Shown: one piece after another, positions 1 to 64,000 of the stretch | Position numbering within the stretch: the stretch's first letter is position 1 | How the letters are laid out: each line of letters starts with the position of its first letter | Assembly: GCA_964016885.1 (NCBI GenBank) | Contig: OZ024741.1 | Span: 21,948,001-22,012,000 of the forward strand | Direction: 5' to 3' | From: Eledone cirrhosa | Lineage: Eukaryota | Length of the DNA stretch: 64,000 nucleotides | Program-made: the position numbers and the translations under genes | Notes under the pieces: model-generated | What the model saw: only the letters and a program-made list of their open reading frames with translations | The model's database searches: none | Told to the model about the DNA's origin: nothing

Positions 1-174
1 CTCTGTCAATTTACCACCTAAGATAGTTTAATCATCATCATCATCATAGTCCCATAACTCCTGATGGAGTCGTAGGGGCGCCATATTGAAATACGACGTT
101 CCAAGGACATTGTATAACCTGAGAAGTTATAGAGGGTGAGAGACTGGAAGTGAGAGATATTAGAAGAATCCTTC

Positions 175-327
175 CCAGTACTAGACTGCTACTTTTTTAT
201 CGACCTCGAATTGATGAAAAGCAAAGTTGACCTCGGTGGGATTTGAACTCAGAGACCAGAAAGCCGAAACAAATACCGCAAAGGATTCTATCCGACATTC
301 TAACGACTCTACCAACTTTCCGCCTTA
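175..327 (-). mobile_element. tRNA-derived SINE (octopus OR-like family)
   Basis: Reverse complement has B-box CTGAGTTCAAATCCC followed by GAGGTCAACTTTGCTTTTCATC...GTCGATAAAA, the core seen in more than 15 copies in this window. Confidence 0.7.
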
Positions 328-916
328 GATAGTTTAATAGCAATGATTAAAAAGGCAAAAATCAAACGAAATATGATTAAATAGTTAAAATACTCGGTCG
401 TTTATAGCCATACTAATGAAACAGTTATGTAAATATACAGTGATAAGCAAGCGATTACAGAGTTAAGCAGTTGTAACTAGACGATCATAGACGGCAACAT
501 ACAACATTAGCCCCTTAGATAACAAACCACCTGAAACCGCCCTGGATTTATGATACAAAACTACTCATGTTAAAATGTTTATCTTTATATTAAAACATTT
601 TATCATAATTTTATTTTAGAAATTTTTCTGAAGTAATATTCTAAATATCCCCTTACTAATGAAAACTTAATTATATTATTAAATTCTGTCTAATGTTTAG
701 TTATTTTCAAAATTAATTGAAGCATATAAACATTGTATTTCATTAGCAAGAAGTAATGAAAGGGTTAAACTTAGGATAACATTCTTGTATAATATCTACA
801 GCAGGATATTTGGTTAATTTATGAAGTTGAAGTTGGAAATGTGTAGAATCGAAGGAACATTATGTATAATGTATTTTGGTCCAACTCTCCCGCTTATTCA
901 ATGTATGTATGTATGT

Positions 917-1451
917 AAACTGGCAACCCCACCAAGGTTTCTTGGTGAGGAGGGTGACTTTGGACATCCTGCAGGACTAAAAACAAAACCTGTCAAAGGG
1001 CAAAGGAGCTCTTAAGAGTCAATGGCCATCCAAAATCACCGGGAGAGATGACCCCTTAGCCTTTGTCAAGGCAGAATTCTAGGTGAAGGAAAACTCTGAT
1101 ATAACACCTGCAACCCTGATGGTATCCAATGATGTTGACTTGTTCTTCTTTTTGGTAAATATCATCTTGGTTAAGAGTGTGGGACTGGCTTTGTGCAGTG
1201 CCTTTGCTCACTATAAAAGCTTCACGGCACAGGCATTGCTTTATATCTGGAGATCTCTCTGCACTTGTCGTCACATGGTACCATGGGCCCAGCACTATGT
1301 GTCAACAATTGTCACAAGTGTAGTGTTTGTACCAGAGTTTTCAAGTCGCTGGCTGGACTAAAAAGTCACACTCGTTCAGCGCATCGGTAGGGATTCTCCT
1401 ACATGGATATAAAGTAGTGGCCGTACTCGAAAACGAGTTGGCAGCCACCAT
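917..1451 (+). mobile_element. Non-autonomous interspersed repeat 'R' (possibly RTE-related), flanked by (TATG)n
   Basis: Near-identical copies at ~26848-27251 (+) and ~34341-34930 (-), diverged copy at ~45915-46201; contains a CTAGG(T/A)GAAGGAAAACTCTGAT motif reminiscent of RTE-clade 5' regions. Confidence 0.6.
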
Positions 1452-1892
1452 GTATGTATGTATGTATGTATGTAAGTTTGTTCTTCTGGTTTTATAATTT
1501 CACAAATTTTTACCAATAGAGAGTCAATTTCTTACATAGACACAAGACTCTCTTATTGGGATTTACACAACATCAACTAGGTAGATATGTATGTATGTGT
1601 GGATGTGTGCATGTGTAGATATGGATGTTATTGTATGTGTGGATGTGTATGTTTTGAGTGTATGTGTGCATGTGTATACGCTTTGTATCTGTACATGTGT
1701 ATATGCAGTTATTAGATGCACAATTTTTGGAATGTTTTACATATTTTTACTGTTCCATAAATGGATTGTACTTGTAATTTCGTAACTAGTTGTGTTCTTT
1801 CTGTTCCTGTGAAGCCCAGCTTCTCAAGATTTGTATTGAGGCAGTTACTAACATATCCCAGTGCCCCAATAATCACAGGCATAAATCTGAAA

Positions 1893-1944
<52 letters not shown>

Positions 1945-2124
1945 CACAAGAATCAAAGCTATGTTCAAAGCATAGCTTTGATCCTTGTGAATTCTATATA
2001 ACTGCTCTGTAGAACAACTGATGTTATTACATTGAGCTATTTATCTTACTGGTAATAAGGTAGTAATAAATTACTGACCTTCACTGTTTATAGTTTAAAA
2101 TATACATAACTATAAAAAGTATCC

Positions 2125-2168
<44 letters not shown>

Positions 2169-2193
2169 GTGTAATATATATATATATATATAC

Positions 2194-2249
<56 letters not shown>

Positions 2250-2837
2250 ATGTATGTATGTATGTATATGGGTGGGTTTTGTGTAGATGGATGGTTTCAA
2301 CACAACCAATTTCTTCTTCTCAGAGGAAGAGAAGAAGTGAGAAAGAAATAACAGTCTATGGTGCCAAACTGGTATATTTTTTATCGACCACGAGATGAAA
2401 ACCCAAATTGACCTAAGCAGAATTTGAACACAGAGAGCAGAAACCCGGAATGAATACCGCAAAGCATTCTATCTGGCGTTTTAACGACTCCGCCTTAGAA
2501 TGGCGAGATATAATAGGAAGGAAAAAAACGACTGCTCCTTACCCGCTATTGACACCGGGATGTTCTAATGAGTCTTATTCGGGCGGTTATAACTCTAGAC
2601 ATACTAGCTTCATCTACTGTGTATTGTAATACATAAACTATTTAATTTCAGTAGCAGTAACAGCTGTACGGTTTATATTTGGTATCAAGAATAGTATCAA
2701 AGACAAAGTTATAAAATAGTCAAGACACACATTTGTAGCTGCCTTGTTAAGATGTTCGCTTAGCAGCCAACTGGTTCTCATTTCGATCCCACTACACGGC
2801 ACTTTAGGTATATATATATATATATACTTTTTTTTAA

Positions 2838-2962
2838 ATATAGAAATGGCTTCTACAGGACTAGAATTGTTTCATTCGAAGGAAGTCATCAGGAAAGTCG
2901 TCTTTCCTGATGATTTTCTTCGAATGAAACAGTTCTAGTCCTGCAGAAGCCATTTCTATATA
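2838..2962. repeat. Inverted repeat/hairpin made of two arms of a degenerate hammerhead-like PLE tail
   Basis: TATAGAAATGGCTTCT...CATCAGGAAAG is mirrored by CTTTCCTGATGA...AGAAGCCATTTCTATA; each arm has CTGATGA...GAAAC; related sequence at ~22730-22835. Confidence 0.65.
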
Positions 2963-3209
2963 AAAAAATTATACTCTGCTATGTATTGAGTACCTTACTT
3001 ACTCTGGTTACCCCCGATTGAACCCGGGATACACATATCTACATCTAAATATATCTATCTAACTATATGATCAGAGCGAGAGAAAGAAAAGAAGGGAAAC
3101 AAAAATAACCAACAATTCACCACCAAATGCGACAGTTGGTCACACATCACATCACAAGGGTCAACGGAAATTTTTGAGGCAAACCAATACGCTCGCAGCA
3201 TTGCAGCGG

Positions 3210-3545
3210 GTGGTGGTGAGGCTGAGACGTTGAACAACCAAACACTCTCACGGGAATCACCTGACACCTCTGTATGGTCGGGAGTTCGAGGCTGAGGCAG
3301 TGAAACAACCAAGTACCCTAACGTGTATCACCTGACACCTCGGTAAGACCGGGTGATGGCGAGGCTAAGGCGTTGAAACAACCAAGTACCCTCACGGGTA
3401 TCACCTGACACTTCGGTAAGGTCGGGTGATGGTGAGGCTAAGGCATTGAAACAACCAAGTACCCTCACGTATATCACCTACCACCTTGGTAAGGCCGGGT
3501 GATGGCGAGGCTAAGGCGTTAAAATAACCAAGCACCCTGACGGGT
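3210..3545. repeat. Diverged tandem repeat, ~73-bp unit, ~4.5 copies
   Basis: GAGGCTAAGGCGTTGAAACAACCAAGTACCCTCACG...TCACCTGACAC recurs with ~73 nt period (e.g. 3361 and 3434); related monomer at ~43510-43560. Confidence 0.8.
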
Positions 3546-3658
3546 GTTAAGTATAATTTTATTTACTGAATGATAACTGGATTATTTTCTATATGCCAGA
3601 AAATAATAGTTTTTTAAATAAATCTAACATTTTCAATAATTATCTTTTCTTATTTCAG

Positions 3659-5359
3659 GCATCACTGCTGGAGATGCTGAGGATTCCCTGTTACGTGGCT
3701 TACTACTATGTTTAGGTTCGATGTGGGCTGCAGTTGGTGTTTACAATGTCACAAGAGATATCGTTAGACCCTTCACCATTCAATGGTCAAATGCAGCCCA
3801 CGAAGCTCTTTTTCCAGGCTATGGAGCTTTCTTCTTTATATTCCTTATTTTTGTTTATGGTTCTATTCTGCATCAAGCAACCTTTACAGCCGTTCTTTCT
3901 TTCGGTCTCTTCTTGTCCACCATTTTTGAAATAGCCTCGTTATGGCGTCCAGTACATTTGAGTGCCGGAGCGTATTATGTCCTACTTTCTGCATTAGTGA
4001 TGTATATGATGTGCCAAAAGTTAATTAGTAAATTTAAAGGAGGAGATTTCAAGATAGTACAGAAGAGAAAAACCTCTGATCCAGACGTCTCCAATGATTA
4101 CACTATCGTTGGGTATTCAATGGAAGTAATAGTTTTTGCTGTGTTTGCTAGTCATGTGACTGGAGCTACAACTGCTGCTAATAATGCCTTCATGTGGGTT
4201 GGTGCGGCGGGATGTTTTCAAGCTGTCTGTGGCGTTGTGGCTTTACGTAGAAATGACCCTTATTGTGGTTGCTTCTTTACTCTATATGGCACATTCTGGT
4301 GTGCTATAGCATATAATCTAGCTCTTGATCATTTTTCTGGCACAAACGACCTGCCATTACTAGCTGTATTCATCTTCTTCACATTAACATTTTTACTGGC
4401 TAGTTTGGTTTCCATAGCCCGAGAAATGTTCCACGCTCTACAGAATATTCTGCTATGTATCTTCTGCATTGCTTTCTGTGTTGATGGCGTCCAAGGTCAT
4501 TTTCTTGGTGGAATTAGTTGGGTTTGTTTTATATTTTCGCTCTACGGACTTGCAGCTCACATGAGTCGTATGAAACAAACCCCTTATAAACTACCGTTAG
4601 GTCGACGACCTTTTGATCGGTTTCAAGTACAACAGAGCCTTAAGAAACATCTCAGCTGCTTTGCAAAATGTTTATACAGGCGAGACACCAAGCAAGATGG
4701 CGACGGGCTGTTCTCGACTGAATTTTCTGCTATGGGTTATTCAAAATATATTGAGCTTGACACTATTGGCTTTGCTGTCAATGCAGTTTCGGCATTATCA
4801 ATTTTGTGGATTCCTGCAAATTTCAAACTTCTCTCCATGCCATGGGCAACCATACTTGGTGGAGTGGCACAGTTTACTGTCGGCTGTATAGGGTTTGCTC
4901 GGGGTCTCACATTCGAAAGTTGTTCGTTTGTTATATTTAGTTCTATGTGGTTGATTCTTGGAACTGCTCGTAGTCTTGGAACGTTGGCCCAAGACAATTC
5001 CGTGGCTATGTGTGTGGGGAGTATTTCTTATATGATCATTCTTTTACTTCTTATAGGACTTTCTCTGGTCGTAAGCAAAACCTGGTTCCTAGTCACTTTT
5101 CTGTTTGAACTAATCGCATTGGCATTTTTACTCAATATTCTGGCTGTTCCTTCTTACGAAGCATATGAAATAATTGTGGTGCTTCTATTCACTGCTGTTT
5201 GTGTTTATGGTTTCTTAGCTTCTGCTTTAAAGGTTGTTTGGGGCCGAGATATTCTCCCAATGGGAAACCCAATCATAGATGTCAGTTTCCTTCATTCTCA
5301 GGGCCATAAAGCATTCTGGGCAGACGCTCAAAAACAATCTGGTGTCAAAGCAATAGCAG
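3659..5359 (+). CDS. Coding exon A of a SatP/YaaH(x3)-YrdC fusion gene: polytopic membrane region with tandem GPR1/FUN34/YaaH-like repeats
   Basis: Acceptor tttcag at 3653-3658, open frame to donor GCAG|gtaagg (5359/5360). Repeat motifs GAAGCFQAVCGVVALRRNDPYCGCFFTLYGTFW and GGVAQFTVGCIGFARGLTFESCSFVIFSSMW resemble SatP [51 protein letters not shown] and YGFLASALKVVWGRDILPMG resemble the SatP C-terminal YLAMGEVLNEQFGRTVLPIG. The exon starts in phase 1, so upstream exons probably lie elsewhere. Confidence 0.85.
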
Positions 5360-5407
5360 GTAAGGAACCCCTTTTCCCCCTATTTTATCTAGCGACCCCA
5401 TTATATA

Positions 5408-5555
5408 TAAGGAGGCAAATTGTCAGAATCGTTAAAACGTCGGACAGAATGCCTTGCGGTATTCGTTCCGGCTTTCTGAGCTCTGAGTTCAAATCCTGCC
5501 GAGGTCAGCTTTACCTTTCATCTTTCCGAAAGTACCAGTCATGTACTGGGGTGGA
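5408..5555 (+). mobile_element. tRNA-derived SINE in intron
   Basis: CTGAGTTCAAATCCTGCCGAGGTCAGCTTTACCTTTCATC core; accounts for the run-on tail of ORF 3721-5622. Confidence 0.7.
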
Positions 5556-6446
5556 CTCATCATCTATATCTCTGCCTCACTTCCTCTCTTTATCATTCTC
5601 TCTCATTTTCTGGACGAAATAAGCTGTAAAAGGATCAACAACAACAACAACAACAACGACAACTACTACTACTACTACTACTACTACATAATTAACCCAC
5701 CACAGCAACAACAGCTATATAATTAAACAATAATTACTACATAATTACACATAATTAAGACCAATTTTATTGGCCACTACATATATATATACAAACACAC
5801 ACATGACAATACTAAGCTAATTTTACCATGTAGAAAGTGTATATACAAACATCAGTTCAATATTAAATTTCGGGTCTCTAATAATCGTCCCCTCCCCCTG
5901 CTAATTAATTTTCAGATGTTTTCCACCCCCCTCGCTCTTATTCCATCTCCCCCGCTTATTAAATTTTACTAATCTATCTCCGACGAAATTTTATTTTAAG
6001 TGGTAGCATTCCTGCGACAATTAATTTTTTTTATGCATTAAAAAACATTATACATGACAATAAAAGTACATTACTAGAAATCCCATATGTTATAAAATAA
6101 ATAGGATGGGTTGGGGTCTCAATATGTAAACTAAACGACTAATTTTTTTTTTTTAAATCAACGGAGACAACCTAGTAACATTACCGATTTTCCAACAACC
6201 CTCCACTTATTCTAACCTTCCTCGTTTATTCCCCTTCCTCCGCTTTTTCCAACTCCATGCTTATTCCACCCCCGCTTATTCCAACTCAACCTGCTATTCC
6301 AAACTGCTTATTTCACCCACCCCTATTATTTGGGACCCGAGAGTACCTCAAATATTATTTCATTTAAAATAATTATTGGAAAGTAAACAAAATAGAATTC
6401 TACGGAATTTCCCGAAATGAACTTAAACCGTGTTTCATCTTTCCAG

Positions 6447-6535
6447 ATATCATGAACCGGGGTGGGATTGTTGGTATTCCAACTGACACTGTTTATGTAT
6501 TGGCAGCCGCAGTAAAATTCCCAGAATCTGTCGAA
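6447..6535 (+). CDS. Coding exon B: start of YrdC/Sua5 domain (DIMNRGGIVGIPTDTVYVLAAAVKFPESVE)
   Basis: ttccag| acceptor and |gtaagt donor, phase 1 to 0; GGIVGIPTDTVY is the characteristic N-terminal YrdC/TsaC motif; absent from the ORF track because it is short. Confidence 0.9.
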
Positions 6536-7620
6536 GTAAGTTAATTTTTCTTTACATAAGATACATTATATAAATTGACCCAAACATGTAGCGGCGACGT
6601 TGTGACACACGGCGTGTCTTGGACAATTTGGAGAAAGTGTCTTTACCACAGCTTCGGGTCAACATAAGCATTGTGTGTAAAATTGGTTAGATAAAAACCG
6701 TGTGGTTGCCCATTGGATGGACTGTAGCTGTAATTTAAAGGGCCCATCCTTGTTACATAATGTGTTTCACCTATCAGACTGTGGAATTGCGTGAAGGGTT
6801 ACATATTGTGGCGGCGATGTATTTGTTTTACAAGGTTTTGATAAGAAATCTTGTGTTGAAACATATTGTTGTTATTAAGAACCTTGAGAACTTATATTTA
6901 TATTTATATTTTTAACTGTTGGTCAATCAATGATAAACATTGATTGCCAACTGAACTATTTATAGAAATATAAAAATATACTGAAACGAAAACCAAACCC
7001 AACAGTCTGTGTGTTTTACTATTTTTGGCAATATTAGGACAACCTTCCCAAATATAACAGTTACATATTCTGTCTAGCCCACCAGAGTGCGGAATTACGT
7101 GAAAGGTACACGTGTTTGCGGAATATTCAACCAGTTACACCTTAATTCAGCTGCTAGACTGTAGTTGTAATTCAAAGGCCCAGCCTTGTTACATGTGTCT
7201 CACCTATCATACTGGGAAATTATTTGAAAGGTTACATATTGTGGCAGTGATGTGTTTATTTTGCAAGTTTTTTGATAAGAAATCGTGTGTTGAAACATAT
7301 ATTTGGAGAGGGTCATGTTGTCCTCATATTGCCAACAACAGTAAAACACACTCACTGTTTGGTCTGGTCTTCACTTCAGTTTCAGTATATTATTTAAGAA
7401 CTTTGATAAATTATATTTCTATTTCTAACTCTTGGTCAATCAATGATAAACATTAAAATACCAATCACAAAACATTAATCATACGATATAAATATTGTGA
7501 TAGTGACCTTGAAGAAGGTTATACAAATATTATAAAAGAGACTACTTAGTAAAATGTTTGATTTCCATTGTCAGCTGTTGTGTAATTCTATTTTTATCTC
7601 TATACCTTTATTGAGTCTAG

Positions 7621-7780
7621 AGAGCATACTTAACCAAGAAACTTGCTGAAGACCGGCCTATGTCTATGTGGATTTCCAATGTTAACCAACTGGCTGCTGG
7701 ACGAGAACAGTTCGGTGAGATGCTCTGGGCCTTCATGAACGCTGTATGGCCCTCTACGATATCTTGTGTGGTAAACAAAG
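7621..7780 (+). CDS. Coding exon C: YrdC domain (RAYLTKKLAEDRPMSMWISN...AFMNAVWPSTISCVVNK)
   Basis: tctag| acceptor, |gttaat donor, phase 0 to 1; aligns with the TsaC IYxxKxRPxxKPL...WPGPLT segment. Confidence 0.85.
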
Positions 7781-8212
7781 GTTAATTCAATATTTATACA
7801 TATATTATTTTTTATAGTTGCCAGGATCGTTAGAATGTCGAATAGAATGTCTTGCAATATTAGTTTCGGCTCTCTGCGCACTGTGTTTATGTCCTTGCAA
7901 GGTCGATAACAAAAATACTACCAGACCTATCATCAAAAGTTTGTTTTGATTTAGCAGCCAACCCTCGCCCGAAATGAGCCTGATAAATCAGACCTATGAT
8001 CATAAGAATCTCAGCATTGACCATGATTGGATTTAGACCTTGGAGGCCCCGAGGCATTTCAGGTTTGGGGGTCCTGGGGCACTTCAAATCCCCCCCCCCC
8101 CAAAAAAAAAATTAGAATACGCAGCAAACCATCGATTTTACATATTTTACATAAAGTTAGCTTGGTGTAAGTAATTGGAATTGAAAAGTTATACATACAG
8201 GTATTAAATTAT

Positions 8213-8236
8213 AACCCTAACCCTAACCCTAACCCT
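8213..8236. repeat. Short interstitial (TTAGGG)n-type tract
   Basis: TAACCCTAACCCTAACCCTAACCC. Confidence 0.6.
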
Positions 8237-8357
8237 CCTAAAACTAAAAAGCCCAGCTGAGAGCACAAATAAATTGCTAGATAATTTTTTCTCAAATAAA
8301 AAGTGCGGTGGATTAGCAGAGCTGGAGGAACGTCGGACAAATGCTTGGCAATTATTA

Positions 8358-8505
8358 ATTATTGTTTCTACTTTTGGCACAAGGCCAGCAATTATCTCAG
8401 TGTATTACTGGTACTTTATATTATCGACCCCCATAAGGATGAAAGGCAAAGTTAACCTCGGCGGGATTTGAACTCAGAATGACAAGGGCCGTAACTCTAT
8501 ACGTC
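8358..8505 (-). mobile_element. tRNA-derived SINE body whose 5' head continues into the 50-bp minisatellite
   Basis: Reverse complement: CTGAGTTCAAATCCCGCCGAGGTTAACTTTGCCTTTCATCCTTATGGGGGTCGATAATATAAAGTACCAG. Confidence 0.8.
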
Positions 8506-9650
8506 AAAGCATGGCGTCTGACCCTCTACCGACACTGCCAATCCACCACCCTTACAAAGCATGGCGTCTGACCCTCTACCGACACTGCCAATCCACCACC
8601 CTTACAAAGCATGGCGTCTGACCCTCTACCGATACTGCCAATCCACCGCCCTTACAAAGCATGGCGTCTGACCCTCTACCGACACTGCCAATCCACCACC
8701 CTTACAAAGCATGGCGTCTGACCCTCTACCGATACTGCCAATCCACCACCCTTACAAAGCATGGCGTCTGACCCTCTACCGATACTGCCAATCCACCACC
8801 CTTACAAAGCATGGCGTCTGACCCTCTACCGATACTGCCAATCCACCACCCTTACAAAGCATGGCGTCTGACCCTCTACCGATACTGCCAATCCACCACC
8901 CTTACAAAGCATGGCGTCTGACCCTCTACCGATACTGCCAATCCACCGCCCTTACAAAGCATGGCGTCTGACCCTCTACCGATACTGCCAATCCACCGCC
9001 CTTACAAAGCATGGCGTCTGACCCTCTACCGACACTGCCAATCCACCACCCTTACAAAGCATGGCGTCTGACCCTCTACCGATACTGCCAATCCACCACC
9101 CTTACAAAGCATGGCGTCTGACCCTCTACCGATACTGCCAATCCACCACCCTTACAAAGCATGGCGTCTGACCCTCTACCGATACTGCCAATCCACCACC
9201 CTTACAAAGCATGGCGTCTGACCCTCTACCGATACTGCCAATCCACCACCCTTACAAAGCATGGCGTCTGACCCTCTACCGATACTGCCAATCCACCGCC
9301 CTTACAAAGCATGGCGTCTGACCCTCTACCGACACTGCCAATCCACCACCCTTACAAAGCATGGCGTCTGACCCTCTACCGATACTGCCAATCCACCGCC
9401 CTTACAAAGCATGGCGTCTGACCCTCTACCGATACTGCCAATCCACCACCCTTACAAAGCATGGCGTCTGACCCTCTACCGACACTGCCAATCCACCACC
9501 CTTACAAAGCATGGCGTCTGACCCTCTACCGATACTGCCAATCCACCGCCCTTACAAAGCATGGCGTCTGACCCTCTACCGACACTGCCAATCCACCACC
9601 CTTACAAAGCATGGCGTCTGACCCTCTACCGATACTGCCAATCCACCGCC
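8506..9650 (-). repeat. Minisatellite, 50-bp unit, ~23 copies, derived from the SINE 5' head
   Basis: Unit ATGGCGTCTGACCCTCTACCGA(C/T)ACTGCCAATCCACC(A/G)CCCTTACAAAGC; its reverse complement matches the GGTGGATTGGCAGTATCGGTAGAGGGTC head of SINE copies at ~27845, ~50085 and ~52445. Confidence 0.95.
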
Positions 9651-9669
9651 ATTATTAATTATGGGTTTT

Positions 9670-10330
9670 ACATTCTGAGTTTAGATCTCACCGAAGTCAA
9701 CTTTGCCTTTCATCCTTCCGGGGTCGATAAAACAAAGTTAAGGACTAAGGTTGATTTTATCAACTTTGCTTTCCCACCCAAATTTGCTGGCCTTGTGTTC
9801 AGTTTAGAAATTAATATATGAGAACGGTGGATTGGCAATATCGGTAGAGCGTCGAACAAAATGTATGGCGGTATTTATTTACAACGTTTAACTTACTGAG
9901 TTCAAATCTTGCCGAGGTCAACTTCGTCTTTCTTCCTTCCGGGTTGGATAAAATAAAGTATTGGGATCGATACAATCGATTTTCCGTTCCCCCAAATTGC
10001 TGGCCTTGTGCCTGAGTTAGAAACGATTATTCCAGACAAAATTGTTTGGTTTCATTCCGAGACAAAACTGTCAAGTTCCTTTTTGAATGAAAAACACATC
10101 ACTATTGTTATCTTACGAGAAGAGATAGACTGCCATAATTGGTGAAGCCTCGGATTAAATTCTATTGCAGTATTTGTTCTGGCTCTGTTGTGAGTTCAAA
10201 TCCCATGAGATCAATTTTGTCTTTCCTACCTCCGGATCGATAAAATAAAGTACATGTTATGTAGAGAGGTTGATTTAATCAATTTTGACCTTGACCCCCA
10301 AATATACTGGTCTTGTGTCTAAATAGAAAT
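9670..10330 (+). mobile_element. Cluster of about three tRNA-derived SINE copies
   Basis: Repeated TGAGTT(C/T)AAATC...CAACTTTG...GATAAAATAAAG...GCTGGCCTTGTG cores at ~9676, ~9897 and ~10191. Confidence 0.65.
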
Positions 10331-10361
10331 CAATCTTGCCATTTTATTATTTCTTGTTTAG

Positions 10362-10567
10362 GACCATGGTTAGATAGCCTGGGAGTTGGTTATGCTGGCA
10401 AATACATTGGTCGACCCGACAGCATCGCAGTACGCATGCCCGATAATATGGTGACGTCATTTTTAATTGATCACACTGGTCCTGTATCAACCTCATCCGC
10501 TAATCCGACTGGTGAAGCTGACACCACACATCATCTACAGGTTATTGCAAAGTTGGGATTGAAAAAT
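10362..10567 (+). CDS. Coding exon D: YrdC domain (GPWLDSLG...SIAVRMPD...GPVSTSSANPTGE...)
   Basis: tttag| acceptor, |gtaagt donor, phase 1 to 0; IAVRMPD and TSSANPTG correspond to the YrdC/Sua5 motifs xAVRxP and TSANxSG. Confidence 0.9.
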
Positions 10568-11879
10568 GTAAGTTGGTTATTCATTTTTACCTCTTAGTCA
10601 GGGAAGGAAAGGCAGCTTTTACGATACTTTTTTTTCCAATATTTTTGCGATTATTGGGAGGAAAGGAAAGAAGATATCCTTGGAGATCTGTTTGAATGCT
10701 TGTAACAGACTGAACCTCTCTAAAAGTACCTAATGACCAAGTACATGGGTTAAACCAGGCGATGGATTAAGTCTACCGCTCATAAACACAAGACGAAATG
10801 AGGCGGAACAAATTCCGACAATTCACCGTCGCGGATTGATACTTTAATTTATCGACAGTGAAAGTAGAAAATGCAAAGTTGACCTCGCCGGGATTTGAAC
10901 TTTAAACGAAAAAAGAAAGAAAAAATCAACACTGCAAAAACATTGCAAAGAATTTCGCCCGCTGCTCTATCAACTCGGCCTGGATTGGTACTATAATTTA
11001 TTAACCACGAAAGAATGGTAGACAAAGTTAACTCCAGCAGAGTTTAACAATTAAAATCTAAAATTTGTCTCAACCCGATCACCAGGCCGGTGCTTATTCA
11101 GGTTTCCGTGACGTGAAGCGACTGAGAATACAAGACTTCCCCTGGACAGGACGCCAGTACATCGTAGGGTTAAACCCCAAGCTATTGTTGGTACTACTGC
11201 AAGTGATTTTCTCTTACGCTCTTACGAGTCTACCATTTAGCTACATTAAACTGTGGCATTACTTACCTCTTTCACAGAAAAGTATCATTGACATGGATGG
11301 AATCCAGATACCTCAAACCTGCACTCAACAGAAATATCGAAAAACATTCTCCAATGGGTCAAACCAGCCATAACTTCTTGGACAGCATAAAACCTTTGCA
11401 TTCCTCCGTAGTCGTTGATGACAGGAAACTAAAGCGTTAGAACTCACTTCTCTGCAATACTTGCAATACTATATTCGCTCATCTTTTCCTTGTTGTTTAA
11501 AAGGATCCTTAATCACATGAGGCTCGAAAGATCTACGAAGATAATAAATGTAACGCTCTCTCTTTTAGAACAAACCATAGAAGGAAAATTTCAAATCATT
11601 GATTCCTTCATTCTAATGTTTTATTTAACTTAAGACTTCGTCCCACAAGAGAAAAAACATTGCAGGAGCTGCTGCAGCAATCTGCCAGCTCCAGCATCCA
11701 GTAATCAGAATAAAGGAGAGAGGCATCAAATCCAAACTCACTATTTTCAATTCGGTATTCGTGACAACCCTTACCTAAGGTCTTGGGTAATGACCGAAAG
11801 AATACAAGCAACTGAAATGGGGTTCCCCAAAGGGTCTTTGGTGTAACGTTACTTGATAGAGTACATAGTTCTGAAATCA

Positions 11880-12139
11880 AATTGGACAGATTTTATCAGA
11901 AAAAACCAACTGACTGGATACCCAGGGGTAGACCCCAAGCAAGATGGTTGGATAACATCCATGATCTTGGCTGGTCTCGCTTGGGGATCCAGCTGGATCA
12001 GTTGGAGACGGTTGCTTCTGACAGGACCCACTGGAAGGGGTGTTTGAGGACTCTGCCTCCACGACATATCAAGAAGAAGAAGAAGAAGAAGAAAAAGAAG
12101 AAGAAGAAGAAGAAGGAGGAGGGGGGGGGGGAGAAGAAG

Positions 12140-12170
<31 letters not shown>
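11880..12170 (+). mobile_element. 3' end fragment of an RTE-like LINE with (AAG)n tail
   Basis: Translation IPRGRPQARWLDNIHDLGWSRLGI...VASDRTHWKGCL resembles RTE-clade C-termini; directly followed by (AAG)n. Confidence 0.6.
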
Positions 12171-12171
<1 letters not shown>

Positions 12172-12292
12172 TCTTAGCGTAAAAAGAATTTCTAATATTT
12201 GTTTTATGGTGATCTGACATATCTGAAAAGCAACTCTACAATTATTTTAGTTAATATTAACTAATTATCTCATGATTTTCTTTATTATTCAG

Positions 12293-13462
12293 TGTGATGG
12301 AATCTTATGTGATGGACCTTCCTTTGCTAACTCTGCTTCCACAGTGGTAGACTGTCGAAAGATCGATGAAGGTAAGATCGGCTTTTTCCGAATTGGACTC
12401 GAGCCGAAGTCTCGAGTTGAAGAAATATTTGAGAGAATCCAAACGCAATTTAAGAATAAAGCAGCATCTCATCGGTCTTCCATACAAAGTACGAGTGAAA
12501 CTTTGGACAGTGGTGTAGATATTCGGGCATCAAATCCAGGATCAGTCAACTTAGAATTAGAAGGACATATCAATGATGCTTTTGATGACAGTGATGATGG
12601 AGATCATAGTTCAAATAATCGGAATATCAAAGCCGATTGTTTTGTTGGCGATATAAAAAGCGATACACAAAATCAGTTTGAAGATGATTTTAATAAATCA
12701 ACAAATGTTTTAGGAAAGTGGTCAGAACAAAAACCTGAATTAGAAAACACCAAAAACGACAACAAACCTCAAATTAAAGGTTTGGTTGATAATCTTGATC
12801 GTATTTTATCAGAGGCAGAGAAACAGAATAAAGAACTTGATAACATAGATGTTCGTAGTTCAGAGATAATAAATATTCCAGAAACTGAGAACAATATAAA
12901 CAACGGGGATGTTACAAATGAACTAATCTCGGACGACGAACCATTAACGTCACTGAAATCACGTAAACGTCGCCAGCTGCAAAGTCAAATTAACACACAT
13001 ATTCTAAACAGAGGTCAACAACTGAGATCAACTGATAGTCCACCGAGTCCAGGAAGTTTGGCTGAATACAAAAACTCACCAGACACATTTAAAACGACTT
13101 TGGAAGTAAACTTAAACCAATACCAACATGTTATCGTTGATGACTCACCGAGTGAAACACTGGCTGGAGAGGAAGAGAGAACAACATATAATGTAGGAGA
13201 ATCGACAAATGGGATCAAGAAGAAAATTGTACCTATTTTTAATTTTTCCTCCAAGAATAATAACTCATTTGTCTTAGAGCGAGAAAATGAAGCCATTAGT
13301 CAGAACCTAACTCCTCCATTTCCTCAAGATCAGGAAGATGATTTGGTCAACGTCAATGGAAATACTTTTGTCACCAGAGATGGTAATAGTACACAAGACC
13401 GTTTAAAAAGACTCTCCACTCATGAACGTCCAGAATTCTTTAAGCAAAGAACCGAGTTGTAG
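12293..13462 (+). CDS. Terminal coding exon E: end of YrdC domain (CDGILCDGPSFANSASTVVDCR...FFRIG) plus ~340-aa acidic/Asn-rich low-complexity tail ending RTEL
   Basis: ttcag| acceptor in phase 0; DGILCDG...STVVD...RIG matches the YrdC D.ILDGG...STVVD...LR.G pattern; long open frame to TAG at 13460-13462. Confidence 0.88.
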   Translation, partial: CDGILCDGPSFANSASTVVDCRKIDEGKIGFFRIGLEPKSRVEEIFERIQTQFKNKAASHRSSIQSTSETLDSGVDIRASNPGSVNLELEGHINDAFDDSDDGDHSSNNRNIKADCFVGDIKSDTQNQFEDDFNKSTNVLGKWSEQKPELENTKNDNKPQIKGLVDNLDRILSEAEKQNKELDNIDVRSSEIINIPETENNINNGDVTNELISDDEPLTSLKSRKRRQLQSQINTHILNRGQQLRSTDSPPSPGSLAEYKNSPDTFKTTLEVNLNQYQHVIVDDSPSETLAGEEERTTYNVGESTNGIKKKIVPIFNFSSKNNNSFVLERENEAISQNLTPPFPQDQEDDLVNVNGNTFVTRDGNSTQDRLKRLSTHERPEFFKQRTEL

Positions 13463-13640
13463 TTCCTTAGGTAAGTTAGTTGGAGGTGGAGGACACTCGT
13501 TCGGACGCCACAACCTCTCTATTTCTATATATAGGAATAGTTTGAATGGTTTGAGAGAATGTAGAGGTTTATATTTCATTTCAACACCATGACAACCATA
13601 GTGAAATATTTTGCCAAGTTCAATACATTCTTATAATTTT

Positions 13641-13648
13641 CACACACA

Positions 13649-13744
<96 letters not shown>

Positions 13745-13748
13745 CACA
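13641..13748. repeat. (CA)n/(CACG)n microsatellite
   Basis: Direct observation. Confidence 0.95.
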
Positions 13749-13924
13749 CTTATATAAAGGAAACTAGTGCATAAAGTTTTTTAAATTGTATTTAAGAAGT
13801 ATTCAAATCTATGAATATAAATAATTTAAACGACAAACTATCAAATATTTATTCATTTCTTCAATAAAAGATAAATATCAAGACTTTATATTTAGAATTT
13901 CAGTCTGTTGTTTTCTTTTACAAT

Positions 13925-14050
13925 ATCCTCCGGGGAAACGCCTTCTCCATTCTGTCCGCCGGGGGGGGGGGGGGGGGGGGGCCAGCACATGGGACCCCAT
14001 TTGCTCACCATACGGAGAGGTAGGGAGGGCGAGAGAGATGGAGGCGATGA
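13925..14050 (+). mobile_element. Very short 3' fragment of a CRE-like retrotransposon
   Basis: TCCTCCGGGGAAACGCCTTCTCCATTCTGTCCGCCGGGG (LRGNAFSILSAG) is shared with 44095-44335, 44778-45125 and 47340-47662; another piece lies at ~14455-14545 (-). Confidence 0.6.
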
Positions 14051-15053
14051 CAGCGGGAGTTCAGCTGTTCTTTCATGTTTGCTTAGGTTACAATTGCATT
14101 GTGATAGAAGCTGGAATTGTCACTCAAATTAAAAGATATATGTACATAGCCACATATTAGAGATATATACAAAGGCATTAAAATACTAGTATTCAAAAGT
14201 TCATAAAAAAGGGACCATCGGAATTTTACTCTCCACGAAGAGGAAGCGGCTGGTCAAATTCTGTTATTATATAAACCTCTATTCTATAGCTAACGCACAC
14301 TAATTCAAGGAAAGCTACTCTAATTGACTACAAATATTGTTTCAAAAGAGTTATTTCCCTTGTCAAATAAGTTTCACTAATTTGGCTTCAAAATAGTACC
14401 TATAATGAGTACATAACTTTGTGTAACAGTCTTTGAAGTATAAGGGATAGAATCATTAGAACATCTGACTGATAAAATGACAAGTCAGTCAATCATATTG
14501 GTGGCCTCCCCACAGCCCCGGCGGACAGAATGGAGAAGGCATTTCAAAATAGTTGTTGTCTAGCTCCAGATGAAGTCTAATCGAGCTGACATATGATTAA
14601 AACTGTTATTATTTCGTCTCTCTTTTTCTTTCAGACATCAAATATCTAGGACTTAAGTAGCCAATGTATAATTTCTTTGTTAAGACCTTAGGATTTGAGT
14701 TGAGGCCGTTTGAGCTGCGACGTGTCGAAACAGTATCTGGTTCTCAGAATATAGCCACAATATACTGGAACAGTACCCATAACCTGTGAAAACCGACCTA
14801 AACTGGAGTTATTGATGCAGTTGGTAACCAGATTTAATTGTTTCTATTTTTGGCACAAGACGAGCAATTATCTGGTACTTTATTTTATCGACCCCGTAAG
14901 GATGAAAGGCAAAGTTAACCTCGGCGGGATTTGAACTCAGACTGTAAAGGGAAGTAACTATGCTGGTTAGTTTCAGCAGGAGACATGCTTAGAATGTTTG
15001 AATCTATTAAAGATATCAAAGCTATAGATTTGACCGGTGTAAACACTGACGCC

Positions 15054-15124
<71 letters not shown>

Positions 15125-15159
15125 GTGTGCATATATGCGTGTATGTATGTGTGCATATA

Positions 15160-15194
<35 letters not shown>

Positions 15195-15207
15195 ATATAT
15201 ATGTACA

Positions 15208-15405
15208 TGTAAGATAGTAATATGGACGTAAACAAGAGAAGAAACTCTCTGTTCTTTCCCTCATGGCCTTTTGATCGATAAAAGGCCTTGGGCGCGCTGC
15301 CGATCGATTTCGATGTCCCGTTTTAAGCGCCAAAACATCTATGATCGCTGTTAACAGCTGATGAAGGGTTTCTTCTCTTGTTTACGTCCATATTACTATC
15401 TTACA
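15208..15405. repeat. ~200-bp element with perfect 38-bp terminal inverted repeats (MITE-like or inverted PLE remnant)
   Basis: TGTAAGATAGTAATATGGACGTAAACAAGAGAAGAAAC (15208-15245) and its exact reverse complement (15368-15405). Confidence 0.75.
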
Positions 15406-15442
15406 CTTTGTTTACAGTAGCCAAACAGCCCGCTCCGTTTCT

Positions 15443-15490
<48 letters not shown>

Positions 15491-15690
15491 GATAGAGTGA
15501 GACACGCTTCACATCGGCTCTGCTATTCTATCGTAATTTACCCTTACTATAGTAAGTACCAGTGAATTTTTTCAGTGCAACACATTTGGAACACTTACCC
15601 CTGTTATTTAGGGAAACATTTTTACATTTACCCCCTTTTTAGGGGGTAAAATAAATAACTATTTTTCTGTAAAACTTCTTTCTTGGCCGC

Positions 15691-17538
15691 ATGGCGGGAA
15701 ATATGGCAGACATCTCTGCCATTAGCTCTGCCACGCCCCCCAAGTCTGAAGAACAAAAAATGGATACAACAAAACTAGACAACGAAACAAACAAGGAAAA
15801 TGAAAAAACAAATGTTACGGAAAATGAGCAAACGGAAAACAAACAAACAGAAAACAAGAATACAAAAAACAACAAGGCAACTTTCGCCCAGACAACAAAA
15901 AAATCAATCACATATACACCTATTGACTTAACTGCCGCCAGAGAGAAACTGGCAGAAGCAAAAAAGCACATAGTCTTGGGGGAGAACGGAATGTTTTCCA
16001 TTAACCCCCCCCCCCCCATAATTCAAGAAAACGAGACAAGCAAACACTGTTATGTTTAGAACAGTCCTAAACAACACAAGGAAGCCAGCACAGCCCACCC
16101 AAACAGAGATAGAGTTGGTCCTAAAAGACCATATGAAGAATATTCTCTTCATACGAAAGGACCGACTCTATGGCAGCATTTCTGTTTTAATAAAAGACAA
16201 AGAAACAGCACAGAGGCTTTCCCTAAGCCCACTCACATCAACAGCATACAGTTTCTATCCCTCCTACATGGGTAGAAGAACTCAGAGAATCAAAATACAG
16301 ACAATGCTGCCCACAATGGACTTCTGGTGGGCTATTGCTGGCTTCATAGACATGGGCGAGGACACAGTGCTGTCAATGGGGAAGGCATCTGGAGATGCGT
16401 TCCTGGGAATGGGCCTCGACCTACTAGTACAAATGAGGCCTGAAAGAATAGCGCAAATCCCGGATCGCATCTGGCTGGATGACCTCACCTCAATATATAT
16501 AATTGTAGAGGGGAGAAGACCAGCATGCTATTCATGCATGGAAAGGGGACACGTTAAGGCTAACTGCCCGAATCGTATCCCCCAAAAAGGACTATTGCCC
16601 ACACCCACCACAAACAGTACACCAACACCACCCACCTCCAAAAATACACTAACACCACCAACACACACAGCAAACAAAATACAGACACCACCAACCACAA
16701 GCACAACACAAATATCACCACCACCAGCACCAAACACAAGCTCCACACAAAAATCACCACCACCATCACCAACCACAAGCACAACACAAACATCACCACC
16801 ACCATCACCAACCACAAGCACGACACAAACATCACCACCACCACCACAAAACACATTCCAAACAAATAATTAAAAAAAACAGCAACAATTCTACCCCTCC
16901 CGCAAAAAAAACAACCAGACACCACGTCCCTCCCACCTAGCGCTGAAGAGTTTCCCCCAACTTCTGAAGAAGAAGGAGGAGAAGCCTTCAGACAAGTTAA
17001 AAGGAAAAAACGAAAGCACACACCCAGCACACCACAACAACAAATAACCCACGCACAAACACCAACTCCAATCAAAAACACCCCACCCTCGACAAACAAA
17101 AATAAATCTGCGCCTCCCCTCTTCGAAACATTGACAGGATCACAAAAAAAGACTTTACAATACACATATAAATAAAGAAAACAAAAAAACTGTTTAAATT
17201 AATAAACAATAGCCCTTTGGTGCAGACCGAAGGGCCAAACTTTATCTCAACAGAGAACTTTACTCATTTAAAAATGATAAAGGTCCCCCTGGACCTTTAT
17301 CGTTCCTTAAAAGAACAATTTAAACAGGACATGAGCCCCCCCCCCCCCCTGTTTAAAACCGTTAAATCGCGTCCTCTTGAAAGATTTCCCCATAACCTCC
17401 CCTCTCTCTGACACAACTCCAAATACCCCAACCCCACCACACTCGGATACCCCCACACCACCACAAAACATCCCTCCACCCAACACACCCGACCCCATGG
17501 AAATTACACAACCCGGACTCCGGGACGCGGAGAGGTAG
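15691..17538 (+). pseudogene. LINE ORF1 (Gag-like, zinc knuckle CYSCMERGHVKANC, Pro/Thr-rich tail), frameshifted
   Basis: ORF pieces 15691-16059 and 16052-16873, then a tail ending MEITQPGLRDAER*; at least one break at a poly-C run (~16005-16017); homologous to copy 2 ORF1. Confidence 0.8.
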
Positions 17539-17578
17539 GTGCTTTTCTTTCTTCACTTTCAACACCAAAACAGATCAA

Positions 17579-20500
17579 TTGAGAGTTGGTTGTTTGAATA
17601 CGCGTGGCCTGGGCTCAGCTTGGAAGCAAGCAAAGCTTCTAAGTGACCTCAGGTCACGAAGTATAGATGTGATGGTTGTTTGCGAGAGTCGGATCAGCAG
17701 CGTGCGACAGTTGGCTCCCGCCTTCGATGACTTTGAGATGCATGCATCTCTCTGTCAACCCGGAGGTGGGGGTGGGGTTGCCGTACTGCTGGATAAACGT
17801 CTGGCTCTCGACGTACAGATTGTTCACTCGGGCCCGGGGGGTCGATTACTGGTGCTGGACGTCGGAAGCGGTGAAGGCGGGGCTTTCAGACTGGTTGGTC
17901 TTTATGCCCCCTTCGGGGCTGAAAGAGCCGACTTCTTCCAGCGTCTGGAGACTTTTCTAGGAACGTCGCGTTCTCTGCTTTTAGTGGGGGACTGGAATGG
18001 AATCCTAGATGCGCGTTGGGACTATGCAGGGGAATGTCCCGATAGAGGGGGGTGTAGCAGCCTCAATGGGTTACTCGATCGATTCGACCTGGTCGATAGA
18101 TTTCGACTAAATTTTCCAACTGTGCCAACCTGGACTTGGGCAAACCGCAGTGGTCAATCTAGATCGTACCTAGATAGGTTTTTGGTTAGGAGTAAGGATA
18201 GGGACGTATTTAGTTGTCCAGAATTGCTCATGGTTGGCTATTCAGATCACAAATTAGTGACCTGTGTGGTCAACCTTGATAGAACGCATAGACAGGGTCC
18301 CGGTTACTGGAAGATGAACTTGTACTTGTCGGCAAAGGAAGCTTACAGGAACCGGATTAGTAGCTTAGTTAAGATGCGGTTGACGGGAGCGATCGTCAAC
18401 AGCAGGTGGTGGGTATCTCTAAAGAGAGAGATTAAAGTAAGTTCGATAGGTTACAGTAAGGAACTAGCGGCGAATAGAAATAGGAGGGAAAGGGAGTTGA
18501 CAGATAAACTAGAAGAGGCGATTAGGAGCGGAGACGTGGCCAGAGTGTTAGCGTCGAGAACGGCGTTGAGCCAGTTCTTTGACGCGAAGCACGAAGGCTG
18601 CGTTGTCCGAAGTAAAATACGTGCTTTAGGAAACGAGGGGACCAAAACTGTTAGCTCGGCACGCGTGACAGAAGCCAAGAGTGGGATTAAATCCACCATT
18701 CGGTCTTTGCGAGACCAGGATGGACGGGTGATCCTTGAACCTGAGCGGATGTGCGAGGCCTTTCAAAGGCACTTTGTTCGACTGTTCGGAGGGGGCGGGG
18801 GGCCGGACGGGGATGTGGACTTCGGTCCATACCTCGACGGCCTGCCGCGTGTTTCGAGCGGCGAAGCGGAGTGCTACGAAAGGCCAATCACAGCCACTGA
18901 AATCGGGGAAGCGCTCAGCCAATGCAGCAGACGCAAATCTCCGGGTCTCGATGGTCTACCATACGAACTTTATTTAGCTATGCCGGTCTTGTTCTCCGAA
19001 CTCCTCGAAGCTGTCTATTGCAACTGGCAACAGAACGGGAGAATTCCCTGTTCTGTTACCAAGGGCGTAGTCACGCTAGTGAGGAAGGACGAGAGCAAGG
19101 GGGACGACTTAAGTAACTTTAGGCCCATAACTCTGCTGAATGCAGAGTTAAAGATTTTGGCCAAGGTGTTAGCGAAGAGGTTGGCGCTTGTGGTGGGTGG
19201 CTTGGTGGGAGACGCGCAGACATGCGCTATCCCGTCCAGGTCCATTCACGACAACCTCCACCTCATGCGATACATCGTAGAGAGGGTTGGGAACGAACCC
19301 GGCTTTGGTGGGGCCCTGATCAACTTGGATCAATCTAAGGCGTTCGATAGGGTCGACCATGGTTACCTGGATGCGGTGCTAGCGGCGGCGGGCTTCGGAC
19401 CCGTTTTCAGGGGCTGGATTTCTGCCATCCACAGTGGCAACATCTACTCTAGGATTAAAGTAAACGGCTACCTCTCGGAGCCGTTTCAAATCACCCGGTC
19501 CATCAGACAGGGGTGCCCCCTCTCCTCCCTTCTGTACGTATTGACTCTCGAGCCACTGCTGCGGAAGTTGGAGTTGCTGCGGGGAATACCCCTGGAACCG
19601 GGATTGCACAAAGCGGTCTCGGCCTATGCCGATGACGTAACAGTAATGGTGGCGGACGCCTCGGAAATCGGGGCGATCGCCACCCTACTGGAGGAATACG
19701 AAAGGCTGACGGGAGCTAGGCTGAACCGGGACAAGTCAGTCGGTTTGCAACTCGGAACATGGAGGGGCAAACCGATGCCGTTAGACGGTGTCGTCGGGCG
19801 GTGGACGGAGGGCCCGGTGAAGCTGCTCGGGGTCTGGTTCGGACCGGACCTCCAGGTGGAGAAGAATTGGGGCGAGGTGACGAGCAGGGTGTTTGCGCTG
19901 ACCCAGAAGTGGGCCAAGTGCAAACTATCACTGAAAGGTCGGGCGGAGGTGACGAACGCTTACATAGCGTCCGTCATCTACTACCGCCTGACCGTCGTGC
20001 CTTGCCTCAAGGAAACGCTCACCATCATGGAGCGCATGCTCTTCCAGTTCCTCTGGAAGAAGCGGCCTCCCATGGTGAGGAGATCCATCTGCTGCCAGCA
20101 CCCTTCGAAAGGAGGGCTGGGTATGCCGTGGCTGTTGATGCGTAGGCACGCATTGAGGCTACGGCATCTACAGGTATTCCTCACCGGTCAACCGGTGTGG
20201 GCCCCGTTTGTGAGGCGAGCCTTCCCACAGCTCGTCTCGCTCACCGAGCTGCAATCCTGGGTGAAGCAAAGACCGAGAAAACTGGGCAACTGGCACACCG
20301 AGTGTGCCCAGGCGCTCACGGCTATCTGGCAAGCGGACCCGACTGTCAGTGGAGAATCCACCTCGACATTCTATAGAGGGCTGGTGGCTAGCAGGGGCGA
20401 CGACACCCTTGGAGAGTCGCTAGGCATGGAGGAGGACGAACTGGCCAGCCTGTTCGGTAGAACTTTCGGCCCGGGACCCATGGATAACTTCCAGAGGTCC

Positions 20501-21014
20501 CTAGCCTGGCAGTGCTACCGGGGGGGGGGGGGCTCTGCCCGTTCGAGAAAAGCTCTACAGACACGGGCGCCCGGGCAGGGATCCCGCGAAAAAGATCTGT
20601 CCCAGATGCGTGCGCGACGAGGAAACCGTTGCGCATGCACTGGTACACTGCCCGGGCGTTGCCGATCTGTGGGGCTACGTCGAACGACTGCTGTCGCGTG
20701 TGGCGCCGATTCGATTGACCGCCGAGTCTGTGGTGAACATCAAGCCGCCTCCTCCCTTCAGAAATGAAGCAGAGGCGGTCTTTCTGTGCGTAATAGCCAT
20801 GATGAAAGAGGTTGTGTGGTGGACGCGCCTGAAAGGTCTGAGGTCGGGTGACTTTCTCTCCGGCCATCACCTGGTTTACTTCTTCCGATACCACTTCGGA
20901 AGAAGGATCAGGATGGAGAGAGAAGTGCTTGGCCCCAGACAGTTTTATGAAAGGTGGGTGAAAGAAGCGAGAATGGCTCGTGTAAATGGGCCTTCTCTCT
21001 ACATTGTTCTGTAG
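17579..21014 (+). CDS. LINE ORF2: APE endonuclease + reverse transcriptase + CCHC-like tail; one frameshift in a poly-G run (~20520-20532)
   Basis: NTRGL, VCES, GDWN, YLDRF and SDH (APE); KSPGLDG, FRPITLLN, DQSKAFDRV, RQGCPLS and YADD (RT); CPRC...ETVAHALVHC in the second frame. Confidence 0.92.
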
Positions 21015-21467
21015 GTGAAGAAGTGAAGAGGAAAGGGGGAGCGTCTCCTCTCTGGGCTTCCCCCGCGAAAAGAGTTGCACACTTTTCGGGGGTATGTGCA
21101 ATCCCCAACACGCCCCCTCCCTTTTGAGGACTTTTTATTATTATATTATTCTTATTGTTATGCCTTTTTCTTTACTCGCATTTATGTAAACTCCCCCCTG
21201 TGTATTTGTCCCTTTCTCTTGTGCCCTAGTGGCAAATAAAGAAATATATCTATCTATCTATCTATTTATCTATCTATTATATATATATATATATATATAA
21301 AATATGTTGAGAAGGTAACACACCAGAGAGAGATATATAGTGCGTTATCAATAATACAGGGAAAAAACCACCAGTGTATGGAATCTATAACCTATGAAAG
21401 GCAGACTATAGACACGATAATTAAAAATATAAATTAAAGCGTAAATAAATACCTCTATAACTATATA

Positions 21468-21548
21468 ACACACGTACAAATCCAAAGATATGTTTCACCA
21501 GAAAATTTGTTGAAAGAAATGGTCTAGTCTCGGTTCATCAGCGTGTGT
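21468..21548 (-). ncRNA. Type I hammerhead ribozyme (inverted copy)
   Basis: Reverse complement: ACACACG-CTGATGA-ACCG...TGGT-GAAA-CATATC tttg GATTTG-TA^-CGTGTGT. Confidence 0.8.
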
Positions 21549-22321
21549 AAGGCCATACATTTCAGACAACACTAAGAGAATTTTACAATTGACTGTCCAG
21601 TTACACGTGGGAGAGAGAAGTCACAGCGTGTTTAAGGGCAGTGAACCAGTGGCCTCTGAGAGACGAACTGCTAGAAAGGGCAGCCCAAAGCCACTCAGAG
21701 AAGTGTGCTCAACCAAACAGAGATAGGAAAGACTGTTGTTAGGAGCGAAATATCACGATAAATTAACGGAGGCATAGGCCGTCGTTATTCCCTGTAAATA
21801 ATGTGCTCAAAGGGGAAGAGATCCTGAGCCCTTTAAAATATAATATGTTGAGAAGGTAACACACCAGAGAGAGATGTATAGTGCGTTATCAATAATACAG
21901 GGAAAAAACCACCGTGTCTATAGTCTGCCTTTCATAGGTTATAGATTCCATACACTGGTGGTTTTTTCCCTGTATTATTGATAACGCACTATATATCTCT
22001 CTCTGGTGTGTTACCTTCTCAACATATTATATTTTAAAGGGCTCAGGATCTCTTCCCCTTTGAGCACATTATTTACAGGGAATAACGACGGCCTATGCCT
22101 CCGTTAATTTATCGTGATATTTCGCTCCTAACAACAGTCTTTCCTATCTCTGTTTGGTTGAGCACACTTCTCTGAGTGGCTTTGGGCTGCCCTTTCTAGC
22201 AGTTCGTCTCTCAGAGGCCACTGGTTCACTGCCCTTAAACACGCTGTGACTTCTCTCTCCCACGTGTAGCTGGACAGTCAATTGTAAAATTCTCTTAGTG
22301 TTGTCTGAAATGTATGGCCTT

Positions 22322-22402
22322 ACACACGCTGATGAACCGAGACTAGACCATTTCTTTCAACAAATTTTCTGGTGAAACATATCTTTGAATTTGTACGTGT
22401 GT
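22322..22402 (+). ncRNA. Type I hammerhead ribozyme
   Basis: Stem I ACACACG/CGTGTGT (7 bp), core CTGATGA, stem II ACCG/TGGT, GAAA, stem III ACA...TGT, cleavage triplet GTA (after 22395). Confidence 0.8.
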
Positions 22403-22653
22403 TATATAGTTATAGAGGTATTTATTTACGCTTTAATTTATATTTTTGATTATCGTGTCTATAGTCTGCCTTTCATAGGTTATAGATTCCATACACTGGT
22501 GGTTTTTTCCCTGTATTATTGATAACGCACTATATCTCTCTCTCTGGTGTGTTACCTTCTCAACATATTATATTTTAAAGGGCTCAGGATCTCTTCCCCT
22601 TTGAGCACATTATTTACAGGGAATAACGACGGCCTATGCCTCCGTTAATTTAT

Positions 22654-22723
<70 letters not shown>

Positions 22724-22991
22724 ATGTGTCCGGGTCAATCGGGGGTAACCACAGTAAGTAAGGTACTCAATACATAGCAGAGTATAAATGTTTAATATAG
22801 AAATGGCTTCTACAGGACTAGAACTGTTTCATTGGGAGAGTTAGTGCCGTTTCGATGGTGAATGTCATATATTCGCCGTCGAGTCGGCAAAAGATCAGCT
22901 GTCGGTCACAAACTCTTTACAATACCAACACTCTCAAGTATTGAGTACTTGGCTGAACAATCGTCTTACTAGTCTAAACTGGTAACTCTCC

Positions 22992-23152
<161 letters not shown>

Positions 23153-23160
23153 CACACACC

Positions 23161-23248
<88 letters not shown>

Positions 23249-23348
23249 AAACCTGTTCTACATCATCCACTCTCATCCCAGGAACAGTTTTTGATAGCGC
23301 TAGTTTGTGATTTAAATTCAGGAATTTTATATTCTTTGAATGAAAAGA

Positions 23349-23432
23349 ACCTTCTGACGAGAATCTTTCTTTGCAACGAAGGCCGTATGGTCTCCGTTTT
23401 ATTTTTGGGATTCGAAACCGATCGGTAAAGGT
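23349..23432 (+). ncRNA. Type I hammerhead ribozyme with palindromic stem III (PLE-type)
   Basis: ACCTT-CTGACGA-GAATCTT...GGGATTC-GAAA-CCGATCGG-TA^-AAGGT; all three stems pair; ACCGATCGGT is a perfect palindrome. Confidence 0.85.
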
Positions 23433-23506
23433 AACTATAGTAGGTAAAGTCAATTTTTTAAAATTTATTTTGAAACTTTTTCATTATTTACTAAACCTTG
23501 TTTATA

Positions 23507-23648
<142 letters not shown>

Positions 23649-23779
23649 ATTGACTCCTGCGTTTGTTTGTTCTTTCCAACTATATATGTACATATGAAGT
23701 TTAGTCACAAATATGCCGACACGCATCCTGTTGAGGGAGTCGTTGGGTGCCGTATTGACATACGGCATTTCTAAGGTAT

Positions 23780-24030
23780 TTTAAAACGTAGTGGCGCCCA
23801 TCTCCTCTCCAGGTCTGAATACAGTAGATATCTTCCAGAGAAGGATAGACAGAGTGAGAAAGAGATATAGAGGAAGAATTGACCCCACTACAAGACTGGT
23901 ACTTTTTTTCGACCTCGAATGGACGAAAGGCAAAGTTGACTTCTGTGGGATTTGAACTCAGAGAAGGCAGAGAGTTGAAACGAATATCGCAAAGCATTCT
24001 ATCAGACGTTCTAACAACTCTGTCAAACAG
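23780..24030 (-). mobile_element. tRNA-derived SINE
   Basis: GGATTTGAACTCAG and GAAAGGCAAAGTTGAC core; same extended 3' part as copies at ~42700-42970 and ~45295-45560. Confidence 0.65.
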
Positions 24031-24065
24031 ATCCAGCGACCATGCAGGGGAGAGTTAACTGACCC

Positions 24066-25724
24066 TGTGTTAAACCGGGAGGTGTGTTAAACCGGGAAGT
24101 ATGTTAAACCGGGAGGTGTGTTAAACCGGGAGGTGTGTTAAACCGGGAAGTGTGTTTAACCGGGAGGGGTGTTAAACCGGGAAGTATGTTAAACCGGGAG
24201 GTGTGTTAAACCGGGAGGTGTGTTAAACCGGGAAGTATGTTAAACCGGGAAGTGTGTTTAACCGGGAGGGGTGTTAAACCGGGAAGTATGTTAAACCGGG
24301 AGGTGTGTTTAACCGGGAGGGGTGTTAAACCGGGAAGTATGTTAAACCGGGAGGTGTGTTAAACCGGGAAGTATGTTAAACCGGGAGGTGTGTTAAACCG
24401 GGAGGTGTGTTAAACCGGGAGGTGTGTTAAACCGGGAGGTGTGTTAAACCGGGAGGTGTGTTAAACCGGGAAGTATGTTAAACCGGGAGGTGTGTTAAAC
24501 CGGGAGGTGTGTTAAACCGGGAGGTGTGTTAAACCGGGTGGTGTGTTAAACCGGGAAGTATGTTAAACCGGGAAGTGTGTTAAACCGGGAGGGGTGTTAA
24601 ACCGGGAAGTATGTTAAACCGGGAGGTGTGTTAAACCGGGAGGTGTGTTAAACCGGGAAGTATGTTAAACCGGGAGGTGTGTTAAACCGGGAGGGGTGTT
24701 AAACCGGGAGGGGTGTTAAACCGGGAAGTATGTTAAACCGGGAGGTGTGTTTAACCGGGAGGGGTGTTAAACCGGGAAGTATGTTAAACCGGGAGGTGTG
24801 TTAAACCGGGAAGTATGTTAAACCGGGAGGTGTGTTAAACCGGGAGGTGTGTTAAACCGGGAGGTGTGTTAAACCGGGAGGTGTGTTAAACCGGGAGGTG
24901 TGTTAAACCGGGAAGTATGTTAAACCGGGAGGTGTGTTAAACCGGGAGGTGTGTTAAACCGGGAGGTGTGTTAAACCGGGAGGTGTGTTAAACCGGGAGG
25001 TGTGTTAAACCGGGAGGTGTGTTAAACCGGGAGGTGTGTTAAATCGGGTGGTGTGTTAAACCGGGAGGTGTGTTAAACCGGGAGGTGTGTTAAACCGGGA
25101 GGTGTGTTAAACAGGAAGGTGTGTTAAACCGGGTGGTGTGTTAAACCGGGAGGTGTGTTAAACCGGGAGGTGTGTTAAACCGGGAGGTGTGTTAAACCGG
25201 GAGGGGTGTTAAACCGGGAGGCGTGTTAAACCGGGAGGTGTGTTAAACCGGGAGGTGTGTTAAACCAGGAGGTGTGTTAAACCGGGAGGGGTGTTAAACC
25301 GGGAGGGGTGTTAAACCGGGAGGTGTGTTAAACCGGGAGGGGTGTTAAACCGGGAGGCGTGTTAAACCGGGAGGTGTGTTAAACCGGGAGGTGTGTTAAA
25401 CCGGGAGGTGTGTTAAACCGGGAGGTGTGTTAAATCGGGTGGTGTGTTAAACCGGGAGCGGTGTTAAACCGGGAGGTGTGTTAAACCGGGAGGGGTGTTA
25501 AACCGGGAGGTGTGTTAAACCGGGAGGTGTGTTAAACCGGGAGCGGTGTTAAACTGGGAGGTGTGTTAAACCGGGAGGTGTGTTAAACCGGGAGGTGTGT
25601 TAAACCGGGAGGTGTGTTAAATCGGGTGTGTGTTAAACCGGGAGCGGTGTTAAACCGGGAGGTGTGTTAAACCGGGAGGTGTGTTAAACCGGGAGGTGTG
25701 TTAAACCGGGTGGTGTGTTAAACC
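24066..25724. repeat. Satellite, 17-bp unit GTGTTAAACCGGGAGGT, ~97 copies
   Basis: Direct observation; recurrent variants (AAGTAT, AGGGGT, AGCGGT) occur in blocks. Confidence 0.97.
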
Positions 25725-25903
25725 TATAACCCAGATGTATTTACACAACGTAACTGCTGTGTATACACAAAACTATTCTTTTATTTTCATATTCTTTTAT
25801 TGGTTTTTGTCATTAGGCTGTGGCCATGCTGGGCACTGCCTTCTAGCCTTATAGTTGATTGCACGTATTTTCAATCTGCTACTTATTTTAACGATCGCAC
25901 CCC

Positions 25904-26000
<97 letters not shown>

Positions 26001-26095
26001 GTATGTATGTAAAAGGTAAACAGAAATAACAACACAATCGGTACAGTATATGGAAGGGATATATTAGGTTAACGCTTGATATAGCAGGAAGAGGG

Positions 26096-26131
26096 TCTTA
26101 ACGTTTCGGACGCTAGTCCTTCATCAGAAGA
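26096..26131 (-). ncRNA. Minimal hammerhead-like motif in a PLE-tail repeat (~25990-26230; second copy ~38675-38900)
   Basis: Reverse complement TCTT-CTGATGA-A-GGAC tagc GTCC-GAAA-CG-TT^-AAGA; the copy at 38760-38795 has CTGGTGA; degenerate + copy at 45200-45232. Confidence 0.6.
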
Positions 26132-26763
26132 AAGAATGAGAAATTAGAAAGATTGAAGGAACGGGCGGGCTGGAATTGGAAAAATGTCTTTAGATAAAAA
26201 TAACAGGTCCATTCATGTTGCCATCTCTTGGAAAACTGTTGGTGCTGGCGTTTTGTGTATGATTTATTTTATTAGAAATGTGGATGATGGAGCGCACCTA
26301 CGTGAAATGGACAAAAACCGTTTTGTAAAAAGAACTATACGCGTGCGCGTACTTATACGCGCGCGCGTATGTTGTGTGTGTTATTATATGTCCGTAGGAA
26401 GCTGAGAGGATATGTGTGTGTATATGTAAGTAAGAGTGTCTGTGTGTGCTTGTAAGCACGAAGCTGTGAGCAAAAGTATGTTAATATAAGGGTGTGTGTA
26501 TACAGAGCAGGTTGTACACACACGATAGACAACAGAGACCACGTGTTGTCCCTCTCCGACTAAAAACTTTCCCCCTCGGAAAAAAACCTCAGTTGTTGGA
26601 TGCGAAATCCGAAATATAGGGACAATTAAATCACTCTCCCCTACGTTCCTCTACACCCTATACGTCTCATTCTACATTTCCTCTTACATCTCTCTCATTA
26701 CCACCTGACTCTGTTACCCAGAGATATTTTCCCATCTGCATTGTTGAGGCTTCCAAAACAAAC

Positions 26764-26843
<80 letters not shown>

Positions 26844-26847
26844 TTAT

Positions 26848-27247
26848 GAGATCCCTTAGCCTTTGTCAAGGCAGAATTCTAGGAGAAGGAAAACTCTGAT
26901 ATAACACCTGCAACCTTGATGGTATCCAATGATGTTGACTTGTTCTTCTTTTTGGTAAATATCATCTTGGTTAAGAGAGTGGGACTGGCTTTGTGCAGTG
27001 CCTTTGCTCACTATAAAAGCTTCACGGCACAGGCATTGCTTTATATCTGGAGATCTCTCTGCACTTGTCGTCACATGGTTCCATGGGCCCAGCACTATGT
27101 GTCAATAATTGTCACAAGTGTAGTGTTTGTACCAGAGTTTTCAAGTCACTGGCTGGACTAAAAAGTCACACTCGTTCAGCGCATCGGTAGGGGTTCTCCT
27201 ACATTGATATAAAGTAGTGGCCGTACTCGAAAACGAGTTGGCAGCCA

Positions 27248-27251
<4 letters not shown>
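26848..27251 (+). mobile_element. Repeat 'R', 5'-truncated copy
   Basis: Near-identical to 1047-1451. Confidence 0.8.
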
Positions 27252-27300
<49 letters not shown>

Positions 27301-27370
27301 AGTTTATGAAATGGAAATGCGGGTATACAGAATTTATTAGGTAACAATTGTTTCTATAGTGTATGGGTTA

Positions 27371-27424
<54 letters not shown>

Positions 27425-27494
27425 ATATATATATATATGTACGTATACACATACACACACAAACACAAACACACGCACACACACGCACGCACAC

Positions 27495-27566
<72 letters not shown>

Positions 27567-27844
27567 TGAAATAGAAGGCAATGATATCAGTTACATAATT
27601 GTAAGCTGTACAGATAAGATTTCGTCTTTACTTCTGGTGATATATCGACCGGTTGGACTTCACTGTTGATTCTCCATTAACTGGTCGATATATCACAACA
27701 TCTTATACGCGTTAAGGCTGTCTCATCTAACCGTATCTGTTTTCTCTTAAGTTTCAGATATACAAATACGTATTAGCTATTACATAATGAATATGATGTT
27801 GAGAAGTAAAACCTTATTGAGTTCTACATTATTAGAATACCAAT

Positions 27845-28035
27845 GCGGTGGATTGGCAGTATGGGTAGAGGGTCGGACGCCATGCTTTGACGGATAGAGT
27901 TACGGCCCTTTATGGTCTGAGTTCAAATCCCGCCGAGGTTAACTTTGCCTTTCATCCTTACGGGGTCGATAAAATAATGTACCAGTAATACACTGGGATA
28001 ATTGTTGGCCTTGTGCCAAAAGTAGAAACAATTAT
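27845..28035 (+). mobile_element. Apparently complete tRNA-derived SINE
   Basis: A-box-like TGGCAGTATGGG, B-box GAGTTCAAATCC, core and 3' GGCCTTGTGCCAAAAGTAGAAACAATTA. Confidence 0.8.
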
Positions 28036-28417
28036 ATTACCAATGCTCCGATATACACTGACCTACATGATCACTCTCGTGACATACTAGGAAGGTTACA
28101 CTGACGTGGAGTGCTTAATGCAGTCTATCATGTTATTTATTAATTGGAGTTTGCGACTACGAAATTAATTACCGATTGATTAACACAAAATAATGACAAA
28201 CACACACATATATATATGTATGTAATTATGTATGTATATATATGTGTGTGTGTATAAATGTATGTGTGTATGTATGCATATATATATATGCATATATATA
28301 TATATAGGTAGATATAGATATAGATATATGTGTGTGTGTGTATTTGTCATTATTTTGTGTTAATTAATCGGTAAGTAACACAAAATAATAACAAATACAC
28401 TCACACACATATATCTA

Positions 28418-28450
<33 letters not shown>

Positions 28451-28675
28451 CTCTATCAGACGTGTGTAACTTCGCGGAGAAGTTTCCGTTAATTTATGTA
28501 AGAAAAAAACGTGAGTTTTTAGTTAAATTTTATATCATTGTGTAACTTGACCCCCCGTCTGGACCTTCAGGTGGTGGGTCAACTCATTTTCGCCCCTACA
28601 GGGGCGGAATATCCATTTAAAAAATTTGTCTCCATTGAATCTTGGAAAAAGATATTGTAAAATTTTGATTACGTT

Positions 28676-30554
28676 ATGAACGCTGCGTCCAACGATAATG
28701 GCGGTGGAGAGGCGGTAAGACTACAAAGCTCGCAGTCAACAACGTCTTCTTCACTAGATACTATAGAGATGGAAAGACAAAATGAAAATAAAAAAACGAA
28801 TTCATATCCAAACAGCACAAATGACACCAAACAGTTCAATGACAACAAAAATAACAGCAAAACCAATAATGATGATAAAAGCAACAATGATAACAACAAC
28901 AAAGAAAAAAATAAAGACAACGCCAATAACACCAGCATCAAAGACAACAACAACACCAAGGAAAATACGGATGATACCAAGATAATGACAACACCACCAA
29001 TACGGATTCCACAAAGAAACCAAAAATCTCCTTTGCAGAGAAAGTTCAAAAGAAAGAACAATTGACATATCTCGACATAACAAATGCTGAACAACTTTTA
29101 AAGGACGCTAAGAGATATGTCACTTTCGATAAAAATGGTGCTTTCAGCATCAATTCTCCGGTAGAAATTCGCAAGGAAACTGCTCTCAAAACGATAGTTT
29201 TTTGGACAGTTACCAATTCTACCCGAAAACCAGTCCAATTGTCACAGAAAGAAATTGAACTGGTTTTCAAAAATTCAATGAATGATATTGCATTCATTCA
29301 AAGAAGCAAACTTTTTGGGAGTATTTCGGTACTCATGAAGGATCAATTGACGGCCCAAAATTACTCTGTGTCGCCAATTGTATCCAACCTGTACACCTTT
29401 TTCCCTACATACATGGGAAAAAGGACACAAAAGATCAGAAGCACGAGTGTCACACCAAAGGTGAACATATGGTGGATACTGTGCGGCTTCATCAATTTTG
29501 ATGAAGACAGAATACTGTCAGTAGGAAAGTCCCCCAGAGATGTATTCAATGGGACTAGCATTGAAGTTCTGGTGCAAATGAGCCCAGAGCGAATAGCTAT
29601 GATCCCACAGCGTATACTCCTGGACGGACTCACCTACATAAACCTTTCGGTTGAGGGTAGGCGGCCTTCATGTTACCATTGCTTTAGCAGGGGTCACCTG
29701 AGGGCTTCCTGTCCTAAACTAATGAACCAAAAAAAGGCTCTGCTGCCGACACCCATCAAAACAACACAACCACCAACACCACCACCACAACAACAACACC
29801 AACACACAAAAATAACCACAACAAACACAGTCCCACCCAACCCCACTCCACCTAAAACCACTGCAAAATCACATACAGACACAACAGCTCCCCAAGACAT
29901 ACCCCTCCCCAATCACACAGACGATACAACAGATGAGGCTATCTCGCCATCACCCAGTGAAGACGAGGGAGAACCCCATCGATCGAAAGAAAGAAAAGAC
30001 ATCACAAAAGCAAAAAACCAGCAAACACTACCACAAACATACAACCACCAACACAAACAACAAAAATATCACAAACAAAACCCCCACCTCCTGAAAACAA
30101 AATACCTACAACAAAACGAAAGCACACACAAGAACTACAGACAAAAACAAACACAACACAAGAAAATTACACTTACACTTACATAAACACTGAAAACAAA
30201 ACACTAATGGAGACCATCACGAACGACCCTTCGGTGAAAACCGAAGGGAAAACTTTCGCCCACTCTATAAAAAATAGCAAAAAACTGAACATAAAACTGA
30301 TTAGGGTCCCTATACAAACTTATAGGTCCCTAAAAGAAACATTTGAGAAGGATGTGGGTAATTCCTGCGTGAAACCACTCAACCGCGTCCTTCTCAAATG
30401 CCTCCCCACCCCAGACACCCCCATCCCACCAGACCCCACCCCACCAAACATCTGCGTCCCCACCCCGCCGGAAACCACCACCCATCCAGACAACCCCTCC
30501 AACACCTCCATGGAAATCGTGCGACCTGGTCCCCAGGAGACGAAGGGTGAGTGA
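28676..30554 (+). pseudogene. LINE ORF1 (zinc knuckle CYHCFSRGHLRASC), frameshifted
   Basis: ORF pieces 28676-29065, 29062-30186 and 30207-30554 are collinear with copy 1 ORF1. Confidence 0.8.
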
Positions 30555-30587
30555 TCTCTTTTCCTCTTTTAACTTTTCAGCAGCAAC

Positions 30588-33500
30588 ATGGCCAATATAA
30601 GAGTTGGATGTGTGAACGTACGCGGCCTGGGGATGCCCTGGAAACAGGGCAAACTCTTAAACGACCTCAGGTCGCACAGTATGGATGTGGTAGCCATTTG
30701 CGAGTCCAAGATCCACGACGAGCGACAGCTGGCCCCCATCTTCGATGACTTTGAGATCTACGCATCTCTCTGTCAACCGGGGGGTGGGGGCGGAGTTGCC
30801 GTTTTGCTGCGGAAACACCTGGGCCTCGTAACACAGACGGTACATCTGGACCCGGAGGGTCGACTGGTGGTCCTAGACGTTGACGGTAGTGAAGGTGGAG
30901 CCTTCAGGCTGGTGGCCGCATATGCCCCATCCGGGACACCGCGGCCAGACTTCTTCAAACGTCTAGAGACTTTTCTGGGAACGTCCCGCTCCTTGCTTTT
31001 AGTGGGGGACTGGAATGGAATCCTAGATGCACGTTGGGACTATGTGGGAGCATGTCCCTATAAAGGGGGGTGTAACAGCCTCAAACAGTTAATCGACCGA
31101 TTTGACCTGGCCGATAGATATCGACTAGATTTTCCGACTGCGCCACTGTGGACGTGGAGTAATCGTAGCGGAACATCTAGATCGTACCTAGATAGGGTTC
31201 TAGTTAGAAATAAGGATAGGGACATGTTAAGCTGTCCACAAATGTTCATGGTTGCCTATTCAGATCACAAACTAGTGACCTACATGGCCAACCTTGATAG
31301 AACCCATAGACAAGGACCCGGCTACTGGAAGCTGAACTTGTCGTTACCGACAAGCAAAGCTTACAGTAGACGGATTAGCACTTTAGTTAAACAGCACTTG
31401 ACAGGGGCCATTGTCAACAACAGATGGTGGTACTCTCTCAAGAGGGCAGTTAGATTAGACTCGATAGTTTTTAGTAAAGAATTAGCGTTAGATAGAAATA
31501 GAACCGAGAAGGAACTGGTAGATAAAGTAGAAGAGGCAATTAGAAGTGGCAACGTAGCCAGCGTGCTAGCAACGAAAACGGCCTTGGACCAGTTCTTCGA
31601 CGCAAAGCACGAGGGCTGCGTTGTCAGAAGCAAAATACGTGCTCTGGGAAACGAGGGAGCCAAAGCTGTTAGCTGGGCCCGAGTGACGGAGGCAAAAAGT
31701 GGCAACAAGTCCACGATTCGGTCTTTGAAGGACCAAAACGGACGCGTGATACGTGAACCGAAACAGATGTGTGCGGCTTTTCAGCGGCACTTTGCTCAGC
31801 TGTTCGGGGGGGGGGAGAGGATATGGATTTCGGTCCATACCTCGACGGCCTACCGCGACTCTCGGACAGCGGGGCAAAGTTCTGCGAAAAGCCGATTTCA
31901 GCCACTGAGATAGGGGACACGCTGAGCCAATGCGGCAAACGCAAATCTCCAGGTCTCGACGGTCTACACTACGAATTTTACGTAGCAATGCCGGACTTAT
32001 TCTCCGGTCTTCTGGAAGCGGTCTACTGCAACTGGCAACAGAACGGGAGAATTCCCAGTTCTGTAACCGGGGGCGTGGTCACACTAATCAGGAAGGACGA
32101 GAATAAGGGGGATGACATAGGCAACTTCCGGCCCATAATTCTGCTAAACACAGAGTTACAGATTTTGGCCAAGGTGTTGGCAAAGAGGCTGGCGCTTGTC
32201 GTCGAAAACCTGGTGGGAAAAGCGCAGACATGCGCAATCCCCACCTGGTCCATACACGACAACCTCCACCTCATGCGATACATCATAGAGAGGGTAGGGT
32301 GTAAACCCGGCTTCGGTGCGGCCCTGATCAACTTGGATCAGTCTAAGGCTTTCGATAGGGTTGACCATCGTTACCTGGATGCGGTGCTCGAGGCCGCAGG
32401 CTTCGGACCCGTGTTCAGGGGCTGTATTGCTGCAATGCACAACAGCAACATCTGCTCAAGGGTCAAGGTTAACGGCTACCTCTCGGAGCCGTTCCATATT
32501 ACGGGATCCATTCGACAGGGATGCCCTCTCTCCTCCCTTCTGTACGTACTGACTCTCGAGCCACTACTGCGGAAGTTGGAGCTATTGCAGGGCATCCCTT
32601 TGGAACCGGGACTGCGGAAAGCGGCGTCGGCCTACGCCGACGACGTGACAGTAATGGTGTCGAGCGCCTCGCAAATCGAGGAAGTCGCCACCTTACTGAA
32701 AGAATACGAAAGTTTCACAGGAGCGAAGCTGAACCGGGACAAGTCCATCGGTTTGCAACTCGGATCGTGGAGAGGCAAACCGATGCCTTCTGATGGCGCC
32801 GTCGTACGCTGGACGGAAGGACCGGTAAAGCTGCTCGGGGTTTGGTTTGGTCCGGACCTCCAGGTGGAGAAGAACTGGAACGAAGTGACGGCCAAGGTGT
32901 TTGCACTCACCCAGAAGTGGGCCGAGTGCAAACTATCCTTGAAAGGTCGAGCGGAGGTGGCGAACACTTTTATAGCGTCCGCCATCTACTACCGCTTGAC
33001 AGTCGTGCCTTGTCCAGTCAAAACGCTCGCCAAAATGGAACGCGCGCTCTTCCGATTCCTTTGGAAGAGGTGGGCTCCTTTGGTGAGAAGATCCATCTGC
33101 TGCCAACACCCTTCTAACGGAGGGCTGGGGATGCCGTGGTTGACGATGCGCAAACACGCACTCAGGCTGCGGCATCTCTACGTATTCCTCACCGGACAAC
33201 CGGTGTGGGCCCCGTTCGTTAGGCGAGCCTTCCCACGACTTGTCTCGCTGACCGAGCTGCAGTCCTGGGTCTAGCAAAGACCGAGGAAAATGGGCGACTG
33301 GCACATCGAATGTGCTCAGGCGCTCACAGCCCTCTGGCAGGCGGACCCGGCGATCAGTGGAGACTCCACTTCGTCATTCTATAGAGGGTTGATCCGCAGC
33401 AAGTGCGACGACGCGCTCGGTGAAACTCTAGGCGTAGAGGAAGATGAACTGGTCTGTCTGTTCGGTAGGACCGTCCGCCCGGGACCGATGGACAACTTCC

Positions 33501-34015
33501 AAAAGTCCCTGGCCTGGCAGTGCTACCGAGGAGCTCTACCAGTTCGAAACAAGCTCTACAGACATGGGCGTCCGGGCAGGGACCCTGCAAAAAAGATCTG
33601 TCCGAGGTGCGTGCGAGACGAAGAAACCGTCGCGCACGCATTCATACACTGCCCGGGCGTCACTGACCTGTGGGGCTATGTAGAACGACTATTGTCGCGG
33701 GTGGGACCAATCCAGTTGACCACCGAATCCATTGTCATGATCAAACCGCCACCCTCCTTCAAAAACGAAGGAGAGGCGGTTTTCCTTTGTGTGATAGCTA
33801 TGGCGAAAGAGGTTGTATGGTGGACAAGGTTGAAAGGGCTGAGGTCAGACACCTTTCTCTCCGGCCAACAACTGATTCTTTTTTTCAAATACCACTTTGG
33901 AAGAAGAATCAGGATGGAGAGAGAGGTGCTGTACCCCAGCAAGTTTTATGAAAGGTGGGTGAAAGTGGCGAGAATGGCCCGAGTGAATGGGCCTTCTCTC
34001 TATATCAGCCTGTAG
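30588..34015 (+). pseudogene. LINE ORF2 (APE + RT + CCHC-like) with frameshift at poly-G ~31807-31815 and premature TAG at 33272-33274
   Basis: ORF pieces 30588-31913, 31769-33274 and 33290-34015; YADD, DQSKAFDRV, GDWN and SDH motifs; the TAG aligns to AAG in copy 1. Confidence 0.9.
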
Positions 34016-34257
34016 GTTGAGGAAAAGAAGGAGGAGAGGAAAGGAGTACAAACTCTTCGTACTCCTGGAGATGAGGGTTGCACATTTTTTTTCGGGGGTA
34101 TGTGTTACCCATATAAACTGTCTCCCTCTATTGGGGAAAATCGACTAACTTTTAAATTCCATCTGTGATAACATTTTACACGTTTTTATTGTATGTAAAC
34201 TTCCCCCTTTGTATTTGTCCCCTTCTTTTGTGCCCCTGTGGCTAATAAAGAAATATA

Positions 34258-34319
<62 letters not shown>

Positions 34320-34340
34320 CACATACATGCATACATATAT

Positions 34341-34930
34341 ATGGTGGCTGCCAACTCGTTTTCGAGTATGGCCACTACTTTATATCAATGTAGGAGAATC
34401 CCTACCGATGCGCTAAACGAGTGTGACTATTTAGTCCAGCCAGCGACTTGAAAACTCTGGTACAAATACTACACTTGTGACAATTATTGACACATAGTGC
34501 TAGGCCCATGGTACCATGTGACGACAAGTGCAGAGAGATCTCCAGATATAAAGCAATAGCTGTGCCGTGAAGCTTTTATAGTGAGCAAAGGCACTGCACA
34601 AAGCCAGTCCCACTCTCTTAACCAAGATGATATTTACCAAAAAGAAGAAAAAGTCAACATCATTGGATACCATCAGGGTTGCAGGTGTTATATCAGAGTT
34701 TTCCTTCTCCTAGAATTCTGCCTTGACAAAGGCTAAGGGGTCATCTCTCCCGGTGATTTTGGATGGCCATTGACTCTTAAGAGCTCTTTGCTCTTTGACA
34801 GGTTTTGTTTTTAGTCTTGCAGGATGTCCAAAGTCACCCTCCTCACCAAGAAAACTTGGTGGGGTTGCCAGTTTAGTCGCCAACGACCCGACCATGAGAC
34901 AGGTTGTACTGGGATACATGTTACCGGTAG
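34341..34930 (-). mobile_element. Repeat 'R', longest copy, inverted
   Basis: Reverse complement of 917-1451 with a short extra 5' extension. Confidence 0.8.
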
Positions 34931-35333
34931 CACCAACTGGTGACCTGACACATATATATACATACATACATACACATACATTTATAAACACACACACATA
35001 TACTTACACAAACACACACTCACACACACATATATATATATATAAAATTGTTTGTTTTGGAAGCCTCAACTATGCAGATGGGTAAATATCTCCGGGTAAC
35101 AGAATCAGGTGGTAATGAGAGAGATGTAAGAGGAAATGTAGAATGAGACGTATAGGGTGTAGAGGAACGTAGGAAAGAGTGTAAAAATATAACACGAGAT
35201 AGAGTTACCGTGGAAGTGATTTAATTGTCCCTATATTTCGGATTTCGCATCCAACAAATGGGGTTTTTTTCCGAGGGGAAAAGCTTTTAGTCGGAGAGGA
35301 ATGGTACGTGGCCTCTGTTGTCCACCGTTTGTG

Positions 35334-35428
<95 letters not shown>

Positions 35429-35558
35429 TATAGTAGTAATAATAAATGTGAAGAACCCGTTTCAGAGACACTACGTTAAGTGTGAAAGCAGCGATTCCTT
35501 GCTTAAACTTTAATATATATATATATTAAAGTTTAAGCAAAGAATCGGTGCTTTCACA

Positions 35559-35642
<84 letters not shown>

Positions 35643-35643
<1 letters not shown>

Positions 35644-38130
35644 TAGCAGAAGTACCCGGCGCTGTCCGGGTGTAAGTCGACCTTTGGTCTGTTAGAATGT
35701 GTGAAAGTTACTTCCCGCGCATCACAGGTTCAAAACTTCGAACTTCAATGAAAAAAAATAGGTTAGTAGAGACAGGTGTGTAATTTATTAATTGTAGTTA
35801 CACAGTATATCGTTGAAATTGTTCTCTGCACGACTGACGGAAGTCAAAATCGCTTGATATTGAATGTTCAGTTAATTTAAAGCAGGGTGAAAATGTCGAT
35901 TACTTTCAGGGTTCTTTTTTTTTTACAATTTTTGCGCTCACATGTGCAGAAGAAGAATTAAAAGGGCCTTTATCTTAACCGCGGCATAATGGCGAGTCTT
36001 TTGTGACAGTTTTCAAGAATATAGGACGTTCCTGTAAAAAGTTTTGCCATGTGTAACTTTGCCTTGTTTTTTTGCGCAAAGTCGAGCCCCGCTTCAGTTT
36101 TATTGATTTTTTACATCAATGCGTGATCTCTGAAGTAGTTTTTGAGTAGCTAAAAACCTGTCCCGGTAAATTTGCTATAGGTGAAAAAAAGTTGATCAAA
36201 ATTGTATCTAGGGTTATTGCCCTTTGCCACAGCCTCAAGCCTCGTCTGACGGGATGTTGGTGATTCCTCCGTCAGCGCTTGTTGGCGACGAAGGCGAACA
36301 TCAGCAAGCCTTGTCGTACGTGATGTTGGTGACTCGAGATTCGCGCTCAGCAGGTATTTCCTAGAGAAAATTAATTAATTCTACTGGTTAGCTAAGCCAA
36401 TGGCAGTGTCAATAGTAAATGAGAAAAGTCTAACATGAACAAAAGGGAATCAAGGTAAGACAATAAATTTAATATAACTACGATTAGAATGTTGTAGTTG
36501 CTTAAAAGTGGTGACAGTTAGGATAAACGCAGTACTTGCTAACATTAAGGGAGAATATTGCATAAAGGATTAATCAATTGTGAATGAACTCATACCTGAG
36601 AACGCCTAATTCGTTGTCTCAAAGCAGTAGCTGTACCTTTTTTGGAGGTAAGTCTTGAACGTTTCCGTGTGGGCATAACGACGTGTAACGAAGCTGTTAG
36701 GTTAGAGAGAGGTGATTAAATACAGAGAGAGATGACACCAGATTCGTTAGCATGGTTACTGGTGAATGGGAAGGTTTGGAAATATGATTACAATAACTTA
36801 CCGAATTTTCCGGTCTATAAATTGCACTTAAAATAATTAAATTTAATTAAAAAACAGCTCTGCGCTTTATACTCCGGTGAGCCTTATGTATAAATAATAC
36901 AGTGGTAATCAATCACGGCTCTAACAGAAGTAATAGATCTAGACTAAAAGTAAAGAAGATAGCATTTTCCTGGTTGGCCTTACACGCCGTTGCGCAGACC
37001 TGATTTTAAATGATACGTCTTATATCCTGGTGAGCCTTATAGAGCGGAAAATATCTATTGGAAAAGAATACGAATTCATGACCAAGGTGTGACAAAATAG
37101 GCGTCTATACAGCGCCTGAAACAAACTTGTCCAAAACCCTAGGATTTTTCTCGTTAAGTATCCACCCAAAAGGAACCGTTTTTTAGTTACAAAAAATAAC
37201 CAAAGTGTATAGTAGCTATATTTCTGACATATCATGCAAAAAAGAACAATATGTTAAAAAAATGTTCTAAAGTACATTCAATCTCTCTTTTTGACCGATA
37301 TCTTAATAAGCAAGTTATCGATTTTTTTTTATTGGCTATCAGTGTCTATCTGCATGCAGGTGTGCACGTGTGCGCAATTAATTGCAAATACGCTCATAAC
37401 ATTTAGTCGTAAGCAGAACAAAAAATGCCATTAGAGGTGGGCTAATAATGAAGACACAAACCCTGGTGAACTTACGTTTAAACACCCGAAAAGTTACTCA
37501 CTTCCTGTGCAAAAGACTGTATTATAAATTAAGTAATTTTTTAGAATCTTTTGTTTAAAAAAGGAAAACATTGGTACGACGTAACATTTTTTACTTGTAT
37601 TGTATGTGTACAATACAACTTGGTCAACGTATTATTTAGTAATTTTTTTTTAAAAAAGCATGATTATTTAAAACTCTTTGAAAATTTACTCACAGCTTTT
37701 AGCATCACAAAAGACACCATTAAATTTGGTTCCCTTTTCAGATAGGGATAATACTGTATTTCCACTTGAATAAGGTGGAATATGAAAAGATAAACTCTTT
37801 AATGGTCGGTCGTTTACTGAGACAGCTGGGAAGACATGCAGCTGGCCGTCCAATCAATAACGCACGTCCTTATATGGGCATATGAAATTTATTTTTATTG
37901 CGCCAGATGTAAACTAAGAGTTCTTGTGTTCGAATTCACATAAAATTTCATTGGAATCGAAAAACATTCTGTCATAGGGCCCGATTATCGATTTTTCGAA
38001 AATTTCAAGTAGCCTATTCCACTCTACGCGTTGAGTTTTATATATGTGTGAGGTTTCATGAAAATTAAATGAACGGTGTAGCATGCAAGTTCGGAACACC
38101 AAACAATGTCCATCTTCCCTTTATATATAT
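35643..38130 (-). mobile_element. Internally deleted Helitron derivative inserted in (TA)n
   Basis: Minus-strand 3' end ACCCGG-acagcg-CCGGGT hairpin, then ACTTCTG-CTAG|T; 5' end TATATATAAAG-like (TC not clearly preserved); coding remnant with 23-aa STPR-like repeats. Confidence 0.7.
36210..36676 (-). pseudogene. Spliced N-terminal remnant of a Helitron protein (exon 36676-36596 MPTRKRSRLTSKKGTATALRQRIRRSQ; exon from 36360 EIPAERESR / ESPTSRTTRLADVRLRRQQALTE-ESPTSRQTRL)
   Basis: ATG at 36676, CAG|gtatga donor, ttttctctag| acceptor; ESPTSR recurs at 23-aa spacing; frameshift/deletion inside exon 2. Confidence 0.6.
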
Positions 38131-38380
38131 ATACTCTTTTACTCTTTTACCTGTTTCAGCCATCCGGCTGAGGCCATGCTAGGGCATATATATATATAGT
38201 TGTTATATAGTAAGAGGTTGTGTCATACGGTCCAATAAACTTTTGTTAGCAATATATATATGCAGAGGTTATATTTAATTTGCTAAAATATTTTTATAAC
38301 TGATATATAGCACTCAACAAATTATTGGAGTAAATATACAATATATTAACAAATGGAAACTATATTTATAAAACCATATT

Positions 38381-38446
38381 TATTCTATTATACATATTTC
38401 AAGGGCCACCAAGGCAGATAATGGTGCGTTTTCATCAGATAAAATA
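38381..38446 (-). ncRNA. Minimal type I hammerhead-like motif inside an inverted-repeat PLE remnant (~38338-38597)
   Basis: Reverse complement TATTTTAT-CTGATGA-AA..CACCA...TGGTG..TT-GAAA-TATGTA-TA^-ATAGAATA; ~65-bp inverted arms at 38338-38403 and 38531-38597; degenerate relative at ~39800-39895. Confidence 0.6.
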
Positions 38447-38591
38447 TAATACAGATTAGTATTATAAATAAATATTGACATACCCTAAAAAAATGCAACC
38501 TTAACGGTTGGAGCTTCCTGTTGGAGCTTACTTGAAATATGTATAATAGAATAAATATGGTTTTATAAATATAGTTTCCATTTGTTAATAT

Positions 38592-38674
<83 letters not shown>

Positions 38675-39240
38675 AAAAAGTAAACAGAAATAACAACACA
38701 ATCGGTACAGTATATGGAAGGGATATATTAGGTTAACGCTTGATATAGCAGGAAGAAGGTCTTAACGTTTCGGACGCTAGTCCTTCACCAGAAGAAAGAA
38801 TGAGAAATAAGATAGATTAAGGGGACGGGTGGGTTGGAATTGGAAAAATCTCTTTAGATAAAGATAACAGATCCAATCATGTTGACATCTCTTGCAAAAC
38901 TGTTATATATAATACATATGCATATATATATTAAGAAAAGGAAGAGAGACAATATCACATATGCAACATCGTTTTATTCCATTATGACATTCTGTTATAT
39001 ACATTTCCAAAGTACAGAAAGGTTGTTTTACTAGGACGAAAATGTGCATAACAGGATGACGGGAAAAAGGATAAATCGATTTGAATATGTGATATGGTCT
39101 CTTTTTCTTTTCTTGATATTGATACTCTGTCTGAAACCATACACGTAATAGATTGTGGCATCCATACGTGGAGTGCTTCTGCTTGATTACAACATTATTG
39201 GTTATTGCTTGGAACAGCCAACTCGGATTACCATAATATA

Positions 39241-39287
<47 letters not shown>

Positions 39288-39317
39288 CACACATACACAC
39301 ACACACATATATATATA

Positions 39318-39798
39318 TCTATATCAATCTAAACTATAATAAAGTAAGAAGCGCGGGACTGCGTACAGTTTATAATCTTTTATCCCCGTAGTAAAATAAG
39401 TTGGATTACTTTGAATAAATAATGAATGAATATTACATATTTATCTACTAAATTTCGTGGCTGTTCATTAAATATATTTTATTACTTCTTTAAAGATTCA
39501 CTTCTTTCAAATTTTCAAATGTCAACACTTCCGGTTAGCGATCGTTTAAATAAATATTCATATATTTCTGTCACTAATTTTCTCCTAATGCAGTTTATAT
39601 ATAATATCGTCTTTTTTTAAATGTATCATGGATTACGTTACTGATTACATAAGACAGTGTAATGCAGTCTTCGTTCAGTTTCTGTGGATATTGTCAATTA
39701 CGATTTTATTTGATGTATCATATCTACATGCGTATAATATCAATATACACACTACACAGGCTAGCAGAAAACCACCCGAAGGGAGGTTTTTCTGCTAG
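39318..39798 (+). mobile_element. Small non-autonomous Helitron-like element
   Basis: A|TCTATATCAATCTAAACTATAATAAAG start; terminal hairpin AGAAAACC-acccgaaggga-GGTTTTTCT and CTAG|T end. Confidence 0.55.
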
Positions 39799-40097
39799 TA
39801 ATATTAATAAATGGAAACTATATTTATAAAACCATATTTATTTTATTATGTACCAAGGGTACCAACATTTTGGTACACTCTCATCAGATAAAATACAAAG
39901 GTTGTTTTACAGATGACATATTCAAAACTAGAACTTAACGTTTTGAGTTCTGTTTGAATAGTGAAGAAGAACTTCAAATCATAGGATGAATATGCTAATG
40001 AGGATAACGTTAAAATTGAAAAAGATCGTTATGTTTAGACGCTAGGTAAATTTAAATAATTATTAGGATTATTTTTTAAAGGAAAAGGAAACAGAGA

Positions 40098-41490
40098 TTG
40101 GTGGATTGCTAGTATCGGTAGAGGGTCGGACGCCATGCTAGGGTGGTGGATTGGCAGTATCGGTAGAGGGTCAGACGCCATGTTAGGGTGGTGGATTGGC
40201 AGTATCGGTAGAGGGTCGGACGCCATGCTAGGGTGGTGGATTGGCAGTATCGGTAAAGGGTCGGACGCCATGCTAGGGTGGTGGATTGGCAGTATCGGTA
40301 GAGGGTCGGACGCCATGCTAGGGTGGTGGATTGCTAGTATCGGTAGAGGGTCGGACGCCATGCTAGGGTGGTGGATTGGCAGTATCGGTAGAGGGTCGGA
40401 CGCCATGCTAGGGTGGTGGATTGGCAGTATCGGTAGAGGGTCGGACGCCATGCTAGGGTGGTGGATTGGCAGTATCGGTAGAGGGTCGGACGTCATTCTA
40501 GGGTGGTGGATTGGCAGTATCGGTAAAGGGTCGGACGCCATGCTAGGGTGGTGGATTGGCAGTATAGGTTGAGGGTCAGACGCCATGTTAGGGTGGTGGA
40601 TTGGCAGTATCGGTAGAGGGTCTGACGCCATGCTAGGGTGGTGGATTGGCAGTATCGGTAAAGGGTCGGACGCCATGCTAGGGTGGTGGATTGGCAGTAT
40701 CGGTAGAGGGTCGGACGCCATGCTAGGGTGGTGGATTGCTAGTATCGGTAGAGGGTCGGACGCCATGCTAGGGTGGTGGATTGGCAGTATCGGTAGAGGG
40801 TCGGACGCCATGCTAGGGTGGTGGATTGGCAGTATCGGTAGAGGGTCGGACGCCATGCTAGGGTGGTGGATTGGCAGTATCGGTAGAGGGTCGGACGTCA
40901 TTCTAGGGTGGTGGATTGGCAGTATCGGTAAAGGGTCGGACGCCATGCTAGGGTGGTGGATTGGCAGTATAGGTTGAGGGTCAGACGCCATGTTAGGGTG
41001 GTGGATTGGCAGTATAGGTTGAGGGTCAGACGCCATGTTAGGGTGGTGGATTGGCAGTATAGGTAGAGGGTCGGACGCCATGCTAGGGTGGTGGATTGGC
41101 AGTATCGGTAGAGGGTCGGACGCCATGCTAGGGTGGTGGATTGGTAGTATCGGTAGAGGGTCGGACGCCATGCTAGGGTGGTGGATTGGCAGTATAGGTT
41201 GAGGGTCAGACGCCATGTTAGGGTGGTGGATTGGCAGTATAGGTTGAGGGTCAGACGCCATGTTAGGGTGGTGGATTGGCAGTATAGGTAGAGGGTCGGA
41301 CGCCATGCTAGGGTGGTGGATTGGCAGTATCGGTAGAGGGTCGGACGCCATGCTAGGGTGGTGGATTGGTAGTATCGGTAGAGGGTCGGACGCCATGCTA
41401 GGGTGGTGGATTGGTAGTATCGGTAGAGGGTCGGACGCCATGCTAGGGTGGTGGATTGGCAGTATAGGTTGAGGGTCAGACGCCATGCTT
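40098..41490 (+). repeat. Minisatellite, 45-bp unit, ~31 copies, derived from the SINE 5' head
   Basis: Unit GGGTGGTGGATTGGCAGTATCGGTAGAGGGTCGGACGCCATGCTA; continues directly into a SINE body (41490-41635). Confidence 0.95.
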
Positions 41491-41635
41491 TCCAGCATAG
41501 TTACATCCCTTTACGGTCTGAGTTCAAATCCCGTCGAGGTTAACTTTGCCTTTCATCCTTACGGGGTCGATAAAATAAAGTACCAGTAATGCACTGGGAT
41601 AATTGCTGGCCTTGTGCCAAAAGTAGAAACAATTA
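41490..41635 (+). mobile_element. tRNA-derived SINE body following the 45-bp array
   Basis: CTGAGTTCAAATCCCGTCGAGGTTAACTTTGCCTTTCATCCTTACGGGGTCGATAAAATAAAGTACCAG. Confidence 0.8.
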
Positions 41636-41997
41636 TTAGGGTGAAAGAAAATTTAAGGAAAGATTTTAAGAAAAAATATATTAAAGTTAATAAAAGTCTA
41701 TTAATATGAATATATGTATATAATTGTATGGAGCATATTTGTGAGGGTGTAGAGAGAGTGAAATAATTATATTTATTTTTTAAATTATTATTATTATTTA
41801 TAATTTATTATTATTTATTATTATTATATATTTATTTAATTATGTATTTTGGAAGTATTTATAAAATAATGTGTGAATTACAAATGTGTTTGATATTATA
41901 CATGTGTTTCATATTATACTCCAGAAGAAACTTGTTGAGTGTTTCTAATCTGTTATAAACTAAATTTGTTGAATGATCAACACATTAAATAACTCAT

Positions 41998-42050
<53 letters not shown>

Positions 42051-42360
42051 GATGACGCACATATACATCTATCAAACGAACTTTACCATTACTTCTCAAA
42101 GAACTAGTAGATTAATGAAGTCATCAACAGTCTTTATGCGTGCGCGCACGCGTGTGTGTATGTGTGTGTGTGTTTGTGTGTGTTTGTGTGTCGTTGTGCG
42201 CGCGTGTGTGTGTGTGCTATATATGTTATATTTTATATAATATACCCATCTGTATGCGTGTATCTGCATGGTTTTGAGTGTCTGTATGTATTTTTGCACA
42301 CACACACCCACACTTATATATATATATATATACACACACACACAAGCATATACATATGCG

Positions 42361-42404
<44 letters not shown>

Positions 42405-42699
42405 GTTATGTGTATGTGTGGGGTTATGTGAGTGTGTGTATCTGTGTGTTTAATGTATAGGATCTATTTATTACATGTTTGCCGCCTCCGTATGTATAAT
42501 ATTCCTGTGAGAGATGTTGACAGGTTTATGTCAATTAATATATTGCTAGCAGAAGATTTGGAAGGAAACGTTTATCTTATCCTCTTATTTGCTTCTCAAG
42601 TAATTCTCTTCAGACAAACAATCAATGTTGTTGAAGTTTTTATTCTATCAACAGTAAAAGATGTTTTTTAGTATCGGATTGTTATTTTACCTTCTGCAA

Positions 42700-43200
42700 A
42701 TAAGGCAGCGAATTGTCAGAGTCGTTAGACGGTCGGATAGAAAGTTTGTGGTGTTACTTTCGCCTCTCACTGCTCTGATTTCAGATCCCGCTGAGCTCAA
42801 TTTTGCCTTTCATCCTTTCGAGATCGATGAAAAAGTATCAGTCTACTACTGGAGTCGATTCTTCCTCTATATCTCTTTCTCACTTCCATTCTGTCTTTCT
42901 CTATTCTTCTCTGGAAGAAATCTGCTGTATTCAGTCCTGGAGAGGAGATGGGTTCCACCAGGTTTAGAAATACAACTTGTCCTCATTGTTAGTGCAAGCT
43001 ATAAAACATGCAGTATTACTTTCGCCTCTCACTGCTCTGATTTCAGATCACGCTGGGCTCAATTATGCCTTTCATCCTTTCGAGGACGATAAATAAAGTA
43101 CCAGTCGAGTATTGGGGTCGACCCCCCCCCCCTCTCTCCCGGTCTGGAAGAAATCGGCTACGTTCAGATCTGGAGAAAGATGGGCTCCGCCAAGTGTAAC
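42700..43200 (+). mobile_element. Two adjacent diverged SINE copies
   Basis: Twice TTTCAGATC(C/A)CGCTG(A/G)GCTCAATT...GCCTTTCATCCTTTCGAG. Confidence 0.6.
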
Positions 43201-44094
43201 CTTTTAGTTACTAACCCGGCCAAAACCAATTAAAATTAAAATCTTCCAACATAATTTTATATAAGAATCTTATATTTTAGTAATGAAATAATTAATACTT
43301 TTAGGAAATCCCTGAAAATTCTTCATTAATTAATTGAAGTTGAGTGTATTTCATTAGAATTGTGGCCATGAAAAGGTTAAAGGCCACTATGGTGCCACTA
43401 CCACTCAATAATGAATTAAGTACCTATATTATATAAATTATACTCACAAATAAACGCATTCACTTAATTACGACAAGGGGATGCGAGGCAACACTGTCAC
43501 GGACGATAGCGAGGCTAAGTCACTGGAATCACCAAGCACCCTCAGGAGCATCACCTGATACGTAGTTATGATGAGCCGCTAACAATCTGATTTGTGTACA
43601 TTCACTCATTCTTTTAAACTTGGATGAGAGCGCATGTACTCACAGCCTAGTAATACATTATTTCAACTAGGTTTTTGAAGTAGGGACTAGCTATCGGTAC
43701 ACACAGCTGTCATGGCTCACGTGGACTCGTAGTACTGCATATCGTAGATACACTTGTTAATGTAGCACACAATACGTCCACGGCTTAACTTCAGACCTAT
43801 CTCAACTTTTACTGGGACACTGAGACACACTCAGCTATCAAAACTACGGAGAGAAAATGCCATGTAGTGTGTATCTTCAGACAGCAAAGATCTCGATTCT
43901 ACAATTTCACACCCATACACTAGCAACACTAAATTCTCTCTTTTACTTTCATTTCTTGTTTCGATTGAATGTTTTCTCAGTCTGGACCGGGAAGTAATGT
44001 AGCGAAAGAGAAGTATAACAGTTAAATAAGGTATTTAACGAAATCACTTAACCTTTAACTTTACAAAATACTTCAGCAATGCTCGTATAGTCAC

Positions 44095-44335
44095 TGCCTC
44101 CGTCTCGCTCGCTCTTCCCATCTCTCACCATTATAAGCAAATGGGGGCCCATGCGCTGGCCGCCCGCGACCCCGGCGGACAGAATAAAGAAGGCGTTTCC
44201 CCGGGTGGTGGTGAGGGAGATGTGTTGGAAGAGCCATTCCAGCTGGCGAGGATCACACCTGAGGGTAGCCAACTTCGTATCAATGGTGGTGAGTATAGAG
44301 GTAGTTCTAGGGTCAAAGAAGCCTATGACAGGGCT
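44095..44335 (-). mobile_element. 3' fragment of a CRE-like (restriction-like endonuclease) retrotransposon, older subfamily
   Basis: ORF 44048-44272: RCDPRQLEWLFQHISLTTTRGNAFFILSAG. Confidence 0.65.
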
Positions 44336-44576
44336 TTGAAACTCAGGCTATAATAGGTATAACGTCATCAATTGAAATAGCAATGAGGACACTTAGGGGT
44401 ATAATATACAAAGACCCTCAACCCAAATCCTCATATCACCCTACTGATCTCTGAGATGGTTGACTTTCAACAGCTGACGTTGGCTGTTCCAGTTACAGCC
44501 AGGTCATAGCCACCAGAGGTCGTAGGACCCAGGTTAGTAAATCTACCAGGCATTAAGGCGATAATCTTTTCTCAAA

Positions 44577-44651
<75 letters not shown>

Positions 44652-44777
44652 ACTATAACCACATGTACTTTGTATGAACATTCTGGAACTATCGACATCA
44701 TTATGATTCGAAGCAATCATTGGTACTTATTAAAGAGATAAAATGTTTATATGTCCTGCCTTCCATACCAAAACACA

Positions 44778-45125
44778 AGTATTTAATCTTGCTTTCTCCA
44801 CCCGCAACCTGGAGAGGTCTGCGACTAACCCAGGTTCTGCTGCACGTCGGGCTGAGGAGGCCAAACTCTTCAAATACCGGTCGCTCTCCGACAGGTTTGC
44901 GGTTGTACCCTTGGCAGTGGATACTTCTGGTGTCCTCGGCCCTAGGGCTACCTCCCTACTCACCACCATAGGTGCCAGCCGCAGGTGTGAGCCTCGCGAG
45001 CTGGAATGGCTTTTCCAGCGCGTCTCCCTTGCCGTCCTCCGGGGAAACGCCTTCTCCATTCTGTCCGCCGGGGCTGTGGGGAGGCCATCAATATGATTGA
45101 CTGACTTGTCATTTTATCAGTCAGA
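44778..45125 (+). mobile_element. 3' fragment of a CRE-like non-LTR retrotransposon (RLE C-terminus)
   Basis: AEEAKLFKYRSLSDRFAVVPLAVDTSGVLG...LFQRVSLAVLRGNA matches the K..KY / P.A.ET.G..G / QR.S.A..RGNA pattern of CRE-clade C-termini. Confidence 0.75.
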
Positions 45126-47339
45126 TGTTTTGGGGGTCAAGGGGTGGACAGATTTTGCTACATGTTACGTGTCTGAGTCCACGTGCCGATAACCTCATGT
45201 CTTTGTGAGGACTAGCGTCCGAAACGTTAAGATCGTACACTATACCTTCGAAACCTATCACAAGAAAATATATCTTGCTTCATATCTATGTGATTAGCAG
45301 AGTTAGAACATCAAATAGAATGGTTTGTGTTATTTGTTTCGGTTCTCTACTCTTTGAGTTTAAATCCCACCGAGGTCAACTTTGTCTTTCATTCATTCGA
45401 GGTCGCTAAAAAAGTACCAGTCAAGTACTGGGGTTCGATTCTTTCTCTATATCTCTTTCTCACTTCCATTCTCTCATTCCCTGGAAGAAATCTGCTGTAT
45501 TCAGGTCTAGAGAAGAGATAGGCTCCACAATGTTTAGAAACGCCGTCAATATGGCTCCCTTACGACTCCTTCAGGATAAACAGGATCATGTGTGTGTGTG
45601 TGTGTGTATGTTCTTCTGGTTTTATAATTTCACAAATTTTTGCCAATAGAGAGAGAGAGAGAGAGAGTCGGTTTCTAACATGGTTACAAGACTCTCTCAC
45701 TAGAATTTACACAACATCAACTAGGTAGATATGTATGCATGTCTGCATGCATGTGTGTGTAGGTATGGATGTTATTGTATGTGTGGATGTGTAAGTTTTG
45801 AGTTGTATGTGTGCATATGTATATGTGTATATACATGTATGCATGTGTATGTATATGTGCGGGGACAGAAATAATCGGGCTGGATACCCGATCGTGCGGT
45901 TAAACCACTGGGAGTGAAGGACCCCTAGCCTTTGTCAGGGCATTCTTCTAGAAGAAGGCAACTCAGGAAACTGGGATAACTCTGACATAAAATTGCGGCT
46001 CTGTAGTTATTGATGATGTTGATCTTTTCTTCTTTTCGGTTTATAGCTACTGTCAGAGAGTGGGATTGGCTCAGTGCACAGTCTTTCCTCACTTAAAAAA
46101 AAACTTCACGAACAGGCATTGCACGATAGCATTAATTCATAGTTATTAATAATGGTAAATCGTGTAATGGCCATACTCGATAACGAGGGGGCAGCCATCA
46201 TGTAATGTGTGTATGTGCGTATGCAAATATATAAATAAAGCGGTTGACTTAAGAATCATTGGAAAATTTTAAATTTAAATGTGTGCGTCCCAACGCAAAT
46301 AGCCATAATAATAATAATTGTTTCTACTTTTGGCACAAGGCCAGCAATTACCCAATGCATTACTGGTACTTTATTCTATCGACCCCGGAAGGATGAAAGG
46401 CAAAGTTAACCTCGGCGGGATTTGAACTCATAATAATAATAATTGTTTCTACTTTAGGCACAAGGCCAGCAATTACCCAGTGCATTACTGGTACTTTATT
46501 TTATAATAATAATAATAGTCGATCATTATAAATAATACTCGAGTTAATTAGGTAAAGTGCCCCAGGATGTATAAAAGTGTAGACAGTGTCGCCTATATAT
46601 ATAGTCAATGCCATATTGTACTAGGGATTATATCTTAAATTCTGAGCAGTTAATGTTTAACAAGGAATGCTTTGTTGACATTCCTTTAGCCGCCGGAACA
46701 TCAACAAATTATCTTAGCATAGAATTAATGAGATTCTAGTTTGACGTATTCCTCACCATTTTTGGAGAAAATTATTCAGGAATTCTGATTATGTTGCTGA
46801 TGTTATGGAGCTGTTTTCGTCATATGTTGTCGAGTTCATGTTGAGGAACTGAGCTGGCCAAAGAAATCTTTTGATACGATTTCATTTCTCCCATTGCAAT
46901 TATAAATGGAGCGCCATATTGAAACAACAGGAAATTGTTTTTTTTTCCCTATTTATTTATTTATTTATTTAGTTAGTTAGTTATTTGTTTGTTTGTTTCA
47001 AATAGTCCCCTAATCATAACACCCACGAAGCGGCTAATTGGCGGAGTCTTTAGAACGGCGGATGGAATGCTTTACAGGTATTCATATCGTCTCTATATGA
47101 TCTGAATTCAAATCCAACAGGGGTCAATTTAACTTTTCATACTTTCGAAGGCGATAAAAAAGGCATTAGGTGTCGATTCTTGGGCTCCATCACATTTTCT
47201 CTATTTTTCCTTCTCTTGAAGATATCGGCTAGGTTTCCTGTTCAAACCTGGAGAGGTATAGGTTCCGGCAGGTTTAAAATGTCTAAAATTGTTGTATGAC
47301 ACCACGGCACCTCTACGGCTCCACAAGGAACTACAGGTC

Positions 47340-47662
47340 CATCCAGCCGCAACCTGGTGCAGTCTGCGACTGACCCAGGTTCTGCTGCACATCGGACTGA
47401 GGAGGCCAAACTCTTCAAATACCGGTCGCTCTCCGACAGGTTTGCGGTTGTACCCTTGGCAGTGGAGACTTCTGGTGTCCTCGGCCCTAGGGCTACCTCC
47501 CTACTCACCACCATAGGCGCTGAGTTGGCCAGCCGCAGGTGTGAGCCTCGCGAGCTGGAATGGCTTTTCCAGCGCGTCTCCCTTGCCGTCCTCCGGGGAA
47601 ATGCCTTCTCCATTCTGTCCGCCGGGGCTGTGGGGAGGCCACCAATATGATTGACTGACTTT
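47340..47662 (+). mobile_element. 3' fragment of the same CRE-like family
   Basis: ORF 47357-47650 is nearly identical to 44743-45096; ends ATATGATTGACTGACT. Confidence 0.75.
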
Positions 47663-47814
47663 AAAGAGATTACCAAATGGTATTTCAATTGTCAGTAATT
47701 TAAACTCTTTCTTTCTCATTTGACTTATTCGCCCTAGGGACTTTAGACTGCTTTAACTTTAACAACCGTTAAATTGAAAATATCTCTACTACCACCTACA
47801 CATCAACCGATCAC

Positions 47815-47893
47815 AACCACCACCACCACCACCACCACCACCACCACCACCACCACCACCACCACCACCACCACCACCACCACCACCACCACC

Positions 47894-47935
<42 letters not shown>
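47815..47935. repeat. (CAC)n(TAC)n trinucleotide microsatellite
   Basis: Direct observation. Confidence 0.95.
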
Positions 47936-47936
<1 letters not shown>

Positions 47937-48425
47937 TGGCCACCATATCAGGTGTGCCACCATGTTAGACTGTTGCTTTGGAGCCTGTTTATATCAAACC
48001 CTTGGCTCAGTATTTCTATAGTATTTCATATGACACAGCTGTCTGAATATCACACACATCTTGGTAAGAACAAAGGTTAGAACCTTGTTTCTCAAATCAT
48101 TGATACGCTCTCTCCAATTCTTGATATTAGATCTAAGTAACATCTTTGGCCACATGTTCATAATAGCCTATCTGCTCCTTCCTCTGCATAGGGTACTTCT
48201 CTGATTTGTGGTCTCAGCCCTGCAGACCTTGTATATATATATACTAGACAACCCGTGACCCGTTTAAATAATCAAAATATACACAGACATGTATATAATG
48301 TAAAATGAAATTGGAAGGCCCATGTATAAATATATATATACAAGGGCGGTGCCCCAGCATGGCCTCAGCCGGATGGCTGAAACAGGTAAAAGAGTAAAAG
48401 AGTAATATATATATATATATATACT

Positions 48426-49010
48426 AAATTTATTCATATGTAACCCATTTGCAACCACGCAGCACGCCATGTTTTCATATTTTTCATATATTTATATATT
48501 TTCCTCCGCTGTGACCCGTCTGTTTCTTTCTTACTGCTTCCCTTTCTCTGTATCTCTTACTTTCTTTTTACTCCCTCTGCCAGTCACTCTCTCTGTTAGC
48601 CTCTTCCTCACACTTTCACTCACTCACTCTCTGCTACTCCCTCTCCTACTTCCTCCCGTTTGACCTGTGCGAAATTCTTTCCTCACTCACATTTCGACCA
48701 GGTCGTATGGTCTTTATTCTTTCTCGTCTACGATTTCACAGAACTTATGTTCATCGATTTCAGGGACTTGACTCCTTCTTGCTCACTTTTCGTTGCATTA
48801 CCATCTTTGTTTGTTTACTGTCTCGCTCGTTCCCCCTATTTACGTGTCCCAACGACTTTCTTTAGCCGTTGCTCGCACCAACCAGAGGTATGGTCTTTAA
48901 AGCGATGAAATACCAATGAAGGCTGGAAGATCACTGATGAAGGACTAATTTTATTCATATGTAACACATTTGGAACTACGCAGCACGCCATGTTTTCATA
49001 TTTTTCATAT
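48426..49010 (+). repeat. ~520-bp unit bounded by ~65-bp direct repeats (partial tandem, PLE-tail-like)
   Basis: TTTATTCATATGTAAC.CATTTG.AAC.ACGCAGCACGCCATGTTTTCATATTTTTCATAT occurs at both ends; CTGATGAAGGACTA immediately precedes the second copy. Confidence 0.6.
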
Positions 49011-49299
49011 ATATATATATATAAATATACACGGGTGTGTATGATTGTGTATAGAAGATTATATTAATAAAAGGAATTCCAACTTTGTCTGATTTACTCG
49101 TTTTATTTACAATTCTTTAAAATTTATAATGGTATTAGAATGAAATAGTATGGTAGAATATTAAATGTTAAGTGTTAATTGAACAAGTACTTTCATGCTT
49201 TCGCAATCTTCAGGTTGATATTCTGTGGTGACAGTCAAGTTTACAATTTTCAATTGTTGAAAATTGCAGTTGAAAATTGTAAACTTGACTGTCACCACA

Positions 49300-49375
<76 letters not shown>

Positions 49376-49452
49376 ACGAAGGAAATGTGGTAAGGAACCA
49401 GGTGGACCATAACGTACCAAAGTACTCAATACTTGAGGTAGTAGAGTGGGTA

Positions 49453-49625
49453 ATAGGAACCATTAAAACCCCGACAGCTGAGCTCAAGCCGTTTCGACGG
49501 CTAATTCTGGACTAAATGAAAATTTATCCTGGTATTTTTTCATAAAAATACCAGGATAAATTTTCATTTAGTCCAGAATTAGCCGTCGAAACGGCTTGAG
49601 CTCAGCTGTCGGGGTCTTACTGGTT

Positions 49626-49630
<5 letters not shown>
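49453..49630. repeat. Long near-perfect palindrome (~75-90-bp arms, 3-4-nt spacer)
   Basis: ACCCCGACAGCTGAGCTCAAGCCGTTTCGACGG...GGTATTTTT is mirrored by AAAAATACC...CCGTCGAAACGGCTTGAGCTCAGCTGTCGGGGT. Confidence 0.9.
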
Positions 49631-49697
<67 letters not shown>

Positions 49698-50084
49698 TAT
49701 GTGTGTGTTTGTGTATAAATATTCTCTCTCTATGTCTCTCTTTCAATCCACTCTCTCACAACCACTATCTCTTTCCTTCTACCTTTCTCTATTTCTATTT
49801 ATGAAGGTACCCGAAAAAAACCTGTATCTCGAGAACCCATGCTCTGATTTACACCAAACTTGTTTAATCCATTTGTATTCCCGTTTCAGGGGCAACTTTC
49901 AAAGTATTTTATTTCAATATACTGATTCTCCCAGCACTAATTTTGAAAAATATGGAGACATGCATGCTTCCCTGAAAAGGTTTAATAAGAACGAAACATC
50001 TCCGAGGTTGTCGACCATACTTACCAACATGAGATTAACATTATATTAGTTATTGTGCTCATGTTTTCTTCTTACTGTATAATC

Positions 50085-50295
50085 ATTGGCAGTATCGGTA
50101 GAGGGTCGGACGCTATGGTTTGCAGCATAGAGTTACGGCCCTTTATGATCTGAGTTCAAATCCCACCGAGGTTAACTTTGCCTTTCATCCTTACGGGGGT
50201 CGATAAAATAAAGTACCAGTAATGCACTGGGGTCGATCTAATCGACTTTCCCCTCCCCAAAATTACTGGCCTTGTGCCTATATAAGAAACCATTA
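50085..50295 (+). mobile_element. tRNA-derived SINE (similar copies at ~46315-46430 -, ~51420-51605 -, ~52445-52635 +, ~53150-53350 -)
   Basis: A-box-like TGGCAGTATCGG, B-box GAGTTCAAATCC and the conserved core. Confidence 0.8.
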
Positions 50296-50697
50296 TTTAA
50301 TTACCCATTCCTCCTGTGACCAATATATTCAGTATGCTGGCCTTAACTGATAGAACTGAATAGATAGGAATAAGGACAGAATCAGCTGTGGGTGTAACTA
50401 GGCCACATACTTGGACGACAGAGTTAAGGGAATGAATTCCACTCGGCGCCATTTTCTACATAGAAGATAACCGAAAACAGATAACAACAACAACAACATC
50501 AACAACAACATCAATGACATCAACACCAATGACATAACCACTATTACCACCACCACCACCACCACCATCACCACTACCACCACACGCCAGCACCAGCTCC
50601 ACCACAGCTACCACCACAACCACAATCATCATCAAAACCACTACCAGCACCACCACCATCACCACCATTACACTATCCTAAAGATGGTGGTGGGGAA

Positions 50698-50850
50698 GGC
50701 GCATGGCTTAGTGGTTAGAGCATTGGGCTTGCAATTGAAAGGTTGTGAGTTCAATTCTCGGACCGGGTGATGTTTTGTTTCCTTGAGCAAGACACTTTAT
50801 TTTAAGTTGCTCCAGTTTACCCAGCTGTAGAAATGAGATGACTGGGGACC
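50698..50850 (+). mobile_element. Second tRNA-derived SINE family
   Basis: TGGCTTAGTGGTTAGAGC (A box), GTGAGTTCAATTCTC (B box), then TTCCTTGAGCAAGACACTTTA...CTCCAGTTTACCCAGCTGTA. Confidence 0.65.
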
Positions 50851-51898
50851 CTATCTTTAAATCACCCAAGACACCTCCAACGAGATATACCTTGGAGAAG
50901 GCCAACTAAACCTGCATAGGTGTGAGCTGTCACACACACACACACACACACACACAAAGTACATATACTTGTGGCTGGGCACCGCTTGTGAAACTAATCA
51001 CCCGAAAATACTTCATTGAAATGAACTTACACCATGAATTCCTTAGATGGAGCCGGCTCAACCCACCCATGGGGAATGCCACCACAAGTAAGTAAGTAAA
51101 ATCAGGCCGGTGCCTACCCAGTTTCATTGGCGTTAAGTCTACTGCGAGCACAAGACAGGGTGCCAGACCATCGCAGGTGTTACCCAAACCTAGCTACTGT
51201 TGGTATTCATTTTCAACTGAGGGGATTTGAGCAACGTGAAATGAAGTGTTTTGCTCAAGAACACAACACCCTACTCGGTCCTAGGAATCGAACCCACAAC
51301 ATATCCTTCTAAATCACATATCAGGATATGTTGAAAATGTGATACTGGTTTCTCTTCGAAAGAACAAAAGTACGGGGTGGTCAATCATTTGTTTGCTTGA
51401 TCAGAGTTGACCTGCAATAATTGTTTCTCCTTTTGGCACAATTATTTGGCACAAGGCCAGCAATTATCCCAATGTATTACTGGTACTTTATTTTATCGAC
51501 CCCGGTAAGGATGAAAGGCAAAGTTAACCTCGGCGGGATTTGAACTCAGACCGTAAATGGCCGTAACTCTTTGCTGCAAAGCATGGCGTCCGATACTGCC
51601 AATCCAAACACAATCGAGGTTGCCTTTACTCGATCTCCTGACCTACTAGATATAACAGTCCAAATCCCCCTCATATCACATCCTACAATATAAAATAAAA
51701 TACAGATGCCACTAACACTATTCCTGAATAAATGATGGTTTGGTGGGGGACAAGCTAACCTAGTACTAAACAAAAATATATTAAGATGACCATCATCACC
51801 GCTCTCATTATCATCAGCACCACCACCACCAGGCACCACCACCACCACTACCACCAGCATCAGTACACCACCACCAGCACCATGACCGCCAATACACC

Positions 51899-51932
<34 letters not shown>

Positions 51933-53680
51933 TCACCATCGTCACCCCCTCCTATCAGAGTTTAAGCTTATAATCATCAATATTGTCTAATATTGTGTCA
52001 GGCCATTCGTGGTCAAAGTTTAAACATTTGTCGCTATTGTTTAGTTAAGTAATACATTCTAGTATTACAGTTTGAGCTTAGAATTGTCTCTAATTTCTGT
52101 GTTAGTCTAGACTTCACAGGTTTAAAGTTTAATCTTAGAATTGTCAATACTGTCTAGTCAGGTTAGACCTCCCAGAATTAAAGTTTAAACTTTAACATTA
52201 TCAATATTATTTAATTAGGTTAGAATTCTCAGGATTAAAGTTTGAGCTTAGAATTCATGCAATGGTGTGCTTCTTCCTGAGATGAAAGTTTGAATTTCAA
52301 TCACATCAAAATCAGCAACAACAGCAACCAGAACAAGCAGTTAATGTCAACATGCCTCGAGTAATTAACAATAAAAATCTAATCAAAACTTCTTATATGG
52401 TGAGTGACGAACAAATTAACGAATGATTAAATATTATGTCATGGGGCGGTAGATTGGCAGTATCGGTAGAGGGTCGGACACCATGCTTTGACGCATAGAG
52501 TTACGGCCCTTGCCATTCTGAGTTCAAATCTCGTCGAGGTTAACTTTGCCTTTCATCCTTACGGGGTCGATAAAATAAAGTACCAGTAATGCACTGGGTA
52601 ATTGCTGGCCTTGTGCCAAAAATAGAAACAATTATGTCATACATTCCAGCAAGTACGGGAGACAACTCTAGATATATTTCGGTCTAATTAGATTTCCTCA
52701 GCAAAGCATGGAGTTCACAGAATTTGCCGAAGTAAGGATGAAAAGGTCACTAATTAAATGTACATTAACGAACACGAATGGGCGTGAAAAATTAGATTAT
52801 TAATGTTTTTTTATATTAATTTCTGAGATTAATTCTTCATTGCACATCTGTTTCTATTTCCATATCTACCAACCATAACATCTTCCAATACATTCAGGCT
52901 ACACAAAAACAAATATTTAACTATTCTCTACCTGTCCTTCTTTCTCACTTTTTTCTTGTTTTATTTTTTTTGGCTGCCATTTTTTCTTCTTTTTTTTTTT
53001 TCTGATTTACCCCCCCCCCCCCCACTCTCTTGTTTTGTTTCTTAGTATAATGGTATCTGATTTAAGCACCAGACAGAGGAAAATTGTCTGCTCTTCCTGG
53101 CCAAAGGAAAGCGGCGGGTCGATCTTCACTATGGACTCGGCCGAAATAATAAAGGTTTCTGATTTAGCCACAAGGCCAACAATTTTTGGGGGAGGGGGAA
53201 AATCGATTAAATTGACCCCCGTGCATTACTGATACTTTATTTTATCGATCCCCTAAGGATGAAACACAAAGCTAACCTCGGCGGAATTTGAACTCGGAAC
53301 ATAAAGGGCCGTAACTCTATGCCACAAAGCGTGTTATCGGACGCTCTACAGGTAGTGGTGGAGGTGGTGGTGGTGCTGGTGCTGGTGGTAATGGTTGTGG
53401 TAGTGGTGGTGGTGGTGGTTGTGGTGGTGGTAGTGGTGGTGGTGGAGGTTGTGGTGGTGGTGCTGGTGATGGTGGCGGAGGTTGTAGCTTACAGTGTGGG
53501 ACTGTGTGCTGCCGTTATGGGGAGGGTCAAGCCACTTGGCCGCACCGGACTTTGTTCATACAGGAACATATGATTCCAGTTCCTCTGAGGACTAACAACA
53601 TACCCAGGAGCTGGACATATCGATGAATTAACAGAGCGGAACACATTACAACACCCTGTTTACCTATTCTTTCTACATTA

Positions 53681-53745
53681 ATTCGTACTGCCTGATGAGG
53701 TCACAGCCAATAATAGCTGTTACTGAAATATATATAGTAGTGAAT
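53681..53745 (+). ncRNA. Minimal type I hammerhead ribozyme with palindromic stem III
   Basis: ACTGC-CTGATGA-GGTCACAGC caataata GCTGTTACT-GAAA-TATATA-TA^-GTAGT, with extra ATTC/GAAT pairing; followed by an AT-rich tail and (TA)n. Confidence 0.75.
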
Positions 53746-53785
53746 TTATAATAAACGAAGCCAAATTTAACATGTTTGACTTACT

Positions 53786-53853
<68 letters not shown>

Positions 53854-54091
53854 ATACTTTGGGAGGGTCATGTTGCCAATAAGAAACACACGCACCAGTT
53901 GCTTTCACTCCAATTTATTATAAATTAAAAAAATTTATTTCCGGTTGGTTGGTTGATTCCACAACCGGACGGTTGTTCATATATTGTCAAAGTTCTTTCG
54001 TCACACATTCTGTGACCTCTTCAGTGACTGGGGATTCTTTTCTTTGTTTTGTGCCTCTCCTTTGTTCTGTCCTACGCCATCTTGTTTTTGA

Positions 54092-54171
<80 letters not shown>

Positions 54172-54736
54172 ATAGAGAAATTAATGTGAGCAAGAAGCCA
54201 ACAGTATTTCATAATATATAAGTGACTATAACGTCAAAATGGAAAATAATTGACGTAAGATATGGGAAAATAATTCAAATTATATTAAAAGAAAATCAAG
54301 ACAGATTTTATCCACAGATTTTGTGAAATCCAGGGAAAAAAACCAATAGAGTCTTAACTCAGAATAAAATAAAGTTTAAATACTCATTCTTCAATTTGGA
54401 AAAACTACAAATGCTCTATATAATCTTAAAAAGACTATTTCACGAAACTTTTCAGTGTGATTAGTCACGGTAGGAATCATTCCTCAGTAGAGCTCTACGC
54501 GATAACCAAAAGTTCCACTGACAAAATATGCCAGAAAGGGAAATTAAAAGCAAGCTAGTTCACCTCGTGCGGAATTATGAAAATAAACACACAGGGAGAA
54601 ACATGGCTGGTGACGACAGAATGAGACGAATGTCTGTTGACAAGAAACAGCAGTCAAAAACATTCCGAAAAAACTCTACAAAATGTAAGGAGTTCAGCAA
54701 AATAGCAATATTATCGCGTTTAAAAAAAAAAAAGAC

Positions 54737-54805
<69 letters not shown>

Positions 54806-54937
54806 AAAATGTATGACTCCAACGGCTTCAGCTCTGCCGTCGTTGTCAAACATTTTCATATTCCCCACTCTACTACCCTAAGTATTGAGTACTCTGGTGC
54901 GTTATGGTCCATCTGGTTCCTTACCACAACTCCTTCG

Positions 54938-55805
<868 letters not shown>

Positions 55806-55853
55806 TAATAAAATAATGAATAAACAAAGAAACAGTTCCTTATATTAAAAAAT

Positions 55854-55995
55854 TCATCATTTTACGATCGTTTCTAGGATATATATTTGTTAGTGTTGGT
55901 ATGCATATTCTATAGATCTATGTACAATATTTATACAAACTATCAGAGGGAATATACATACCTACACATATATATGCTGTCTTCAGAAATAATGA
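55854..55995 (-). ncRNA. Hammerhead-like motif in the 3' pLTR (further copies 59953-60094 - and 60562-60703 +)
   Basis: TCATTATTT-CTGAAGA...GAAA-CGATCG-TA^-AAATGATGA: 9-bp stem I, palindromic ACGATCGT stem III, long stem II whose base is mismatched. Confidence 0.6.
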
Positions 55996-57159
55996 TATTT
56001 GTTTATTGAAAAAAAAACAAAGATTCAATACAATAGGTCTGTTTGGGAACAGGTTTTGAATTGACCAATAGAGAGATAGTGAGAGTCAAGATAGTAATAT
56101 AGTAGTAGAATAACCTTAAATTATGGGTAGAGGAAGGTAGATTTCAGTTTTGGATGGAAAAGAATATTATGAATGAAGGAATATTTTAGGGAAGAAATAG
56201 GTCTTATGGTGACCTCAGAAATAATTTTATTTGTTCATTAAATAAAACCAACAAAGATCTAATATATTCTGTCTGTTTGGTATGAGGTTTAGAATTAACC
56301 AATAGAAAGTTAATAATTGGCCAAATGGTAAAATAGTAGTAATTGAAGCTTATTTTAGGGGTGAAAATAGGTCAGGTGGTCAGTAAAAGGTATACAAGCA
56401 GTTGCTGTTATAAAATAGTAATGCCAATACAAATATCTAAGGTGACTAAAGTTTTACGATAAGAATGTTAGTGAAAAAAATACATCTATGAAAAGAATAT
56501 AAATTAATTTAATTGATTGGTATATTTATATTGATAAAATTACACTAATACATATAGATATGATAAATAAAAGTTAGATGCAGTTGAAAAGTGTTGTTAA
56601 AGATGAGGGGAAATTAAAAGAATATAAAAATAATATATATATATATACGTATATATACATATATATATATACACATATATACACATACACACACACATAT
56701 ACACACATATATATATATATATATACACATTTATATATATATATATACATATACATGCATATATACATACATACATATATATATATACACACACATACAC
56801 ACTTACATATACATATAATTATTGGGAGGGGGGAGAGAATTAAATTTATTAGTGAGAAATAATAAATATATATAGTTTTCAAGGAACATAGAGTCATAAC
56901 CTGAAGTTAAAGCATTATATATGTTTACTTAATGGTATCAATTTTAGGAAATGATAGTTGTAAGAAGGAAAGCAAAATTATGTAGTTCATCAGTAGTAGA
57001 ATATTAATTATAGGTTAACTAAATTAAAAATAGTTTATATATTAATTTCTAAAGTGTATATTAATTAGGTTTATAATTATGTAGTTCATCAGTAGTAGAA
57101 TATTAATTATAGGTTAACTAAATTAAAAATAGTTTATATATTAAATTCTAAAGTGTATA

Positions 57160-59612
57160 TTAATTAGGTTTATAATATTTAAAGGTTTTTCTCAGTTTAT
57201 GATTACACGATATTATTAATTCCTGTCGCTTATTTAATAGGATATCCTTAGATTTCATTATTTCAAAAAGTTCTTGGGAACATAATCTACATTCATATCT
57301 ACTATTTTGATAAGGGGTGGCCCTTTTGAGCACACTCCAGGTCAGGTCATAATCTATATTCCTCTTTCTATAACTATTAATTATTTCAGCTAGAGATGTT
57401 GTATTAGCTAGTGCGGCATTTTTAAAACTATGTTTGTGGGTATTAAATCTTACCTTAAATTTGTTAGAGGTAGCTCCTATATATGAATAAATTGAGTCCT
57501 TAGTGTTAACTTTACATTTATATACTATGTTATTAACAAGGCAATTTCCTTTTAATGGACAGTTTGCCTTGTTTCTACAGTTACAATTTTTCGTGAATCC
57601 TGTATCTGAGGAGATATTATGGTTAGTTTGATGTACTGGTGGCATACTCATGGTTTTTTTACATTTATATGCATTATAGGCACTTATATTTTGTTTTATG
57701 TTTTTGGTTGTTGAGTAGGAGAATTTAACCGTTGATCTATTTAAAATTTGATGGTATTTGTGGTTTGGCGGGAAGTTTTTCTCTAGGATATTAAAGAATT
57801 TTTTAGGTATATTATCCTTAATTTGTAAATTAAATGGAGCATTATACCAAGTAACTCGTCTATTACGGTTTCGATGTTGTTTATTGTTTTTATAGGGTGC
57901 ATCCTGATGTTTATTAAGAGAATTATTGTTAATGACCTCACCACACACATTTCTAGTTAGATTTATTGATTTAGGTGTTTTAGCTTGTTTATTAGGAGTT
58001 TTATTATTAACATTTATTAGAGTTGTAGGATGAGTAGTTTTTTGAGAGTTACTATGCTGTATATTAGAAGAGTTAGAGAAATTTGGTTTTATGTTGGTGT
58101 TTTGGGGTATAGTGTGGGTGGCATTTAGGTGTGTATGTTTCATTTGGTGTTTGTTGGTAATATTAGGTTGTATGTTTGTAGTGTTATTGGTAGAAGGTAT
58201 ATATACTAATCTATTTTTGTGGCCACTTCTAGCTAGAGCTTCGTTATAAAAGGTCGCATTTTTATCAAATACATCTTGGTTAGACGAAAGGTTAGAAATT
58301 CTAAGTGATATATTATATGCAAGGTTTTTAAGGATAGATTTAGGGTGATTAGATTGTGAGTGTATGTAGTGTAAATTTTGGTTGGGTTTATGGTAAGGTT
58401 GGTAGATACCCGTAGCTAAGTCTAATGTTATATCTAGGAAATTAACTACTTTACTTGTGTTTTCAAATGTAATATCTAGACTATAATAGTCTTTAAGGAA
58501 AGTTCTAATAAGCTTTTTATTTTTTTCTATCTCTGAGAGGCTAAGGTTATTGGAAAGAAGAAGATAGTCGTCACGATATAAACCACCTTTAAGGTGGGGA
58601 AAGGAAGCATTTATGTTAAAAAGAAGAAAGAGGCCCACAAGAACAGTAATTTGGGCAGAATCGCTTGAGCCCATAGTAATATCGAATAGATTACTATATG
58701 TGTTTCTGGTCCAGTATTCATTCTGAAATTCCAATAGTGTTAGTCAAGCATGTGTAATAATATCAATGTCATCCAAAGTTAAGTTAGATCTATTTTTAGC
58801 AAATATCAAGGCTTTGTTCAGGAGTATAGGTGATATAGAATAATAATAATTATCTATATCAAATTGTAGAAATGAAGCAGAGGATTTATTTCTAATATTA
58901 TTAAACCAGTTAATTACCTGGGATGTGTTTTCCCAGAGTGGTAAATTAACATGTTTTCTTAGTTGTGGGATGACTCTATCTAAAATTTTTTTACTAATTA
59001 TTCCAATATCAGATTTGGAAGGGCATATAAGCCTTATAGAAGGATTAGAGTTAAAGTTAGATTTATGATCTTTCAGGTTGAAGTGTGGTCTTTTCAATGC
59101 CAAAGGTTCAGTTCTATCTTCAATATTAAGTCTATTCACTATGCTGTGTGTTTTGTTGTTTATGTTGGTAAGTGACGCATTGTTTGTTTTTATATAATTT
59201 TTCCTGAGTTCTTTATATATGAACTCATTGTAATTTTCAATATCCATGTGATATAGATTTCCAGTTTTGTCCGAGTGGACATGGATTTTTTTAGATTTTT
59301 TTAGGTCCAATAGGGTAGAGTCAAGGTCCTTTTGAAAATTAGATTTATACCTCTTAAATTTGAGGTGTTTGATTAAATTAAAAAGGTCTTTCTCAAAGTT
59401 TTCAAGTAAGGAGTCGTGTGGTGGATTTTTATATGTAGTGAAATCATACAAATATTTCCTATCAGTACATTTTGTTTTTTATCGAAGTGGTAGGCTCTCC
59501 ATCTGACTCTTCTGATAAATTGGTTGGTTTGTTGTATCATAAGAAGTAAGAAATCATCCTTAGAAGGTAATGGTATATTCTTTAAAGAAGTTCCCAAGTA
59601 TTGTTTTTCCAT
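57160..59612 (-). pseudogene. PLE polyprotein (RT + CxCx5C linker + GIY-YIG endonuclease); one frameshift (~59470) and one in-frame TGA (58744-58746)
   Basis: SLKNIP...FIRRVRWRA, FDIDNYY, MGS and LYRDD (RT); CNCRNKANCPLKGNC; IVYKC...YIGAT...RFNTH (GIY-YIG); CRLC...LLNKRQE. Confidence 0.9.
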
Positions 59613-60561
59613 TGTGATATGGATAATGGACAAGAAAAAGAGCTCAACTATTTATATATGGAGTTATAAAGTTATACACATATATGTATATATATATATA
59701 TAAATATATATACACATACAGTATAAAAATAAGAATATCCCCATGAAAAAAGGAGCAAAGTATGTAGATAAATCTACCAAAAGTTTACGGTAGTGTCCAA
59801 TCCGTATGAAGAACTCAATGTAATCCGGATATCATGAAAAGAGAAGATGCATTCAAAAACTACTTTCGGTGAAAAATAAACGGAAAACAGAGTCAAGATA
59901 AATTAATAAAATAATGAATAAACAAAGAAACAGTTCCTTATATTAAAAAAATTCATCATTTTACGATCGTTTCTAGGATATATATGTGTTAGAGTTGGTA
60001 TGCATATTCTATAGATCTATGTACAATATTTATACAAACTATCAGAGGGAATATACATACCTACACATATATATGCTGTCTTCAGAAATAATGATATTTG
60101 TTTATTGAAAAAAAAACAAAGATTCAATACAATAGGTCTGTTTGGGAACAGGTTTTGAATTGACCAATAGACCTATTTTCACCTGACCTATTTTCACCCC
60201 TAAAATAAGCTTCAATTACTACTATTTTATCATTTGGCCAATTATTAACTTTCTATTGGTTAATTCTAAACCTCTTACCAAACAGACAGAATATATTAGA
60301 TCTTTGTTGGTTTTATTCAATGAACAAATAAAATTATTTCTGAGGTCAGCATAAGACCTATTTCTTCCCTAAAATAATCCTTCATTCATAATATTCTTTT
60401 CCATCCAAAACTGAAATCTACCTTCCTCTACCCATAATTTAAGGTTCTTCTACTACTATATTACTATCTTGACCCTCACTATCTCTCTATTGGTCAATTC
60501 AAAACCTGTTCCCAAACAGACCTATTGTATTGAATCTTTGTTTTTTTTCAATAAACAAATA

Positions 60562-60703
60562 TCATTATTTCTGAAGACAGCATATATATGTGTAGGTATG
60601 TATATTCCCTCTGATAGTTTGTATAAATATTGTACATAGATCTATAGAATATGCATACCAACTCTAACACATATATATCCCAGAAACGATCGTAAAATGA
60701 TGA
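60562..60703 (+). ncRNA. Hammerhead-like motif in the 5' pLTR of the right PLE
   Basis: TCATTATTT-CTGAAGA-cagc-ATATATATGTGT...ACACATATATAT-ccca-GAAA-CGATCG-TA^-AAATGATGA. Confidence 0.6.
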
Positions 60704-61043
60704 ATTTTTTTAATATAAGGAACTGTTTCTTTGTTTATTCATTATTTTATTAATTTATCTTGACTCTGTTTTCCGTTTATTTTTCACCGAAAGTAGTTTT
60801 TGAATGCATCTTCTCTTTTCATGATATCCGGATTACATTGAGTTCTTCATACGGATTGGACACTACCGTAAACTTTTGGTAGATTTATCTACATACTTTG
60901 CTCCTTTTTTCATGGGGATATTCTTATTTTTATATTGTATGTGTATATATATTTATATATATATATATACATATATGTGTATAACTTTATAACTCCATAT
61001 ATAAATAGTTGAGCTCTTTTTCTTGTCCATTATCCATATCACA

Positions 61044-63230
61044 ATGGAAAAACAATACTTGGGAACTTCTTTAAAGAATATACCATTACCTTCTAAGGAT
61101 GATTTCTTACTTCTTATGATACAACAAACCAACCAATTTATCAGAAGAGTCAGATGGAGAGCCTACCACTTCGATAAAAAAACAAAATGTACTGATAGGA
61201 AATATTTGTATGATTTCACTACATATAAAAATCCACCACACAACTCCTTACTTGAAAACTTTGAGAAAGACCTTTTTAATTTAATCAAACACCTCAAATT
61301 TAAGAGGTATAAATCTAATTTTCAAAAGGACCTTGACTCTACCCTATTGGACCTAAAAAAATCTAAAAAAATCCATGTCCACTCGGACAAAACTGGAAAT
61401 CTATATCACATGGATATTGAAAATTACAATGAGTTCATATATAAAGAACTCAGGAAAAATTATATAAAAACAAACAATGCGTCACTTACCAACATAAACA
61501 ACAAAACACACAGCATAGTGAATAGACTTAATATTGAAGATAGAACTGAACCTTTGGCATTGAAAAGACCACACTTCAACCTGAAAGATCATAAATCTAA
61601 CTTTAACTCTAATCCTTCTATAAGGCTTATATGCTCTTCCAAATCTGATATTGGAATAATTAGTAAAAATTTTTTAGATAGAGTCATCCCACAACTAAGA
61701 AAACATGTTAATTTACCACTCTGGGAAAACACATCCCAGGTAATTAACTGGTTTAATAATATTAGAAATAAATCCTCTGCTTCATTTCTACAATTTGATA
61801 TAGATAATTATTATTATTCTATATCACCTATACTCCTGAACAAAGCCTTGATATTTGCTAAAAATAGATCTAACTTAACTTTGGATGACATTGATATTAT
61901 TACACATGCTAGACTAACACTATTGGAATTTCAGAATGAATACTGGACCAGAAACACATATAGTATCTATTCGATATTACTATGGGCTCAAGCGATTCTG
62001 CCCAAATTACTGATCTTGTGGGCCTCTTTCTTCTTTTTAACATAAATGCTTCCTTTCCCCACCTTAAAGGTGGTTTATATCGTGACGACTATCTTCTTCT
62101 TTCCAATAACCTTAGCCTCTCAGAGATAGAAAAAAATAAAAAGCTTATTAGAACTTTCCTTAAAGACTATTATAGTCTAGATATTACATTTGAAAACACA
62201 AGTAAAGTAGTTAATTTCCTAGATATAACATTAGACTTATCTACGGGTATCTACCAACCTTACCATAAACCCAACCAAAATTTACACTACATACACTCAC
62301 AATCTAATCACCCTAAATCTATCCTTAAAAACCTTGCATATAATATATCACTTAGAATTTCTAACCTTTCGTCTAACCAAGATGTATTTGATAAAAATGC
62401 GACCTTTTATAACGAAGCTCTAGCTAGAAGTGGCCACAAAAATAGATTAGTATATATACCTTCTACCAATAACACTACAAACATACAACCTAATATTACC
62501 AACAAACACCAACTGAAACATACACACCTAAATGACACTCACACTATACCACAAAATACCAACATAAAACCAAATTTCTCTAACTCTTCTAATATACAGC
62601 ATAGTAACTCTCAAAAAACTACTCATCCTACAACTCTAATAAATGTTAATAATAAAACTCCTAATAAACAAGCTAAAACACCTAAATCAATAAATCTAAC
62701 TAGAAATGTGTGTGGTGAGGTCATTAACAATAATTCTCTTAATAAACATCGAAACCGTAATAGACGAGTTACTTGGTATAATGCTCCATTTAATTTACAA
62801 ATTAAGGATAATATACCTAAAAAATTCTTTAATATCCTAGAGAAAAACTTCCCGCCAAACCACAAATACCATCAAATTTTAAATAGATCAACGGTTAAAT
62901 TCTCCTACTCAACAACCAAAAACATAAAACAAAATATAAGTGCCTATAATGCATATAAATGTAAAAAAAACCATGAGTATACCACCAGTACATCAAACTA
63001 ACCATAATATCTCCTCAGATACAGGATTCACGAAAAATTGTAACTGTAGAAACAAGGCAAACTGTCCATTAAAAGGAAATTGCCTTGTTAATAACATAGT
63101 ATATAAATGTAAAGTTAACACTAAGGACTCAATTTATTCATATATAGGAGCTACCTCTAACAAATTTAAGGTAAGATTTAATACCCACAAACATAGTTTT
63201 AAAAATGCCGCACTAGCTAATACAACATCT
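61044..63230 (+). pseudogene. PLE polyprotein, right copy: frameshifts at ~61965 and ~62965, 33-nt in-frame deletion, C-terminus deleted
   Basis: ORF pieces 61023-62045, 61982-63001 and 62940-63245; the sequence jumps from ...ANTTS directly to the CCCCCCTCCCAATAAT 3' region. Confidence 0.88.
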
Positions 63231-64000
63231 CCCCCCTCCCAATAATTATATGTATATGTAAGTGTGTATGTGTGTGTGTGTATATATATGTATGTATGTA
63301 TATATGCATGTATATGTATATATATATATATAAATGTGTATATATATATATATGTGTGTGTATATGTGTGTGTGTATGTGTATATATGTGTATATATATG
63401 TATATATAAGTATATATATATATATTATTTTTATATTCTTTTAATTTCCCCTCATCTTTAACAACACTTTTCAACTGCATCATACTCTTATTTATCATAT
63501 CTATATGTATTAGTGTAATTTTATCAATATAAATATACCAATCAATTAAATTAATTTATATTCTTTTCATAGATGTATATTTTTCTCTAACATTCTTATC
63601 GTAAAACTTTAGTCACCTTAGATATTTGTATTGGCATGACTATTTTATAACAGCAACTGCTTGTATACCTTTTACTGACCACCTGACCTATTTTCACCCC
63701 TAAAATAAGCTTCAATTACTACTATTTTACCATTTGGCCAATTATTAACTTTCTATTGGTTAATTCTAAACCTCTTACCAAACAGACAGAATATATTAGA
63801 TCTTTGTTGGTTTTATTCAATGAACAAATAAAATTATTTCTGAGGTCAGCATAAGACCTATTTCTTCCCTAAAATAATCCTTCATTCATAATATTCTTTT
63901 CCATCCAAAACTGAAATCTACCTTCCTCTACCCATAATTTAAGGTTCTTCTACTACTATATTACTATCTTGACCCTCACTATCTCTCTATTGGTCAATTC

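Follow-up and report, generated by a model that had tools for sequence, protein, structure and literature searches.

Eledone cirrhosa carries a real gene that fuses three six-helix membrane repeats of the AceTr type to a YrdC domain. The gene is one of two paralogues, A, and may combine with the other, B, into a carboxylate channel through which itaconate or a derivative from the paleo-IRG1/IRG1L immune pathway would pass, a reading that we put forward tentatively. In the window, the 64,000-nucleotide stretch of genome that was analysed, five exons on the + strand are bordered by GT-AG sites and join in frame into 1,107 codons and a stop, which bears out the original prediction of a five-exon protein of at least ~1,100 aa. 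A first exon of 172 nt (G000:C2:21934149-21934320), which carries the ATG, lies 13.7 kb upstream of the window, and the full gene encodes 1,165 aa. The second coding exon, exon A (3659..5359), encodes helices 3-6 of repeat 1, all of repeats 2 and 3 and the start of the YrdC domain. This domain continues through exons B (6447..6535), C (7621..7780) and D (10362..10567) and ends at ~12484 in exon E (12293..13462), which also encodes a disordered tail and the stop. Because 30 in-frame combinations of neighbouring splice sites are possible around these exons, the reading frame by itself cannot settle the junctions. At 4/4 in-window junctions, among them the predicted join of exon A to exon B (5359/6447), the chosen model agrees in every letter with P0001, a gene model of Octopus sinensis, and exon A is 92% identical to P0001. 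Reads of three runs over 3500-8150 cross the exon–intron borders without splice joints; these runs thus behave as DNA and are uninformative on expression. One O. vulgaris annotation is split into two pieces, as would be expected if two genes, one for a membrane protein and one for a YrdC protein, had been falsely joined at 5359/6447. This explanation was rejected and has a negligible probability: the first YrdC strand is already encoded within exon A in the model, the same join recurs across molluscs, lancelets and fish, and a continuous 1,029-aa ORF on a relative's 4,234-nt Logan contig crosses it.

In the predicted structure, 18 long helices fall into three sets of six. The tandem hydrophobic repeats noted earlier are present, but they number three full copies rather than two full and one partial, since the upstream exon supplies the first two helices of repeat 1 (3659..4038, +; model helices 6-183). 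Repeat 2 (4096..4569, +; model helices 203-360) also has six helices, and repeat 3 (4756..5241, +) is the best-kept repeat of clade A. As anticipated, the modelled repeat 3 aligns structurally with SatP (Z 20.3, rmsd 2.6 Å, 172 residues). In sequence, the window repeat 3 matches SatP with an E of 0.011, and the family profiles reach 1.7e-9 and 6e-11. Repeat 3 alone was superposed on SatP, and repeats 1 and 2 are connected to the fold by profile–profile links of 96-98%: repeat 1, which is AceTr-derived and divergent in clade A, by its hhalign match to clade-B repeat 1 (95.9%), and repeat 2 by matches of 97.2% with repeat 3 and of 98.0% with its clade-B counterpart. The direct comparison of repeats 1 and 3 is weak (1-8%), and a single-sequence fold of repeats 1-2 gave a pLDDT of 43. 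Pfam searches sustained only the YrdC half of the proposed architecture: PF01300 matches exons B (profile positions 3-30), C and D (positions 95-144) in model order and P0001 with an E of 1.9e-25, whereas PF01184 found no match in exon A or P0001. For the YrdC part of the model, Sua5 is the top fold match (Z 21), and HypF (Z 16) and TobZ (Z 9) are also matched. The domain is 99% identical to that of Octopus sinensis and 53-60% identical to those of fish. In agreement with the original prediction, it is followed by a disordered tail of ~325 aa, which has a predicted pLDDT <50, is poorly conserved and shares only 60% identity with P0001.

Relative to AceTr proteins (SatP, Ady2/Ato1; PF01184), A thus has the six-helix fold in common and differs in carrying three units per chain and in its lack of a PF01184 match, and its cargo is putative. 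The AceTr signature NPAPLGL(M/S) at helix 1 is not kept in A, where repeat 3 reads ELDTIGF, so a pore in A is not assured; repeats 1 and 2 of clade B (EPGALGL and EPMGMGF) are nearer to it. The SYGSFW sequence of SatP (the SY(F)GFW motif) aligns with IFSSMW in repeat 3 of A, a comparison that covers one of the three positions of the FLY constriction. With such a degenerate signature, the repeats might bind a carboxylate that they do not pass, leaving the YrdC domain and tail to relay a signal. The far better conservation of the YrdC domain than of the membrane repeats is consistent with such a sensor, or transceptor, as is the lead that one marine microbial member has a GAF-like domain following its YrdC domain (feature score 0.95). 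We consider this role improbable, as the animal proteins lack an output domain, the tail is nearly absent in B and that of A is not conserved. The GAF-like tail of the marine microbial members fits sensing as well as transport.

The family is present in molluscs, lancelets, fish, amphibians, reptiles, birds and platypus, and no therian member occurs among the 120 of 253 matches listed. In the trees, clade A groups with Astyanax 153b23.4 (SH-aLRT 99-100), the A/B split predates the mollusc–chordate split, and the marine microbial members form one clade in which this split is not seen. AU tests reject a clade of molluscs alone (p 4e-68) and one of chordates alone (p 2e-11). The architecture itself is already published: Ghasemi et al. 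(bioRxiv 10.1101/2025.05.26.656167; iScience 2026, PMC13316224) described three vertebrate Ato domains fused to Sua5/YciO/YrdC and proposed a two-protomer ring, with no function given. An architecture characterised before would have refuted the original prediction; this applies to its description and not to its function. Like this 'Vertebrate Ato' family (the zebrafish si:ch211-153b23.4 clade), A combines three Gpr1/Fun34/YaaH units with Sua5/YciO/YrdC, and Astyanax 153b23.4 is 34% identical to it over 803 columns; A is distinguished as a mollusc member with a long disordered tail. The same authors suggest horizontal transfer for the few protostome sequences in their work (PMC13316224). Because both clades are widespread in molluscs, transfer from vertebrates was rejected, and vertical descent from before the mollusc–chordate split replaces that suggestion.

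In 9/9 species that yielded both paralogues, the two lie on scaffolds of equal length, and in four (Nucella, Mizuhopecten, Pecten and Astyanax) their locus numbers follow directly on each other; these numbers and lengths, rather than gene coordinates, are the basis for calling them adjacent. Conservation of the repeats is complementary. Mollusc–fish identity in A is 29-34% for repeat 3 versus 17-24% for repeats 1-2 (18-21% for repeat 1), and in B it is 40-44% for repeat 1 versus 17-22% for repeat 3. If a SatP-like ring of six units is completed by two protomers, as hypothesized in the published work, a ring of A plus B would set the conserved repeat 3 of A beside the conserved repeat 1 of B; that the ring has this composition is possible, at somewhat less than even odds. 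A complex prediction for Argonauta A (4-598) and B (6-405), run without alignments and without folded controls, scored 0.03 against a mark of 0.34 and is no evidence either way.

The paralogues also differ in the YrdC active site. In Sua5-type enzymes, a KxR/SxN tetrad is essential (PMC6004061). The YrdC domain of A retains the Lys (7636-7638, exon C) and the SxN half (exon D), and Leu replaces the tetrad Arg (7642-7644). This Arg58 position is L, Q, D or A in 18/18 scored clade A rows and R in 123/123 scored B rows and 8/8 marine-microbe rows. Four residues past the lost Arg, a clade-specific Arg (7654-7656, +) occupies the Asn62 position, invariantly in the 18/18 scored rows of A. Since the Asn62 position in Sua5 faces the same phosphate site as the tetrad Arg (PMC6004061), this residue could replace the lost one, and A may remain active. 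Among the Thr-binding residues (P. abyssi numbers), Thr35, in the PTDTVY motif of exon B, Arg121 (exon D) and Ser181 and Arg195 (both exon E) are kept, and His67 is exchanged for Trp; clade B and the soluble YRDC encoded in the Eledone cirrhosa genome vary at the latter position too. Compared with TsaC/Sua5/YRDC proteins (PF01300), A has in common the fold, the SxN and Lys of the tetrad and all but one of the five Thr-binding residues, and differs at the tetrad Arg, His67 and Asn62 positions and in being membrane-tethered.

Based on these substitutions, the YrdC domain of A is rather likely not a canonical TC-AMP synthase, and, given the lost tetrad Arg and a separate soluble YRDC on C18 whose K-x-R motif is intact, coupling of A to t6A synthesis appears unlikely. 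A role as the housekeeping t6A synthase was rejected. The related idea, raised by the original prediction and the iScience paper, that the channel supplies an active TC-AMP synthase with bicarbonate or threonine draws on the Sua5 fold match and the retained Thr35, Arg121, Ser181, Arg195 and SxN residues. It is very improbable in light of the two features above, of the induction of both fusions in infected zebrafish when yrdc is uninduced (0.27 log2 fold change, not significant), and of therian mammals, which manage without the family. The YrdC fold is reused outside t6A synthesis in YciO and in the YrdC-like domains of HypF and TobZ, as is proposed here for A; unlike A, those proteins are soluble, and none is fused to a channel fold. 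PMC10321239 calls YciO an inactive paralogue.

A probable connection to IRG1 emerges from expression and gene neighbourhood. In a zebrafish infection table, the log2 fold changes are 6.04 for 153b23.3 (B), 5.81 for irg1l, 5.68 for zgc:174917, 4.05 for 153b23.4 (A) and 3.08 for 153b23.5, and acod1 is up as well (3.79). In a second zebrafish study, B is a co-hub with irg1l. Immune genes commonly rise together in infection. A preprint on IRG1 evolution places a 'YrdC' gene, named no further there, beside paleo-IRG1/IRG1L; we infer that this gene is the 3xAto-YrdC fusion. There, cluster domains include VOC, 2Fe(II)oxy and GAT, the authors saw no obvious functional clustering, and the range given for paleo-IRG1/IRG1L coincides with that of the 3xAto-YrdC family, therian absence included. 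Neither A–B nor IRG1 linkage holds in Eledone cirrhosa, where 126 Mb separate A (C2:21.9 Mb) from B (C2:148.3 Mb) and the IRG1-like genes sit on C21. A PhyH-type dioxygenase exon lies 13 kb from one IRG1-like gene. Family searches for DJ-1/PfpI, glyoxalase and GATase, which give lower bounds, returned no match near A, B or the IRG1-like genes, and Pfam searches of 150 of 624 candidate ORFs from 400 kb of flanking sequence recovered the IRG1-like and PhyH exons along with transposon domains, zinc fingers and a single weak RRM. The A/B pairing, the one-sided loss of the tetrad Arg, the complementary repeat conservation and the co-induction with irg1l are new; the main text of PMC13316224 nowhere uses the words or stems catalytic, heterodimer, synten-, irg1 and itacon-.

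Overall, it is moderately likely that the A/B pair serves the IRG1L pathway. The intact tetrad of B, the resemblance of the model to HypF and TobZ, the domains reported in the preprint for the cluster and the co-induction of its zebrafish genes would also suit an ATP-using, adenylate-forming enzyme, made of B or of A and B, within an IRG1L-linked cluster. This is unlikely, as the cluster is scattered in the Eledone cirrhosa genome, the product is as yet only hypothetical and the tetrad of A itself is broken. Less likely still, A and B could be general acetate, lactate or succinate channels, each a separate homodimer, tied to IRG1L only through an old tandem duplication and shared enhancers. 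Tandem paralogues may remain neighbours without binding each other, A and B are far apart in Eledone cirrhosa, and no A/B split is seen in the marine microbial clade; the complementary conservation, the one-sided Arg loss, the strong induction with irg1l and the absence of both the family (among its listed matches) and IRG1L (according to the preprint) in therians argue against this reading.

The fusion may be a gated channel or a substrate-coupled enzyme, and the evidence now points to the IRG1L/itaconate pathway. In the favoured channel of A with B, the YrdC domain of A would no longer make TC-AMP and would serve as a ligand-binding or gating module, and the intact YrdC domain of B would bind ATP and may be catalytic. 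The cargo is possibly itaconate or a tailored product of it, although the chance is below one half. According to PMC13316224, SatP transports succinate, and small pore changes allow Ato proteins to pass di- and tricarboxylates; no report tying the 3xAto-YrdC fusion to itaconate transport was found in the open-access literature. A bolder and doubtful extension is an ancient operon-like defence pathway of molluscs, lancelets and egg-laying vertebrates that would comprise an IRG1L decarboxylase, a 2OG-Fe dioxygenase and VOC and GAT enzymes. Its membrane step would be a heterodimeric six-pore SatP-type ring of active-YrdC B and pseudo-enzyme A, coupling ATP-dependent activation or gating to exporting itaconate or a novel antimicrobial derived from it, and the whole module would have been lost in therians.

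These results link two papers that are silent on one another's topic, one on the Ato fusion and one on IRG1 evolution, and raise the question of whether a bacterial-type acid channel exports itaconate or its product in the immunity of fish and shellfish. Zebrafish has both genes, induced ~16- to 65-fold alongside irg1l. If true, the proposal would provide a metabolic gene cluster in metazoans, a channel made of an enzyme and a pseudo-enzyme, and a role for the YrdC fold that does not involve tRNA.

The paralogue A gene of Eledone cirrhosa is genuine and adds a new mollusc representative to a family described only recently. All five exons of the original prediction were found on the forward strand with GT-AG ends (A, 3659-5359; B, 6447-6535; C, 7621-7780; D, 10362-10567; E, 12293-13462); a further exon, the first, precedes the window by 13.7 kb. 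Because 30 combinations of nearby splice sites preserve the frame, homology was used to pick the model, which equals the Octopus sinensis gene model P0001 at 4/4 in-window junctions. The whole protein has 1,165 aa, in line with the predicted minimum of ~1,100 aa, and is 91%, 99% and 60% identical to P0001 in the membrane part, YrdC domain and tail, respectively. A relative's 4,234-nt contig, which carries a 1,029-aa ORF crossing the membrane-YrdC junction, appears to be a spliced transcript. The C-D intron holds a tandem array of 23 copies of a 50-bp unit (8505-9654), with a related array on the minus strand (about 40035-41510); a 73-bp array of 4.7 copies occupies 3207-3545. Two related non-LTR retrotransposon-like copies with frame breaks (15673-21014 and 28661-34015, forward strand) have ORF1-like, endonuclease-like and reverse-transcriptase-like frames, assigned from translations only, and two broken copies of one reverse-transcriptase-like element on opposite strands, likewise labeled from translation only, lie within 57160-63001.

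An AlphaFold2 model of P0001 (54-row alignment, mean pLDDT 69.6) contains 18 long helices in three groups (residues 6-183, 203-360 and 423-584); the YrdC domain spans about 607-839, and the tail beyond it is disordered. SatP is matched by repeat 3 with Z 20.3 (rmsd of 2.6 Å for 172 residues), and Sua5, the top fold match, by the soluble domain with Z 21.1. The predicted succession of SatP-like repeats, YrdC domain and disordered tail is thereby upheld, but the three six-helix groups replace the at least two full and one partial repeat first described. The expected profile match was obtained in part: family profiles of the fusion match SatP, whereas Pfam PF01184 has no match to the A protein. 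In profile-profile comparisons, repeat 2 of A matches repeat 3 (97.2%), repeat 1 of A matches clade B repeat 1 (95.9%) and the latter matches repeat 3 (98.0%). Based on these sequence ties, all three A repeats are AceTr-derived, with the superposition covering repeat 3 only.

The KxR/SxN tetrad is described as essential in TsaC and Sua5 (PMC6004061, PMC10321239). Aligned to P. abyssi Sua5, the A protein keeps Lys56, SxN, Thr35, Arg121, Ser181 and Arg195, and Arg58, Asn62 and His67 are changed to Leu, Arg and Trp. Among relatives, and hence non-independent rows, Arg58 is absent and Arg occupies the Asn62 position in 18/18 scored clade A rows (of 20, two with deletions at the site being set aside), whereas Arg58 is kept in 123/123 scored clade B rows (of 131, eight lacking the anchor motif) and in 8/8 marine rows. 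The clade A scoring omitted fragments without YrdC and P0052, a long-branch, A-like copy from the frog Pyxicephalus with a fully degenerate YrdC site. Canonical soluble YRDC exons with K-x-R and SxN lie at C18:30173297-30175499. The loss of Arg58 and the soluble YRDC elsewhere argue that A, though its YrdC domain is strongly conserved, is no standard TC-AMP synthase; t6A supply is an unlikely rival role. Since Arg58 and Asn62 of Sua5 contact the same pyrophosphate (PMC6004061), the shifted Arg of A could restore phosphate binding, and "altered" is a safer term than "dead". Many fusions (P0001, P0005 and P0010 clusters) bear the UniRef label "Threonylcarbamoyl-AMP synthase", probably a mis-annotation for clade A.

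Homologue searches and two quick trees (24 and 17 rows) place the E. cirrhosa gene in clade A with gastropods, scallops, lancelet and fish si:ch211-153b23.4. Clade B comprises molluscs, lancelets, fish 153b23.3, amphibians, reptiles, birds and platypus, and a third clade holds sequences from marine sources, one from MMETSP. Grouping by phylum was rejected by AU tests, which places the A/B duplication in these trees before the mollusc-chordate split; one discord is that lancelet B clusters with molluscs. A full clade B gene of E. cirrhosa, orthologous to fish si:ch211-153b23.3, with three Ato repeats, YrdC and intact K-x-R, lies on the minus strand of the same contig (C2:148322953-148330659), 126 Mb from A. 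In other species, linkage was judged from locus numbers and scaffold lengths rather than coordinates. A and B records have equal scaffold length in 9/9 species that yielded both genes: Nucella, Mizuhopecten, Pecten and Astyanax, where locus numbers are consecutive (ACOMHN_011663/011662, LOC110456033/034, LOC117325260/261 and AMEX_G12829/12828), Patella (five apart), O. bimaculoides (non-adjacent), Candidula, Lottia and Argonauta. Mollusc-to-fish identity (four pairs per clade) for repeats 1, 2 and 3 is 18-21%, 17-24% and 29-34% in clade A and 40-44%, 23-28% and 17-22% in clade B. The repeat that PF01184 scores highest is the third for clade A and the first for clade B. This complementary conservation, the A-B linkage and the Arg loss in A only suggest that A and B may form a heterodimer rather than, as a rival reading holds, independent general acid channels.

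The architecture itself is not new. The original prediction knew of no functional description of it; Ghasemi et al. (PMC13316224) had already published it in vertebrates "except mammals", noting two clades and proposing a SatP-like ring of two protomers, but leaving function open. A few protostome sequences are put down there, as a suggestion, to horizontal transfer. Octopus, mollusc and platypus have no match in the one supplementary text file, though the tree figures may include such sequences. The platypus clade B member P0226 indicates that the family is not missing from every mammal, in agreement with IRG1L, which a preprint on IRG1 evolution reports in platypus and as absent in therians.

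The same preprint places a gene labeled "YrdC" next to paleo-IRG1/IRG1L, demonstrates that IRG1L makes itaconate and labels genes without a human homologue by domain; the word "transporter" is absent from its text. We infer that its YrdC gene is an A/B-type fusion. In infected zebrafish (PMC6980646), both paralogues are co-induced with irg1l, with log2 fold changes of 6.04 for 153b23.3, 5.81 for irg1l, 5.68 for zgc:174917 (PhyH-like), 4.05 for 153b23.4, 3.79 for acod1, 3.08 for 153b23.5, 1.50 for 153b23.7 (padj 0.2) and 0.27 for yrdc (not significant). Further, irg1l, 153b23.3 and 153b23.5 are hubs of one module in a second study (PMC11140123) and among the responsive genes in a third (PMC8877790). 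E. cirrhosa has two IRG1/ACOD1-like genes (C21, 24.25 Mb and 34.15 Mb; E 6e-31 to cis-aconitate decarboxylase), neither of which is linked to A or B. One of the two has a PhyH-type dioxygenase exon on the opposite strand, 13 kb upstream, which indicates that part of the IRG1 neighborhood survives. Similar C2H2 zinc-finger ORFs upstream of both copies suggest a duplicated block.

The data show the fold, the pairing of the A and B genes, the motif split and the co-induction in fish. We infer the make-up, cargo, direction and location of a channel, and the role of each YrdC domain, as follows: most likely, A and B would join into a SatP-like ring of six units, located in immune or barrier cells, through which itaconate or a tailored product would pass as a small dicarboxylate of the IRG1L pathway. 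In a head-to-tail ring, the conserved A repeat 3 and B repeat 1 would be neighbors. The intact YrdC of B would bind ATP and may activate substrate, and the altered YrdC of A would be a regulator or scaffold. Rival readings are a biosynthetic adenylation step and a sensor, for which a marine member ending in a GAF-like domain offers a lead. Six marine records (P0038, P0040, P0043, P0055, P0177 and P0181; MMETSP, Logan, JGI, ENA) share the repeats and YrdC with the tetrad intact, and their extra C-terminal domain looks GAF-like, with no Pfam GAF match. These are probably from microbial eukaryotes and would carry the family beyond animals. The A/B enzyme/pseudo-enzyme split and the IRG1L-pathway tie, neither found in the literature searched, make the function of the fusion directly testable.
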